Positions 1 to 44,776 of a stretch of 44,776 bases of DNA are shown here, one piece after another. Source of the stretch: an uncultured Thiotrichaceae bacterium (GTDB lineage Bacteria > Pseudomonadota > Gammaproteobacteria > SZUA-229); NCBI GenBank assembly GCA_964421315.1, contig CAYQXD010000003.1, positions 1 to 44,776 on the forward strand, read 5' to 3'. The notes beneath the pieces were generated by a model, which saw nothing but the letters and a program-made list of their open reading frames with translations, made no database searches and was not told the origin of the DNA. The number at the start of each line of letters is the position of its first letter. Positions within the stretch are counted from its first letter, which is position 1. Made by a program: the position numbers and the translations under genes.

Positions 1-43
1 GAAAAAGGCGGGGATAGAAGGTCAAAAGCGTATAATGACTGTA

Positions 44-83
44 TCAATCGAGTCTGACTGCATTGGTTGTGACCCCATTGGTT
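44..83. repeat. Left copy of a direct repeat flanking the ParD/ParE-like cassette (tcaatcgagtctgac + 15-nt internal duplication + cccattggtt)
   Basis: tcaatcgagtctgac at 44-58 and cccattggtt at 74-83 match tcaatcgagtctgaccccattgatt at 621-645. The left copy carries an extra 15 nt, tgcattggttgtgac. Confidence 0.7.
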
Positions 84-143
84 GCCCTGCCCTTAATGGC
101 CAACAGGCGATTAGCCGCTAAACTCAGTACTGGAGGACGTATT

Positions 144-323
144 ATGCAACCTGTAAAACAAGAAGCTTTAAACACGATTGGTCAGCTACCCGAAGATGTC
201 GATATGGACGAGATTATGTACCGCCTGTATGTGATCGATAAAATCCGTAAAGGTCAGCAAGCTGCTGAGGACGGTCAGACGATCTCGCACGAAGAATTAA
301 AGAAAGAGATTGATCAATGGTAG
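144..323 (+). CDS. Small antitoxin-like protein (partner of a ParE/RelE-family toxin)
   Basis: The ORF-track ORF 63-323 is trimmed to ATG144, which has a GGAGG 6 nt upstream. The 59-aa acidic protein (MQPVKQEALNTIGQLPEDVDMDEIMYRLYVIDKIRKG...) overlaps the downstream toxin ORF by 7 nt, the usual type II TA layout. Confidence 0.55.
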   Translation: MQPVKQEALNTIGQLPEDVDMDEIMYRLYVIDKIRKGQQAAEDGQTISHEELKKEIDQW

Positions 324-615
324 TTTGGACGCTGCCAGCTAAAAACGATCTGAGACAGATTTATAATTCCATCGCTTACGACTCAAAAATTTACGCGAAA
401 CGGGTTACCCAAAATATAGCGGCTAAACCAGATGTACTTGATGGCTTGCCGCGCATTGGTAAAGTAGTTGATGAACTCAAAGATGATAACATCAGAGAGC
501 TACCATTTACACCTACCGCATTATTTATGAAGTTAAAACAGACGATGTTCTTATTTTATCCGTGGTACATAAACGACAGGATTTGCAACCAGAGGATATT
601 GAAAGCAGAATGTAA
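317..615 (+). pseudogene. ParE/RelE-family toxin, disrupted by a frameshift near 505-515
   Basis: The N-terminal part (WTLPAKNDLRQIYNSIAYDS...IRELPFT) reads in the frame of 317. From 514 the adjacent frame reads YRIIYEVKTDDVLILSVVHKRQDLQPEDIESRM-stop (stop at 613-615), the canonical ParE/RelE C-terminus. The ORF-track frame instead continues as unrelated sequence to 634. Confidence 0.65.
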
Positions 616-620
616 TTTTT

Positions 621-645
621 TCAATCGAGTCTGACCCCATTGATT
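621..645. repeat. Right copy of the direct repeat flanking the ParD/ParE-like cassette
   Basis: tcaatcgagtctgaccccattgatt starts 6 nt after the reconstructed ParE stop. It matches 44-58 plus 74-83 with one mismatch. Confidence 0.7.
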
Positions 646-700
646 CTACCCCATCACACTTATGTTAAAATAAGGTTCTGATTTAATTAAAGTTTAAAAA

Positions 701-1141
701 GTGGTTATGAGAGTGTATCTTGATAATTGTATGTTTAATCGACCTTTTGACAATCAAGCTCAAATACGTATTAGGCTTGAATCAGAAGCTAAACTATATG
801 TTCAAGATAAGATCAAAAGTAAAGTTATCGAGCTGGTTTGGTCATATATTTTAGAAATTGAAAACTTACAAAACCCACACGATGAAAGAAAAATAGCAAT
901 TCAAAAATGGAAAGCCCTTTCAACTATTAAAATTATAGAAAATTCCGAGGTTTTAGCTCATGCAAACCAGTTGTTAAAATTTGGTATAAAACCTAAAGAT
1001 GCATTACATGTTGCATCAGCAGTAGAAGGTAAAGCCGATTACTTTTTAACAACCGATGATAAATTACTTTCTGGCATCAAGAAAAGTAATATGATCGAAA
1101 TATTAAACCCTGTTGACTACATCAAGGTATTAGAGAAATGA
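701..1141 (+). CDS. PIN-domain protein (putative type II toxin)
   Basis: 146 aa. N-terminal VYLDNCMFNRPFDNQ and C-terminal DALHVASAVEGKADYFLTTDDKL resemble the acidic-residue motifs of PIN nucleases. An alternative ATG lies at 707. There is a 4-nt ATGA overlap with the next ORF. Confidence 0.55.
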   Translation: MVMRVYLDNCMFNRPFDNQAQIRIRLESEAKLYVQDKIKSKVIELVWSYILEIENLQNPHDERKIAIQKWKALSTIKIIENSEVLAHANQLLKFGIKPKDALHVASAVEGKADYFLTTDDKLLSGIKKSNMIEILNPVDYIKVLEK

Positions 1142-1338
1142 TAGCAATTACAGATAACGAAATAAAATTACAAGGCATTGAAGCACTTATTTCTTCTTTA
1201 GGAGAAGTTCAGGCAGAACGTTTTATTAGCTTAATTCTTAGAGAACCTTTTGACTATACAGAATGGCAAAAAAAGTTATGGACGGATAAAAGTATTGAAG
1301 AAATTAGTAGTATGGCAATGGATAATTATAGCGATTAA
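1138..1338 (+). CDS. Small protein translationally coupled to the PIN gene (putative cognate antitoxin/partner)
   Basis: 66 aa with an ATGA overlap to the PIN ORF stop. No motif was recognised, so the assignment rests on position only. Confidence 0.4.
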   Translation: MIAITDNEIKLQGIEALISSLGEVQAERFISLILREPFDYTEWQKKLWTDKSIEEISSMAMDNYSD

Positions 1339-1555
1339 AAGCATAATAATTGTTTGCACATGGACTGCCATAAGTCGCAGTTTTTTTGCGAACAGAAAAA
1401 AATGATGCTTATGGCTGCCGGTGAAGCAGACGTTATAATCCTCTACTAATTTTTTTTCCTACGATGTACGGGAAAAATGGAAGTTGTTTTTAAATGTGTT
1501 TCAGTGTCATCATAAAGATTATCAGAAAAATTTCTTACTGACTGTTCATGAGACT

Positions 1556-2473
1556 TTAGTCTCGCCCATGAATCACAGTCTCAATACGCGGAACCACCTG
1601 CTTCTTCCTTGACATGCAGCCTGGCAGGTGAACAACATCGTTTCTGGTCGCGCCGAATGCCTGCTCGAACAGATCAATGCGATCGCCAACCACCAACAGG
1701 TCACTCGCTTCTGCCTCCACGTCGGTAATCATCAGAATCATTTGTGTCAGCCCCAGCTTCTCTCGCACGGCGTGCATTTCTCGCAGGATGTCCTGCATGC
1801 GGTCGGCAAATACCTCGGGGTGTTGCACCTCCACCTGTGCGATACCAACATGAAAATCATCGAAGCTAAATTCTTTTAAATCATCATTAACGATTCTGTT
1901 TGCGCTCTTAGCTTCGCTGGCAGCCGTCTTGATGTTGCGCAACTGCTGACCGAAGGTTTGCAAATCAATCTGCGCAAGGGGCTGTAAACGTGCAGCCACG
2001 CTATGATCCTTCTCATTCGTCGTCGGCGAGCGGAACAACACGGTATCTGAAAGAATGGCGGCAATCATAATGCCTGCCATTGCCCGCGATGGTTCTATAC
2101 CACGAGCGAAATACTGTTCTGCGATGAGGGTCGCTGTCGCGCCGACCGGCTCGCTGTGAAATAGAATGGCGTTTGGCGGACGCAAATCGCCGATACGGTG
2201 ATGCTCCCAAATTTCCAGGATACTTGCCTGTTTAATATTCGCCAATGCCTGCCCCATCTCATTATGATCGACGAGGATAAGATCAAGCCCGCTGGCATCA
2301 CTAAGCAGAACGGGCACGGGTAGAGAAAAATACTTTAGTACGAATGCCGTTTCTGCATCAATATCACCAGCACGCGCTGCTTGTACCATCGGCTGTCCCA
2401 GACAATTCTTTAGATGCGCGTAAGCGATTGCCGAGCAGATGCTGTCGGTATCGGGGCTGCGATGACCGATCAC
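1556..2473 (-). CDS. ppaC: Family II (Mn-dependent, DHH-DHHA2) inorganic pyrophosphatase
   Basis: IGHRSPDTDSICSAIAYAHL (DHH motif I), LVDHNE, and a DHHA2-like C-terminal half. The start is uncertain (see the finding at 2471-2506). Confidence 0.85.
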   Translation of the reverse strand: MIGHRSPDTDSICSAIAYAHLKNCLGQPMVQAARAGDIDAETAFVLKYFSLPVPVLLSDASGLDLILVDHNEMGQALANIKQASILEIWEHHRIGDLRPPNAILFHSEPVGATATLIAEQYFARGIEPSRAMAGIMIAAILSDTVLFRSPTTNEKDHSVAARLQPLAQIDLQTFGQQLRNIKTAASEAKSANRIVNDDLKEFSFDDFHVGIAQVEVQHPEVFADRMQDILREMHAVREKLGLTQMILMITDVEAEASDLLVVGDRIDLFEQAFGATRNDVVHLPGCMSRKKQVVPRIETVIHGRD

Positions 2474-2501
2474 GTAGATGGTTTTTTTATGTACTCCTCA
2501 T

Positions 2502-2951
2502 TCATTGTTGCGATACGCTTTGACGCAGACTCTGCATAAAAACAACCAGTACATTGATATCTTCATCCGAGAGTTCTTTATATATCTGTTTTATCTTAAA
2601 AGCACGCTTTGGCAGCACACTTTGCAGTGCATCCGCACCGGTTATCCAGTAACGTATTTGTTCGGCACTATATCTTGCACCAACACCATCCAGTGGATTA
2701 CGAGGATTGCCTTTGCCGGCAATGGAGTGACAACGTACACAGCTCTGTTGCTGGTAAATCTGCTGTCCGGCGGCAACGCTCTGTGGACTAAGAATAGCAG
2801 GCTGCAACTGCTCGGTGATTGCTGCCTGTTCTCTATTTTCTGTGTCATCAGAGTCTTCAACCGGGTTCTGCAAAACAGCAAAAACGACCGCCATCAACAG
2901 CACCAGTAGAGCGGTGAGTAGTGCAATTCGTCTGACCCATTGTTCACGCAT
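2502..2951 (-). CDS. Membrane-anchored mono-heme c-type cytochrome
   Basis: A single CXXCH (SCVRCH) follows an N-terminal hydrophobic anchor (RRIALLTALLVLLMAVVFAVL). The start is trimmed from 3035 to the ATG at 2951, just after the upstream gene stop at 2956. Confidence 0.7.
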   Translation of the reverse strand: MREQWVRRIALLTALLVLLMAVVFAVLQNPVEDSDDTENREQAAITEQLQPAILSPQSVAAGQQIYQQQSCVRCHSIAGKGNPRNPLDGVGARYSAEQIRYWITGADALQSVLPKRAFKIKQIYKELSDEDINVLVVFMQSLRQSVSQQ

Positions 2952-2955
2952 GACG

Positions 2956-4273
2956 CTAAACCATATCAAACAGTTCGAAGTGGATGTGACCCTGCTGCAC
3001 TCGCAGGGCATGAAGTCCCTGTTGCACGGCATCACTCATGGGTTTAGGACCACACAGGAAATACTCATACTCTCTTGTTTCATCCGGTAGAACTTTTTTC
3101 AACAACTGCGGGGTGATAAAACCCGACTCACCTTGCCAGCCGCCTGGTGGTTGTTTTAATACATGTATCAACTGCAGGTTCAGGCGTTGCTTCAGCGACT
3201 CCAGCTCTTCTCTGAAAATCACATCATCCCAGCAGTCGCTGCCATAAAGAAACCACAGTGGGCGATGTTCATGTCGATCCGCCAGAGTATGCAACATGCT
3301 TATAATAGGTGCAGCACCTATACCACCGGCGATGAACACAAAACCCGGCGCGTGCAGGTGCCGGTCTACACTGAAAACGCCGTGAGGACCATCCAGGTAG
3401 GCGATTTCACCAGGCTGAGTATTCTTAATGGTGCGGGTGAAGTCTCCCAGTTCCTTGATGGTAAACGTCAGTTGATCCTGGCGTGCGGCACTGGAAGAAA
3501 AGGAGAAAGGGTGCTCCTTGATGCGCCAGGGGGATTCGCGCAAGGTCAGCCAGGCAAACTGACCGGGTTTAAAGCATGCCTTCATGACCATCCGGCTCCA
3601 GTGCCAGGGTCCAGCTGTTGCCACGCTCCTGCCTGACCTCACTCACTCGATAAGGTCTACCGGACATATGCCAGGGTTTGATCAGTCGCAGGTAGACAAT
3701 CAGCAACAGCCAGAACAGCGTGTATCCTGTCCACAACCAACGTTTGGCGGGCGCATCAATGTAATAACCCACGCCTTCAATATGCCCCAGCGCCAGCAGG
3801 AAGGCTGTCACTGCCAAACCAATATGCAGCATGCGCCATTCATCATAATGAATACGCAGTTTTTTACGCCACAGTGAAGTGAAAATAAGCAGCGCGAATA
3901 GCAGTAGCGCGATACGACCGGCAGTCATGTACCACGGCGCCTGTAAGGGATTGATGTCCCCCAGTGCATCGGCATTGTCGATACGTATGATAGCAAAATG
4001 CAAAAAAATGAAAGTGAACGCCATCACCGCCAGATAACGGTGAAAATAGTAAATGATGTCAACACCAAAAGGTGCACTGGCACGGCGAAAACGGGCAGTG
4101 ATAAAAAACTGTACACCTACCATGGCCATGCCGGCAAAACCCAGCGCCATGGAGAAGTCCCACCAGAAACCGGAACCGGGAGGCACTTCACCCATCTGCA
4201 ATATTGCCAGCGGTGCCAGTACCAGTATCAGGTAGACGCTAATCCAGAAAAAAGTCGATAACAGTATTTTCAT
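2956..4273 (-). pseudogene. Ferric-reductase-like transmembrane domain + FAD/NAD(P)-binding (FNR-like) oxidoreductase, split by a 1-nt frameshift near 3570-3580
   Basis: ORF 3569-4273 encodes a multi-helix His-containing membrane domain and the start of the FAD barrel (RPYRVSEVRQERGNSWTLALEPDGHEGM). ORF 2956-3642 continues from FKPGQFAWLTL with HPFSFSS and FIAGGIGAAPIISML motifs. The two frames overlap at ggcatgctttaaaccc. Confidence 0.7.
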
Positions 4274-4390
4274 GCGTTAACCCGAAAATTTCATAACAGT
4301 GAATATTGTGTCCATGTCATTAAGTTAACAATGCTTAAACTGCCTTGTCATCTCCAGCCTTTGGTTCATTAACGGTACGTCCCTGTACCA

Positions 4391-4457
4391 CTACTCGACC
4401 GTAGGGAGGAATCTTATTGTATGAGAATCAAGATCTCTCACATTCGTTCGAGATGAC
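4391..4457. repeat. Degenerate copy (A) of the ~69-bp TCTCGACC...GGGAGAGATCT palindromic element
   Basis: ctactcgaccgtagggaggaatct / loop / agatctctcacattcgttcgagatgac. The outer and inner arm segments match copy B at 25501-25569. The middle of the right arm has diverged. Confidence 0.6.
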
Positions 4458-4460
4458 AGT

Positions 4461-4490
4461 AAAAAATGCTATTTTCATCTTAAGAGCATT
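4461..4490 (-). terminator. Weak intrinsic-terminator-like hairpin downstream of the aldolase gene
   Basis: Minus-sense AATGCT-14 nt-AGCATT followed by a T-run. The stem is only 6 bp. Confidence 0.3.
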
Positions 4491-4544
4491 GGCATAGACC
4501 CTGAATATTTTTCAGTAACAAGCCTTGCTTGTAGGTTTCAGGAG

Positions 4545-5552
4545 TTATTCACCCTCATATGCCCCCTTTCTTGCCAGACTATTTAATCTAGCGCGAGTCA
4601 ACAGAGCCTGTTGCGTTTTTACATCATTTTCTGCTTTGCCCTGCCAGGCAAACAGGGCGGGTTGTTGTAAGGCGCGTCCATAGGAAATACTGAGCTGCCA
4701 TGGCGCATTCTCGCCCAGCCGGTTGATGGCATTGAGGTTGCGCGTGGCTTCTTCCGGGCCTTGTCCACCAGAGAGAAAGTTAATACTGGGCACGGCTGCA
4801 GGTACCGTTCGGCGGAGAATTTTGAGTGTTTCGCTGGCCACTTCTTCCGGGGCTGCGGTGCGTAAGTCACTACCGGGTACAATCATATTGGGCTTGAGTA
4901 TCATGTGTTCCAGGCTAACATGATGCTGGTGCAAGGCATGAAAAACGGAGTGCAACACATTTTCGGTGACTTCTGCACAACGACTTATATCGTGACGACC
5001 ATCCATCAATACTTCCGGCTCAACAATAGGAACAATGCCTGCAGCCTGACAGACGGCGGCATAACGTGCCAGCATTTCTGCATTGGCATGAAGCCCTAAA
5101 GCGGTAGGATTTGTATCGCTGATAGCATACACCTCACGCCATTTTGCAAAGCGTGCACCTTGTGCCTTGTATGTTTCAAGTCTTTCTGCCAGACCATCCA
5201 GACCGTAGGTAATGGAATCACCCGGTGCACCGGGTAACGACCCTTTGCCTTTATCAACTTTGATACCCGGAACAATGCCCTGTTGCCAGGCCAATTCTGC
5301 TAACGGCATGCCATCACTGGATTTTTGAGCCAATGTTTCTTCAAACAGTATGACACCTGATATGTATTGCCCAAGATCAGCTGTACTCAATAATAGACTT
5401 CTATAAAATCGACGATTTTCCTCTGTGGACTCGACATTGATCGCTGCAAGACGCTTTGCAATAGTTGGCGAGCTTTCATCCATTGCCAGAATACCGCGTG
5501 TTTTATCAACCATATCATTAATAGTTTGTTGTAGTTCAGTTGTCGTACTCAT
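4545..5552 (-). CDS. fba: Class I fructose-bisphosphate aldolase
   Basis: 335 aa. GILAMDESSPTIAKRL, RFYRSLLLST, FEETL, GIKVDKG and LKPNMI are typical of class I (Schiff-base) aldolases. Confidence 0.9.
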   Translation of the reverse strand: MSTTTELQQTINDMVDKTRGILAMDESSPTIAKRLAAINVESTEENRRFYRSLLLSTADLGQYISGVILFEETLAQKSSDGMPLAELAWQQGIVPGIKVDKGKGSLPGAPGDSITYGLDGLAERLETYKAQGARFAKWREVYAISDTNPTALGLHANAEMLARYAAVCQAAGIVPIVEPEVLMDGRHDISRCAEVTENVLHSVFHALHQHHVSLEHMILKPNMIVPGSDLRTAAPEEVASETLKILRRTVPAAVPSINFLSGGQGPEEATRNLNAINRLGENAPWQLSISYGRALQQPALFAWQGKAENDVKTQQALLTRARLNSLARKGAYEGE

Positions 5553-5572
5553 AGCTAAACACCCCTTTATAA

Positions 5573-5592
5573 TTAGTTAGTTAGTTAGTTAG
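5573..5592. repeat. Tetranucleotide microsatellite (TTAG)5, which is (CTAA)5 in the sense of fba
   Basis: Five perfect tandem units, read directly. They lie 21-40 nt upstream of the fba ATG. Confidence 0.9.
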
Positions 5593-5666
5593 TAACTTCT
5601 CAACAACTGCACGGCGTTATTGAGAAGTCACTTTATTGTTCGTTAATTAGTACCATCTTGAGTAAC

Positions 5667-6770
5667 TTACGCTTTCCAATGAGCCTGGCTGTGTTCTTCA
5701 CGCATAGCCTTCTCAATTGAGATCAACTCCATAATATTGTCCATATTTATAATACCAACCAGCCGACCGGTTTCGGTTACAGAGAGCAATCGACACTTAC
5801 AGCGTTGCAAACGCTGCAATACTTTTTCCAGTGGCTCATCAATGTCAGCACTTTCAATGCCACGTTCCATGCAGTCCTGTACACGAGTTTGTTCACCATG
5901 TTCCTGTAATCCCTGTAGCAGATTATCCTGCGTGAGGACACCAACTATATCCGTTTCATTCATTACCGGGAAGTCTTTCTGACTGCTGCCTAGCGTCAGT
6001 TTAATGGCACGGCTCAAATAATCATCAGGTGATAGTATCTCAAAATCAGTCAACATCGCGCGACCTGCTGTCATGCCTTTCAAGGTCGATTTAACCTCTT
6101 CCGTTGCCGCTTCACCAGCCGCACCGATCCACACGAACAAAGCAATAAAGATGAGAAAGGGATTATATAATAAACCCAGAAAACCCAGCCATAAAGCCAG
6201 ACCCTGCCCTACTTTGGCGGCAACCTGTGTGGCTTTATTATGGTTCATACGCATCGCCAGCACAGCTCGCAACACACGACCGCCATCCATGGGGAAGGCC
6301 GGGATCAGATTAAACACGGCAAGCATAATATTAATCAGCATCAGGCGCTCTGCAAAGGGCCCATCAATAAGGCTAAGCTGATCAATTGGCACCATTGTAT
6401 TGCTAACAACAAGCCATAACCACAAACCAAATGCAATCACGACATTAACTGCCGGTCCCGCTAACGCCACAGCTATTTCCTGTTTAGGGTCATCGGGCAT
6501 GCTCTCCATACTGGCAACACCACCGATAGGTAACAGTGTAATGCGCAGGGTACGGATGCCATAACGCCGTGCCGTCAGCGCATGCCCATACTCATGCAGT
6601 ACCACGCAGACAAATAATGCCAGAATAAAACCAATGCCACTTAAAACAGTGGTCAGATTTCCTTCCACTAACCAAAAGCTCAAACCAATCCATGCGATGA
6701 GTATAAAAAAAGTAGCATGGACGTAGACATCTATACCGGCAAGCCGAACCAGTTTCAGGGACCATTTCAT
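5667..6770 (-). CDS. Site-2 protease family (M50) zinc metalloprotease with a C-terminal CBS pair
   Basis: HEYGH zinc motif, NLIPAFPMDGGRVLR motif, multiple TM segments, and a CBS-like C-terminal region. Confidence 0.85.
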   Translation of the reverse strand: MKWSLKLVRLAGIDVYVHATFFILIAWIGLSFWLVEGNLTTVLSGIGFILALFVCVVLHEYGHALTARRYGIRTLRITLLPIGGVASMESMPDDPKQEIAVALAGPAVNVVIAFGLWLWLVVSNTMVPIDQLSLIDGPFAERLMLINIMLAVFNLIPAFPMDGGRVLRAVLAMRMNHNKATQVAAKVGQGLALWLGFLGLLYNPFLIFIALFVWIGAAGEAATEEVKSTLKGMTAGRAMLTDFEILSPDDYLSRAIKLTLGSSQKDFPVMNETDIVGVLTQDNLLQGLQEHGEQTRVQDCMERGIESADIDEPLEKVLQRLQRCKCRLLSVTETGRLVGIINMDNIMELISIEKAMREEHSQAHWKA

Positions 6771-6773
6771 GTT

Positions 6774-7304
6774 TTACTGCCTCGCCACTTCTCGACGCAG
6801 ACGCAACTTCTGCTCTGGCGTAACCCGCGCAAAGACAGCAGTACTGGTGGCAGCTATAATCAATTCAGCATCAGACATGACTTCCAGTTCTCTACCCTGC
6901 AATACCTGCGGCAGAGTACCGTCATTTGAGTCTTGACTAAGGTCATCATCGAGACCAATCTGACTGGCAATAGCGGCAGCGGTAATAGCGTGATCGCCGG
7001 TAATCATTTTGACTCTAATACCCGCGGTCTGGCAGGCACGAACTGCCTGTATCGCTTCTTCACGAGGAGGATCGATCATTGCCTGCGGTCCATTTGCCCA
7101 GTTAAAATATTTGGAGCCATTATTAGTGGTCAGGGTATAACTGCCCGGCTGCTGCTGATCATTAATGCCCTGCGGCAATTGTTCAACCGAGGTGATTTCA
7201 TCATAAATAATGCTTTCATGACGAACTTGCGGAGCAATACAGGTATAACCTTTAGCCTGTAAATTATCCAGCAAATGTTGTAACTGATCTGTTTGAAAAA
7301 ACAC
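6774..7304 (-). pseudogene. Chimeric relic ORF: N-terminal ~75 aa of an AsrA/HydB-like Fe-S oxidoreductase fused in-frame to an internal P-domain fragment of a second P-type ATPase
   Basis: Residues 76-170 ([38 protein letters not shown]...VFARVTPEQKLRL) parallel residues of the intact ATPase at 9996-12752 ([38 protein letters not shown]...). The fragment lacks the DKTGT and GDGVNDAPAL motifs. The N-terminal part (GYTCIAPQVRHESIIYDEITSVEQLPQG) is unrelated. Confidence 0.7.
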
Positions 7305-7437
7305 TATAGCCGTTCTCCGTCAGTATCAATGCCAGCAAGTTAAACATAAAATGAAGCTATGCCATATTGAGGTATGTCATACTGAGCGGGTCAATTTCAG
7401 TAATTTAATCTAGTCCGCAAAACACGCAAAAAAATAT

Positions 7438-7473
7438 AACATATTGGTGACACAAAACATATTGGTGACACAA
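7438..7473. repeat. Perfect 18-bp tandem direct repeat x2 (aacatattggtgacacaa)
   Basis: Read directly at 7438-7455 and 7456-7473. The core gtgaca recurs inverted (tgtcac) at 7548-7553 inside the predicted -35. Confidence 0.85.
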
Positions 7474-7546
7474 TACTTAATTTCTTTTTATAAAAGGGTA
7501 GCGCCCCCTTTCTTCGAATAATGATGCTAGTACAGGAATTTTAATC

Positions 7547-7575
7547 TTGTCACATCAACATTAAAGCACTATAGT
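7547..7575 (+). promoter_or_regulatory. Sigma70-like promoter (TTGTCA - 17 nt - TATAGT) upstream of the XRE-like ORF
   Basis: -35 ttgtca at 7547-7552, a 17-nt spacer, and -10 tatagt at 7570-7575. It lies about 33 nt upstream of ATG 7608. Confidence 0.4.
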
Positions 7576-7607
7576 ATCCCGTACAGGAAGCAACTAAAAA
7601 CTGCATA

Positions 7608-8110
7608 ATGAAATACTATCAAATTTTCCATACACCAGAAGAACTCGGTAAACTTGCTCGTGCAGGGAGAAAATCACAAAAACCAGGGTTGCGTACCGCT
7701 GCCCCGCGAGCCAACGTGGGCCCCGATTTCTATCTGAATTTGAACGAGGCAAGCCGACAGCAGAGTTTGCCAAGGTTATCTCTGCTGTGCATGCTGCTGG
7801 TTTAGATCTTGTACTTGCCGACCGAGTTCGCTCTCGGGATTTATACGACCTCTATGTGTTGATGCGCGGCTATGGCTACTCTCTGGATACGTTGTTTTCC
7901 ATGGTCAAAGAAATTGGCACCGTAGATGACCCCGAACACTACAAAGCCATCATGCGCGGCGAGATCCCTCTAGATGATGACAACGAAGGACTTGAAGCTG
8001 TTGAGCTAGATACTAATTATGAGAAAATCATTAAATATTTCAAGCATAAGATCGATGAGTACGAGACAGGCTTAGCGCGTGATCATTTTCTTGGGAAGCC
8101 AGAACTCTGA
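7608..8110 (+). pseudogene. Decayed TA/abortive-infection remnant: frameshifted XRE/HipB-like HTH fused to the C-terminal ~95 aa of an AbiEii-like (DUF1814) nucleotidyltransferase
   Basis: Frame 1 reads MKYYQIFHTPEELGKLARAGRKSQK..ANVGP. After the GGCCCC run (~7718-7727) the next frame reads RFLSEFERGKPTAEFAKVISAVHAAGLDLVL, typical of an XRE antitoxin C-terminus. It continues without a stop into SRDLYDLYVLM..., an AbiEii-like C-terminus. Confidence 0.45.
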
Positions 8111-8160
8111 AGCGCACAGAAGATCCAGAATAGGCAGCCAGTTCATATTGCTCGCGTTTA

Positions 8161-9855
8161 TCAAGTAAGATTTTCACCGTTCTGCTGCACCGATTCAGCC
8201 TTTTTTTCAGCACCCGTTGCAAACAGCTTATCAATAGCTTCTGCAGCCGCATCCGCATAAGGCATTAGCACCTGATTAGCACCCGCCTGCTGTAGTTGCT
8301 TCGCATCGGCGATGGTGTGAGCCGTTACCGACACTTTACCTTTATAGTTATAATCGCGAAGGCCATGCAACAAAGTGAGATTAACCGACATCTCGCGCAC
8401 ACTGCACAATACCCAGGTTGCCTGCGCTAGCGGCAAACTGGCGAGAAATTCCGGGTCTTCGGCATCACCGTAACGCACCGCATAACCGCTCGCCTCCTGC
8501 TTACGCACCAGATCGGGATCAAAATCCACACCAAGTACCCGGTGACCGCGTTGGCGCAACTCGTGAGCAATGCTGGAGCCAAATCGCCCCAGACCGAACA
8601 GGATGATATCAACACTGTTTTCATCTGTTGTTTGATCGCCAATTTCTTCCCGGTACGCCCGTTTACGCTCAAACATACCCAGCCAGGGAGCCATTTTTTC
8701 ATAGAGTGGATGGGAGTAAAGAATCATATAGGTGGAAGCACTAATGGTAATCAAACCCACCAGGGTAATAAGACCCATGGTATCGGCATCAATATGCCCC
8801 AGACTCAAACCCAAAGCCCCCAAAATCAGAGAGAACTCACTGATTTGCGCGACCGTTAGACCGGCCAGAAACCCTGTGCGTTTGCGATACCCCATAAAGC
8901 CCAAAATGCTCATCACGATTAATGGATTACCAATGAGCACAAACAACGAAAGAATAATAGCCGGAATCAGTTGTGCGCCCAGTGTTGCCAACTCCAGCCC
9001 GGCGCCCAGATCGATAAAGAAAAACAGCAACAAAAAATCGCGCAGACTCACCAGGCGCGAGCCAATGACATCACGGTAGGGGGTAGAAGCCAGCGACACC
9101 CCGGCAAGAAAGGCGCCCACTTCTTTGCTAAAGCCCAGATACGCACCCAATGCACCCAATGCCACTGCCCAGGCGATGGCAAACAGCACCAGTAATTCTG
9201 TCGAACGCGCCAGCAAATGCAACAGCGGGGTCAACACAAAACGCATCAACAAGCCGATGGCGAAAATAAACAGGCCACCTTTGAGCAATACCTCAAACGC
9301 TTCACGGCCAAGACTGGCGACATCACCCGCCTCGCCCAGCGCGGCCAGGCCAATCATCACCAGTACCACGACGATATCCTGAATAATGAGAAAACCAATG
9401 GCGATACGTCCGTGCAACGCATCTACCTCGCGTTTATCAGACAGCAGTTTGACAATGATAATGGTACTGGAAAAGGTCAGCGCCACCGCCACATAAAGGG
9501 CTGTCACAGGAGACATGCCTAAGGCAAGGGCAATAAAATAACCCACCACCGAGGTAAAAATGACCTGCCCCATACCTGTGGCCAGCGCCACCAGCCCCAT
9601 GGTGCGGATAATGTGTAGATCCAGTTTCAGCCCCACCACGAATAACAATAACGCAATACCCAGCTTCGCCAGCAGGTCAACCTGATCATCAGCCGACACC
9701 CAGCCAAGAACTGAGGGTCCCACCAATATGCCGACCACGATAAAGGCAACAATCAGCGGTTGCCTTAGCCGCACAGCAATGGCACCAATGATGGCAGCCA
9801 TCAACAGTAACGCCGCTATTTCGGTAAAAACATCGTTAAACATAGGTATCACCAT
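8161..9855 (-). CDS. CPA2-family cation:proton antiporter with a C-terminal RCK/TrkA-N domain (KefB/KefC-like)
   Basis: About 12 TM segments are followed by ILFGLGRFGSSIAHELRQRGHRVLGVDFD (Rossmann GxGxxG). An alternative ATG lies at 9843. Confidence 0.8.
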   Translation of the reverse strand: MVIPMFNDVFTEIAALLLMAAIIGAIAVRLRQPLIVAFIVVGILVGPSVLGWVSADDQVDLLAKLGIALLLFVVGLKLDLHIIRTMGLVALATGMGQVIFTSVVGYFIALALGMSPVTALYVAVALTFSSTIIIVKLLSDKREVDALHGRIAIGFLIIQDIVVVLVMIGLAALGEAGDVASLGREAFEVLLKGGLFIFAIGLLMRFVLTPLLHLLARSTELLVLFAIAWAVALGALGAYLGFSKEVGAFLAGVSLASTPYRDVIGSRLVSLRDFLLLFFFIDLGAGLELATLGAQLIPAIILSLFVLIGNPLIVMSILGFMGYRKRTGFLAGLTVAQISEFSLILGALGLSLGHIDADTMGLITLVGLITISASTYMILYSHPLYEKMAPWLGMFERKRAYREEIGDQTTDENSVDIILFGLGRFGSSIAHELRQRGHRVLGVDFDPDLVRKQEASGYAVRYGDAEDPEFLASLPLAQATWVLCSVREMSVNLTLLHGLRDYNYKGKVSVTAHTIADAKQLQQAGANQVLMPYADAAAEAIDKLFATGAEKKAESVQQNGENLT

Positions 9856-9887
9856 TCAGTTTCTCTTATTTTTGATCTGTCACGTCT

Positions 9888-10054
9888 CCAGGAGGCTGTC
9901 CGAGAATAGAGAGCCTACTGCAAATCCCATAAAGGTCATAATCTGAGCTTATTGAAATCGTTAAATAGCACAACTATTCGCCTCATTCAATAAACTCACC
10001 TTATAACCTTTCTGTGATTTTCGCTACGACTTCTATTCTCGGACAGCCTCCTGG
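9888..10054. repeat. 167-bp element bounded by a perfect 23-bp inverted repeat (ccaggaggctgtccgagaataga)
   Basis: The left arm is 9888-9910 and the right arm 10032-10054, an exact reverse complement. The right arm and about 36 nt of the interior encode the last ~22 residues and the stop of the P-type ATPase. Confidence 0.85.
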
Positions 10055-12752
10055 TTTCCCGGCTTCGCCGGAACCTTTTTTCCGCACCGATGACCAGATA
10101 GATGACCAGACCAACCGCCAGGATATACACCCAGTCCATAAAGCCGATAGGTGCTGTATGGAACAGTTTATTCATCAACGGCAGGTAGGTGAAGGCCAGT
10201 TGCGCCGCAGTCATGGCGGCGATGCCTACCCAGATCCAGGGATTGCTGAACAAGCCAAGCTGAAATATGGAAAATCGCAACGATCGGCAGTTCAGCAGGT
10301 AGAATGACTGTCCCACCGCAAACACATTGACCGCGATGGTGCGGGCTTCAGCTTCACTGGCACCCTGTAGCAGCGCCCACCTGAACAGACCGAAGCTACC
10401 GATCAGTAATAACAAGCCGACCAGTACAATGCGAAAAATCATTTCGCCACTGAGAATGGCGGTATCCGGTCTGCGTGGCAAACGACGCATAATACCTGGT
10501 TCACGCGGTTCAAAGGCTAAAGCAAGACCAAGTAACACGGCGGTGGTCATATTGATCCACAATGCCTGCACAGGCAGCACCGGCAATGGTTGCGCTGCCA
10601 TCACTGCGGCGATAATCACCAGCCCCTGACCGGCATTGGTGGGCAAAATCCAGGTGAGAAATTTGATCAGGTTGTCGAATACACCGCGACCTTCTTCCAC
10701 CGCTGCCTCAATGGTGGCGAAATTGTCATCGGTCAGCACCATGTCGGCTGCTTCTTTTGATACTTCGGTGCCGGTAATGCCCATGGCCACGCCAATATCT
10801 GCGCGGCGCAAAGCTGGCGCATCGTTAACCCCGTCACCGGTCATGGCAACCACTTCACCGTGGGCTTGCAGGGCTTCAACCAGACGCAGTTTTTGCTCGG
10901 GCGTTACCCGTGCAAAAACGGCAGTGCCAGTGGCAGCCTTGATCAGCTCGGCATCGGACATGACTTCCAGTTCACGACCACTCAGTACCTGCGGAATTTC
11001 GCCATCACTCAGGGTAACATCGAGACCAATCTTGCCGGCGATGGCAGCAGCGGTAATGGCGTGATCACCGGTAATCATTTTGACCCGAATACCGGCAGCC
11101 TGGCAGGCGCGTACCGCCTGTATCGCCTCTCCCCGTGGTGGGTCAATCATGCCCTGCAAACCAATAAAAACCAGCCCCTGATCAACATTCTCATGGTCAA
11201 TGCTGGTAGTATCCGCTGACACTGGCAGACGTGCGAAAGCCAGTACTCGCTGCCCCTTGCTGGCCATTGCATCTACCCTGGCATGCACGACATCTTTATC
11301 CAGTAGCTTGCTGCTTCCATCGGTTCCCATAATGGTATCGCAACGTTCCAGCATGCTCTCCACTGAACCTTTCAGGCAAACCACCGGGCGGTCGCCACCA
11401 TGAAGAGTCGCCATATACTGGTGTTGAGACTCAAAAGGGATGGTATCCAGCCGTGGGTAAAGATTCTGTTCCTGCTTACCATCAAGCTCAGCTTTGCTCG
11501 CCGCCACCAGCAACGCCCCTTCAGTAGGATCACCCTCGACCTTCCAACCTTCTTCACCCTGTTTAAGGACAGATTCATTACACAGCAGACCGGTGCGCAG
11601 CAGTTCGACCAGTGCTGTGTGCTTGCTGACATCCACTTTTTTACCGCTTTGCTGAATTTCACCGTGTGGTGTATAACCAATACCGCTAACTGCAAATTCT
11701 TCATCTCCCGCCCACAACTGCTGTACTGTCATCTGGTTACGGGTCAGGGTACCGGTTTTGTCCGAACAGATAACGGTGGTGCTGCCGAGAGTTTCCACCG
11801 TCGGCAGGCGACGAATGATAGCGTTGCGTTTTGCCATACGCGCCACACCGATGGCCAGAGTAATGGTCAACACTGCAGGTAAGCCTTCTGGAATCATCGC
11901 CACCGACAGGGCTACCGCAGCCATGAACAGATCAATCCAGCTATCGCCATGGTATAAACCGACCAGGAAAGTAATCGCCGCCAACCCTAAAATGGCGTAC
12001 AGCAACAAATGAGAAAAGCGCGCAATCTTGCGGGTTAGTGGTGTCGCCAGCACCTCGGCACTGGCGATAAGCTCGGAGATGAGTCCAATCTCGGTCGCAT
12101 CACCGGTTTCAGTGACCACGCCCACAGCGGTACCATAGGTCACCAGCGTGGACGAATAAGCCATATTCGTTCGCTCAGCCAGGATAATATTATGTTGCAG
12201 TACAGCCGATTGTTTTTCCACCGGCAGCGACTCTCCGGTCAGTGCAGATTCATCAATCTGTAAACTCCGGCTATGCAGCAGGCGCAGGTCAGCCGGCACC
12301 TTGTCGCCCGAGGTGAGCAACACGATATCGCCCGGCACCAGTTCTTTGGCATCGATGCGCTGCTTCTCACCAGCACGTAATACTGTGGTCTCGGTAGTCA
12401 GCGCACGAGACAGGGCTTCCAACGCACTCAAGGCCTTGCCTTCCTGCACAAAACCAATAATCGAATTGAGCAGCACCACACCAAAGATAACACCAGCATC
12501 CACCCAGGCACCAAGGAACAGCTTAATAACAACCGCTACCAGCAGGATGTATACCAGCGCCTGGTTGAACTGCAACAGAAATCGCAGCAGCGGACCCTGC
12601 CCTTTACGCTGAGTCAGTGCATTGGCACCAAAGTTTTGCTGACGGTTCTCTACCTCAAACCGATCCAGCCCTTTATCCTGATCGCTATCAAGCAGATCCA
12701 GTACTTCTTCCTGGGGCAGGTGATGCCAGTGTTTTTCCAGCAAGGTTTTCAT
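9996..12752 (-). CDS. P-type cation-transporting ATPase (type IIA, Ca2+/Mg2+-like)
   Basis: 918 aa with TGES, CSDKTGTLT, MITGDH, TGDGVNDAPAL and 10 predicted TM segments. Confidence 0.9.
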   Translation of the reverse strand: MKTLLEKHWHHLPQEEVLDLLDSDQDKGLDRFEVENRQQNFGANALTQRKGQGPLLRFLLQFNQALVYILLVAVVIKLFLGAWVDAGVIFGVVLLNSIIGFVQEGKALSALEALSRALTTETTVLRAGEKQRIDAKELVPGDIVLLTSGDKVPADLRLLHSRSLQIDESALTGESLPVEKQSAVLQHNIILAERTNMAYSSTLVTYGTAVGVVTETGDATEIGLISELIASAEVLATPLTRKIARFSHLLLYAILGLAAITFLVGLYHGDSWIDLFMAAVALSVAMIPEGLPAVLTITLAIGVARMAKRNAIIRRLPTVETLGSTTVICSDKTGTLTRNQMTVQQLWAGDEEFAVSGIGYTPHGEIQQSGKKVDVSKHTALVELLRTGLLCNESVLKQGEEGWKVEGDPTEGALLVAASKAELDGKQEQNLYPRLDTIPFESQHQYMATLHGGDRPVVCLKGSVESMLERCDTIMGTDGSSKLLDKDVVHARVDAMASKGQRVLAFARLPVSADTTSIDHENVDQGLVFIGLQGMIDPPRGEAIQAVRACQAAGIRVKMITGDHAITAAAIAGKIGLDVTLSDGEIPQVLSGRELEVMSDAELIKAATGTAVFARVTPEQKLRLVEALQAHGEVVAMTGDGVNDAPALRRADIGVAMGITGTEVSKEAADMVLTDDNFATIEAAVEEGRGVFDNLIKFLTWILPTNAGQGLVIIAAVMAAQPLPVLPVQALWINMTTAVLLGLALAFEPREPGIMRRLPRRPDTAILSGEMIFRIVLVGLLLLIGSFGLFRWALLQGASEAEARTIAVNVFAVGQSFYLLNCRSLRFSIFQLGLFSNPWIWVGIAAMTAAQLAFTYLPLMNKLFHTAPIGFMDWVYILAVGLVIYLVIGAEKRFRRSRETRRLSENRSRSENHRKVIR

Positions 12753-12856
12753 GTTTGTGTTACTCCGGTGTAAACCTGTCTATCCGTGTTATTCTTATGT
12801 GCGTTTATGAATAAGAGTATTGTGGCTCACAAATATAAAATTATAAGGAATATCAC

Positions 12857-14092
12857 ATGCAAAATCACCTTAACAATAATAATAGGAACCACTATAAATG
12901 GTCACTGATAATTCTATTAACCATATTCTTCACTGGCTGTAACGATAACACAGAGCGCTCCACAGAATCTAAAGCAGGTGATCTGGTCTCTGTGACTCAA
13001 TTATCGACACATAGCAAACAGACAATAATAACAGTCTTAGGCAATGTTGCAACTCAGATAACACCCGCTTATTCCGTCGACAACTACAAGGTAGTCTATA
13101 AGACAAAAGACACCAAAGGTAATTTAATCAATGTTTCAGGTTTGATGGCATTGCCGCAAAAGATAATGGCGGCAAGCAGTCCCAGACTCAGTATTCAGCA
13201 TGGTACGATTTTTCTTGATCAGCAAGCGCCTTCCTTCAATCATCAAGCTGGCTCTAACTCCGTAATCGCCGCCTCATTAGGCTTTATTGTTACCGCACCC
13301 GATTACATCGGTTATGGCGAATCGGCTGGTCAGACGCACCCGCATTCACACAAAGATACCCTGGCATGCGCGGGTATTGATTTATTACGTGCCAGCAAAA
13401 GCTGGCTTGAACAGCAACAAATTGCAGAAAACGGGCAGTTATTTATTGCAGGCTACTCTGAAGGAGGATATGCAACACTGGCAATGCAGAAAGTGATTCA
13501 GACGGAATTGTTCAATGAATTTACAGTAACCGCATCCGTTCCTGCCGCAGGTTCTTATGACCTGACGCGGGCATCTAAAAGAGACCCTGATGAACCAGCT
13601 TTTACCTTCGTGTTTATTGCCTATATCATCAAGGCTTACGATGAAGTTTATGGACTAAACATACTGGCTGATGCGATTCGCCCTGAATATTTAGATGTAG
13701 TGAATACACATTTTGATGGCACACGTTCTGGCGCACAGATCAGCGCATTATTGCCACCAACTGATTCCCCTGCCGACAGCTTTTTCAACCGAGCTTTTTT
13801 GCAAAAATTTAATAATGGCGAACTACCCGCATTAAGTAATCGAATTGCAGAAAACAATCTGCATGACTGGATTCCAACCGCAGCAACCCGTTTCTTTCAG
13901 GCAAGAGAAGACAAGATTGTTGCTTTTGAGCCTGTGGTTCAAATGGTACAGACCATGCGAGGTAATGGCGCAACTGATATTGAACTGATTGAGTGCTATG
14001 CAGGCGGATTAGCGACGACACATGATAATTGCTTCTTTCCGGCATTGATTTATTCAGCTGGGTTTTTCTCAACATTGGCCAGGGATTTATAA
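12857..14092 (+). CDS. Secreted alpha/beta-hydrolase (lipase/esterase-like) lipoprotein
   Basis: A signal peptide with a lipobox (FFTGC) and a nucleophile elbow GYSEGG. Confidence 0.6.
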   Translation: MQNHLNNNNRNHYKWSLIILLTIFFTGCNDNTERSTESKAGDLVSVTQLSTHSKQTIITVLGNVATQITPAYSVDNYKVVYKTKDTKGNLINVSGLMALPQKIMAASSPRLSIQHGTIFLDQQAPSFNHQAGSNSVIAASLGFIVTAPDYIGYGESAGQTHPHSHKDTLACAGIDLLRASKSWLEQQQIAENGQLFIAGYSEGGYATLAMQKVIQTELFNEFTVTASVPAAGSYDLTRASKRDPDEPAFTFVFIAYIIKAYDEVYGLNILADAIRPEYLDVVNTHFDGTRSGAQISALLPPTDSPADSFFNRAFLQKFNNGELPALSNRIAENNLHDWIPTAATRFFQAREDKIVAFEPVVQMVQTMRGNGATDIELIECYAGGLATTHDNCFFPALIYSAGFFSTLARDL

Positions 14093-14191
14093 GAGGGTAT
14101 CTCTATTAATCTGACATCTGCCGCTTTTAGGTGATCGTAGTATAAAAACAAGATAGAAGTAAAATTCGACATCCCGTTAATAAATAACTCC

Positions 14192-15988
14192 TTAATAAGC
14201 AAGAAGAAACACAAACACCATGAGCAATATTAAAACCAATGTAATAGCAACCATCCAGCGTTGCAACTGGTTTTCACCTGCACCTATCATTAACCTTAAT
14301 CCGGAACGATACTGAAGCCGATTCCAGGCAGCCATCAGGGATAATTGCCAGCCTGGTAAAATGTTAAAAGAGAATGCGTAAAATGATGCCATAAAACAAT
14401 GCAGGGGTTTTTCTACGATAAGCAGAATATCACCCGCAGGAATGCGAAATTGGCGGGGGAACCATAAGTTCCTGATGAACGATTGCCGGGCAAACCAGAA
14501 GGCAGAAAACGCAACACCCACACCCAGAACAAGCGGCCATAATGCGCTAATTACAGTCTGCTCTGACCAGGGGTTAGTGTCAGAATCTATTGAGATAAAC
14601 CACGGGTTAAACAATACCACCAGCAATAAAACACTCCACGATAACCACATAACACTAGCAGCCGACTTTGCTGGTGAGCAGGCAATTTTTTTGCCCTGTT
14701 GCCAGACCAGATACAAAAAACGCAACATAAGAATGCTGGTTGCTACCGAACTCAATGACCACAAAATTAGCAGCGCGTCACTCCAGGGCAATGATGTTGA
14801 TGTGGCTGATAGCTTGAGAAAGTGCTTTGCCATCATGCCGCTAGTCCACGGTGCGCCAGCCAGTGCCAGTGCCGGTAGCAACAGACCCGCCAGCAACAAA
14901 TAGCGCTGAACTTTTGATGCCAACTGCACGGCAACAAAACCCACACCAAGAAACAAAGCACCCTTGGCAATGCCGTGATGCAGGGCAAAAATCAACACAG
15001 CAGTTAATAGCAGTGGCCATCTATCCGGCGCAATCAGACCCAGACCAACAACCGTGGTCATTATCCCCATAATGCTAATACTGGAATAAGCCAGCACAAC
15101 TTTTGCATTGCTTTGTAACACTCCGATAAGCACAGCATAAAAAACCGCCACCATGCCAGCAGCCATCATTATCCCACCCCATACCGGTAATGCCGTTTCG
15201 CCTAATGGCAATACTCGCAACCAGCCCAGTAAACCCGCCGCTATCATTGCCCCCGAAAGCACTGCACTGGCGGGGGGCGGCGCCACTGGATGCGCTAACG
15301 GCAACCAGACATGCAAACCGATTACGCCAGCCTTGATGCCAAAACCAAGCAGCACCAGCCCTATAATCCAGTTACGCGATGCTGAATCTGCCACCGCTGA
15401 TTGCACAGGTTGAAATTCAATACTGCCTGCCGCCTGCGCTGCCATGATAAAAGCAGCAAACAACAGCACCTCGCCCACCACCACCAGAATGATAGTGACC
15501 CGCCCTGCCCGTAACGCTTGTGCTGTACCATCAAACACCACCATACCGTAAGAGGCAAAACTCATCAGAGCAAAAAAACTGTAAAAAGTGACCATATCCT
15601 GGGCAAGAATCAGCCCGAGATTACCTGCCATCGCCAACAGAAACCAGATAAAAAAACCTGATTTTTCCAGATTTAACAAACGCTCAGAAAAATAAGCCGT
15701 GCTATAAATACCTGCTGCCAACCATAGCAATGAGGTAAAAAACAGAAATATTCTCGCTGTCTCATCAAAACCAAAAAAGCTGCCGAGTAGCAGCCAGGGC
15801 AATTCCACGCTAATGCCGGGAGTCATCAACACAGACATTACAAGTGCCGGCAGTGCCGCCCAGGGTGCGAGCGCGAATACCAACCGGCGCAAACAACCAG
15901 ACATTAAGCCAATCGCCAGCAATAAGGGCAACCCCGGCACTAGCAACATAACCAGCAGCATAACCAGCGTGGAATCGAAGCTATTCAT
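14192..15988 (-). CDS. Divergent NuoL/M/N-like (MrpD-like) antiporter subunit, fourth in tandem, with a C-terminal extension
   Basis: 598 aa with a proton-antiporter-M-like core (GIKAGVIGLHVWLPLAHPVAPPP). The position of the TM5 Glu is Ala (FYSFFALMS). The C-terminal amphipathic segment plus final TM (ENQLQRWMVAITLVLILL) resembles the C-terminus of the preceding subunit. Confidence 0.7.
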   Translation of the reverse strand: MNSFDSTLVMLLVMLLVPGLPLLLAIGLMSGCLRRLVFALAPWAALPALVMSVLMTPGISVELPWLLLGSFFGFDETARIFLFFTSLLWLAAGIYSTAYFSERLLNLEKSGFFIWFLLAMAGNLGLILAQDMVTFYSFFALMSFASYGMVVFDGTAQALRAGRVTIILVVVGEVLLFAAFIMAAQAAGSIEFQPVQSAVADSASRNWIIGLVLLGFGIKAGVIGLHVWLPLAHPVAPPPASAVLSGAMIAAGLLGWLRVLPLGETALPVWGGIMMAAGMVAVFYAVLIGVLQSNAKVVLAYSSISIMGIMTTVVGLGLIAPDRWPLLLTAVLIFALHHGIAKGALFLGVGFVAVQLASKVQRYLLLAGLLLPALALAGAPWTSGMMAKHFLKLSATSTSLPWSDALLILWSLSSVATSILMLRFLYLVWQQGKKIACSPAKSAASVMWLSWSVLLLVVLFNPWFISIDSDTNPWSEQTVISALWPLVLGVGVAFSAFWFARQSFIRNLWFPRQFRIPAGDILLIVEKPLHCFMASFYAFSFNILPGWQLSLMAAWNRLQYRSGLRLMIGAGENQLQRWMVAITLVLILLMVFVFLLAY

Positions 15989-15991
15989 AAA

Positions 15992-17308
15992 TCAGGAAGC
16001 TAAGCCGATAAACACCACGGCAATGCCCAGCAACAAAAACAGGGTGACTGCAAAGACCCAACTTTGCAGCGCACGCTCGCTGAAATCCAATGCGCTTTGC
16101 AATGCACGGATACGTAACCAGAGACGGCTCACTTGTGCCAGCCACCAACTGCGCCAGCGGGGCAAAGTTTCATAACCTGCCATAGCCGCCCACGCCAGCA
16201 CCATGCCGGGGTAACGCTCAAACCACAAACTCGCCTCGTCTTCGTCTGCCGAATGCATTGCAGGGCAATGGCTTCTCGACCCTAACCGGACAATGGTTAT
16301 ATTCAATATCGCTAAAGCAAATACCAAAAGAATAATAAAAAGATAGGCTAAATCTCCGTAACCATGCCATATAGCACGATTTGACAGACCTGTGCCTATG
16401 GCTACGAAAAACAGACCGACGGCTAAAATAGTGGCATAAGCGGGTAATGTTTTTAATCGCGCTATTTTCTGTGCAAGCAAAATAACATAAAACATAGCGT
16501 AGAATACAGTGACCAGGCCCAAACCCTGGATAATTAGACCCAGCGTAGGTGCAATGATTTCACCCAGCGGCAGCCAGCGCACAAGTCCCAGCAGTGCGAT
16601 GGCAACAGGAACACCACCCAGCAACACAGCCACGGGTAAGCTGATTGAACGATAAGCCAGTGGCAACCAGAAAGTTAATGGCCAGATACCTGCCTTGAGC
16701 GCAAAACCTGAAATAACCATCGACAGATACAGTCCCAGCGAAGGTGACTGCGCCATTGCCTGCACCGCCGCTGTAAAACTCAGGTCATCGGTGTTTGCCA
16801 AGACGATCAACAACGCTTCAAACAGTGCCAGATCTGACAGCACCAAAAGCACCAGGTAGGCACGTCCGGCGCGGCGCGCCACATCATCCCTGCCGGATAC
16901 CAGCAAACCATAAAACCCATAACCCATTAATGTTGAAAAGACAAAAAAACCGACCTGGTCGGTTGCCAGTACCACACCAAGATTGCCTGCCATGGTGAGC
17001 AGAAAAAAGCGCGTAAATCGGTTGCTAGCAGTTTGCCCGTCGAATTTTTGTATCACACTAGCGGCAACGAGCCAAAGTATCACTAAAATCGCCAGCAACC
17101 ATCTTGATACGCCGCCATTACTCAGGCCAGTACCGAACAGCAACCAGGGTAATTCGACAGAATAAGTCAGCGGAACGCTTACCACAATAATGGCAGGTAA
17201 TAACGCAAGATAGCGGAACCATGGCCGACACGGGTACAATGCCAGCAGCAGCAGCAACGGCAGCCCCGGCACTGACAGCAATAACAAGGTGCCTACTATG
17301 TCATTCAC
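15992..17308 (-). CDS. Divergent NuoL/M/N-like (MrpD-like) antiporter subunit, third in tandem
   Basis: The start is trimmed to GTG 17308, giving a GTGA overlap with the upstream stop. The core is LKAGIWPLTFWLPLAY. There is no acidic residue at the TM5 Glu position (FFVFSTLMG). The C-terminus is ERALQSWVFAVTLFLLLG. Confidence 0.7.
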   Translation of the reverse strand: MNDIVGTLLLLSVPGLPLLLLLALYPCRPWFRYLALLPAIIVVSVPLTYSVELPWLLFGTGLSNGGVSRWLLAILVILWLVAASVIQKFDGQTASNRFTRFFLLTMAGNLGVVLATDQVGFFVFSTLMGYGFYGLLVSGRDDVARRAGRAYLVLLVLSDLALFEALLIVLANTDDLSFTAAVQAMAQSPSLGLYLSMVISGFALKAGIWPLTFWLPLAYRSISLPVAVLLGGVPVAIALLGLVRWLPLGEIIAPTLGLIIQGLGLVTVFYAMFYVILLAQKIARLKTLPAYATILAVGLFFVAIGTGLSNRAIWHGYGDLAYLFIILLVFALAILNITIVRLGSRSHCPAMHSADEDEASLWFERYPGMVLAWAAMAGYETLPRWRSWWLAQVSRLWLRIRALQSALDFSERALQSWVFAVTLFLLLGIAVVFIGLAS

Positions 17309-18801
17309 GGGGCATATTCCAGCGTGGTAATAAATCGCGCCCACTCCAGCGGGCTGAACGGTGCGGATGCCAGCACACCCAGGATTACCACCAGTATGGC
17401 TGTGAATACCGGCGGCAGCAATAACGCCAATGCGGTTTCATAGCGTCCAAAACAACGTTCACCTGGCCAGTCACCACTCGGCTCTTTGAACCAGGCTACA
17501 TATAAAACGGGCAAAAAGTAAGCGGCATTGAGCAGCCCACTGCCTGCCAGCACAAAAATCACCCAGTCCTGACCAGCTTCCAGTGCGCCGAGGCCCAGAT
17601 ACCATTTACTGATAAACCCTGCCAATGGCGGTGCGCCGATCATGCCGAAAGCCCCGATGGTAAAGGCGGCCATAGTCCAGGGCATGCGTTGTCCGACTCC
17701 ATTCATCTCACTGACTTTATGAATGCCCAGTGTCTCGGCAAGGTTACCCGCGCAGAAAAACAAAGTAATCTTCATTACCCCCTGATGCACCAGATGCACC
17801 ATGCCGCCGATGGTTGCGATGGGACCGACGATGGCGATACCGAGAACAATATAAGAGACCTGGCTGACCGTGGAAAATGCCAGTCGGCGCTTCAGGTTGT
17901 CCTGAAACAGTGCCCGCATCGAAGCATAGATGATGGTCGCAGCTGCCACTATCGCCAACGGCAATGTCACCCCCAGGCTGGCACTAAATTCGATACCAAA
18001 CACATCGTAGACCACCCGTATAATGCCGAAGGCACCCGCCTTTACAACCGCCACTGCATGTAATAATGCGGTAACCGGTGCCGGAGCGACCATTGCTGCT
18101 GGCAACCAGCCATGCAGAGGAATTAATGCTGCCTTTACCCCCAGACCCGTAATTAATAGTACAAATATAACGATTAATGCCGGATGCTGTGAACTGTCCA
18201 GAGCAGACAAAAAACCACGGGCAGTAAATTCCAGTGTACCGGTAATGGTATATAACCAGATAGTACCAAGCAGTAATAAAGCGCCACCAGCGAGGGTATA
18301 AATAAGATAAGTGCGACCGGCTTTGCGTGCCGCCTCGGTTCCCCGATGCACAATTAGCGGGTAGGTTGCCAGGGTCAGCAGTTCATAAAACAGCAGGAAG
18401 GTAATCAGATTGCCAGCCAGCGCGACACCCACCGTTGCAGTCACACAGAGACTGAAAAAGCCAAAGAATCGACTGCGATGCGGCGAATCCTCCAGATAGC
18501 CAATGGCATATATCGTGGTCAGCATCCACAGACCAGCAGAAAGTGCCACAAACAACATAGACAGGGCATCGGCTCGTAATACCAGATCCAGCCCGGGCAA
18601 CAGTGGCAAACGGGTTTCATAGTGATGGCCGTTAAAAACCCCCCACAGCATGAAAGCCACCAGTGCCAGCTTAAGCAAGGCAGCCCCCAGATTTAGCCAG
18701 ACACGAGTCTTAACCCGGTTTTCTGCCAGGGTAAAAATCACCAACCCCGCAATCAGTGAACTAAGTACAATCAATAATGGCAACCAGGCATCCCAGTTCA
18801 T
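17305..18801 (-). CDS. mnhD: Mrp/Mnh subunit D-like (NuoM/N family) antiporter subunit
   Basis: 498 aa with FYELLTLATYP (TM5 Glu) and GVKAALIPLHGWLPAAMVAPAP. There is an ATGA overlap with the upstream gene. Confidence 0.8.
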   Translation of the reverse strand: MNWDAWLPLLIVLSSLIAGLVIFTLAENRVKTRVWLNLGAALLKLALVAFMLWGVFNGHHYETRLPLLPGLDLVLRADALSMLFVALSAGLWMLTTIYAIGYLEDSPHRSRFFGFFSLCVTATVGVALAGNLITFLLFYELLTLATYPLIVHRGTEAARKAGRTYLIYTLAGGALLLLGTIWLYTITGTLEFTARGFLSALDSSQHPALIVIFVLLITGLGVKAALIPLHGWLPAAMVAPAPVTALLHAVAVVKAGAFGIIRVVYDVFGIEFSASLGVTLPLAIVAAATIIYASMRALFQDNLKRRLAFSTVSQVSYIVLGIAIVGPIATIGGMVHLVHQGVMKITLFFCAGNLAETLGIHKVSEMNGVGQRMPWTMAAFTIGAFGMIGAPPLAGFISKWYLGLGALEAGQDWVIFVLAGSGLLNAAYFLPVLYVAWFKEPSGDWPGERCFGRYETALALLLPPVFTAILVVILGVLASAPFSPLEWARFITTLEYAP

Positions 18802-20240
18802 GCTGTGCTACCTGCAAAAGGAAAACCGATATCCATCAATGCCAGCATCCAGGGAGCAAAAAAGCCCAGAGCGATAGCAAGCAATGCCATAACCAATGCC
18901 GTCCATTCCATCCTTCTGGGTACTGCCCTGGACTCATGGAGCAAATCAGACTGAGTAAAAGCAAAACCAATTACTTTAAACACATATGCGCCAGTCAGCA
19001 ATCCACCAACAATCAGCATGATGCCCCACCACCATTGACCTGAACCGATAGCAGCTTCCAGTAACAACCATTTTCCAATAAATCCACCACTGGGTGGCAG
19101 CCCCATAAGGCTGACTCCCGCCAGCGCAAAGGCACTAAGAGTCAACGGTAAATGCCGCGCCACGCGATCAAGATCGGCAATACGATCATGACCACCGTAA
19201 AACAGGATATTACCCGCAGCCATGAACATCGCGGTCTTGGCGACCGCATGGACTAATAGCAGATAAAACGCAGCCTTCCAGCCGATAATGCTGGCCAGCG
19301 GAAACGCCAGAAACAGATAACCGACCTGCACCACAGTCGAATAAGCGACCAGCAATTTAAGCCGTGTCTGACGCAGTGCCTGCACTCCACCCCACAGTAC
19401 TGCAGTCGCACCGAGTAGACCCAGTAACTGAGCCGGTGCCACAGAAGTCATCGGAAAAACATCCAGCCACAGACGCAACAGAATATAAAATGAGGCTTTT
19501 ACCACCAGTGCCGACAACAGCGCACTCACGGGTGCCGGGGCACTGGAATGCGCAGCAGGCAACCAGAAATGCAGAGGGAACAGCGCGGTCTTGAGCAACA
19601 GGCCGGCAGTCATCAAGCCTATGGCTGCCCACACCGCCGGTGTTGACTCTACCCGCTGCGCCAATATCACAATATCGACACTGCCAACACTGTGGTAAAG
19701 CAGAGCAACACCCATAAGATAAAACAATGAACCCAACAGGCTAACCAGCAGATAGCGCATGGCTGCAGTTAAAGCATCAGCACCACCAGACAATGCCACC
19801 AGTGCCACTGCTGCCAGAGCCATCAGTTCCAGCGTGACGTAAAGGTTGAAGATGTCGGCAGAGAGAAACAGGGCATTTAACGCCGCCCACAGGAACATCC
19901 ACAGCGGCCAGAAATGTTTTGCCCTGTCCGGTTGAAAGTAACTGCTAGAATAAATGCTGACAGCCAGACCCACGACAGCAGTCACTATCAGCATTAGCAG
20001 GCTCAAACCATCAGCATAAAGATCAATGCCCAGAGGGGCATCCCAGCCGCCGATGGCGTAGCGTTGTGCGCCTTGCGTTACCATCTGCGCACTCAGTCCA
20101 GCGACGCTGATAACCGTTGCCAATGCGGTAAACAGTGCCAACTGCACACTGTTCCGAGGCCATAAAAAGCAGCTCATCACAGCGACTAATGGCAGTAAAA
20201 TAACCACTACTACCCAGGGTATATCTAGTATTACCTGCAC
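18798..20240 (-). CDS. Mrp/Mnh subunit D-like (NuoN/M family) antiporter subunit
   Basis: 480 aa with YVTLELMALA (TM5 Glu) and LLLKTALFPLHFWLPAAHSSAPAP. Confidence 0.8.
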   Translation of the reverse strand: MQVILDIPWVVVVILLPLVAVMSCFLWPRNSVQLALFTALATVISVAGLSAQMVTQGAQRYAIGGWDAPLGIDLYADGLSLLMLIVTAVVGLAVSIYSSSYFQPDRAKHFWPLWMFLWAALNALFLSADIFNLYVTLELMALAAVALVALSGGADALTAAMRYLLVSLLGSLFYLMGVALLYHSVGSVDIVILAQRVESTPAVWAAIGLMTAGLLLKTALFPLHFWLPAAHSSAPAPVSALLSALVVKASFYILLRLWLDVFPMTSVAPAQLLGLLGATAVLWGGVQALRQTRLKLLVAYSTVVQVGYLFLAFPLASIIGWKAAFYLLLVHAVAKTAMFMAAGNILFYGGHDRIADLDRVARHLPLTLSAFALAGVSLMGLPPSGGFIGKWLLLEAAIGSGQWWWGIMLIVGGLLTGAYVFKVIGFAFTQSDLLHESRAVPRRMEWTALVMALLAIALGFFAPWMLALMDIGFPFAGSTA

Positions 20241-20297
20241 TATTCTAACCTTAAAAAACCAGTTGAATCGTAGCGAGGATGGCTAAGATGCTGAAGG

Positions 20298-20376
20298 TTA
20301 TGGTTTTTTCTGGGTGTTTTGGCTTTGCTCATAGTCACTCTACGGGTGAAGTCAAAACACCCAGAAAAAACCATAA
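20298..20376. repeat. Perfect 24-bp inverted repeat with a 31-nt loop, between mnhC and the first D-like gene
   Basis: ttatggttttttctgggtgttttg (20298-20321) is the exact reverse complement of 20353-20376. Confidence 0.85.
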
Positions 20377-20387
20377 GATTTAGTGTA

Positions 20388-20762
20388 TTAGACATACGCA
20401 GTAGGTTTAACTGATTTTTTAAGGTTTAACGACTCTTTTGCTAATGGCTCTGCAGGCAAGGACTCATCATCAAGTTCGGCACGACCCGTTTTGGCTTTGA
20501 CTCGCAACATCAACGCCAGCGCCAGCGCGGTGGCCGATACCGCTACCACAATGCCGGTAATCACCATGGCATGTGGTACAGCATCGGGTGTTGCACCTTC
20601 GGTGCGAGCTGCCAGTGCAACTAATACCAGGAATACGCCACTGCCCATAATATTAAGGCTAAGAATTTTGCGTAACAAATGCGGATAAATAATCAGCGCA
20701 TACAATCCTAGAGAGAACAGACCGACACCAACCAGTGCGTAGAGAAAAGCAGGATTCATCAT
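20388..20762 (-). CDS. mnhC: Mrp/Mnh subunit C (NuoK-like)
   Basis: 124 aa with three TM segments and typical MnhC size. Position is between the B and D subunits. Confidence 0.75.
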   Translation of the reverse strand: MMNPAFLYALVGVGLFSLGLYALIIYPHLLRKILSLNIMGSGVFLVLVALAARTEGATPDAVPHAMVITGIVVAVSATALALALMLRVKAKTGRAELDDESLPAEPLAKESLNLKKSVKPTAYV

Positions 20763-21493
20763 TAACTATGATCTATGGATGCATCTGTGGCTGCATTTGG
20801 CTCACCACCAAGAAATAAAGCCGCCAGGGTAACGCCAATAGACAAGGTGGCGGCAGCTTCAATCAGTAAAATCAGCACAGCGGAAAATTCCGGCGGATAC
20901 TGCAGAAAATTACCCACCAGCAGCATGGATGCCAAACCCACGATAACAAACACCAGCATACCCGCCACCAGAGTAAATCGTAACGGCAAACCCGCTAACT
21001 TTGGCTCAGGACACCAGCCGCTTAGTAGCAACAACACACCCACCGCCGCCAGTACCGAACCGGCCTGAAAAGCACCACCCGGTGCATGTGCACCGACCCA
21101 CAATAGATAACCAGCAACCAGGATGAATATCGGAACCAGCAGGCGCGACAACATATCCAGCACTTCTCCCGGAGGTGACTGCTGTTGTTGCAAGCGGCTT
21201 TGTGTGGTGCCACCAAGCGACCAGACAGCTAACAGTGCCAACAACAACACGCCCAGTTCCAGCAAGGTGTCATACGCCCTGAAATTAAGCAGCACGGCAG
21301 TAACCGGGTTACTGACACCACTGATTTCAAGATTGACGGCTACAGCTGTACTCAACCCTGATGCCTGTGGTGGCAGTGATAACACAGCATACGCCAGCCC
21401 CGCAGTAAAAACACATAACAACACCATCAACAATAATCGAAATGGCAGCAAATGTTTATTGTTCTCAGTTTTCAACTTTGCCTGCCTCGCCAT
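20762..21493 (-). CDS. mnhB: Mrp/Mnh subunit B-like (MbhE-like)
   Basis: NPVTAVLLNFRAYDTLLELGVLL (MnhB domain) and GAHAPGGAFQAGSVLA. The start may lie downstream of 21493. Confidence 0.75.
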   Translation of the reverse strand: MARQAKLKTENNKHLLPFRLLLMVLLCVFTAGLAYAVLSLPPQASGLSTAVAVNLEISGVSNPVTAVLLNFRAYDTLLELGVLLLALLAVWSLGGTTQSRLQQQQSPPGEVLDMLSRLLVPIFILVAGYLLWVGAHAPGGAFQAGSVLAAVGVLLLLSGWCPEPKLAGLPLRFTLVAGMLVFVIVGLASMLLVGNFLQYPPEFSAVLILLIEAAATLSIGVTLAALFLGGEPNAATDASIDHS

Positions 21494-21770
21494 TCTTCTG
21501 GCCTTCTTTCAGGGCTTTTTTCTGCTGCCCATCTGAGCCAAGCCTGGCCAATGTTGCCAACAACAGCGCACCCGTCAGACCTGCACCAATGGTGGCTTCA
21601 GCCAGAGCTACATCCGGCGCATCAAGCCGCACCCAGGCCAGTGCCATCAATAACCCAAAGGCGATAAACAGCACAATAGCGCGGAATAGATCTGGGCTAG
21701 ACAGTGCCTGCCAGGCAAGCCACAGCAGGGTTAAACCTAAAACAGCATCAAATAACAGCAGTAAATTCAT
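21465..21770 (-). CDS. DUF4040/MbhD-like small membrane subunit (equivalent to the C-terminal part of MrpA)
   Basis: 101 aa with three TM segments (APDVALAEATIGAGLTGALLL). Position is between the G and B subunits, as in Mbh-type modules. Confidence 0.6.
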   Translation of the reverse strand: MNLLLLFDAVLGLTLLWLAWQALSSPDLFRAIVLFIAFGLLMALAWVRLDAPDVALAEATIGAGLTGALLLATLARLGSDGQQKKALKEGQKNGEAGKVEN

Positions 21771-21819
21771 CGCTCCTGCGCTCCCCGCCTATACCTGCGT
21801 AGTAGTGCATCCATGCACG

Positions 21820-22119
21820 TCATCGCTTCCACAATTTAATACCTCGTTGCCGTGCCGCTGTAGCAACCAGGTGAGCAACACTGGCTCCAGCAAGCAGTAC
21901 CAATAACCAGATCAACAACAGCTTGCCCACCACTGCCCATGATTCTGCCTGCAAGGCGAGTCCAAGTATTACTAATCCAAGGCCCACGTTATCGGCCTTG
22001 GTTAATGCATGCAGGCGAGTATAAACATCTGGAAAGCGCAACAGACCCACCGTTCCCGCAAGAAAAAATACCGCTCCGGCAATCAACAATACCGCAGTGA
22101 GAAGGTCAGTCATCAACAT
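21820..22119 (-). CDS. mnhG: Mrp/Mnh subunit G
   Basis: GTVGLLRFPDVYTRLHALTKADNVGLG is the MnhG signature. Confidence 0.8.
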   Translation of the reverse strand: MLMTDLLTAVLLIAGAVFFLAGTVGLLRFPDVYTRLHALTKADNVGLGLVILGLALQAESWAVVGKLLLIWLLVLLAGASVAHLVATAARQRGIKLWKR

Positions 22120-22375
22120 GATTCACCACCCAGACACGACGTGCGAAAGCAACGGCTGTTACTACCGCCAACAGTGCAAATACCAGTGCCACATCACGTA
22201 ATGCTGACTGCTCCAGTGCCTGCGCCAATAAAAGTAAACAGGCAACTGCCGTGGTGCCAAATAATTGTGCGGTCAGCATACGGTCTGCGGCTGTGGGGCC
22301 ATGCATAATCCGCCACAACCCCGCTACCAGCGTTAACAGAAGAAAAACGGCTACCCCTAAATACAATGCATTCAC
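22106..22375 (-). CDS. mnhF: Mrp/Mnh subunit F
   Basis: 89 aa with RIMHGPTAADRMLTAQL, typical of MnhF/PhaF. Confidence 0.75.
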   Translation of the reverse strand: MNALYLGVAVFLLLTLVAGLWRIMHGPTAADRMLTAQLFGTTAVACLLLLAQALEQSALRDVALVFALLAVVTAVAFARRVWVVNHVDD

Positions 22376-22388
22376 AGCACTTTACTCC

Positions 22389-22883
22389 TCACTCGATTAA
22401 ATCCATTAACTTCAGTGCAAACACCTGCGCCACATGTTTCTCTACCATGTTCAATTCTGAGGCGAAACCAGCCATTTGGTCGAGTACATGCACATGCAGG
22501 TATTCTGCGTCCAGCTCAGCGCTTAATGTGCCTGGCAGTAAACTCACCACATTTGCCATAAAAACCCGTGGCAGACCCGGCGGTAGCCGCCAGCGGTAAG
22601 CCACTATTTCTGGTGAAATCGGTAGCCGCGGGTGCAACGCTCGCCTGGCGACGTCAATACCACCACACAAAGAACGCCAGAGAAAAAAAGGGATGAATCG
22701 CAATATTCCTGATAAGGATAACGGAATACTCGGCAGCAACAATACGCTGGCAAACGTCGCTAAAACAATCACCGGCACACCAATAAACCAGGAATCTGTC
22801 GCAGTTTCTGTAATCACCCACCATAATATTGCGAACAGGACGATGCGAAAACTGACGGCAGAAAATGTTGTTGAAATTGTCAT
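22389..22883 (-). CDS. mnhE: Mrp/Mnh subunit E
   Basis: 164 aa with VVSLLPGTLSAELDAEYLHVHVLD, an MnhE-like motif. Confidence 0.75.
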   Translation of the reverse strand: MTISTTFSAVSFRIVLFAILWWVITETATDSWFIGVPVIVLATFASVLLLPSIPLSLSGILRFIPFFLWRSLCGGIDVARRALHPRLPISPEIVAYRWRLPPGLPRVFMANVVSLLPGTLSAELDAEYLHVHVLDQMAGFASELNMVEKHVAQVFALKLMDLIE

Positions 22884-22948
22884 AAGCGAGGTAGTCGTTA
22901 TTGCATAAACATGTGCATTGGCAATTGTAGTGTGGGCATGCTTTCACA

Positions 22949-23947
22949 TTAGCAGATACGCGGCAGCGGATCATCTTCCAGCTCTTCGAGTATGCGCTCA
23001 CCACCAATAGCGGTTTCCATTAACACATATGATATTTCTGAATCAATAAAACCGATAATTGCCGCATCTTTGCCTTCCTCAAGCGCTTGCCAGGCTGTCA
23101 GTAGTGCTTGCGATTGCGTCGGTTCCACCACAGCAACCACCCGCCCTTCGCAGGCGAGATACATGGGGTCGTAACCCAGCATGTCACATACAGACTGCAC
23201 CGGATCACGCACTGGCAGTTTGCTCTCTGACAATCTGACCCCCATAGAAGTTGCACGAAATAATTCCGAGCAAACAGTGGCAATGCCACCCCGGGTTGGG
23301 TCACGCATAAAACGCAGACCTTTATGTTTCATCGCAGCGGTTGTTAGATTTAATACGCTGGCCGCATCCGATTGAATATCGCCACGCAAACCAAATTCTT
23401 CTCTCGCCAACATTACCGCAATGCCGTGATCGCCAACCGGACCACTGACAATAATGGTATCTCCATGTTGAATATTTTTCATCGACATGACATGGCCGGC
23501 ACGAATACCAACACCGGTGGTGGCAAGATACAACCCCCCGCCTTCACCACGGCGTAAAACTTTGGTGTCGCCACAAACCACTTTGACACCAATTTCTGCT
23601 GCGGTTTCTGCCAACGTTTTTATAATGCGCTCCAGGGTGGCAATTTCCAGACCTTCTTCGATGAAGGCATTCAGGCTTAAATACTTTGGGATAGCACCGG
23701 CCACCGCAAGGTCATTGGTGGTGCCATGCACTGCAAGTGAACCAATGTTGCCGCCGGGGAATTCTAGCGGCTGCACGGTAAAACCATCGGTAGTAAACAT
23801 TACATCACCATCAAGTATTATCGGCACGGCATCGGCTTGCACATCTAAATCCGGATTAGCCAGGTGACGTGCAAAAATCTCTTCGATAAGTTCGCGCATG
23901 TAACGACCGCCATTGCCGTGTGCCAGTGAGATGTGTGTGTCTTGCAT
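22949..23947 (-). CDS. hypE: [NiFe] hydrogenase maturation protein HypE (carbamoyl dehydratase)
   Basis: 332 aa with an AIR-synthase-like fold and the C-terminal PRIC motif. Confidence 0.95.
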   Translation of the reverse strand: MQDTHISLAHGNGGRYMRELIEEIFARHLANPDLDVQADAVPIILDGDVMFTTDGFTVQPLEFPGGNIGSLAVHGTTNDLAVAGAIPKYLSLNAFIEEGLEIATLERIIKTLAETAAEIGVKVVCGDTKVLRRGEGGGLYLATTGVGIRAGHVMSMKNIQHGDTIIVSGPVGDHGIAVMLAREEFGLRGDIQSDAASVLNLTTAAMKHKGLRFMRDPTRGGIATVCSELFRATSMGVRLSESKLPVRDPVQSVCDMLGYDPMYLACEGRVVAVVEPTQSQALLTAWQALEEGKDAAIIGFIDSEISYVLMETAIGGERILEELEDDPLPRIC

Positions 23948-23973
23948 TTTTATTTACCTGCTTGTTTTTTTAC

Positions 23974-24061
23974 CACAGAGAACACAGAGGGCACAGAGAA
24001 AAATTGGGTTATAGTAATTTGCGCGAAGCACAAACAATAAAAAAACTCTGTGTTCTCTGTG
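23974..24061. repeat. Palindromic element with perfect 16-bp arms (cacagagaacacagag) between hypF and hypE
   Basis: The left arm at 23974-23989 is the exact reverse complement of the right arm at 24046-24061. The left side also has the internal reiteration cacagag-aacacagag-ggcacagag. Confidence 0.85.
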
Positions 24062-24078
24062 TCTGTAATAAAAGATTT

Positions 24079-26517
24079 TCATCTATTAAACCCATATTCC
24101 ATAACCTGGCCGAAACTAATACCCGCATCATTAACTGGTATCAACTCAGGCAGACAAACATCAAAACCTTCGTCCTCCAATAAAACCATGGCTCGCTCTG
24201 TTAATACCCGGTTCTGAAACACGCCACCGGAAAAACTCACTGTATTCACCCCGTGTTTGTCACGAATAATTTTTGCCTGCTGCAACAGCGTGTGCGCCAA
24301 CGATTGATGAAACAAAGAAGCACGCTTGCTAAGGCTTAATGTAGAATCTAACATAACAGCAATTAATGGCTGCCAGTTGCTTATCAATATATTCTCATTC
24401 TCTGCTAACTCCAGTTCTATATAGTCACTGGATTTTTCGCACAATGCTTCAAGTTCCATCGGACCCTGCCCCTCAAAACTAGCCATCTTGCGGATACCGG
24501 TTAAGGCAGCAGCAGCATCAAACAGACGACCAACCGAAGTGGTTTGTGGTGCATTAATTTTTCGTAACCATGCCTGCCGTAATACTGAATGCAACAGTGG
24601 GTCTTTTTCGGGAATATCGTCATAGTTCTGCCCCACTTCCCAGCATAATGCTGCAGCGCTTCGCCAGGGTTGTCGTCCGGCTTTATCACCACCGGGCAGA
24701 TTAAAACTTCGCATACTGGCCACGCGTAACCATTCACCCGGTTTACCAAGAAACGTTTCGCCACCCCACAGCATGCCATCTTCACCGTAACCAACACCAT
24801 CCCAGGTGAATACTATAATCGCATCGTCAGCCTTTATAACTTGCTGGCATTCGTAATAAGCGGCAGAAGCATGAGCATGGTGGTGAAACACCGTTTGCAC
24901 AGGAAGGTTCTGTTTGTTTGCCCAACGTGTGGTTGTATAACCAGGGTGTGAATCGCAAATTAAACGTTTTGCTTTAACACCATAAAGTTTTTGTAAATCA
25001 TTAATGGTATTTTCAAAAACGTCGACACTGCGAGCCGTGTCCATTTCGCCTATATGCGGTGAAATAATGGCGCGGTTTTTCCATGCCAGGGTGATGGTGT
25101 TTTTCATCTGTGCACCGACGGCAAGAACAGCATGTGGCAATTCAAACGGTAAAGTCAGTTCTATTGGCGCACAGCCACGACCGGTACGAATGGGTCGTGG
25201 TTTACCGGCAATGGTTCGATACACTGGATCATCCGCCGGTCGCTGTATCGCTCGGTTATGATGCAAACAGGCATCAGCCACATGAGCCAGTCGTTTTTCA
25301 ACATCACTGTTTTTTATTAAAACCGGCTCGCCACTTATGTTTGCCGAAGTAACCACCAGTGGCCTGGCAAAATCATTTAACAGCAGATGATGCAACGGAC
25401 TATATGGCAACATCATACCCACTTCATCTAATCCCGGTGCAATCTGATCGGATAAAACAGAATGAGAATTTTGCATAACCGAGGAAACATTCAATACACT
25501 GTCATCTCGACCAGCGGGAGAGATCTTGTTCCGCCGTTGCTTAAGATCTCTCCCGCTGGTCGAGATAACAATATCTGAAAATTCACTTTGTTCAGAGTCT
25601 TTATTTTTAGCCACCTGTAAAATGGGCCTGGCAGCTTGTAACAAAAATATTTTATCATTTTCACTTAATGTTAGTGATTTTTCTGCAAGCTCAAATGGAT
25701 TATTAAGCGGTGCCGGGAACATAATCGCCAGCGGTTTATCAGGTCGAGGTTTTTTCTTCCGTAAACAGACAACCGCTTCTGTATTTGTTGCATCACACAT
25801 CAGGTGATAACCACCGATTCCTTTTACCGCAACGACTTTGCCATCACGCAACAGGTTTACCGTCTTTTTCAGCGCTGCTTTATTTTCCTTGATTACGATC
25901 TCGTCCATATGAAAAACAAGTGAAGGCCCACACACTGGACAGGCAACAGGCTCAGCGTGAAAACGCCGATTAAACGGATCTTCATATTCAACTAAACAGG
26001 TCGGACATAATTCAAAATCGGCCATAGTGGTATTGGCACGATCATAAGGCAGGCTTTTAATCAAAGTGTAACGCGGCCCGCACTGAGTGCAGTTGATAAA
26101 CGGGTATTGATAACGCCGGTCTGATGGGTCGTTTAATTCTGCAAGACAGTCATCACAGAGGGTAAGGTCGTTTGGAACACTAATGTTAGCCTGTTCCTGA
26201 TGTTCGCTGTCAAGAATACAAAAAGTTTTTAACTCACCAGCGGCAGTTTGTTTATCTGATTCGAGTTTGGGTTTTGCTAATGGTGGTTTTTTATCGAACA
26301 GGTCTAAAACAAAGCTATCAAGATTTTGAGACTGACCCTGAACAAAAATTTCGACAGTACCGACACAGTTTTTTACCCAGCCAGTAAGTTTATTCTCGAT
26401 GGCAAGCCGATAAACAAAAGGCCGAAAACCAACACCCTGCACCTGTCCGGATAATACAATCTGCCTGGCAGAGGTTTCAGGTTTTGTTTTCTGTTTACTA
26501 TTTAAATAAATAGCCAT
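24079..26517 (-). CDS. hypF: [NiFe] hydrogenase maturation carbamoyltransferase HypF, carrying an in-frame palindromic-element insertion
   Basis: 812 aa with an acylphosphatase domain (VQGVGFRPFVYRLA), two zinc-finger pairs (CDDC..CTQCGPRY, CPTC..CPVCGP), a YrdC-like domain and a Kae1-like domain. Confidence 0.95.
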   Translation of the reverse strand: MAIYLNSKQKTKPETSARQIVLSGQVQGVGFRPFVYRLAIENKLTGWVKNCVGTVEIFVQGQSQNLDSFVLDLFDKKPPLAKPKLESDKQTAAGELKTFCILDSEHQEQANISVPNDLTLCDDCLAELNDPSDRRYQYPFINCTQCGPRYTLIKSLPYDRANTTMADFELCPTCLVEYEDPFNRRFHAEPVACPVCGPSLVFHMDEIVIKENKAALKKTVNLLRDGKVVAVKGIGGYHLMCDATNTEAVVCLRKKKPRPDKPLAIMFPAPLNNPFELAEKSLTLSENDKIFLLQAARPILQVAKNKDSEQSEFSDIVISTSGRDLKQRRNKISPAGRDDSVLNVSSVMQNSHSVLSDQIAPGLDEVGMMLPYSPLHHLLLNDFARPLVVTSANISGEPVLIKNSDVEKRLAHVADACLHHNRAIQRPADDPVYRTIAGKPRPIRTGRGCAPIELTLPFELPHAVLAVGAQMKNTITLAWKNRAIISPHIGEMDTARSVDVFENTINDLQKLYGVKAKRLICDSHPGYTTTRWANKQNLPVQTVFHHHAHASAAYYECQQVIKADDAIIVFTWDGVGYGEDGMLWGGETFLGKPGEWLRVASMRSFNLPGGDKAGRQPWRSAAALCWEVGQNYDDIPEKDPLLHSVLRQAWLRKINAPQTTSVGRLFDAAAALTGIRKMASFEGQGPMELEALCEKSSDYIELELAENENILISNWQPLIAVMLDSTLSLSKRASLFHQSLAHTLLQQAKIIRDKHGVNTVSFSGGVFQNRVLTERAMVLLEDEGFDVCLPELIPVNDAGISFGQVMEYGFNR
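25501..25569. mobile_element. Perfect copy (B) of the ~69-bp palindromic element, inserted in-frame in hypF (MITE-like)
   Basis: atctcgaccagcgggagagatct (25504-25526) is the exact reverse complement of 25544-25566, with a 17-nt loop. It translates as ISTSGRDLKQRRNKISPAGRD within HypF. Confidence 0.8.
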
Positions 26518-26559
26518 GCCCTATTAATAAGAAACTGTTTTCCAAAAAAAAACTATTTT

Positions 26560-27657
26560 TCAAGCCACCTCACGCATCCCACCTGCCCACCAGATTCGGC
26601 AGGCACCCTCATCCGACACCATACACGGCCCTATTGGGTTTCTGGGCACACAGGCTTTACCAAACAGCCGGCACTCATTGGGATAGATTTTACCCAGTAC
26701 CACCTGCGCGCAATCACAACCCGGTGGCATTTTCCCGGCGCGTTTGCGGGCATCATCGGCATAAGATGGAAATTGTTTTCTGGCATCGTGATGATTGTAA
26801 ACTTTATCCAGCATGTAACCCGATGCAGGAATAATACCCACACCACGCCAGTTGGCATCGTACACGTTCATTGCTTTGTTTAGATGTGACTGTGCAGATT
26901 TATTGCCGCCAGCTTTTACCAGCTCCGGGTAGCAGTTATCCAGAAAATAACGCTTCTCATTAAGCTGCCTCAAGGTGGAATACATTGCTGCCAGCAGGCT
27001 TTCAGGTTTAAAACCGGCGACCGCTGCCGGGATGTTGTGTTCATCGACAACAAATTTCCATTCCTCCGACCCCATAATGGTTGCTACATGACCAGGTGCA
27101 ATCAAAGCATCAAATCCGGGCTCACCAGATTCCAGCAACATGGCCACTGCCGGCCAGGTTAATCGACCGGACAATAGTACCGATAAATTGTCAGGCACGC
27201 CCTCCACCATCATCGCCGCCACCGGTGCGGTGGTGGTTTCAAAACCGGCAGCAAAAAATACTACTGCTTTATCTGGATTTTTTTTTGCAATAATAACTGC
27301 TTCTGTGGGCGAGGCAATCGGCCTTATATCTGCACCCTGAGCTTTGGCCTGCTCCAGTGTTCGTGCTTTGACTTTTGGCACATTAACGGGAACACGCAAC
27401 ATATCACCAAAAGCCACTAGAATAATATCTTCATTCAAAGCCAGTTGAATGGCTTCAAATATATCTTCTTCCGGGCAAATACAGACCGGACAGCCGGGAC
27501 CGGGAACCAGTTCAATATAATCGGGCAATACCTTTCGCAAACCGGCCATGGTTATGGAGCGTTCATGTCCACCACAGACATTCATGATTTTTACCCGGTC
27601 TTTTTTATGCGGCAAAGCGTGAATACGTGCTAGCCATTGTTTTGCACTGATGGTCAT
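26560..27657 (-). CDS. hypD: [NiFe] hydrogenase maturation protein HypD
   Basis: 365 aa with MNVCGGHE, GPGCPVCI and a C-terminal Cys cluster. Confidence 0.95.
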   Translation of the reverse strand: MTISAKQWLARIHALPHKKDRVKIMNVCGGHERSITMAGLRKVLPDYIELVPGPGCPVCICPEEDIFEAIQLALNEDIILVAFGDMLRVPVNVPKVKARTLEQAKAQGADIRPIASPTEAVIIAKKNPDKAVVFFAAGFETTTAPVAAMMVEGVPDNLSVLLSGRLTWPAVAMLLESGEPGFDALIAPGHVATIMGSEEWKFVVDEHNIPAAVAGFKPESLLAAMYSTLRQLNEKRYFLDNCYPELVKAGGNKSAQSHLNKAMNVYDANWRGVGIIPASGYMLDKVYNHHDARKQFPSYADDARKRAGKMPPGCDCAQVVLGKIYPNECRLFGKACVPRNPIGPCMVSDEGACRIWWAGGMREVA

Positions 27658-27659
27658 GA

Positions 27660-28529
27660 CTAGATTCTTTTTCCCTCATCATCATCATGATGATGAGGGT
27701 GATGCGGCTTCTGATGATTATGTCGCCCTGAGATAACTGGATGTTGTTCCAGATAACTCTTGCGACTGTCCCGCTTTTTACTTTCTATGTGCTGCTTAAT
27801 CCAGTCCAGCCATTGCGGCAGGCCTGACTTATCTTTGGCGGAAAGCTCTATTACAGGTGCGGTACTGGCGATATCATGTAAATATTTTTTTGCTCTATCA
27901 GGGCTAAAATCATCAAGCACAGGAAGCAGATCACTTTTACTTATCAGCACTAGATCAGATGTGCGAAACATAACCGGATATTTTGCCGGTTTGTCATCGC
28001 CTTCCGGTACTGATAATAAAGTAACGTTTAAGTGCTGCCCTAAATCAAAACTGGCAGGACAAACCAGGTTGCCAACATTTTCAATAAACACAATATCAAA
28101 TTCAGCAAGATCAAGATTATGCAAGGCCTGGTGAATCATGTGTGCATCCAGATGGCAGGCACTGCCGGTAGTAATCTGAATAGCCTTAACGCCATGTTTG
28201 CGAATGCGCTCAGCATCGTTCTCGGTTTCAAGATCACCTTCAATAACCGCTATTTTAATATTGCTGTTCGATTCCAGGCCAAGTTGCACAATCGTCGCTT
28301 CCAGCAATGCCGTTTTACCAGCGCCGGGTGAAGACATTAAATTAATCGCCAGCACATTAAACGAATCAAAATGCTCGCGATTGTGTTTAGCAGTATGATC
28401 GTTTTCGTGCAACAGACTGCGAAGAACAGTAACAGCCTCTTTACCACTTTCAGTTTTGTGAAGTTTACCGCCAGGGCGAATCAGGCCTTCGTTGCCGTGA
28501 GTTATGTTACATCCGCAGGTGTCGCACAT
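27660..28529 (-). CDS. hypB: [NiFe] hydrogenase nickel-incorporation GTPase HypB
   Basis: An N-terminal CDTCGC metal site, the P-loop SSPGAGKT, and a His-rich C-terminal tail (HNHQKPHHPHHHDDD). Confidence 0.95.
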   Translation of the reverse strand: MCDTCGCNITHGNEGLIRPGGKLHKTESGKEAVTVLRSLLHENDHTAKHNREHFDSFNVLAINLMSSPGAGKTALLEATIVQLGLESNSNIKIAVIEGDLETENDAERIRKHGVKAIQITTGSACHLDAHMIHQALHNLDLAEFDIVFIENVGNLVCPASFDLGQHLNVTLLSVPEGDDKPAKYPVMFRTSDLVLISKSDLLPVLDDFSPDRAKKYLHDIASTAPVIELSAKDKSGLPQWLDWIKQHIESKKRDSRKSYLEQHPVISGRHNHQKPHHPHHHDDDEGKRI

Positions 28530-28567
28530 GGTGTACTCTCCAAATAATTATATGGTTAGAAACAGGT

Positions 28568-28675
28568 AATGAAAAATGAAAAGTGAAAAATGAAAAATTT
28601 AAAAACTAAAACCGAATATCTGGTACAGGCAGTTTTGCTTATCCATTTTTCACTTTTCACTTTTCATTTTTCATT
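28568..28675. repeat. Palindromic element with 31-nt arms built from TGAAAA(A/G) reiterations, between hypA and hypB
   Basis: aatgaaaaatgaaaagtgaaaaatgaaaaat (28568-28598) pairs with 28645-28675 with one mismatch. The right arm contains the last codons (MKNEK) and the TGA stop of hypA. Confidence 0.85.
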
Positions 28676-29019
28676 GTCTTCTCAAGACCCACACTCATCA
28701 ACATCATCTCATCACCACTAATCAACGTGGTACGCCAGTCACCACACTGTTTACAAATTAATTTATTCGGCGAGGCATCCGACTCACAGCCGCACTGGCT
28801 ACATTTAACCTTAATCGGTAGATGCTCGATAACAAGCTCTGCATCTTCAGCAACTGTCCCCGCACTGGCAAGGGGATAAGCGTTGATTAATAACTGCGCT
28901 TCGACACCTGACAATGGCCCTATAGCGATAATAATTGATGTAACACATTGTGCATTACGTTCCAGCGCAATGTTTTTAACCTGGTCTATTATTGACTGGC
29001 AAATAGCAAGCTCATGCAT
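28657..29019 (-). CDS. hypA: [NiFe] hydrogenase nickel insertion protein HypA
   Basis: The start is trimmed to the MHE motif (MHELAICQSII). The zinc site is CSQCG...CKQCG. Confidence 0.9.
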   Translation of the reverse strand: MHELAICQSIIDQVKNIALERNAQCVTSIIIAIGPLSGVEAQLLINAYPLASAGTVAEDAELVIEHLPIKVKCSQCGCESDASPNKLICKQCGDWRTTLISGDEMMLMSVGLEKTMKNEK

Positions 29020-29062
29020 AAGGGCACCTCTTAAAACCATCTTTTTGTCCGATTTCGGCGTT

Positions 29063-29175
29063 GGATGGATTTCTGCGATCCGGGGCCGTGTAACGGTAAA
29101 TTACATATACACTGCGGCTCCATCCTTTGGTTCGTAAACGGCACATCCATATGCCACTACGCTCGAAATCCATCC
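29063..29175. repeat. 113-bp segment bounded by an 11-bp inverted repeat (ggatggatttc / gaaatccatcc) in the hypC-hypA gap
   Basis: The arms at 29063-29073 and 29165-29175 were read directly. The interior holds further short self-complementary runs. Confidence 0.55.
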
Positions 29176-29229
29176 ACCTTGAACTCGAACAAAAATCTTG
29201 GTTTTTAGAGATACCCATAATTAAAGCGA

Positions 29230-29454
29230 CTACTCTGCCGCCAACATCTCATCATACAATTCCCAGGCTGTCTGTGCTTCCTGCTGTGAAATTTTCTGGA
29301 TAGCATAACCGACATGCACCACTATAAAATCACCCACCTCAAGTTTGTCATCCTGCATCATAAACAGACTAACATCACGTTCGACACCTTTGGCTTCACA
29401 GCGTGCTAAAAAGCCATCGATGGATTTAATTTGCATTGGGATACCCAGGCACAT
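29230..29454 (-). CDS. hypC: [NiFe] hydrogenase assembly chaperone HypC
   Basis: 74 aa with the N-terminal MCLGIP motif. Confidence 0.9.
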   Translation of the reverse strand: MCLGIPMQIKSIDGFLARCEAKGVERDVSLFMMQDDKLEVGDFIVVHVGYAIQKISQQEAQTAWELYDEMLAAE

Positions 29455-29499
29455 AATACATTCCGTAAAGTAATATTTCTGTCTTATATTTAACGTAAC

Positions 29500-29617
29500 T
29501 TAGGTTGTTTAGTCTGTAGTCTGTTAGGGATGTGTACTTAAAACACCTGCAGACTAACTGCTTAGCTTGTTTGGCCTGCAGAGGGTTAGGGCTTACGCCC
29601 CTAAACTCCTACAGACT
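29500..29617. repeat. Cluster of four ~20-25-nt related units (tagtctgYag...gttaggg) in alternating orientation, in the divergent hypC / hydrogenase promoter region
   Basis: ttaggttgtttagtctgtag (29500-29519) matches ttagcttgtttggcctgcag (29562-29581) at 16/20. agtctgtag (29511-19) is the reverse complement of ctacagact (29609-17). ctgcagact lies at 29548-56. Confidence 0.6.
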
Positions 29618-29747
29618 ATCCACCTGAGTACTTACTATTTAACTTTAGAAAATAATTCAGCTATTTGATCTGCATCAACAAGTCTCTCTCAAATCCCTGA
29701 CTAAATATAAGGACATATCCATATATTATTATGCCTGAGGCAGCTCC

Positions 29748-30281
29748 ATGTTAAACCATGAGACTTTAATACTGGGAATCGGCAACACCCTGCTTACAGA
29801 TGAAGGTGCGGGCATCCATGCACTCAATCTGCTGCAATCAAAATATTCTGATAATCCAAATTTAACCTTCATTGATGGCGGTACGCTTAGTTTTACACTC
29901 GCAGTATGGATTGAAGACTGCACCAATTTAATTGTTTTTGATGCCACCCAACTGCATCAGCCCGCCGGCACAGTCAACACCTTTGTTGGCAGTGCAATGG
30001 ATGAATTTCTTGGCAAAACAAAACGCAGTGCTCATGAAGTCGGCCTGCTAGATCTAATGGATATCTCACGTTTAACCGGGCACCTTCCGGAAAACCGCGC
30101 ATTAATTGGCATTCAGCCAGACAAAATGGGTTGGGGAACGCAACCCACTGAAACCGTTAAAAATGCATTGCCTGAAGCCGTTAATGAGGCAGTGAAATTA
30201 ATAACACAATGGCAAAAAATTAAGCTTGATCAGGTAACGTCTGCACCGGATGTGTCTTCTAATAGAGAGGTCTTGTCATAG
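29748..30281 (+). CDS. [NiFe] hydrogenase maturation endopeptidase (HupD/HyaD/HynD family)
   Basis: LILGIGNTLLTDEGAGIHA and IVFDA motifs, at the typical size of 177 aa. Confidence 0.85.
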   Translation: MLNHETLILGIGNTLLTDEGAGIHALNLLQSKYSDNPNLTFIDGGTLSFTLAVWIEDCTNLIVFDATQLHQPAGTVNTFVGSAMDEFLGKTKRSAHEVGLLDLMDISRLTGHLPENRALIGIQPDKMGWGTQPTETVKNALPEAVNEAVKLITQWQKIKLDQVTSAPDVSSNREVLS

Positions 30282-30283
30282 TC

Positions 30284-30718
30284 ATGTCTGAAACGGCTGT
30301 ACCCGTGACAGATGCCGTCACCTTTAATATCCAGGTCGGCGATGATCTAACACAAAATGTTAAACCGCTGTTGCACGAAATCAAACATGCACTGGATAAC
30401 TTAATTGAAACCGGCCAGACCACCATAATTGATTTGCGCAGCATTCCGCTGGCACCCGGTGAAGAAGACAAAATTTTAAACATGCTGGGTCAGGGTGAAG
30501 TACTGGCTCAACTGAATGCACTGGGCTTAAGTGAAGTTGTTGAAACACAGTATGCGGGGGTGTGGCTTATAACACATTATAACGATGAAGAGCACATTAT
30601 CAGCCGTTTTATTGAAGTAACAACCATGCCTGAAATCCTGTATTCGCAAACAGAAGATATTATGGCTGCTTATAGCCGTCTGACTCTGGATCTAAAAGCA
30701 AAGCCGGAAGATAAATAA
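30284..30718 (+). CDS. HupH/HyaF-like hydrogenase expression/formation protein (HupH_C-type)
   Basis: LLHEIKHAL...LGQGEVLAQL...ETQYAGVWLITH...IEVTTMPEIL follows the HupH C-terminal domain pattern. Confidence 0.7.
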   Translation: MSETAVPVTDAVTFNIQVGDDLTQNVKPLLHEIKHALDNLIETGQTTIIDLRSIPLAPGEEDKILNMLGQGEVLAQLNALGLSEVVETQYAGVWLITHYNDEEHIISRFIEVTTMPEILYSQTEDIMAAYSRLTLDLKAKPEDK

Positions 30719-30751
30719 AAAAACCAATGCATCGTCGGTGGAGAAATCAGC

Positions 30752-31849
30752 ATGACAAATAATTTCAACAAAGATAAAACACTTGGTGAGGTTATGCGCA
30801 GCCAGGGCATTTCCCGCCGCAGCTTTCTAAAATTCTGCGCCGCCACCGCGTCGATGATGGCGCTATCACCAGCGATGATTCCTAAAATCGCACACGCATT
30901 AGAAAATGCCAGAAGACCGTCTGTTATCTGGTTATCATTTCAGGAATGTACCGGCTGCACCGAATCATTAACACGGGCACACACAGCAACCATTGAAAGC
31001 CTGATTTTTGATTATATCTCACTGGACTATCACCATACGCTACAGGCCGCCGCCGGACATGCTGCTGAAGAAGCACGCGAAATAGCGATGAAAGAAAATT
31101 ACGGCAACTACCTGGTCGTTGTTGATGGTTCTATTCCAATGGACAATCCCGGTTACTCTACCATTGCCGGCATCAGTAATTACGACATGTTGATGGACAC
31201 CGCCAAAGGCGCTGCCGCCATCATTGCTGTTGGCACCTGTGCAACTTACGGCGGCATTCCACATGCTAAGCCGAATCCAACCGGTGCGGTGTCTGTTGGC
31301 GACTTAATCAAAGACAAACCAATCATTAATGTACCTGGCTGCCCGCCTATTCCTGTAGTCATCACCGGCGTACTGACCCATTTTCTCACCTTTGGCAGCA
31401 TTCCTGAGCTTGACCATCTTGGTCGTCCAAAAGTGTTTTATGGGCAAAGCATCCACGATCGCTGTTACCGCCGGCCTTTTTATGACAAAGGTCTATTTGC
31501 AAAAACCTTCGACGACGAAGGTGCAAAAAAAGGCTGGTGTTTATATGAACTAGGCTGTAAAGGGCCAACCACTTACAACGCCTGTGCCACCACCAAATGG
31601 AATAACGGCACCAGCTGGCCAATTGAAGCCGGACATCCCTGCCTGGGTTGTTCGGAACCTGATTTCTGGGACGGCGGTGGTTTCTACAAAGCACTATCAA
31701 TGCCGACTGAAAACATTACGCAAACGGTTATTTATACAGCAGCTGGAGCCGTAGCCGCCGGAGTCGCATTAGGCGCGATGAACCGAAACAAAAAGAACAG
31801 CGCAATGGCGGCGCATAATAAAACCACCATTAATGACCTAAAAAAATAG
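30752..31849 (+). CDS. hynS: [NiFe] hydrogenase small subunit with a Tat signal peptide
   Basis: A twin-arginine motif (SRRSFLKF), Fe-S cluster Cys motifs (ECTGCTES, GCPP, CLGC) and a C-terminal TM anchor. Confidence 0.95.
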   Translation: MTNNFNKDKTLGEVMRSQGISRRSFLKFCAATASMMALSPAMIPKIAHALENARRPSVIWLSFQECTGCTESLTRAHTATIESLIFDYISLDYHHTLQAAAGHAAEEAREIAMKENYGNYLVVVDGSIPMDNPGYSTIAGISNYDMLMDTAKGAAAIIAVGTCATYGGIPHAKPNPTGAVSVGDLIKDKPIINVPGCPPIPVVITGVLTHFLTFGSIPELDHLGRPKVFYGQSIHDRCYRRPFYDKGLFAKTFDDEGAKKGWCLYELGCKGPTTYNACATTKWNNGTSWPIEAGHPCLGCSEPDFWDGGGFYKALSMPTENITQTVIYTAAGAVAAGVALGAMNRNKKNSAMAAHNKTTINDLKK

Positions 31850-31886
31850 AACGGAAAAAATAGCCCATAAAAACGAGGAAAAAATA

Positions 31887-32546
31887 ATGACTGAGATAGA
31901 CTTCCTGAACTGGGTACGTGGCCCGGGTTTTCAGATTGCAATTATCATCTTTGTTGCGGGAGTGATTATACGTTTTGCCGAAATTTTGCTGCTGGGTCGT
32001 AAAACAAATTTAGCGGAAGCCAAAGGCTCTGAAATGCGTAGTGGACTGCGAACCATTGTTTCCAGGTCTTTTCCTGATAAAAGCACCTTTCAACGTTCCA
32101 TGTTTACTGTGGTCGCCGGTTACATTTTTCATTTCGGTCTGTTTGTCACCATCTTTTTATTTGCACCGCATATACTCATGTTTAAAGATATTTTTGGTTT
32201 CGGCTGGCCGTCTTTACCGACACCGGTAGTTGATGCAATGACGGTAGTGACTATCATCGCGCTACTTGCAGTACTGGCACATCGTATGCACAACAAAGTG
32301 CTGCGATTTTTAACGACCAAAGAAGATTACCTGGTCTGGCTGCTCACCATACTACCGCTCATTACCGGATATATCGCCTTCCACCGCATCGGCCTGCCGC
32401 CAACAACAATGCTTGCCCTTCATATTCTTAGTGTTGAACTGTTACTTGTTATTTTCCCCTTTACCAAACTGATGCACAGCTTCACGTTTGCTTTATCACG
32501 CTGGTACGGTGGTGCTATTTCCGGATACCGAGGAGTTAAGTCATGA
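31887..32546 (+). CDS. isp1: Isp1: NarI/DsrM-like di-heme b-type cytochrome membrane subunit
   Basis: 219 aa with five TM segments and conserved His. It lies between the small and large subunit genes, as in Isp-type (group 1e) hydrogenases. Confidence 0.8.
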   Translation: MTEIDFLNWVRGPGFQIAIIIFVAGVIIRFAEILLLGRKTNLAEAKGSEMRSGLRTIVSRSFPDKSTFQRSMFTVVAGYIFHFGLFVTIFLFAPHILMFKDIFGFGWPSLPTPVVDAMTVVTIIALLAVLAHRMHNKVLRFLTTKEDYLVWLLTILPLITGYIAFHRIGLPPTTMLALHILSVELLLVIFPFTKLMHSFTFALSRWYGGAISGYRGVKS

Positions 32547-33802
32547 GTGCATCATTAGATAAAGGCATTAATGCGCTAAAAGAACAGGTTGATTCCAGTG
32601 TCGCAGCCTTTTTCAGTAGCTGCGTACATTGTGGCATGTGTGCCGATGCCTGTTTGTTTTATACCGAAACCGGTGATGCAAAATATACCCCCATCAGCAA
32701 AACTGAGCCATTACGCCGCATCTGGAAATCTGAATATACTTTGATGGGCCGTTTTGGAAAAATGCTGGGTCTAACCGCAAAGGTTGATGATAAATTACTG
32801 ACTGACTGGGAAACTCTGGTATACGACAGTTGCACTTTATGTGGACGTTGCTCTATGGTTTGCCCGGTTGGTAATGACATCACACTGATGATTCGCAAAA
32901 CACGAGAAGGCATGGCAGCAGCCGGTCATGCACCAGAAGATTTAATTGCAGCCACGACACGCGCAGTCACCATTGGCAGCCCAATGGGGGTGAAATTACC
33001 GGCATTGATGGCGCAGATCAGACACGTCGAAAAAGATACCGGTTTAAAAATACCACTTGATGTTGAAGGTGCAGAATACATGGTACTGCTGTCTTCGATG
33101 GAAATTATGAATTTTCCTGAATTTATCGAAGCCATCGCAAAAATCTTTGATAAAGCCGGTGTCAGCTGGACCATTTCAAGCGAAGCCTTTGAAGCCACTA
33201 ACAGCGGCATCCAGATTGGGGTATCCGATATTGCCGCCGAACTGGTACAACGTATTGTTGATGCTGCTGAAAAACTGAAAGTTAAAACCGTCATCAGCCC
33301 TGAATGCGGCCATGCTTATATGGCGATTCGTTGGGATGGCCCTAACCTGGTTGGCAAAGCCTTTAGCTTCAAGGTAAGACACATCCTGGAAGTGCTGGAC
33401 GAATTCCGCAAGGATGGTCGCCTGAAAATCAGCGGCAAAGAAAAACAACGTCTTACCTATCATGACCCCTGCCAGATCTCACGGCGCGGCGGCGTGATCG
33501 AACAACCACGTAATTTAATCAACATGTTTGCAGACAACTTTGTTGAAATGCCCGATAGCGGAAAAATGAACTGGTGCTGCGGCGCTGGTGGTGGTGTGAG
33601 TTCAAATGAACGTGCCGATGAAATCAGACTAAAAGTTTTCCAGCGCAAAAAAGACCAGCTTGATAAAATTAAACCCGATGCCATTATCAGTGCCTGTTCA
33701 AACTGCCGTATTCATCTTGAAGAAGGAATGGAAAAATATCATATGGATATACCACTAATAAGTCTGACGGAAACACTGGCAGAACACCTGGTGGAAGACT
33801 GA
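32543..33802 (+). CDS. isp2: Isp2: HdrD/DsrK-like Fe-S protein with CCG domains
   Basis: CVHCGMCADAC and CTLCGRCSMVCP ferredoxin motifs, and CCG motifs (HDPC..., NWCCGAGGG). There is an ATGA overlap with isp1. Confidence 0.85.
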   Translation: MSASLDKGINALKEQVDSSVAAFFSSCVHCGMCADACLFYTETGDAKYTPISKTEPLRRIWKSEYTLMGRFGKMLGLTAKVDDKLLTDWETLVYDSCTLCGRCSMVCPVGNDITLMIRKTREGMAAAGHAPEDLIAATTRAVTIGSPMGVKLPALMAQIRHVEKDTGLKIPLDVEGAEYMVLLSSMEIMNFPEFIEAIAKIFDKAGVSWTISSEAFEATNSGIQIGVSDIAAELVQRIVDAAEKLKVKTVISPECGHAYMAIRWDGPNLVGKAFSFKVRHILEVLDEFRKDGRLKISGKEKQRLTYHDPCQISRRGGVIEQPRNLINMFADNFVEMPDSGKMNWCCGAGGGVSSNERADEIRLKVFQRKKDQLDKIKPDAIISACSNCRIHLEEGMEKYHMDIPLISLTETLAEHLVED

Positions 33803-33832
33803 TAAAAAAATTCATAAGAAGAGAGAACAAAC

Positions 33833-35569
33833 ATGAGTGAATCCGGCACAAACGAAAGAATTGTAGTTGACCCGATTACCCGAATCGAAGGCCATTTACG
33901 AATTGAAGCCGAGATGGATGGCAACAAAATCAAAAGTGCCTATTCTTCCGGAACCATGGTACGCGGTATTGAGACCATTCTTAAAGGTCGTGACCCGCGT
34001 GATGCCTGGGCCTTTGCACAACGTATCTGCGGTGTCTGCACACTGGTACATGGACTGGCTTCGATTCGCTCGGTAGAAAACGCACTCAGCTACACAATTC
34101 CAAAAAATGCTGATCTGATCCGCAACCTGATGAATGGCGCACAGTACATTCATGACCATGTGATGCATTTTTACCATTTACATGCACTGGACTGGGTGGA
34201 TGTGGTCTCTGCCTTAAGTGCTGACCCCAAAGCCACCTCAGAACTGGCACAGTCAATAAGCAGCTATCCGAAATCCTCACCCGGCTATTTCGCCGACATG
34301 AGAAAGAAACTGAAAGGTTTCGTCGAATCCGGCCAACTGGGTATTTTTGCTAATGCCTACTGGGGACACCCGGCTTACAAACTGCCACCCGAAGCAAACC
34401 TGATGGCGGTATCGCATTACATGGAAGCCCTATCCTGGCAGCGTGATGTAGCACGTTTGCATACAATTTTTGGCGGCAAAAATCCACACCCGAACTTTGT
34501 GGTCGGCGGTGTTCCCTGTGCCATTGACTTAAATTCCGATTCCGCCATCAACATGAAAAAACTGTCACAGGTACAGGACATCATCAACCAGATGAAAAGT
34601 TTTGTTGATCAGGTTTATTTACCCGACACATTGGCGATTGCCGGTTTTTACAAAGACTGGACCACACGCGGTGAAGGTCTGGGCAACTTCCTCACCTTTG
34701 GCGATTTCCCGTCTAATGGCATGGAAGATCCTTCCGGATTCATGATACCAGCCGGTGCTATTCTAAATCGTGACCTCAGCACAATACGAGATGTCGACAT
34801 GAATGCCGCAGACGAAATCAAGGAATACATCTCACACTCCTGGTACGATTATGAAGCTGGCAAAGAGGCGGGTTTACACCCTTACGATGGCGAAACCAAT
34901 CTGAATTACAGCGGACCGCAACCACCATACCAGCATCTCGATGTCGATCAGTCCTATTCATGGCTAAAATCACCGCGCTGGAAAGGCCACGCCATGGAAG
35001 TGGGGCCACTGGCACGAGTACTGATGTTATATGCCAGCGGCCATGAGCAAACCAAAGAACTGGTCGGCATGACCCTGAAAAAACTCGATGTTCCAGTCAC
35101 CGCTTTATTTTCCACCCTGGGCCGCACCGCTGCCCGCACCCTGGAAACCAAAATCATGGCAGATGCCATGCAGGGCTGGTATGACGATTTAATTATTAAC
35201 ATCAAAGCCGGTGATACTAAAACCTTCAACGAAGTTTTATGGGAACCGTCTTCCTGGCCAAAAAGCGCACAGGGTGTAGGTTTTATGGAAGCCCCTCGTG
35301 GCGGTCTGGCTCACTACATTGTGATTGAAGATGAAATCATCAAAAATTATCAGGCAGTGGTACCAAGCACCTGGAATGCCGGCCCCAGAGATGGCAAAGG
35401 ACAACCGGGAGCGTATGAAGCGGCACTTGAAGACAACCATGTTTTACATGACCCAAAACAACCTCTAGAAATCCTGCGCACCATTCACAGCTTTGACCCC
35501 TGCCTTGCCTGCGCCGTGCATTTAACCGATCCCGATGGAAATGAAATTATTAAAGTAAAGGTACAATAA
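33833..35569 (+). CDS. hynL: [NiFe] hydrogenase large subunit
   Basis: N-terminal RIEGH and RICGVC, and C-terminal DPCLACAVH followed by a cleavable extension. Confidence 0.95.
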   Translation: MSESGTNERIVVDPITRIEGHLRIEAEMDGNKIKSAYSSGTMVRGIETILKGRDPRDAWAFAQRICGVCTLVHGLASIRSVENALSYTIPKNADLIRNLMNGAQYIHDHVMHFYHLHALDWVDVVSALSADPKATSELAQSISSYPKSSPGYFADMRKKLKGFVESGQLGIFANAYWGHPAYKLPPEANLMAVSHYMEALSWQRDVARLHTIFGGKNPHPNFVVGGVPCAIDLNSDSAINMKKLSQVQDIINQMKSFVDQVYLPDTLAIAGFYKDWTTRGEGLGNFLTFGDFPSNGMEDPSGFMIPAGAILNRDLSTIRDVDMNAADEIKEYISHSWYDYEAGKEAGLHPYDGETNLNYSGPQPPYQHLDVDQSYSWLKSPRWKGHAMEVGPLARVLMLYASGHEQTKELVGMTLKKLDVPVTALFSTLGRTAARTLETKIMADAMQGWYDDLIINIKAGDTKTFNEVLWEPSSWPKSAQGVGFMEAPRGGLAHYIVIEDEIIKNYQAVVPSTWNAGPRDGKGQPGAYEAALEDNHVLHDPKQPLEILRTIHSFDPCLACAVHLTDPDGNEIIKVKVQ

Positions 35570-35754
35570 TGAAAAAATCACTAACTTCCATGTTATTACT
35601 ACTCACATTATTTTTAGTTTCAACTTCTGCACTGGCGCACACAGGTCACATAGCTAATGACGCTGCCCATGGTTTTTTGCATGTTGAGCACATCATCGTA
35701 CTTGTTGCGGCTGGATTAATTGTTTACGCTATAAAAGTATTATGTAATAAATAA
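35569..35754 (+). CDS. 61-aa signal-peptide/His-rich/one-TM protein resembling the N-terminus of the HupE/UreJ nickel permease (mini-protein or truncated hupE)
   Basis: The ATG overlaps the hynL stop by 1 nt. ALAHTGHIANDAAHGFLHVEHIIVLVAAGL parallels the HupE N-terminal pattern AH.G....HGF.HP..G.DH.L.M..VGL. Confidence 0.5.
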   Translation: MKKSLTSMLLLLTLFLVSTSALAHTGHIANDAAHGFLHVEHIIVLVAAGLIVYAIKVLCNK

Positions 35755-36006
35755 AATCTCGCAACTGTGTTGATCTGGTTATAACATCTTCCGACAATTA
35801 TCCTGACACACTGGGTAATGGATGGCGTTACACATCTCAACAAATGGATCGAAGAAGTTGCTCACAACCCCTTCTTTTGGATAGGTCCTAAAGATAAAAA
35901 AATATAACAAAAAACACCTGAAACAATTAACACAAGGCCTAATAAGTCACTGCACCGGAATTTGCAATGTTATGCTACGCTTCACAAAATCCCATGAGCT
36001 CAAACG

Positions 36007-36429
36007 TTAAGGCTTCTGTACAGGATTACTGGAAATGAAATCTGATACCGTGATCGCTGTGGACGAAAAATCTCTCAATACTTTATTATCTTGCGTCACA
36101 AGCCGAGTATTAAGATGGTGAGCAAGGGCAACAAATTCGCAGTCATAGGATGAGCAAGTGCTCTCATTTATAAGTGCAAGCACTTGTGTAGAAGAAACAT
36201 CAAATTCATTGTGAGCCATAATTGATTCAGCGGTATCTTGAAGTTGCATTGCTTTCTCTAGAGTAATAATTTCCTTTCTAAGGTATAACGCTAAAACATT
36301 TCGAAACTCACTTTTCCAAAGTAATGGTGCCACCCAATTTGGGTCTAGTTTATATAGGATATCAACCGAGCCTGAATATGATGTTGGGAGTAAGAGATAG
36401 GAGATGATATTTGTATCTGCGACAATCAT
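36007..36429 (-). CDS. vapC: VapC-like PIN-domain toxin
   Basis: N-terminal MIVADTNII plus later acidic residues (NESTCSSYDCEFVALA), typical of VapC. There is an ATGA overlap with the upstream antitoxin. Confidence 0.8.
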   Translation of the reverse strand: MIVADTNIISYLLLPTSYSGSVDILYKLDPNWVAPLLWKSEFRNVLALYLRKEIITLEKAMQLQDTAESIMAHNEFDVSSTQVLALINESTCSSYDCEFVALAHHLNTRLVTQDNKVLRDFSSTAITVSDFISSNPVQKP

Positions 36430-36728
36430 GGTCTGCCTACATCAATAGCTCGTTTGATATCTTCTGCAGTGATAACATTGGGGGTGATTTGTGAACGAAG
36501 TGCGTGAATGTCACGAAGCCTATCTTCTGGAGAGACCTTTTTAGGAAATAAAAAACGCTTGAGACAGACGATTACCTCGCTGTTAATGCTCCTGTGATGC
36601 TGTTCTGCAGTATGTTTTAGCTCATTATATAGATCGTCAGGAATGTTTTTGATGGTCAAGGCAGGCACGGTGAATGTCTCCAATAAATTCAATGGTGTCA
36701 TTATGGTTGCATTATGCATGTCAGTCAA
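36426..36728 (-). CDS. vapB: Ribbon-helix-helix (Arc/FitA-like) VapB antitoxin
   Basis: LTIKNIPDDLYNELKHTAEQHHRSINSEVIVCLKR is an RHH signature. The likely true start is GTG 36668, which has GGAGA 8 nt upstream. Confidence 0.7.
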   Translation of the reverse strand: MTDMHNATIMTPLNLLETFTVPALTIKNIPDDLYNELKHTAEQHHRSINSEVIVCLKRFLFPKKVSPEDRLRDIHALRSQITPNVITAEDIKRAIDVGRP

Positions 36729-36752
36729 GTCGTGTCCCCGTGAACAATCAAA

Positions 36753-38324
36753 ATGAAATTTAATATCTCAAAAATGATGCATCCGGCAGTTTATGATCAT
36801 CCGGTTACAAACATACAACTCATCGAAACCCACATTTCCTGGGTAATTCTAACCGGTGACTTTGCCTATAAAATTAAAAAGCCGGTGGACTTTGGTTTTT
36901 TGAATTTTTCTACATTAGAAAAAAGACACTACTTTTGTCAGCAGGAATTAGATCTCAATCGCAAACTGGCACCAGAAATTTATCTTGATGTTGTTGCTAT
37001 CAGCGGCACATTGAATGAGCCTCGACTCTCTGGCAGCAGCACAGTTTTTGAATACGCAGTAAAAATGAAACAGTTCCCGCAATCTGCTCAGCTGGATAAC
37101 ATGCTGGCTGCCGCTGAACTTAAATTAGAACATATGGATGCCATTGCGCATATGACTGCTTATTTTCATCAGTCCACCGATATTGCTAATGAGGCTATGG
37201 ATTATGGCAATAAGGAAACACTTTATCAGCCGGTCGAAGAAAACTTTAAACAGATAAATGAACACCTGGTATCAGAGCTACACACAGATAAACAATATGC
37301 AGATAAACTGACAGTACTTTCACAGTGGAGCAGATCTGAATTAGCTAAACAACAAGCCGTGTTTGCACAACGCAAAGCGGATGGCTTTATTCGTCAATGT
37401 CACGGTGACATGCATTTACGAAATCTGGTCTGGCTGGACAACAAACCAGTGGCATTCGACTGCATCGAATTCAATGACAAATTAAGCTGGATTGATGTAA
37501 TAAGTGAAATCGCATTTTTAATTATGGATTTGCAGCACCGTCAACAACATCAACTGGCCAATCGTTTTTTAAACTGCTACCTTGAGGTCACTGGTGATTA
37601 TGCCGGGTTATCGGTTCTACCCTTCTATCTTTGTTATCGTGCACTGGTTCGCGCCAAAGTAAATGCCTTGCGCGTAGAACAAAAAAACATTACTGACAAA
37701 GAAAAACAACAAACCGATACTGAATTTATGGCTGAATTTGAGTCATACCTTGAACTGGCAAGCAGTTATATAAAACATTCCACTCCAAAATTAATTATTA
37801 CGCGTGGCCTATCTGCCTCAGGAAAAAGTACCGTCTCACAACAGTTAGTTGATACAACAGGAATGCTACGTATTCGTTCAGATGTTGAGCGTAAACGATT
37901 ATTTGAACTTTCCTTAACCACAGGTGCTGCAAACAATATTGATTCTGGAATCTATTCAACACAGGCATCATTGCAAACTTATAAAAAACTAGCTGAGCTT
38001 GCATCTAACATAATCAACGCTGGTTATAGCGTTATCGTTGATGCGGCTTTTTTAAACTATGAGCAACGTCAGCTATTTCAACAACTCGCCAGTCGTTTAG
38101 GTGTTTCTTATATCATCCTGGAAATAACAGCACCTGCTGAGATATTACGACAGCGTATTAAAAAAAGAATACATGATGTTTCAGATGCAGACTTAACAGT
38201 GCTTGAACATCAACTTACACACTGGCAGGATTTGCAAAAAGATGAAGTTAATTCAGCAGTTTCTGTCAATACTACTGGCGTGCTGGATATTAACAAGTTA
38301 ATCAATACGATTAACACAAGATAG
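36753..38324 (+). CDS. Bifunctional aminoglycoside-phosphotransferase-like kinase / P-loop (AAA_33-like) kinase fusion protein
   Basis: The N-terminal APH/choline-kinase-like domain has CHGDMHLRNLVW and FDCIEFND. The C-terminal domain has the Walker A motif GLSASGKST. Confidence 0.75.
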   Translation: MKFNISKMMHPAVYDHPVTNIQLIETHISWVILTGDFAYKIKKPVDFGFLNFSTLEKRHYFCQQELDLNRKLAPEIYLDVVAISGTLNEPRLSGSSTVFEYAVKMKQFPQSAQLDNMLAAAELKLEHMDAIAHMTAYFHQSTDIANEAMDYGNKETLYQPVEENFKQINEHLVSELHTDKQYADKLTVLSQWSRSELAKQQAVFAQRKADGFIRQCHGDMHLRNLVWLDNKPVAFDCIEFNDKLSWIDVISEIAFLIMDLQHRQQHQLANRFLNCYLEVTGDYAGLSVLPFYLCYRALVRAKVNALRVEQKNITDKEKQQTDTEFMAEFESYLELASSYIKHSTPKLIITRGLSASGKSTVSQQLVDTTGMLRIRSDVERKRLFELSLTTGAANNIDSGIYSTQASLQTYKKLAELASNIINAGYSVIVDAAFLNYEQRQLFQQLASRLGVSYIILEITAPAEILRQRIKKRIHDVSDADLTVLEHQLTHWQDLQKDEVNSAVSVNTTGVLDINKLINTINTR

Positions 38325-38360
38325 GAGCTTTGTACGAGCGAGTAAAAACTTAATACCACG

Positions 38361-38418
38361 GTCATCTCGACCTACGGGAGAAATCTAATACCGCAGTGGT
38401 TCAGGATCTCTCCCGTAG
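38361..38418. repeat. Copy (C) of the ~69-bp palindromic element, with the outer right arm truncated
   Basis: gtcatctcgacctacgggagaaatct / loop / atctctcccgtag. The arm triplet TAC/GTA replaces the AGC/GCT of copy B and preserves pairing. Confidence 0.7.
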
Positions 38419-38523
38419 TTCAGTAGGCTGGGGTGAGGTACGTGCCCCAACAGGACACCATAGTGACTTTGTTGGGGCTCATAAAAACATTCACCCCAAC
38501 CTTGTATCAATATTTGGTTTGTA

Positions 38524-39291
38524 TTGATGCTTGCATTGCTCGGTGCTTTTTTAGCCCATGTTAGTGTTAACACGCTCAATGAATATTATGATTTTATAAG
38601 CGGACTGGACTTAGAAACCATAAGAACACCATTTAGTGGTGGCAGTGGTGCTTTACCGAAAAATCCTGAAATGCAAGGCAGTGTATTAGCTGTTGGTGTT
38701 ATCTCCTCAACTGTTTTGTTAATGATTGGCAGTTTTTTTATCTGGCAATACGGAATAGGTATTATGCCGATAGGTGTTATCGGTATGATATTAATAGCAA
38801 CATACACTGGCTGGATTAATAAACATCCGTATATCTGCCTAATAGCACCCGGTCCTGGTTTCGGTTTTCTTATAGTCGCGGGTACTCAGTTTGTATTACA
38901 GGGGCACTATACACCATTGTCCTTGCTGGTTGCTGTGGTGCCTTTTTTTCTGGTTAATAATCTTCTGCTACTTAACCAGTATCCTGACATTAAAGCGGAT
39001 GCTAATGCGGGCCGAAATCATTTTCCTATCGCCTATGGCATCAATCTTAGTAATGTGGTTTATGGTTTTTTCTCCCTGGCAACAGCGGCAACAATTATTG
39101 GTTACGTCCTAACTGGCATCCTGCATATGTTGAGTTTGATAGCACTACTACCACTACCTCTCGCTTTTTTCTCTTTATATGGTGCAGTAAAACACGGAGA
39201 GACTATTGGTGATTTTCCACAATATCTTGCTACCAATGTAGCCGTGACAATACTGACGACATTGCTGCTAGGGATATCGCTAGTTCTTTAG
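38524..39291 (+). CDS. UbiA-family (MenA-like) prenyltransferase, apparently 5'-truncated
   Basis: NTLNEYYDFISGLD (first Asp-rich motif) and NQYPDIKADANAG (second motif). The usual ~40-50 N-terminal residues before motif 1 are missing. An in-frame TAA lies at 38482 and repeat elements occupy the upstream 200 bp. Confidence 0.65.
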   Translation: MMLALLGAFLAHVSVNTLNEYYDFISGLDLETIRTPFSGGSGALPKNPEMQGSVLAVGVISSTVLLMIGSFFIWQYGIGIMPIGVIGMILIATYTGWINKHPYICLIAPGPGFGFLIVAGTQFVLQGHYTPLSLLVAVVPFFLVNNLLLLNQYPDIKADANAGRNHFPIAYGINLSNVVYGFFSLATAATIIGYVLTGILHMLSLIALLPLPLAFFSLYGAVKHGETIGDFPQYLATNVAVTILTTLLLGISLVL

Positions 39292-39388
39292 TCCGGTAAG
39301 CCGGTACGTAGGGAAAAGACACTGAATACTTTAATAGACACTTTTCAAGGTCGCCTTTGGGTCGTTTTTTCCCATTCATCTTATTTTT

Positions 39389-40162
39389 CTAAACGTTCAC
39401 ATTAGTATATCGGGCATACTGATAACAGTGATGCTCACGGATTGATGATTCAGCCGCCAATGTTGCACAATAATTAGTTAATGTGTCTGGCAGTTCGATA
39501 TCGATAAATTCAACCTGTTTAGAAGCCTGAACTTTAGTTGAGTGGTGTTGAATCAATGCTGGAAGCTGCGGCGGAACGGTTAGGGTAAATGCAGTAGGGG
39601 AGAGAGATAATCCGCTACCCAGAACTTTCATATAGGCCTCTTTTCGGGTCCAGAGTTGAAAAAAGGCAGACTTCTGTTTTTCTTTTGTTAATGAAAATAG
39701 TGCCTGCTGCTCGTGGGCTGTAAAGAATCGCTGACAAATTGCTGACCAATCTGTTTTTCGATCCATATATTCGATATCAATACCCACCTCTGTGTCACTA
39801 GTGACTGCGAGCAGTGTTATATCCTGCGTATGACTTAGATTGAACGTTAAAGCCTGTCTGTCGTAGTCAGCTTCAACGAGTAAAGGTTTTCCCTTTTCAC
39901 CACGTTGATACTGGATGCGGGCAGGTTCTATGGACAAATACTTTGCCAGTACGGAGCGTTTAAATCCGTGCGATATGATGAAACGGTTTCGATGAATGTC
40001 AAACTTGAAGCGTTGCGCTCTTACCCGTTCTTCGGCAGATAAAAGAGAGCTGAAATAGTCCAGTCTCTGCTGTACGGTATCTGCCCGGCATAACCAGATA
40101 TCAAAAACACCTTGCTGACATTTAAAACCTGGATTCTCGCTCCAGTGCTGGGCTGTGCCCAT
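39389..40162 (-). CDS. pfaE: Sfp-type 4'-phosphopantetheinyl transferase (PfaE-like)
   Basis: FNLSHTQDITLLAV, GIDIE and WTRKEAYMKVLG motifs. The start is trimmed to ATG 40162, 16 nt after the pfaD stop. Confidence 0.8.
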   Translation of the reverse strand: MGTAQHWSENPGFKCQQGVFDIWLCRADTVQQRLDYFSSLLSAEERVRAQRFKFDIHRNRFIISHGFKRSVLAKYLSIEPARIQYQRGEKGKPLLVEADYDRQALTFNLSHTQDITLLAVTSDTEVGIDIEYMDRKTDWSAICQRFFTAHEQQALFSLTKEKQKSAFFQLWTRKEAYMKVLGSGLSLSPTAFTLTVPPQLPALIQHHSTKVQASKQVEFIDIELPDTLTNYCATLAAESSIREHHCYQYARYTNVNV

Positions 40163-40178
40163 TTTATCTAGTACTCCG

Positions 40179-41723
40179 TCAAACCAGTATTGACGGAGCA
40201 GCAGGAGCAACCGGGATATATCGCTGATATTGTGCCGGTAGAGACAGGCCCTGACTTTTAAATACCTGGATACGATACTGATAGGCCGCGCCAAACATCA
40301 GATGTTCGGCAACATCGACCACCTTGCGGTTTTTATAATCATGCAAATAGGTCGAGGCCACCCAGTCATTAAAGGCACCCATCGCAGGTCCACACCAGAT
40401 CTGATAATCAAACTCACGGCCTTTAATACCGGCATTTGACCAGCGGGAAGACTGACCCAGATACCAGCGAAAAACCAGCGCCATCTGTTTTTTGGGATTA
40501 TCTTTTGCCTTCTCGATTACCGATGGATCACGTTTCTGGAAAAATTCTACGGTCTGCTGCCAGATGTTATCTACAGTATTTTGCAGGATCTGTTTCTCCA
40601 CCTTCTCCAGCTCTGCAGTTGGAATTTCAGAGAGGCTGTTATAAGTGGAATACAACTCATATAACTTCTGTGCACGCATGGGGAACAAAGTCCCTTTTTT
40701 GAGAACCTGCAATTTGATGCCGCGTTCAAACATGTCGGATGCCGGAGCCATCATCACATCGGCCATACTTGCCTGCGCCAATAATTTACGGGTATGCTCA
40801 GAGGCTCCCGCCTCCACGCAACTCTGGTTAACCGAGCCGGTAACGACATAGGCCGCACCCATCATATAACAGGCCAGTGCAGCCTCCGGTGTAGCCACAC
40901 CGCCAGCCGCACCCACTCGAATTTCAACCGGGTATAAACGCTGTTGCTGAATATCATCACGTAAAGCGATTATTGATGGCAACAGAACGGTCAGCGGACG
41001 ATTATCGGTATGTCCACCCGAATCAGCTTCCACAGTAATATCATCGGCCATGGGAACTTGCTGTGCCAGTTGTGCCTGCTGCTGGCTGAGCAAACCATCT
41101 GCGACCAGTTTATTGAGTATCTGCTCAGGAGCCGGCTGCATAAAGACAGTGGCCACCTCTCGCCTGGAGAGCTTGGCAATAATTTTATTATTGATCTGAA
41201 TATGGCCCTGCTGATCCTGTTGCAGGCCCTTAGCGCGATAATAAACCAGTGAAGGTGTCATGTTGAAGAAGGCAGCAGCCTCAATCACTTTCACACCGTA
41301 TTTCAGGTAGAGATCGATGGTGCCCTGTTCAATCGCCGGTTCGGATGGATTATGGATAAAATTAAAAACATAGGGGCCGCCGGGTAGCGCTTGCTGAATA
41401 TTTTTGATGGCTAGTTCGACACGGTAAAGGTCGAGGCCACCCGCCCCAAAAGAGGCCAGAATATTGTCTTTTCCCAGGTTGATGACCATCTCTTCAGAGG
41501 AGATGCCATTCGCCATGGCACCGGTCATATAGGCGTATTTCACCCCATAAAACGCCTTAAAAGCGGGATCACCCAACTGCTCTGCAAGCATTGGTGGCAC
41601 AAAGGCGGTGATTTTTGTGACATCATCGCAGCCCTCATTATTGATAATAATCTGCCCATTATGCTGAATGATATAACACGGTTTATTCAGTTTCTGTAAA
41701 CATTCCAAACCCTGAATCGACAT
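40179..41723 (-). CDS. pfaD: PfaD-family enoyl reductase of PUFA/polyketide-type synthase
   Basis: 514 aa with a 2-nitropropane-dioxygenase-like TIM barrel and a PfaD-typical N-terminus (YAYMTGAMANGISSEEMV). Confidence 0.9.
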   Translation of the reverse strand: MSIQGLECLQKLNKPCYIIQHNGQIIINNEGCDDVTKITAFVPPMLAEQLGDPAFKAFYGVKYAYMTGAMANGISSEEMVINLGKDNILASFGAGGLDLYRVELAIKNIQQALPGGPYVFNFIHNPSEPAIEQGTIDLYLKYGVKVIEAAAFFNMTPSLVYYRAKGLQQDQQGHIQINNKIIAKLSRREVATVFMQPAPEQILNKLVADGLLSQQQAQLAQQVPMADDITVEADSGGHTDNRPLTVLLPSIIALRDDIQQQRLYPVEIRVGAAGGVATPEAALACYMMGAAYVVTGSVNQSCVEAGASEHTRKLLAQASMADVMMAPASDMFERGIKLQVLKKGTLFPMRAQKLYELYSTYNSLSEIPTAELEKVEKQILQNTVDNIWQQTVEFFQKRDPSVIEKAKDNPKKQMALVFRWYLGQSSRWSNAGIKGREFDYQIWCGPAMGAFNDWVASTYLHDYKNRKVVDVAEHLMFGAAYQYRIQVFKSQGLSLPAQYQRYIPVAPAAPSILV

Positions 41724-41724
41724 C

Positions 41725-44700
41725 TTATTCGGCCTCCTGAATGCTAAGGCCGATATTTTCTACCGAGTAGATCCGCAGCTCATCTTTCCACAAATTACCA
41801 TCAATAAGAATATCAATCCGACCGCTGTTGTTCCTGATCTCCTTGATATGAACCTCAAGTGTCATCTGTTTGTTGTCCGGGATAATCTGTCCCCGATAGA
41901 TCCACTTAGCTTCATCTTCAACCAGACCAAAACGTGGGTTTTTAAAGTTTTTGCCCAGATCCTGTTGCAGAGCATAGACCTGTATCGACTGAATCATCGC
42001 CTCCACACCCAGAGAACCGGGCATTACCGGATCTTGATAGAAGTGGCAGGGATAGAACCAGTCGGAGGCATCGATAACATTCATCGAGTGGACATATCCT
42101 TTGCCATATTTGCCACCATCAACAACCACAATTGATTCATCAATAAAGTCCAGCATGCCACCAGCCAGATGGTAATAAGGTTTATCCTTTTTAGCGGCAT
42201 AAAAATCTAACCTGGCCTGTTCTGAGTGAAGGTCTATCTCAATCAGCCTGTGCTGAGATATCGACTCTTCTTTATACCAGGGCAGTCGCTTTTTGCCCTT
42301 ATCCATGCCCACCTGATTAGACAGCGCATCGGCGGTAAAGAAACCAAACACCGCATCACCTTCATAAAAAGTTTCACCGTCGCAAATCAGCTCAAAGCTG
42401 AACTTCTGGATAATATTGTTCATCACCGCAGAGGTAGAGACCATGCTCGACTTATTGACGATGGTTTTGCCGCGTAGATCAATCTCTTTAATCAATCGCC
42501 CAGTACCATCAAGATTACGGAAATAGAGATTTGAATCCGGGTAGATCAAGGTGCTGCCAATGTGCGATGTCAAAAATCCATTCGGCTGTAACGCGATCTC
42601 CATCAACATAGAATAAGGCGATAAGGCCGGGTAGGAATTCTCGGTGCAGAACCAGATATCCTCGGCCACATCATATTCAGTGGTGCACCCGGTAGTATTT
42701 TCAAAGTCATGTCGCTTACCATCTACACTTTTCACCCGATGCATCAGTTGCAGATAGCCATTGGGGGTACGCGGTGGACGTCTTGGCGGGTCGCCAGCTT
42801 TTGCCGGTGGCTGTTTATAAACTGCAAACTCCGGGCCAAAACAGGCTTCAATATCACCGGTGGCGAAATGTTTTATCTGCTCTTCGGTGAATAGCGGTGC
42901 TTTTGCCGCAGGGCTGGTTGTCGTTTGTGGTACAACAGCCAGTGGTGGTGCCAATTGAGTTGATGACTGAGCTGCTTGCGGTATAACGTTGGCGACAACA
43001 TCGCCCACAGCAGACCCTTTAAGCAGCAGCTTCTCTGTGGCACTCTTTTCCGATAGCTCAAGACAGACATTTCTAAAATCGACCACCACTTTGCCATCAA
43101 TTAGAATATCGACATTACCTTTGGCATAGGGTTTTGGACTAAGGCCTATTTCCGTCACTTCCAGTCGATAGGTCATTAATCGATCTTTGGGTAGCGCCTG
43201 CCCCCGGCAACGAATAGGCTGAGCTATGTTCTGCATAGTCTGGAAGCGAGCATCTTCCACTTTGCTGTTTAAGCCCAGATACAGCATGAAAAATTGCAGT
43301 AACTGGACACAGCCTTCAGACATCAATGAGCCGGCCAGAACGGGATCATCACGGAAGTGACTGGTAAAATACCACTCATCCGGCAACAGCTCTTTTTCGG
43401 CCTCAATCAGTCCCAGCCCCCACAATCCACCGCTACGATCAACTGAGGTGATGCGATCCAGCATAAGGATTTTTTCTGAAGGGAAATGCAAAGACGGATT
43501 TTTGCCCATTTTGTCGTGAGCTGGACTAGCATAACAACTGGCTAAATCGCCAGTCATCAGTGAGTGCATATCATTCTTGTCAAAACAGGTTTTGGCACAC
43601 TGCAAAATGGGCGTAAAGGATGAACTGGTCACCTGCTCCCGCGTAGTGATCTCTTCGTTGGTACGAATAACACCTTTACCGACGGCAAGCTCTTCTTCCG
43701 AGAAGAAACCGGCACAACCTTCATCCATTCTCAGGATCATTTTATCGCCGACAAAACATTCATAAGAGAAAAAGAACAGCAGGTTGTTTTTATGTTTGGC
43801 GAAAGAGTTGATGGAAATTTCGTAACGCAAGGTCTGACCTTCTTTGGGCTGATCGTCCAGGAAGGTCAAAGTACAATCCAGCAAACGATATAAATATTTG
43901 CCCCTGTTATCAAAATCGATACCCATGTAGCTGATCAGCAACAGATCACATTGACCCGATTCGATACAGATACAGGTCGGTATCTGGCCGTCCGTTGAAT
44001 ACCAGGCATTGCGTGGAATATCATATTCCGTGGTCATTTTAGAGGGGACAAATTCTCCTCGTCTGGCCTGCATTTCAGTAACACGGGTCACCAGCAAATA
44101 GGGATCCATCGGCAACATCACTCGCTTTGGATAGCTGTCGATGATGTCATATTCAGCGCCAAAGACATTACCAATTTTTCCATAGGCAAATTCACGCAGG
44201 TCCTGTTCACTGTAAATGATTTGCTCGGGTGTACTGTATTCTGTTGGGAATAACGGTTGAACCGCTACGCTCTCATTAGATGCAGAGGCTGTTGTTTGAG
44301 TGACCGCAGTAGCGTTACTGACCGGTACAAGATGCTGTGAACCAGGTGAATAGATGCTATTGATAATAGATGCCGTTAAGGTTTGCAATCCCTGATATCT
44401 TGCAGCCATAAATCCAGCATGCATTTTGCTGATATTAATATTGTGCCGTAACATCTTTCGCAACATTTCATCCTGGTAGCCGGACGAGTTTCCAGTGACA
44501 TGTCCAGCGACATATCCAGGCGACCCATTGGCTACTATTTTTCTATCGGGCATGTTTTGTCTCTTTTTATCTATGCTCACTGAATGCTGTTTATTTTCTG
44601 CTGCTGCTGTGTTTAGTTGGGGTACAACCGCTGGTTGGTGTTGAGCAATGTTAACAAGGTCTGCTTTTTTGATCTCTGCAACAAATTCTTCTGCAACGAG

Positions 44701-44776
44701 TTTTAATGGTTCGGCCTGCTCTTGTTCAACTTGTGCCTGTTCAACCCGCTTCTGTTCAACCCGCTTCTGTTCAACT
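41725..44776 (-). CDS. pfaC: PfaC-like PUFA synthase subunit, C-terminal part with two FabA-like dehydratase domains (partial; continues beyond the window)
   Basis: FabA active-site motifs HFRDDPVLAGSL and HFYQDPVMPGSL. The frame stays open upstream of the GTG at 44580 right to the window edge (..VEQKRVEQKRVEQAQVEQEQAEPLKLVAEEF..), so the true start lies outside the window. Confidence 0.85.
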   Translation of the reverse strand, partial: VEQKRVEQKRVEQAQVEQEQAEPLKLVAEEFVAEIKKADLVNIAQHQPAVVPQLNTAAAENKQHSVSIDKKRQNMPDRKIVANGSPGYVAGHVTGNSSGYQDEMLRKMLRHNINISKMHAGFMAARYQGLQTLTASIINSIYSPGSQHLVPVSNATAVTQTTASASNESVAVQPLFPTEYSTPEQIIYSEQDLREFAYGKIGNVFGAEYDIIDSYPKRVMLPMDPYLLVTRVTEMQARRGEFVPSKMTTEYDIPRNAWYSTDGQIPTCICIESGQCDLLLISYMGIDFDNRGKYLYRLLDCTLTFLDDQPKEGQTLRYEISINSFAKHKNNLLFFFSYECFVGDKMILRMDEGCAGFFSEEELAVGKGVIRTNEEITTREQVTSSSFTPILQCAKTCFDKNDMHSLMTGDLASCYASPAHDKMGKNPSLHFPSEKILMLDRITSVDRSGGLWGLGLIEAEKELLPDEWYFTSHFRDDPVLAGSLMSEGCVQLLQFFMLYLGLNSKVEDARFQTMQNIAQPIRCRGQALPKDRLMTYRLEVTEIGLSPKPYAKGNVDILIDGKVVVDFRNVCLELSEKSATEKLLLKGSAVGDVVANVIPQAAQSSTQLAPPLAVVPQTTTSPAAKAPLFTEEQIKHFATGDIEACFGPEFAVYKQPPAKAGDPPRRPPRTPNGYLQLMHRVKSVDGKRHDFENTTGCTTEYDVAEDIWFCTENSYPALSPYSMLMEIALQPNGFLTSHIGSTLIYPDSNLYFRNLDGTGRLIKEIDLRGKTIVNKSSMVSTSAVMNNIIQKFSFELICDGETFYEGDAVFGFFTADALSNQVGMDKGKKRLPWYKEESISQHRLIEIDLHSEQARLDFYAAKKDKPYYHLAGGMLDFIDESIVVVDGGKYGKGYVHSMNVIDASDWFYPCHFYQDPVMPGSLGVEAMIQSIQVYALQQDLGKNFKNPRFGLVEDEAKWIYRGQIIPDNKQMTLEVHIKEIRNNSGRIDILIDGNLWKDELRIYSVENIGLSIQEAE
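44717..44776. repeat. 15-bp tandem repeat (about 4 units, two perfect) within the pfaC coding sequence, encoding (VEQKR/VEQAQ)n
   Basis: ctgttcaacccgctt occurs twice perfectly, preceded by two degenerate units. It runs into the window edge. Confidence 0.7.

Follow-up and report, generated by a model that had tools for sequence, protein, structure and literature searches.

The described repeats closest to those analyzed here belong to two systems. The first comprises the CGTC-tagged REPs, which, in the part of Di Nocera et al. 2013 (PMC3733652) drawn on here, begin with a tag often changed to TGTC, and also to CCTC, followed by a stem of 8-9 bp with complementary A·T at the first two positions, a 4-5-nt loop, and a short tail that is unpaired and mostly CCA. 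They occur mainly as head-to-head (HH) dimers, both homo- and heterodimers, whose spacers, tens of nt long, show a tendency to conservation, and their in-frame intragenic dimers encode 20-30 aa. Neisseria dRS3 and Rickettsia RPE-4 and RPE-6 are members of this super-family, for which that part of the paper reports "no dedicated transposase" and no RAYT flanked by the repeats. The second system comprises the Neisseria NTS and the related SRM, which flank ssn genes (Chenal et al. 2025, PMC11893778, cited here for the part used). SsnA is described there as a site-specific ssDNA nuclease that binds a hairpin and cuts a few nt upstream, with cutting most dependent on the three bases that precede the palindrome and binding most dependent on the C that follows it. 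The same part of that study reports in vitro hairpin binding and upstream nicking for Neisseria and Wolbachia homologs, and no RNA binding by SsnA. Ssn proteins are about 95 aa long, with a single GIY-YIG domain (family cd10448).

The window, i.e. the whole 44.8-kb stretch of DNA that was analyzed, is ordinary gammaproteobacterial chromosomal DNA, with [NiFe]-hydrogenase structural genes, hyp maturation genes, an Mrp-type antiporter, a P-type ATPase, PUFA-synthase-like genes, and several toxin-antitoxin pairs. A sequence-only reading had picked out three palindromic elements in it (copies A, B, and C) and had not recognized them as a named repeat family. As far as the cited parts of the two papers go, these elements fit both the REPs tagged with CGTC/TGTC (PMC3733652) and the NTS/SRM repeats associated with Ssn nucleases (PMC11893778). 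We put at roughly 0.78 the probability that A, B, and C are head-to-head dimers of a REP-type hairpin that bears a TGTC tag and represents a variant of the NTS/SRM repeats, with a predicted cognate Ssn elsewhere in the genome. Covariation within the arms, a conserved 5' GTC and 3' C, and inverted arms bracketing ssn homologs in relatives were all seen in this analysis. What looked like an orphan palindrome can now be named and assigned a likely protein partner. Literature searches on GIY-YIG proteins with palindromic repeats or MITEs, and on the arm sequence itself, returned nothing relevant.

Three head-to-head dimers in the window

The three elements and their parts are as follows.

4346-4458, no strand: copy A, an intergenic heterodimer of two arms with tags outward; spacer 4415-4430
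4346-4414, + strand: left arm of copy A, in two pieces, TGTCATCTC (4346-4354), an insert, and GACCGTAGGGAGGAATCT (4397-4414)
4352-4394, - strand: nested 41-43-nt unit in the left arm of copy A, GTAG + hairpin (GGTAC..GTACC) + GTTAATGAACCAAAGG
4431-4458, - strand: right arm of copy A, TGTCATCTCGA-AC-GAAT-GT-GAGAGATCT, with a 4-nt apical loop
25500-25570, no strand: copy B, a near-perfect homodimer; arms 25500-25526 (+) and 25544-25570 (-), spacer 25527-25543
38360-38427, no strand: copy C, intergenic; left arm 38360-38386 (+, tag GGTC), spacer 38387-38403
38404-38427, - strand: degenerate right arm of copy C, missed by the arm model

The palindromes are present where they had been noted (∼4346-4458, 25500-25570, and 38360-38427), and all three are HH dimers with their tags on the outside. 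When the 44.8-kb window was searched with the arm pattern TCTCGACCNNNGGGAGARATCT, allowing three mismatches or fewer, four matches were found versus 0.01 expected by chance. An arm covariance model run on the window identified five arms and no further convincing one: B-left, B-right, A-right, and C-left, with E-values of 1e-7 to 1e-10, and A-left, a weak match (E 0.16). The arms of copy B score 42.8 and 39.1 bits, the right arm of copy A 34.1 bits (match 4429-4460(-), E 2.7e-7), and the left arm of copy C 33.2 bits (E 4.7e-7), while in the left arm of copy A the model detects the 3' part only (4391-4416, 13.7 bits). Copy B has 28-nt arms that are 96% complementary with 15 nt between them, and its ssDNA folding energy is -30 to -32 kcal/mol (z between about -10 and -11).

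Several details of the sequence-only reading were borne out: the arms carry the triplets AGC/GCT in B and TAC/GTA in C, and the central loops measure 17, 19, and 16 nt in the three copies, within the claimed 16-19 nt. Those loops had been called unrelated, but B and C are identical at 11/19 loop positions and have the pattern TTRTAC...TCAA in common with the spacers of relatives in other genomes. The elements do not end where they had been drawn, since conservation reaches outward to TGTCAT...ATGACA. Copy A is more than merely degenerate; its left arm is interrupted by the 41-43-nt insert, the element extends over 4346-4458, and its outer TGTCATCTC and GAGATGACA ends pair across the whole element. 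Copy C had been taken to be truncated at its right end, but there is no clean truncation; the right arm is degenerate, with a 1-nt deletion.

Copies A and C both lie shortly after stop codons, just downstream of genes. Copy A is placed 3' of a class I aldolase gene (4545-5552, -) and 5' of a ferric-reductase-like gene (3569-4273, -), and copy C is 35 nt past the stop of an AAA_33/APH kinase-like gene (36753-38324, +), ahead of a UbiA gene. Copy B lies inside hypF and is described below.

Each arm forms a small covarying hairpin

The sequence-only reading had described a family of three members and had proposed a covariance model and genome scans, which indeed recovered copies in the window and in many other genomes. 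One representative genome per species was scanned with the arm pattern TCTCGACCNNNGGGAGARATC, and at least 118 genome loci carry it, which means that the family is not private to this DNA. Among the matches listed, the arm-bearing taxa are Bacteroidota, Desulfobacterota, Thiotrichales, Chromatiales, Nitrospirota, and Chloroflexota, as well as Riflebacteria, Chlorobi, Thermotogae, a CPR lineage, and others. Almost all listed matches are preceded by TGTCA, and because this upstream sequence is not specified in the search pattern, the matches are true relatives. A fuzzy search of the listed loci yielded 240 arms, including 68 convergent pairs and 104 solo arms.

Each arm, of ∼26 nt, is an imperfect palindrome with the consensus TGTC-ATYTC-GA-NN-nnn-NN-GA-GARAT-CT, or in full scheme YGTC / AT-Y-Y-C · GA · NN · nnn · NN · GA · G-R-R-AT / C-T. 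As ssDNA it folds into a small hairpin in which the outer stem has 5 bp and the inner stem 2 bp, with a tandem G·A/A·G internal loop between them and a free apical loop of 3-4 nt, so that the whole stem runs AT...AT over nine positions, two of which are non-complementary G·A. The loop has 3 nt in most arms, 4 in the right arm of copy A, and more in L094, and the tail is CT. The tag is TGTC in the consensus of alignment A1, CGTC in several arms, and GGTC in copy C, and in the same alignment G4, T5, C6, and C28 are each at least 90% conserved. What had been read as a variable intervening triplet in the arms is the apical loop of this small hairpin.

Among 117 distinct arms from the matches listed, 92.7% of within-arm cells are paired versus 83.9% after shuffling, and 81 cells show double changes versus 28.5±3.9, a value reached by 0/500 shuffles. 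Pair 9-25 is CG in 61 arms and UA in 42, pair 10-24 is UA in 101 and CG in 8, and pair 14-20 is CG in 76, GC in 22, and AU in 4, whereas slid controls are 20-59% paired. At the two central positions, G·A/A·G is found in 111-112/117 of these arms. The covarying unit is the ∼26-nt arm folding on itself, and the DNA hairpin is the conserved feature. The claim that a hairpin is what is selected or recognized is therefore upheld for a DNA hairpin, but not for the long arm-to-arm palindrome, since the covariation lies within arms. This corrects the structure: the selected feature is a small hairpin in each arm. By nearest-neighbor energy, an isolated arm reaches only -3.2 kcal/mol (z -0.3) versus -30 kcal/mol for a whole homodimer, and in such folding models the long hairpin of a perfect homodimer would compete with the small hairpins and could mask them.

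At the gathering score, Rfam gave no match on the elements in the window or in 18 loci, the sole match in this material being an unrelated SAM riboswitch in L005; at lax thresholds it gave only spurious matches to generic, sub-threshold (miRNA-like) hairpins, and a tRNA scan found none. The absence of an Rfam family bears on the idea that the elements act mainly as RNA, i.e. as terminators, mRNA stabilizers, or protein-binding tandem-G·A hairpins, with the Ssn link at the DNA level being secondary. The placement of A and C soon after stop codons, between co-directional genes, would suit such a role, but copy B lies within a coding region, and a T-run is absent. Tandem G·A is a classic RNA motif, but one arm of any dimer is necessarily antisense, in which G·A becomes C·T, and in both arms and dimers (matches listed) G·U-type pairs are no commoner than plain mismatches. 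Many REPs are transcribed, as argued in the part of Di Nocera et al. considered here (PMC3733652), but SsnA does not bind RNA, according to the part of Chenal et al. cited above (PMC11893778). On balance, a role mainly as RNA appears improbable.

Pairing between the two arms is a local feature

The sequence-only reading had inferred compensatory pairing between the left and right arms. This stands for B, C, and a gammaproteobacterial (Thiotrichales-like) subgroup resembling the window, in which 9/10 dimers are triplet-concordant with five kinds of triplet, but it does not stand in general. Among the matches listed, the same triplet is found in both arms of 19/62 distinct dimers versus 6.3±2.2 after shuffling, a control that mixes phyla, so that relatedness alone inflates concordance. 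Assessed by shuffling, stem covariation is thus supported within arms (81 vs 28.5±3.9) and not between arms at the covarying positions. Indeed, at the positions that covary within arms (6/22 and 11/17), between-arm pairing in the 62 listed dimers is at or below the shuffled level. In the same set, heterodimers that combine an ATCTC...GAGAT arm (CTC-type) with an ATTTC...GAAAT arm (TTT-type) are as common as homodimers.

These findings make it unlikely that the selected unit is a single long hairpin formed by left-right arm pairing, in DNA or in RNA, with compensatory double substitutions and a free central loop. The matched triplets of B and C and the very stable fold of B are what such a unit would predict, but triplets are non-complementary in 43/62 listed dimers, between-arm pairing at 6/22 and 11/17 shows no excess, and heterodimers are frequent. 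Solo arms, which have no partner to pair with, are common (104/240 in the matches listed), and single arms often flank Ssn genes. The concordance itself, both the 19/62 overall and the 9/10 in the subgroup, could favor the long hairpin, but kinship alone raises the former in a shuffle across phyla, and local concordance can be explained without selection on pairing, through a templated step that copies one arm from its partner or through the amplification of entire dimers, just as well as through stepwise compensation or long-hairpin selection.

In the ten gammaproteobacterial dimers, spacers stay related while the apical triplets change in concert. We consider it a tentative possibility that in this Thiotrichales-like lineage the whole homodimer is the replicating unit, and that G·A-loop arms constitute a separate SRM class that has co-diversified with its own Ssn clade across more than 10 phyla. 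If true, this would imply either that one perfect ∼28-bp ssDNA hairpin is selected for or that a templated step copies one arm from its partner, and in both cases a REPIN-like replicator whose driving enzyme is a GIY-YIG (Ssn) nuclease and not an HUH transposase.

Arms bracket ssn genes in related genomes

Among the matches listed, six arm-selected loci contain eight GIY-YIG ORFs (about 95 aa), and all eight are bracketed by arms. The encoded proteins share 39-49% identity with the gonococcal SsnA ortholog (E 1e-17 to 1e-29). This comparison was enabled by L120 (NZ_CP119140.1), since two complete 2.17-Mb Neisseria gonorrhoeae chromosomes are filed as plasmids. A tblastn search found a single homolog in the gonococcal chromosome, a 94-aa gene with canonical CGTCATTCCCGCG...GCGGGAATC repeats on both sides; because these canonical NTS repeats flank it on either side, we identify it as ssnA. 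NCBIfam and PDB returned only weak generic GIY-YIG matches for the partner protein.

In a reverse test, 80 Ssn homologs were picked from metagenomes by protein similarity alone, and their surroundings were searched with the arm covariance model R1. An arm lies within 150 nt of 36/80 homologs, on both sides in 23/80, and 23 of the 25 closest homologs carry one. Conversely, 92 of 120 arm matches are within 150 nt of an Ssn gene. The nearest upstream arm is usually forward and the nearest downstream arm reverse, which places the tags outward in an insertion-sequence-like arrangement. Metagenomic Ssn homologs without G·A-type arms have other GTCAT-tagged hairpins.

The search for a co-occurring enzyme, for which the sequence-only reading had named IS200/IS605 TnpA or RAYT, therefore revealed a dedicated protein partner of another kind, a GIY-YIG nuclease. 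That the elements are REPIN-type and are moved by RAYT or IS200/IS605 TnpA, HUH tyrosine transposases that recognize hairpins, is very improbable. The architecture is alike (imperfect palindromes, a 5' tetranucleotide tag, inverted pairs), and a GTAG-tagged unit is nested in copy A, but the tag of the arms themselves is TGTC and not GTAG. The 44.8-kb window has no transposase, RAYT, or Y1 transposase gene; clustering of ORFs revealed no recurrent transposase family adjoining arms in the loci listed (at least 118); and the portion of Di Nocera et al. used here (PMC3733652) likewise has no RAYT flanked by CGTC repeats. The largest ORF "families" next to arms in this clustering were mere translations of the arms themselves. 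An ordinary MITE, i.e. an insertion sequence of the DDE-transposase type reduced by deletion and bounded by terminal inverted repeats and target-site duplications, would share the inverted termini, small size, and dispersal of these elements, but no target duplication flanks A, B, or C, no DDE transposase is associated with arms in the loci listed, each arm is an internally covarying hairpin, and solo arms are common, which leaves this explanation with hardly any probability.

If the elements belong with the Ssn system, as we favor, the cognate Ssn, encoded elsewhere in the genome, would bind a folded arm when the DNA is single-stranded, by analogy with the Neisseria and Wolbachia enzymes. It would then be expected to nick a few nt upstream of the folded arm, as those homologs do in the part of Chenal et al. 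that we cite (PMC11893778). Gene-less dimers may be non-autonomous passengers of the Ssn system, spread by a putative copying step. No ssn or GIY-YIG gene was found in the 44.8-kb window (tblastn E > 0.9), and the cognate Ssn of this genome is thus assumed and is predicted only.

In gammaproteobacteria, several ssn genes have flanking arms that are directly oriented, or have a solo arm together with a dimer, and in view of such flanks we set aside the idea that gene-less dimers are simple loop-deletion derivatives of an arm-gene-arm element. In two Thiotrichales-like relatives (L094, 60-560, and L121, 1430-1910), ssn has a solo arm upstream and a full dimer downstream, and the arms have longer apical loops, e.g. 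ACG-TTTTTT-GT, which are missed by a search for 3-nt loops.

A variant class that the published SRM pattern does not detect

The arms share many features with NTS/SRM. A (C/T)GTC directly 5' of a palindrome that starts with AT, a C directly 3', and an oriented hairpin are common to both, as is a semi-palindrome of 20-50 nt forming an ssDNA hairpin, in keeping with the within-arm covariation of the 117 distinct arms. Both SsnA determinants defined in the part of PMC11893778 drawn on here are kept in alignment A1, GTC and C at 90% or more each. In related genomes only, arms also show the IS-like repeat-gene-repeat bracketing of a ∼95-aa single-domain GIY-YIG gene, and gene-less copies number in the hundreds in both cases. 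The stem of the arms is unlike that of NTS/SRM in its tandem G·A/A·G internal loop, which is invariant, and in its inner stem of 2 bp.

The published SRM pattern, HGTCWYN(0-2)YYVSBRHN(0-5)WNVSBRGN(0-2)RNCYNB, matches 0/240 arms (matches listed) and nothing in the window, while as a positive control it finds nine NTS in the gonococcal locus. It misses the arms because of the G·A internal loop, and since it misses all of them, they represent a variant class rather than the described motif. The arm model aligns every gonococcal NTS in register (GUCAU...AUCU), with scores of only 7-11 bits. In the set of 80 Ssn homologs, the 16 genes next to a pattern-matching SRM are not among the 23 next to a G·A-type arm in a strict arm search (overlap 0/16).

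With the CGTC-tagged REPs, the arms share a TGTC tag, a stem of ∼9 positions starting from AT, a short tail, and HH dimers that are homo- or heterodimers, as well as an in-frame intragenic copy. By the text description in the part of Di Nocera et al. used here, they differ in having a 3-4-nt loop, a CT tail, and a G·A internal loop, versus 4-5-nt loops and a tail that is mostly CCA, and they differ in their enzyme, since a partner (Ssn) is named here whereas that part of PMC3733652 found none. REPINs and their RAYTs (Bertels & Rainey 2011, PMC3116915) are similar in that two inverted REP hairpins make a larger hairpin, and in being non-autonomous replicators tied to one dedicated hairpin-recognizing enzyme that acts on ssDNA. 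Unlike the arms, which are near-identical across phyla, they have a GTAG tag, an HUH tyrosine transposase, and mostly vertical inheritance. Rickettsia palindromic elements (RPE) also insert palindromes in frame into coding genes, adding a short peptide in a tolerant region; compared by description, RPE-1 is longer, and the host range of these elements differs.

Judged from their sequences, the elements in the window would form a G·A-loop variant class within the CGTC/TGTC-tagged REP and SRM-Ssn kind, and they are predicted Ssn sites. Ssn-associated repeats with a tandem G·A internal loop thus make up a large class, spread across phyla, that the published SRM pattern does not see, and censuses built on that pattern consequently undercount Ssn/repeat pairs. 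The class supplies candidate pairs of enzyme and site, with a specificity that would be new among ssDNA tools.

Copy B lies in frame within hypF

24079-26517, - strand: hypF, carbamoyltransferase HypF, 812 aa; host gene of copy B, frame intact
25465-25599, - strand: segment of hypF absent from the closest homolog, 135 nt (45 codons), containing copy B

The hypF reading frame runs through copy B, which encodes about VISTSGRDLKQRRNKISPAGRDD. As assessed by protein alignment, this stretch is missing from thirty HypF homologs. The closest homolog, P0001 from L119, shares 84% protein identity and lacks the 135 nt in a DNA alignment. The extra segment sits in a naturally variable linker between the YrdC-like and Kae1-like domains. 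The insertion junctions are ambiguous because the 135-nt gap exceeds the 71-nt element and because the length of this linker varies naturally; comparison with L119 gave no clean empty site or target duplication. The best explanation is that copy B arrived in, or was kept in, a tolerant hypF linker, in frame. It is one more clean case in which a repeat has added peptide sequence to a protein, here an essential maturation enzyme.

A GTAG-tagged unit and other repeats

The unit nested in the left arm of copy A, the boundaries of which are ambiguous by a 3-nt CTC, is 81% identical to 29118-29160, and a third, shorter unit is found in L059 (about 7740-7790), at the same arm position as in copy A. 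These three sites define a second small repeat, on the - strand in the window, made of GTAG, a short hairpin, and GTTWAYGAACCAAAGG. Its hairpin covaries (GGTAC..GTACC vs GGCATAT..ATGTGCC), and from its sequence the unit looks like a GTAG-tagged REP. TCGAG precedes the unit in all three examples, a hint that the unit may target the other repeat preferentially. At 29058-29178, between hypA and a hydrogenase maturation protease gene, an 11-bp inverted repeat (GGATGGATTTC...GAAATCCATCC) encloses the second GTAG-tagged unit; the inner bases of this inverted repeat, ATTTC-GA-GCG ... CGC-A-GAAAT, are arm-like, without the TGTC tag and with a 77-nt insert in the loop.

Arm-related sequences also occur in arrays. 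In L096, a tandem array of 5' half-arms (GCTGTCATTTCGACCCTCC) with a 19-nt period lies upstream of ssn (1250-1420), and repeats that end in GAGATGACA recur about every 21 nt downstream (1940-2050). Similar half-arm duplications precede arms in L018, L066, L098, L100, L103, and L104. Flavobacterium azizsancarii (L028, 2569-3544) has a variant arm (TGTCCTTTCGACC...) of which six dimers follow one another in tandem, one about every 174 nt, showing that these repeats can form arrays too.

Other repeats were noted in the window. Directly after copy C, at 38432-38500, there is a nested palindrome with outer TGGGGTGA...TCACCCCA and inner GCCCCAACA...TGTTGGGGC pairs, which occurs once in the window and in none of the fetched loci. 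At 9888-10054 lies a 167-nt imperfect palindrome with perfect 23-bp termini (CCAGGAGGCTGTCCGAGAATAGA) and a MITE-like look, the right arm of which overlaps the 3' end of the P-type ATPase gene. The stretches 6798-7086 and 10881-11157 share about 80% DNA identity in direct orientation, and, on sequence grounds, a 176-aa HAD-type ORF (6774-7304) seems to have arisen as a partial duplication of the P-type ATPase gene (9996-12752). Finally, inverted arrays of GAAAAAT/GAAAAGT heptamers at 28568-28675, with 43-nt arms that are 86% complementary, span the hypB-hypA intergenic gap and run about 19 nt into the 3' end of hypA.

Follow-up and report, generated by a model that had tools for sequence, protein, structure and literature searches.

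The proton-pumping arm of complex I is considered to descend from Mrp antiporters, and both the transfer of force from module to module and the roles of the TM5-Glu/TM7-Lys pair and of the lateral helix are debated. Group 3 Mrp systems are defined by the absence of mrpA and by the presence of only mrpD-type antiporter-like genes, possibly several of them (PMC8415708). The stand-alone group 3 Mrp of Pyrococcus furiosus has the order mrpEFGBB'CD (PMC8415708), and that of Aphanothece halophytica the order mrpCD1D2EFGAB (PMC5703873); according to Fukaya (2009), as cited in PMC5703873, a cyanobacterial group 3 Mrp functions as a Na+/H+ antiporter. Extended clusters have been reported in the sulfur-oxidising symbiont of Solemya velum (MrpEFGBBCDD; PMC4287430), in Verruconatronum, with three D genes (MrpEFGBCD1D2D3; PMC13274419), and in Ca. 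Nitrospira alkalitolerans, whose mrp locus includes two extra NuoM/NuoL-like genes (PMC7784846). In NuoL, K229 and D178 have been described as a gating ion pair (PMC9271201, PMC11938283).

The window (the whole stretch of DNA analysed, 44,776 nucleotides) contains ten co-directional minus-strand genes (14192-22883) that Pfam assigns to MrpE, MrpF, MrpG, MbhD, MbhE plus MnhB, MrpC and four antiporter-like proteins, here called D1 to D4. The operon starts with mrpE (22389-22883; MNHE, PF01899, E 4.9e-24), followed by mrpF (22106-22375; MrpF_PhaF, PF04066, E 1.8e-10), mrpG (21820-22119; PhaG_MnhG, PF03334, E 3.3e-27, with TIGR01300 also above cut-off), a gene for an MbhD-like protein, formerly DUF4040 (21465-21770; PF13244, E 1.7e-19), an MbsE-like fusion of MbhE and MnhB (B; 20762-21493; PF20501 and PF04039) and the NuoK-like mrpC (20388-20762; Oxidored_q2, PF00420, E 1.9e-18), which overlaps the fusion gene by 1 nt. 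The cluster thus combines genes of the MrpB, C, D, E, F and G types, all with Pfam scores above the gathering cut-offs. The four consecutive antiporter-like genes noticed in the preliminary description all match PF00361 (Proton_antipo_M): the two canonical subunits D1, of the MrpD/NuoN class (18798-20240; E 9e-59), and D2, with a TM8 signature of the MrpA/NuoL class (17305-18801; E 8e-60, plus PF00662), the short terminal-type subunit D3 (15992-17308) and the long terminal-type subunit D4 of 598 aa (14192-15988). The longest open reading frame of D3 extends to 17344, and the GTG start at 17308 gives a protein of 438 aa whose N-terminus agrees with its homologues. The stop/start overlaps proposed between these genes are present as ATGA at the D1/D2 junction and, provided that D3 begins at GTG 17308, as GTGA at the D2/D3 junction, whereas D3 and D4 are separated by 3 nt.

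According to Pfam, no open reading frame of the operon fuses an antiporter module (PF00361) to an MbhD/MnhB-type domain, in agreement with the proposed absence of a full-length MrpA. Positions 627-892 of the NCBIfam MrpA model NF009288 are instead covered by separate genes, 627-686 by the MbhD-like protein and 699-892 by the N-terminus of the MbhE-MnhB fusion. These matches identify MbhD as the putative counterpart of the initial portion of the C-terminal domain of MrpA, and the fusion as that of the rest of this domain plus MrpB. The order E-F-G-MbhD-B-C-D1-D2, set by Pfam against the subunit table of PMC8415708, does mirror the Mbh/Mbs membrane arm, as first suggested. However, the order E-F-G-B-B'-C-D(n) without mrpA is also the published definition of group 3 (PMC8415708), so that the supposed novelty relative to classical mrp operons does not hold for the order; what the group 3 papers that we found do not describe is terminal subunits of the D3/D4 kind. 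A version with four D genes was not found in the literature searched. We consider that the locus probably encodes a cation/proton antiporter of the stand-alone group 3 Mrp (CPA3) type, with the parts of a classical MrpA divided among several genes. Systems of this class are already known, nothing here indicates a new kind of machine, and the locus is a moderately interesting variant.

The position of the TM5 Glu was located by HMMER pairwise alignments to the solved MbsH, MbhH, MrpA and NdhD4 and by a MAFFT alignment including also E. coli NuoL/M/N and HyfB/D/F and Sphingomonas MrpA'/MrpD, in which the columns matching NuoL E144, D178, K229, K342 and K399 were verified on the E. coli sequence. 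Both approaches agree with the preliminary reading by eye: this position is Glu in D1 and D2, Thr in D3 and Ala in D4, and the TM7 Lys is kept in all four proteins. D1 further has Lys on TM8, TM11 and TM12. D2 exhibits the TM8 motif LLHAVAVVKAG, corresponding to the His+Lys signature of the MrpA/NuoL type, and has no lateral helix. Together with the PF00662 match of D2 and the predicted MrpA/NuoL-like fold of D4 over its full length, this signature speaks against the claim that the operon lacks any NuoL-like MrpA N-terminal domain. D4 has Ala in the E144 column and no His in the H254 column, along with Glu173 on TM6, Lys219 and His226 on TM7, Lys296, His338 and Lys342 on TM11 and Lys388 on TM12. 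D3 combines the TM5 Thr with Asp171 and Glu176 on TM6 and Lys217 on TM7; it has Ala at the TM8 position, Leu at those of TM11 and a deletion of the TM12 region, so that the charges of these three helices are lost, as is the TM7 His in the copy of the window.

Residues were counted in 240 homologues, 120 of D4 and the best 120 of the 529 D3 homologues detected at E <= 1e-5 in several phyla. An acid is absent from the TM5 position in all 240, and in 239 one lies on TM6, aligned with D178 of E. coli NuoL (Asp in 119/120 D3 and Glu in 120/120 D4 homologues). On TM7, Lys or Arg is present in 120/120 D3 homologues and Lys in 120/120 D4 homologues. The D4 residues E173, K219, K296, H338, K342 and K388 are each found in all 120 D4 homologues, while D171 is kept in 119 and E423 and W429 in 118 of the 120 D3 homologues. 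These alignments indicate that the absence of the TM5 Glu in D3 and D4 is not a bare loss and corresponds to a family-wide trait paired with a TM6 Asp/Glu. The preliminary description had considered that the acid could merely be shifted by one turn within TM5; on the same evidence, it has moved to the neighbouring helix.

In a neighbour-joining tree based on small samples, D1 clusters with MrpD, and D3 and D4 form sister families whose clade is separate from all references included (NuoL/M/N, HyfB/D/F and MrpA'/MrpD). NCBIfam models score D3 and D4 far below the respective cut-offs in every case; the best curated relatives of the two are HyfB and long membrane subunits of hydrogenases, and MbsH and MbsH' are among their best matches in both sequence and structure. 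Comparison of the D3 and D4 profiles with hhalign (probability 100%, E 1e-65) revealed an internal gap of ~150 residues with aligned C-termini, which identifies D3, at the level of profiles, as a D4-type paralogue with ~150 residues deleted. The PF00361 match of D3 is limited to profile positions 1-220 of 294, and the full core with TM7 Lys, central TM8 Lys/His and TM12 Lys/Glu is lacking in this protein. The two subunits described as charge-altered are indeed so, but the notion of a "four-pump" Mrp is overstated, because D3 is internally deleted and no longer carries the charges of TM8, TM11 and TM12. Given its full set of channel residues, D4 probably works as a proton module. In D3, the interface pair is kept and the second half-channel is lost, so that a role as connector or clamp is more likely.

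The deletion, the missing charges, the additional loss of the TM7 His in the window copy and a weak AF2 model (pLDDT 61.6) could also suggest that D3 is a decaying D4 duplicate without a function of its own. This appears most improbable: D3 homologues are numerous and phylogenetically dispersed, with invariant residues in the best 120, D3 is the sole terminal subunit in most operons of its family, and its reading frame is intact and translationally coupled.

The motif E..LQ.W..A.TL is conserved in both the D3 and D4 families and is aligned between them profile-to-profile, confirming that they share a C-terminal amphipathic segment followed by a hydrophobic helix; in D3 this corresponds to an amphipathic helix plus a TM anchor, whereas the amphipathicity of D4 is limited to short segments. 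The AF2 model of D4 (pLDDT 71.8) has MrpA and NuoL/ND5/NdhF as top Foldseek matches over ~630-650 columns, and its C-terminal helices span residues 476-501 (TM15), 521-559 (long helix) and 564-597 (terminal TM), in a region with pLDDT <60. The C-terminal parts of both models have pLDDT values of about 45-60, and the orientation of their helix as "lateral" is a prediction from these models. The hhalign alignment of the D4 family with E. coli NuoL ends at residue 457 and phmmer retrieved no PDB sequence match for the C-terminal 124 residues of D4; this C-terminus therefore resembles the NuoL lateral helix in architecture alone.

The arrangement E-F-G-MbhD-B-C-D1-D2 followed by D3 was identified at 61 genome loci, and the same genes followed by D4 occur in Sulfurovum, Kiloniellales, a plasmid of Sinorhizobium sojae and others. 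Operons with only D3 (type a) number 39, with a further 10 on contigs that end too early to rule out a D4 after D3, and those with only D4 (type b) number four. The D3-D4 tandem is present in at least six contigs, recurring outside the window at loci L003, L004, L027, L070 and L071. In 20/40 cases, a Usp gene lies inside the operon.

The fact that D3 or D4 alone terminates the operon in most genomes raises the question of whether the two are alternative terminal subunits, forming not one chain of four modules but two complexes, ...D1-D2-D3 or ...D1-D2-D4, with distinct stoichiometry or regulation. D3 and D4 share the same type of C-terminal helix and anchor and might compete for one docking site, and cyanobacterial NDH-1 has comparable interchangeable NdhD/NdhF pairs. 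However, such NDH-1-type alternatives usually sit in separate operons, whereas the tandem genes are tightly coupled (separated by 3 nt here and overlapping by 4 nt in L070), favouring equimolar co-production; we regard alternative subunits as rather unlikely. The boldest reading compatible with the data, at somewhat less than even chances, is that the two subunits represent an undescribed clade of NuoL-like plug-on terminal modules, each with its own lateral helix and anchor and with TM6-carboxylate/TM7-Lys gating instead of the TM5 Glu, which lineages have repeatedly gained and lost. Tandem operons would then build both into one complex, giving a stand-alone antiporter that has a four-module arm with two lateral helices, longer than the canonical membrane arm of complex I.

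The genes hypB, D, F and E are located directly upstream of the operon on the same strand, with hypE 65 nt from mrpE, and co-transcription with the operon may occur in this organism; a NiFe hydrogenase is encoded 8 kb away. With the mbs-like order (A-B-C-D-E-G-H-H') and the kinship of D3 and D4 to HyfB and long hydrogenase membrane subunits, this could point to a redox-driven, Mbh/Mbs-like respiratory complex that has the module as its membrane arm and its catalytic partner, for instance a hydrogenase, encoded elsewhere. A Pfam scan of all open reading frames of at least 150 aa detected neither a NuoH/MbhM-like gene nor an MbhJKLN-type (NuoB/C/D/I-like) set in the window, where the only protein with a NuoB fold (PF01058) is HynS, the small subunit of this hydrogenase. 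The latter is of the Isp type (HynS-Isp1-Isp2-HynL) and has its own partner subunits, Isp1 and Isp2. Furthermore, hyp genes adjoin only 2/31 related loci versus 16/31 for cation transporters (CPA2 in 9/31, P-type ATPase in 7/31), and the type b operons of Sulfurovum, Kiloniellales and Sinorhizobium have unrelated neighbours. A redox-driven complex is thus very unlikely, and nothing in the window or in these loci supports a hydrogenase partner. In the window, a lipase-like gene in convergent orientation comes after D4, and the minus-strand genes for a P-type cation ATPase (9996-12752) and a CPA2/TrkA_N exchanger (8161-9855) form a pair (8161-12752) that recurs beside the same type of operon in other genomes.

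For the antiporter, the best reading of the sequences is proton-driven Na+(K+)/H+ antiport with a modular, extendable proton arm. In such a system, MbhD and the N-terminal half of B would provide the MrpA C-terminal domain, D2, through its TM8 His+Lys signature, the 14-helix MrpA module, and the distal subunits the lateral and anchor helices. MrpE, F and G, with B and C, would form the Na+(K+) end, and D1, D2 and, beyond them, the terminal subunits would make up a chain of modules that conduct protons, along which proton influx driven by the pmf would be coupled electrostatically, via the central charged axis, to cation export. In D3 and D4, the interface ion pair would consist of the TM6 Asp/Glu and the TM7 Lys, like NuoL D178/K229 and without the TM5 Glu, and the long C-terminal helix and last TM would clamp back across neighbouring subunits. 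What the sequences show directly is the gene content and residue patterns, together with the relationships of the families, their distribution and their neighbourhoods; assembly order, ion specificity, stoichiometry and the presence of D3 and D4 within one complex are inferred from these.

If the plug-on reading is true, cells could tune their H+/Na+ ratio by adding modules. Operons ending in D3, D4 or both offer a way to ask whether the ion stoichiometry depends on the number of modules. The D4 type would represent a natural variant, a fully conserved module without the TM5 Glu but with a NuoL-type TM6 carboxylate, and D3 another, a truncated sister keeping only the interface pair and the clamp, so that this operon family could also test whether the interface ion pair alone relays coupling. 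As judged from their sequences, D3 and D4 are widespread, undescribed NuoL-like subunits with the key acid on a different helix. Their genes, which current annotations call "formate hydrogenlyase subunit 3" or members of the "complex I subunit 5 family", do not encode hydrogenase subunits.

Compared with the NuoL/ND5/MrpA N-terminal module, D4 is predicted, with low confidence in its C-terminal part, to share a 14-TM core, TM15, a long helix and a terminal TM. It has an acid at the D178 position as putative partner of the TM7 Lys, as well as the His/Lys of TM11 and the Lys of TM12; it differs in lacking the TM5 Glu, the TM8 His and an equivalent of Arg175, in its shorter long helix (about 40-50 residues) and in grouping with D3 in a separate clade of the neighbour-joining tree. 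The MBS arm of P. furiosus (MbsA-B-C-D-E-G-H-H') has the same gene order (subunit table of PMC8415708); the window operon fuses MbhE to MbhF, as MbsE does, and in MBS a distal, longer antiporter-like subunit, MbsH', carries TM15-16 as its lateral-helix element. In contrast to MBS, the window operon has no MbsJKLMN-type catalytic module, has two extra distal subunits and shows a different charge pattern in D3 and D4. The extended clusters of Verruconatronum, Ca. N. alkalitolerans and the Solemya symbiont, annotated as Na+/H+ antiporters, have the same or a very similar order with extra antiporter-like genes after mrpD, a likeness of gene order drawn from genome annotations without analysis of the extra subunits. 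With group 3 Mrp in general, the locus shares the lack of a full-length mrpA, the replacement of the MrpA C-terminus and MrpB by MbhD/MbhE/MnhB-type proteins, and the order E-F-G-B-B'-C-D, in which several mrpD-like genes are permitted. It stands apart from them by its four antiporter-like genes and by the D3/D4 clade, in which a TM6 carboxylate is present without the TM5 Glu and the C-terminus is predicted to carry a long helix and an anchor.

Ten head-to-tail genes occupy the minus strand from 22883 to 14192. Pfam searches assign the first six to MNHE (MrpE), MrpF, MrpG, MbhD (formerly DUF4040), a MbhE+MnhB fusion (hereafter B) and Oxidored_q2 (MrpC/NuoK-like, hereafter C), and the last four, hereafter D1 (18798-20240), D2 (17305-18801), D3 (15992-17344) and D4 (14192-15988), to the antiporter-like family Proton_antipo_M (480, 498, 450 and 598 aa, respectively). 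D1 and D2 share an ATGA at their junction and D2 and D3 a GTGA, provided that the GTG at 17308 is the D3 start codon, which yields a protein of 438 aa and agrees with the N-termini of homologues; D3 and D4 are separated by 3 nt. A scan of positions 12700-24200 for promoter and terminator consensus sequences gave counts no higher than in shuffled sequence and is therefore uninformative on transcription units. According to Pfam, none of the operon genes carries an MbhD/MnhB domain fused to an antiporter module. MbhD, together with the N-terminal half of B, matches positions 627-892 of an NCBIfam MrpA model; the two thus correspond to the MrpA C-terminal domain and MrpB. The only NCBIfam equivalog cut-off reached by any of the ten proteins is that of TIGR01300 (MrpG).

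The channel residues were compared in two independent alignments: HMMER pairwise alignments of D3 and D4 with the solved MbsH, MbhH, MrpA and NdhD4, and a MAFFT alignment including NuoL/M/N and HyfB/D/F of E. coli together with a Sphingomonas MrpA'/MrpD (sequences from annotated records); the reference columns NuoL E144, D178, K229, H254, K342 and K399 were verified beforehand. Both alignments agree at the TM5 position and bear out what the preliminary description had read by eye: the TM5 Glu is present in D1 and D2 and replaced by Thr in D3 and Ala in D4, and all four proteins retain the TM7 Lys. The TM8 column is occupied by Lys in D1, by His and Lys in D2 (the MrpA/NuoL/HyfD-type signature) and by Ala in both D3 and D4. 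The TM11 His/Lys pair is kept in D1 and D4, D2 has Gln for His and keeps the Lys, and D3 presents Leu at both positions. The TM12 Lys is retained in D1, D2 and D4 (K388), the corresponding region being missing from D3.

In the MAFFT alignment, the TM6 column of NuoL D178 contains Asp in D3 and Glu in D4; NuoL is the only reference with an acid there, the others having Gly, Ser, Thr or Val. We counted residues in the best 120 homologues of D3 and the best 120 of D4. TM5 is occupied in the D3 set by T (79), A (20), V (14), S (5) and G (1), with one gap, and in the D4 set by A (81), T (27), S (9) and G (1), with two gaps; no acid occurs at this position in either set of 120. TM6 carries Asp in 119/120 homologues of D3 and Glu in every one of the 120 homologues of D4, and TM7 carries Lys (106) or Arg (14) in the former and Lys in 120/120 of the latter. 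Residues H226, K296, H338, K342 and K388 of D4 are each kept in 120/120 of its homologues, which have A (57), K (35) or S (26) at the TM8 position. In E. coli complex I, R175/D178/K229/E144 form the NuoL interface network, and the K229/D178 pair is discussed as a gating ion pair (PMC11938283, PMC9271201). Taken with this role, the residue counts indicate that what looked like a loss of the TM5 Glu is a stable feature of the family, coupled to an acid on the adjoining helix. The acid has not simply moved along TM5 by one turn, nor is this a simple inactivation. The D3 of the window has Thr at residue 224 (about nt 16673-16675), a position of the TM7 'LHxWLP' motif at which 115/120 homologues have His, and is more degenerate than most.

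Profile-profile comparison of the D3 and D4 families (probability 100%, E 1e-65) covers the entire D3 and aligns the C-termini, with a single large gap at about D4 residues 340-490, so that D3 corresponds to a D4-type paralogue that lost TM11/12 to TM15. Long D3 variants (505-580 aa) still contain the lost segment, but with Gln or Arg in place of the TM12 Lys; such variants, with TM12-15 retained, come from loci L026, L028, L029 and L030 of other genomes (proteins P0100, P0106, P0116 and P0120) and seem intermediate between the short D3 and the D4 type. A neighbour-joining tree of the conserved core makes the D3 and D4 families sisters in a clade separate from NuoL/M/N, HyfB/D/F, MrpA' and MrpD, and clusters D1 with MrpD. 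The closest curated NCBIfam relatives of D3 and D4 are HyfB and long hydrogenase membrane subunits, with scores far under the cut-offs. One could regard the shortened D3 as a decaying copy; its conservation among homologues makes this unlikely and led us to reject a pseudogene.

The AlphaFold2 model of D4 (pLDDT 71.8, pTM 0.71) contains a 14-helix core, TM15, a helix of 39 residues (521-559) and a terminal helix (564-597). Its top Foldseek matches are MrpA (7qru_A) and NuoL/ND5/NdhF chains, over about 630-650 columns, versus about 530 with MrpD-type chains. In the weaker D3 model (pLDDT 61.6), about 360 columns align with antiporter cores and are followed by a 56-residue helix, strongly amphipathic in its first part and hydrophobic in its final 22 residues. 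The C-terminal parts of the models are of low confidence; the last 124 residues of D4 had no meaningful sequence match in the PDB, and hhalign of the D4 family with E. coli NuoL stops at residue 457, so that neither comparison shows homology with the lateral helix of NuoL. The resemblance of 'GENQLQRW' to NuoL 'SENGYLRWY' in the MAFFT alignment is only a lead, and it is from the architecture that we infer a 'lateral helix plus anchor' at the D3 and D4 C-termini.

Scanning a single genome for each GTDB species recovered 61 loci with a D3 relative, always in the order E-F-G-MbhD-B-C-D1-D2-D3 (E, F and G being mrpE, mrpF and mrpG) where enough sequence was present. Their hosts are sulfur-oxidising and other Gammaproteobacteria, Zetaproteobacteria, Nitrospinaceae and one Thermodesulfobacteriota isolate. 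In Sulfurovum, a Kiloniellales genome, a Sinorhizobium sojae plasmid and a metagenomic contig, the operon differs only in its last gene, which encodes a D4-type protein (about 585 aa). D4 follows D3 in only 2/37 loci with at least 2 kb of downstream sequence. The D3-D4 tandem recurs in the window and at L003, L004, L027, L070 and L071. D3 and D4 may co-assemble in a single complex; in the main rival reading, each would instead be the terminal subunit of a complex of its own. The three operon types (ending with D3, with D4 or with both) are interleaved on the tree of the conserved D2 protein, which implies that the terminal genes were gained or lost more than once. The contigs of L003 and L004 bear the labels Bathyarchaeota and Opitutaceae and carry operons encoding proteins mostly 53-82% identical to those of the window (72-82% for D1/D2), whose operon otherwise matches gammaproteobacterial ones; both are probably mis-binned. 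At L028, a second, divergent E-F-G-MbhD-B-C-D1-D2 operon (12088-17165; 30-50% identity) directly follows the first on the same strand. Plasmid pT173d of Ensifer canadensis (L067, 5966-15191) carries a complex-I cluster in which two additional antiporter-like genes separate nuoK from nuoM; one encodes a protein 47% identical to D2 in the trimmed core alignment (45.8% by tblastn) and the other a 586-aa protein with Asn instead of the TM7 Lys.

The genes hypB, D, F and E lie upstream on the operon strand, hypE ending 65 nt before mrpE, and an Isp-type NiFe hydrogenase (hynS-isp1-isp2-hynL) is encoded on the other strand at 30.7-35.6 kb. The [NiFe] hydrogenase set is complete (28657-35569, both strands), with hypA (28657-29040), hypC (29230-29454), a HycI-type maturation protease (29748-30281), hynS (30752-31849), a presumed isp1 (219 aa, no Pfam hit), isp2 (a HdrD-like CCG/Fe-S protein) and hynL (33833-35569). 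A hydrogenase-coupled complex is nevertheless unlikely, and we rejected the link: Pfam detects no NuoH/MbhM-like gene or MbhJKLN-type module in the window, and the co-occurrence with hyp genes raised in the preliminary description is found in only 2/31 loci with at least 3 kb upstream, cation transporters being commoner (CPA2/TrkA_N exchangers in 9/31, P-type ATPases in 7/31). In the window, a convergent lipase-like gene lies downstream, followed by a P-type cation ATPase and a CPA2/TrkA_N exchanger (8161-12752, minus strand); one or both also adjoin the operon at L002, L006, L014-L017, L020, L022, L026, L056 and L070, suggesting a conserved cation-homeostasis island. The ATPase, of type II, falls under every NCBIfam cut-off, its top match being PMR1-type Ca2+. 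A universal-stress-protein gene separates mrpE from mrpF in 20/40 loci, as a tandem gene for instance at L002 (4126-5247) and L070 (2479-3462), and is absent there in the window; L070 further carries a PsiE gene, placed between MbhD and B. The consistent associates of the operon are cation-homeostasis and stress genes, not hydrogenases.

Elsewhere on the minus strand, the hydrogenase genes and a kinase-like gene flank an overlapping gene pair (100 and 140 aa; 36007-36728) that by its sequence looks like a VapB/VapC (PIN) toxin-antitoxin. Overlapping ORFs at 2502-4273 (a ferric-reductase-type membrane protein, a separate FAD/NAD-binding protein and a c-type cytochrome) resemble a split NOX/FRE-like oxidoreductase. 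The contig ends inside a polyunsaturated-fatty-acid synthase cluster (39389-44580; a FabA-domain PfaC-like protein, a PfaD-like enoyl reductase and a phosphopantetheinyl transferase).

The complex most likely works as a Na+(K+)/H+ antiporter driven by the proton-motive force. E, F and G would form its cation end together with B and C, and D1 (MrpD-class) and D2 (MrpA-class TM8 signature, without lateral helix) would be canonical proton modules. D4 is probably a working distal module, which would gate through its TM6 Glu and TM7 Lys and whose C-terminal helix would clamp the arm. As D3 keeps only the interface pair and the clamp, it probably acts as a connector or spacer. With more modules, the number of H+ per Na+ would rise, an advantage at low proton-motive force or where external pH and salt are high.

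Homologues of complex I that have gained a pumping subunit were reportedly described by Chadwick et al. in 2018, so that module addition is not new in principle. The preliminary description, correct in its observations and partly in its interpretation, took the arrangement to be unusual; it belongs to group 3 Mrp, a known class defined by the absence of mrpA and the presence of mrpD only, sometimes in several copies (PMC8415708). The stand-alone Mrp of Pyrococcus furiosus, mrpEFGBB'CD, uses Na+ (PMC8415708), and a cyanobacterial group 3 cluster, mrpCD1D2EFGAB, is reported to function as a Na+/H+ antiporter (PMC5703873). Our literature searches found no paper analysing the extra subunits, their charge pattern or the four-gene version, and nothing relevant on Mrp together with a lateral helix and a gene cluster. 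The order of the window operon is already annotated as MrpEFGBBCDD in the Solemya velum symbiont (PMC4287430) and MrpEFGBCD1D2D3 in Verruconatronum (PMC13274419), and is found in Ca. Nitrospira alkalitolerans, where mrpD precedes two extra NuoM/NuoL-like genes (PMC7784846); what is new is the D3/D4 clade, together with the D3-D4 tandem, which recurs.

Follow-up and report, generated by a model that had tools for sequence, protein, structure and literature searches.

The hypF gene of the window (the whole 44.8-kb stretch of DNA that was analyzed) carries an in-frame insertion built around a palindrome, and two related palindromic copies lie in intergenic DNA elsewhere in the window (Table 1). 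Pfam recovered acylphosphatase, two Zn-finger, YrdC-like, and Kae1-like domains in the encoded HypF, and its homologues in the PDB are 3VTH, 3TSP, and 4G9I. The protein is 64–88% identical to 62 orthologues and, outside the insertion, has no change at any alignment column that these family members keep invariant. The hypB, hypD, and hypE genes that adjoin hypF are all intact.

Table 1 Coordinates of hypF, its insertion, and the related repeats in the window
Feature	Position	Strand	Description
hypF CDS (812 aa)	24079..26517	-	from the ORF list; carries the insertion, intact apart from it
hypF insertion, 135 nt / 45 codons	25465..25599	-	residues 307–351 = DSEQSEFSDIVISTSGRDLKQRRNKISPAGRDDSVLNVSSVMQNS; boundaries ambiguous by 1–2 nt
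35-nt insertion flank	25465..25499	.	homologous to copy 2 flank
core palindrome	25500..25570	.	two inverted TGTC-tagged hairpin repeats, heads outward, 15-nt spacer 25528–25542
left arm, sense hairpin motif	25500..25529	+	TGTC-ATCTC-GA-CC-AGC-GG-GA-GAGAT-CTTG
right arm, sense motif	25541..25570	-	TGTT-ATCTC-GA-CC-AGC-GG-GA-GAGAT-CTTA
29-nt insertion flank, other side	25571..25599	.	pairs imperfectly with the 35-nt flank, lengthening the hairpin
copy 2	38360..38426	+	intergenic, begins 36 nt beyond the stop codon of ORF 36753..38324
copy 3	~4388..4458	-	intergenic, ORFs 3569..4273 and 4545..5552 on either side; right arm decayed

We delimited the insertion by gene-to-gene alignment with the closest orthologous hypF (L121, 88% nucleotide identity), in which it appears as one 135-nt gap; a protein alignment with 60 orthologues shows the same insertion, which is absent from the L121 gene and from all 60 proteins. 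Peptide motifs derived from the palindrome arms occur in none of the 120 closest HypF proteins listed, and the 62 orthologues of alignment A2 show no private insertion here apart from one 10-aa segment, although the length of the site varies among orthologues by 0–16 extra residues. These comparisons bear out the proposal, made in a preliminary description of this DNA, that the insertion is lineage-specific, but they revise its extent and its place. The inserted size had been given as 69 nt, against the 135 nt of the lineage-specific block in the alignment with L121, and the insertion had been assigned to the linker between the YrdC-like and Kae1-like domains. It lies inside the YrdC-like domain: the PF01300 match is split around it, with profile positions 2–50 corresponding to HypF residues 222–269 and positions 80–178 to residues 347–446, and the Kae1-like domain begins only at residue 462. 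The equivalent site in 3VTH is a turn of ~3 residues, between residues 289 and 293.

An AlphaFold model of HypF, which was of moderate overall quality (mean pLDDT 74, pTM 0.54), was used solely to state the very low confidence of the insert (pLDDT < 50 for residues 309–349), and because of this very low confidence the 45 inserted residues are probably a disordered loop. Two of the six reading frames of the 135-nt block are open, the hypF frame containing no stop codon, and four of the six are stop-free in the core palindrome. An intein or a self-splicing intron was considered and rejected, 45 residues being far too few for an intein and the 45-aa segment matching no Pfam family and the element no Rfam family at the gathering score.

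The palindrome itself was recovered by a repeat search and by BLAST of the region against itself, at the place first described; it lies in the stop-free hypF frame, in which it translates as V-ISTSGRDLKQRRNKISPAGRD-D. The arms returned by the repeat search (25500–25527 and 25543–25570) are 28 nt long, 96% complementary, and 15 nt apart, and BLAST gave a perfect core of 24 nt (25504–25527 versus 25543–25566); the 23-bp arms and 17-nt loop originally reported were thus off by only one or two bases. With no matches in 100 shuffles, a 22-nt arm is not a chance expectation. The stem of each arm begins AT...AT and has nine positions, two of which are conserved G.A/A.G mismatches, and in the head of the right arm GTT replaces GTC, a synonymous Val codon in hypF.

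The two intergenic copies had also been noted before, and each has one decayed arm. Both arms of copy 2 have TA where the hypF arms have AG/CT, there is a mismatch in the outer stem, and the right head is decayed. Copy 3 retains an intact left arm, TGTCATCTCGAACGAATGTGAGAGATCTTG, a sequence that recurs as an arm in several phyla (loci L006, L007, L060, L089, L102, and L109). An alignment of flank plus arm spans 104 nt at 73% identity (25453–25556 versus 38312–38415); since copy 2 has a flank homologous to the 35-nt flank in hypF, the repeat unit in this genome is longer than the palindrome. Within the window the 35-nt flank was found only in copy 2, the 29-nt flank is weakly similar to 38464–38473, and neither flank had a convincing match in 200 loci from other genomes. 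The true ends of the repeat unit are uncertain, and homology to copy 2 explains the origin of the extra 64 nt only in part. Both the hypF copy (copy 1) and copy 2 have ACA(G/A)(A/G)AT as their junction sequence.

By its anatomy the hypF palindrome belongs to a dispersed family of hairpin repeats. The arm pattern is present in at least 120 genome-contig stretches, and the record titles, from which the phylum spread was taken, cover more than 15 phyla among the matches listed (Bacteroidota, Gamma-, Alpha-, and Deltaproteobacteria, Chlamydiae, Planctomycetota, Chloroflexota, Patescibacteria, Nitrospirota, an archaeal MAG, and others). The layout in hypF matches that of 57 complete elements of other genomes, all head-out dimers, with spacers of 5–101 nt. 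The tag of family members is TGTC or CGTC, and their loops are mostly GAA, GTA, or GCA, the hypF loop being AGC. One arm is located within mfd, a DNA-repair gene (L095); in-frame intragenic copies are reported to favor genes of this class. Only nine stretches of viral contigs match the arm pattern, indicating that the arms are not mainly a phage feature. A literature search with arm-like oligonucleotide strings returned unrelated primer matches only.

Left and right arms differ in the inner stem and loop in many dimers and are not mutually complementary, each arm keeping its own internal hairpin, which points to selection acting arm by arm instead of on pairing between the two arms. Covariation within arms was analyzed in 44 unique arms that adjoin the nuclease genes described below and that were collected without any requirement for complementarity. 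The outer triplets are perfectly complementary in 42 of the 44, with seven triplet types represented (mean 8.9 and maximum 16 with shuffled partners), and 32 have complementary inner 2-nt pairs (shuffled mean 12.3).

Identical arms in other genomes stand beside genes for small GIY-YIG nucleases that resemble Ssn endonucleases. SsnA binds hairpins of the Neisseria Transformation Sequence (NTS/dRS3) solely as single-strand DNA and cuts a few nucleotides upstream, and ssn genes are flanked by Ssn-related motifs (SRM), which include the NTS (Chenal et al. 2025, PMC11893778). In a gammaproteobacterial MAG (L102), a 92-aa ORF matches Pfam GIY-YIG (E = 3e-15); upstream of this gene, at a distance of 21 nt, is an arm that shares 29 identical nt with the hypF arm, and a complete dimer lies downstream. 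The only PDB match of the L102 nuclease was a weak one to the UPF0213 GIY-YIG protein 1ZG2, and a search of NCBIfam gave nothing above cut-off. Arms with an identical GTCATCTCGACCAGCGGGAGAGAT core flank its closest homologues (L122, L124, and L125), a Tenacibaculum homologue (E = 1.5e-16) is also embedded in CGTC-GA hairpins, and the more distant homologues L159 and L166 are flanked by canonical Neisseria-type NTS, GTCATTCC-CGCGCAGGCG-GGAAT. Arms were present within 400 nt of 76 of the 80 metagenomic nuclease homologues, and 56 of the 80 were flanked by them on either side; 311 arms were counted in 174.5 kb, against 20 in reversed-sequence controls. A tblastn search for an ssn homologue found no match within the 44.8-kb window.

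As single-stranded DNA the palindrome folds at −29.7 kcal/mol (z = −10.9). Single hypF arms fold at −3.2 to −3.5 kcal/mol by a nearest-neighbor calculation, no more stably than shuffled sequences (z = −0.4 and −1.7), and a canonical NTS folds at −8.9 kcal/mol by the same method. On these calculated energies, the long hairpin would outcompete the two small arm hairpins in the hypF homodimer.

We propose, and consider it probable, that the palindrome is a dimer of inverted TGTC mini-hairpins of the CGTC-REP/SRM superfamily and the core of a 135-bp non-autonomous repeat that inserted in the hypF of this lineage and is translated with it. The repeat would have entered a length-variable turn of the YrdC-like domain, in this lineage only. 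On each DNA strand the 5' arm is predicted to fold into a small hairpin, in which an unpaired (C/T)GTC tag precedes a 5-bp stem that continues through tandem G.A pairs and 2 bp more to a loop of 3 nt. Such hairpins would be recognized, as single-strand DNA, by small GIY-YIG endonucleases of the Ssn family, the genes of which typically lie between repeats. Having a length that is a multiple of three and no stop in frame, the element would be transcribed and translated together with hypF, and the result would be an otherwise conserved HypF with a probably disordered loop of 45 residues added. The insertion in hypF is recent, and most likely the insert is simply translated and tolerated. We infer that HypF with the insert stays active, that an Ssn nuclease exists in this genome or acts on the hypF copy, and that the repeats are spread by Ssn or by other processes acting on single-strand DNA. 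Against this proposal, the ends of the insertion fall 35 and 29 nt beyond the palindrome and do not coincide with the published SsnA cut 3 nt upstream of the tag.

A stronger form of this proposal, to which we give only a small chance, is that the 135-nt unit is an active element moved via single-strand DNA by the GIY-YIG Ssn nuclease, perhaps with a preference for sites like ACA(G/A)(A/G)AT. If Ssn-driven movement did occur, it would be a transposition or homing route without characterized precedent, and a nuclease-sensitive site in single-stranded hyp DNA could limit or shape the horizontal transfer of hydrogenase maturation genes. We regard as unlikely a role of the element at the RNA level, as an RNase III site, a translational pause, a regulator of hypF–hypE expression, or a segment removed from the transcript. 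RNA of 25440–25620 in the hypF sense does fold into a long stem (~50 bp from ~25483 to ~25590, with ~37 uninterrupted pairs; −71.9 kcal/mol, z = −7.6), and REPs are known to influence the stability of mRNA (background in PMC3733652 and PMC6006769), but what the family as a whole conserves is the small hairpin of the individual arms, present on both strands in a DNA-type symmetry, rather than the long one, and SsnA is inactive on RNA (PMC11893778). Rfam gave no match at the gathering score in the whole window and, at a relaxed threshold, only generic hairpins such as miRNA precursors for the element; intron-like or ribozyme features were absent, and an open frame would be unnecessary were the segment removed. 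The Rfam results, and a length far too small for an intein, leave the earlier suggestion that the element is removed without support. The element may have an incidental effect on hypF mRNA stability.

Very unlikely, in our view, is a classical MITE, that is, a deletion derivative of a DDE-transposase IS with TGT...ACA terminal inverted repeats that are recognized in trans and with a target-site duplication. The element is short, dispersed, and non-coding, its arms are inverted with TGT...ACA ends as in many DDE transposons, and Beggiatoaceae genomes are rich in MITEs, one of them in hupL (PMC4853749). Yet no direct repeats were seen at the hypF insertion junctions and no target-site duplication was found in the 57 complete elements, and the 120 loci contained no recurrent family of ORFs of at least 100 aa within 1.5 kb of the arms and no transposase-like ORF. 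The gene that the arms do flank encodes a GIY-YIG protein and not a transposase, single arms and same-orientation arrays are common among the arm matches, and a covarying internal hairpin in each arm, together with left and right arms that differ, is unexpected for simple protein-binding terminal repeats. The preliminary description had called the element MITE-like and mobile: a dispersed family with further copies has been found, but the many phyla and the lack of target-site duplications and of a transposase in these searches speak against a classical, lineage-specific MITE. The search for neighboring ORFs of at least 100 aa overlooked the nuclease of ~90 aa, which examination of small ORFs revealed. 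Still less probable is a GTAG-type REPIN, a REP doublet mobilized by a single-copy RAYT (Y1 HUH transposase). REPINs share much with the repeats described here, including the architecture of two inverted hairpins with 5' unpaired tags that can form one long hairpin, the accompanying clusters and singlets (decay products), the non-autonomous character, the link to a single-copy nuclease gene flanked by repeats, and occasional in-frame intragenic copies (PMC3733652, PMC6006769). However, the tag here is (C/T)GTC and not GT[AG]G (GTAG in REPINs), the enzyme fold is GIY-YIG as opposed to HUH/Y1, the nuclease gene being accompanied by arms in 76/80 loci, and arm sequences are near-identical across phyla whereas REPIN sequences are lineage-specific; moreover, no tyrosine transposase flanked by CGTC repeats was found in PMC3733652. 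We give the least credence, and hardly any, to the idea that the palindrome was created during assembly, or that it inactivated a hypF now decaying as a pseudogene. The sequence does come from a metagenome contig, chimeric assemblies can produce palindromes, and the sole other record found (L202), being 100% identical over 9 kb, is not independent and shows no empty site; against this, the insertion is exactly 45 codons, stop-free, and a well-formed member of a family with two further copies on the contig, all family-invariant HypF residues are kept, and the neighboring hyp genes are undamaged.

If the palindrome is a translated hairpin-repeat dimer, as we propose, the hypF copy shows cleanly, in a natural setting, how a conserved enzyme of several domains can carry a tagged hairpin repeat in its translated sequence, and it marks the turn of the YrdC-like domain in HypF as a place that tolerates 45 extra residues. 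The current understanding of hydrogenase maturation is unchanged. The G.A-containing CGTC/SRM hairpin variant, which the published search pattern misses, is spread over many phyla and tightly linked to a clade of Ssn-like GIY-YIG genes, and it thereby widens the known range of nuclease-repeat pairs. Tagged hairpin repeats of this kind also probably give rise to some spurious or ‘decorated’ proteins among those predicted from metagenomes.

In-frame copies of tagged hairpin repeats are already known from Rickettsia and other bacteria, and the hypF copy is a new example. The Rickettsia palindromic elements (RPE-1 and others; Ogata et al. 2000), as summarized in PMC10969869, are in-frame in unrelated housekeeping genes and resemble the hypF element in being palindromic in-frame repeats of ~100–150 bp that add a peptide which the protein surface is presumed to accommodate. 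According to that summary, RPE-1 differs in being a separate sequence family, restricted to Rickettsia, with a conserved encoded peptide; one in-frame copy was seen here, and most members of the hypF family are intergenic. The MITEs described in Thiomargarita/Beggiatoaceae (PMC4853749) have 10-bp direct repeats or TATA ends, an anatomy unlike that of the hypF element, and were set apart by description, as the paper prints no sequences.

The closest likenesses are to the CGTC-tagged REPs and to the SRM/NTS hairpins. The former were defined, with CGTC or TGTC tags, by Di Nocera, De Gregorio and Rocco 2013 (PMC3733652), who equated them with Neisseria dRS3 and Rickettsia RPE-4/6, accepted TGTC and CCTC variants, reported no dedicated transposase, and listed in-frame intragenic dimers with the arm order seen in hypF (VIPAKAGI...EIPAFAGMT). 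Shared with them are the unpaired CGTC/TGTC tag (TGTC at 25500–25503, TGTT in the other arm), a stem that opens with A then T and is closed by A-T at its 3' end with a short tail after it, the predominance of inverted dimers, the lack of a dedicated transposase, and occasional in-frame intragenic copies with the peptide pattern VI-x-G-x ... x-I-P-x-G-x-[TD]. The published CGTC-REP stems are fully paired over 8–9 bp, with A and T at the first and second stem positions and loops of 4–5 nt, whereas the arms here have a 5-bp stem, G.A/A.G, 2 bp, and a 3-nt loop, which falls short of the published loop size; in addition, the hypF-type variant is much more widespread than the published distribution of CGTC-REPs, which comprises five phyla, mainly Alphaproteobacteria. 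The published SRM pattern, HGTCWYN(0-2)YYVSBRHN(0-5)WNVSBRGN(0-2)RNCYNB, matched a canonical NTS used as control and had no match in the hypF arms or copy 2, and inspection located the failure of the hypF arms at the interior G.A positions. The hypF-type interior thus differs from SRM/NTS in its two conserved G.A/A.G positions and its 3-nt, mostly GNA loop, and the hypF motif differs in being a head-out dimer within a 135-nt unit inside a coding sequence. The two share the head HGTCWY (here TGTCAT) and the tail RNCYNB (here ATCTTG) around a short hairpin, and in other genomes they share many copies, in both orientations, flanking a single-domain GIY-YIG gene of ~90 aa.

Aligned base by base with the hypF gene of its closest match (locus L121), the hypF gene of the window was 88% identical with a single gap of exactly 135 nt, so the insertion amounts to 45 codons, not the 69 bp of the preliminary description, and consists of a 71-nt palindrome between flanks of 35 and 29 nt. 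A search for HypF homologues returned thousands of matches, the best of which were 62–84% identical in BLASTP local alignments and came from MAGs of Gammaproteobacteria and Thiotrichaceae and from metagenomes. As had been anticipated, the extra residues were absent from the L121 gene and from all 60 of the closest homologues aligned, most of which carry the usual sequence ...VxK-NxxSx-LSEQ-IAPGLNEVG... at the site and a few 4–16 unrelated additional residues. No comparable private insertion was present among 62 aligned orthologues, with one homologue (P0002) carrying a 10-aa segment at the site, and a scan of the best 120 of the thousands of homologues found no arm-derived peptide motif. The palindrome itself had been placed correctly to within 1–2 bases: a repeat search gave arms of 28 nt, 96% complementary and 15 nt apart, with a perfectly complementary core of 24 nt, and the hypF frame stays open across the element, encoding V-ISTSGRDLKQRRNKISPAGRD-D. 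Shuffling the window 100 times with dinucleotide counts preserved gave no match to the 22-nt arm, and the predicted fold of the element as single-stranded DNA was −29.7 kcal/mol (z = −10.9). The two flanks lengthen the hairpin imperfectly, in RNA or DNA (predicted RNA fold −71.9 kcal/mol, z = −7.6).

Positions of the hypF element, its copies and other features in the window and in comparison loci
Feature	Locus	Positions	Strand	Details
hypF ORF	window	24079..26517	−	812 aa; complete HypF domain set (acylphosphatase, two HypF zinc fingers, YrdC-like, Kae1-like)
Insertion in hypF	window	25465-25599		residues 307-351
Palindrome (copy 1)	window	25500-25570		TGTCATCTCGACCAGCGGGAGAGATCTT + 15-nt spacer + AAGATCTCTCCCGCTGGTCGAGATAACA
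Copy 2	window	38360-38426		just beyond the end of ORF 36753..38324
Copy 3	window	~4388-4458	−	between two minus-strand ORFs
Region dense in short inverted repeats	window	38430-38500		directly after copy 2; GGGGTGAGG...CCCCAACA...TGTTGGGG...CACCCC
7-nt unit arrays	window	28568-28598 and 28644-28675		AATGAAA x4.4 and complement CATTTTT x4.6; facing inverted pair directly upstream of the hypB start, 28529 (−)
Perfect 18-mer tandem repeat	window	7438-7473		AACATATTGGTGACACAA x2
Perfect 15-mer tandem repeat	window	44737-44775		CTGTTCAACCCGCTT x2.6; very end of the window
Stretch 100% identical to L202	window	18949-27947		JGI metagenome 3300029216, contig Ga0310711_100105, 52,001 nt; this contig, or one identical to it, is the origin of the window
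Small ORF with GIY-YIG signature	L102 (Gammaproteobacteria MAG)	4606-4881		Pfam PF01541, E = 3e-15
Ssn-like GIY-YIG gene and adjoining mfd ORF	L095 (Tenacibaculum sp. A30)	3328-3618 and 4051-7395		mfd, transcription-repair coupling factor
Same-orientation single arms	L005; L013; L066	1403-1565; 3297-3600; 487-634		period 123-141 nt

The preliminary description had located the insert in the linker joining the YrdC-like domain to the Kae1-like domain. Matches to Pfam PF01300 (Sua5/YciO/YrdC) instead lie on both sides of it, with HypF residues 222–269 at profile positions 2–50 and residues 347–446 at positions 80–178, and the Kae1-like domain begins only at residue 462. Aligned with the Caldanaerobacter HypF structure 3VTH, residues 305 and 355 of the window's HypF fall on residues 289 and 293, which indicates that the insertion site is a turn of ~3 residues in that crystal structure. 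In an AlphaFold model based on 63 sequences, of moderate overall quality (mean pLDDT 74), residues 309–343 scored a pLDDT under 50 and formed no secondary structure. The rest of HypF keeps all columns that are invariant among the 63 aligned sequences, and the neighbouring hypB, hypD and hypE are intact. Most probably, translation of the element adds a disordered loop to HypF, which the protein tolerates. Only two of the six frames are free of stops in the 135-nt unit, and four of six in the core; the in-frame, stop-free state probably reflects survivorship, in that an insertion disrupting the hypF frame would not persist. The heptamer arrays upstream of hypB recall in style the TAACTGA heptamer arrays of Beggiatoaceae genomes (PMC4679880).

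Both further copies that had been reported in the window were recovered. Each retains one recognizable arm and one decayed arm, and the hypF copy is nearly perfect, suggesting that the other two are older. Its 35-nt flank is homologous to sequence beside copy 2 (73% identity over 104 nt of flank and arm), which indicates that the repeated unit in this genome extends beyond the palindrome; none of the fetched loci yielded another copy of either flank, so the ends given for the unit are approximate. The inverted-repeat-rich stretch after copy 2, which could represent a further small repeat or a terminator, separates that copy from a short segment resembling the 29-nt flank of the hypF copy.

Scanning one genome per species with the loose pattern TCATCTCGANC-N3-5-GNGAGANATCT gave at least 120 stretches in the genome collection, where by our own rough estimate about a dozen chance matches are expected for 19 specified bases. 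The record titles listed included Bacteroidota (Pontibacter, Pedobacter, Mucilaginibacter, Tenacibaculum and others), Legionella, Luteimonas, Thiotrichaceae, Desulfobulbus, Myxococcota, Riflebacteria, Chlamydiae, Planctomycetota, Kiritimatiellia, Chloroflexota, Nitrospirota, Patescibacteria, Omnitrophota, Chlorobium and one Bathyarchaeota MAG; MAG titles may be wrong, and cultured isolates of several phyla are also among the records listed. Viral contigs (IMG/VR) yielded the pattern in only 9 stretches; the repeats reside mainly in chromosomes. Identity to the hypF arm over 25–29 nt was seen for arms in Gammaproteobacteria MAGs and unclassified metagenome contigs (L036, L102, L122, L124 and L125) and in the cultured bacteroidote Pontibacter ruber (L108), suggesting either horizontal spread of a nuclease–repeat pair or very strong sequence constraint.

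All listed matches share the prefix (T/C)GTCAT. An arm is laid out as a tag (C/T)GTC, a 5-bp stem AT-YYC, GA, a 2-bp stem, a 3-nt loop (mostly GAA, GTA or GCA), a 2-bp stem, GA, GRR-AT and a short tail, so that the two GA dinucleotides face each other. Tandem sheared G.A pairs can arise from such facing dinucleotides, and DNA mini-hairpins with C-GNA-G loops are unusually stable. Among 44 unique arms beside nuclease genes, matched with a pattern that fixes only GTCAT, both GA dinucleotides and the final AT, the outer triplets were perfectly complementary in 42, involving seven triplet types (shuffled partners: mean 8.9, maximum 16), and the inner pairs in 32 (shuffled mean 12.3). A nearest-neighbour model, which gives no credit to G.A pairs or GNA loops, assigned a single arm ~−3 kcal/mol, no better than shuffles, so the case for a predicted hairpin within each arm rests on covariation and not on energy.

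In other genomes, the arms are tightly associated with Ssn-like genes, which encode small GIY-YIG proteins of the kind of the single-strand DNA nuclease SsnA. An arm identical to the hypF left arm over 29 nt lies 21 nt upstream of the nuclease ORF of L102, and a complete dimer lies downstream. The Tenacibaculum homologue (E = 1.5e-16) sits amid CGTC-GA hairpins, and the adjoining mfd ORF carries one in-frame arm at about residue 313, in line with a published observation that DNA-repair genes often carry intragenic CGTC/GTAG repeats. Across 80 metagenomic nuclease loci, fetched with an alignment of three GIY-YIG proteins, an arm lay within 400 nt of the nuclease gene in 76 and on both sides in 56; these loci held 311 arms in 174.5 kb, compared with 20 in reversed-sequence controls. 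Of the four closest homologues, L122, L124 and L125 (81–83% identical) have arms with the hypF-type GTCATCTCGACCAGCGGGAGAGAT core; the closest, L123 (87%), had other arm types, and more distant homologues (~52–56% identical) had the canonical Neisseria-type NTS, an extended dRS3. Going by this association, one clade of Ssn-like nucleases appears to have the hypF arms as its cognate type of hairpin.

The MITE-like reading of the preliminary description was not borne out. Among 57 complete elements, each with a pair of inverted, head-out arms around a spacer of 5–101 nt, none had flanking direct repeats, and a classical MITE was rejected. The arms of one element are often unlike in their inner part (GC-AGC-GC versus CC-TTC-GG; ATCTC...GAGAT versus ATTTC...GAAAT), pairing imperfectly with each other yet forming a perfect small hairpin each, and single arms and same-orientation arrays are common; together, these features argue against a simple terminal-inverted-repeat transposon. 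The tandem arrangement in L005, L013 and L066 is unlike that of inverted dimers. A GTAG-type REPIN and an ancient segment of HypF were likewise rejected on specific membership tests. The source is a metagenome contig, which could favor an assembly artefact, but we consider this unlikely. The very stable hairpin predicted inside the mRNA may have an incidental RNA-level effect; removal of the segment found no support. We conclude that the finding is real, well described and of a kind already known, a tagged hairpin repeat inserted in frame in a housekeeping gene.

As single-stranded DNA, each strand of such a repeat would present a single sense hairpin to a nuclease of the Ssn type, should the organism have one, and the repeats might spread by processes tied to such a nuclease or to single-strand DNA metabolism. 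Several details fit a simple picture of this kind poorly. The insertion ends 35 and 29 nt outside the arms and not at the published cut position of SsnA, a few nt upstream of the NTS (PMC11893778); in the near-perfect hypF homodimer the long hairpin should outcompete two small ones; one arm head is now GTT; and there is no ssn homologue within the 44.8-kb window, the metagenome contig being only 52 kb.

New here are the host gene and insertion site, a G.A-bearing variant that escapes the published motif pattern, and the occurrence of the hypF arm type in many phyla, tightly linked there to Ssn-like genes. These points will concern workers on hairpin repeats and nucleases and should not surprise the field. 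No Rfam family was found for the element. The small hairpins defined as CGTC-tagged REPs, Neisseria dRS3 and Rickettsia RPE-4 and RPE-6 among them, have an unpaired CGTC (often TGTC) tag, a stem starting with A and T and a short tail; most are arranged as inverted dimers, and they have no known dedicated transposase. Many in-frame intragenic copies are listed, such as VVPAKAGT...EIPASAGMT in a glycyl-tRNA synthetase (Di Nocera et al. 2013; PMC3733652). VISTSGRDL...KISPAGRDD, the peptide encoded in hypF, agrees with these in frame and in arm order. SsnA, a 94-aa single-domain GIY-YIG nuclease, binds the NTS (CGTCATTCCCGCGMAVGCGGGAATCYRG) only as single-strand DNA, and its homologues number thousands, their genes typically flanked by Ssn-related motifs (SRMs; Chenal et al. 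2025, PMC11893778). The hypF arms fail the published SRM search pattern because their G.A positions break its interior, whereas an NTS control passes, and they differ from published CGTC families in loop length and stem mismatches; we therefore class them, from their sequence, as a variant within the CGTC-REP/SRM superfamily, the hypF repeat being of the RPE-4/6 and dRS3 type.
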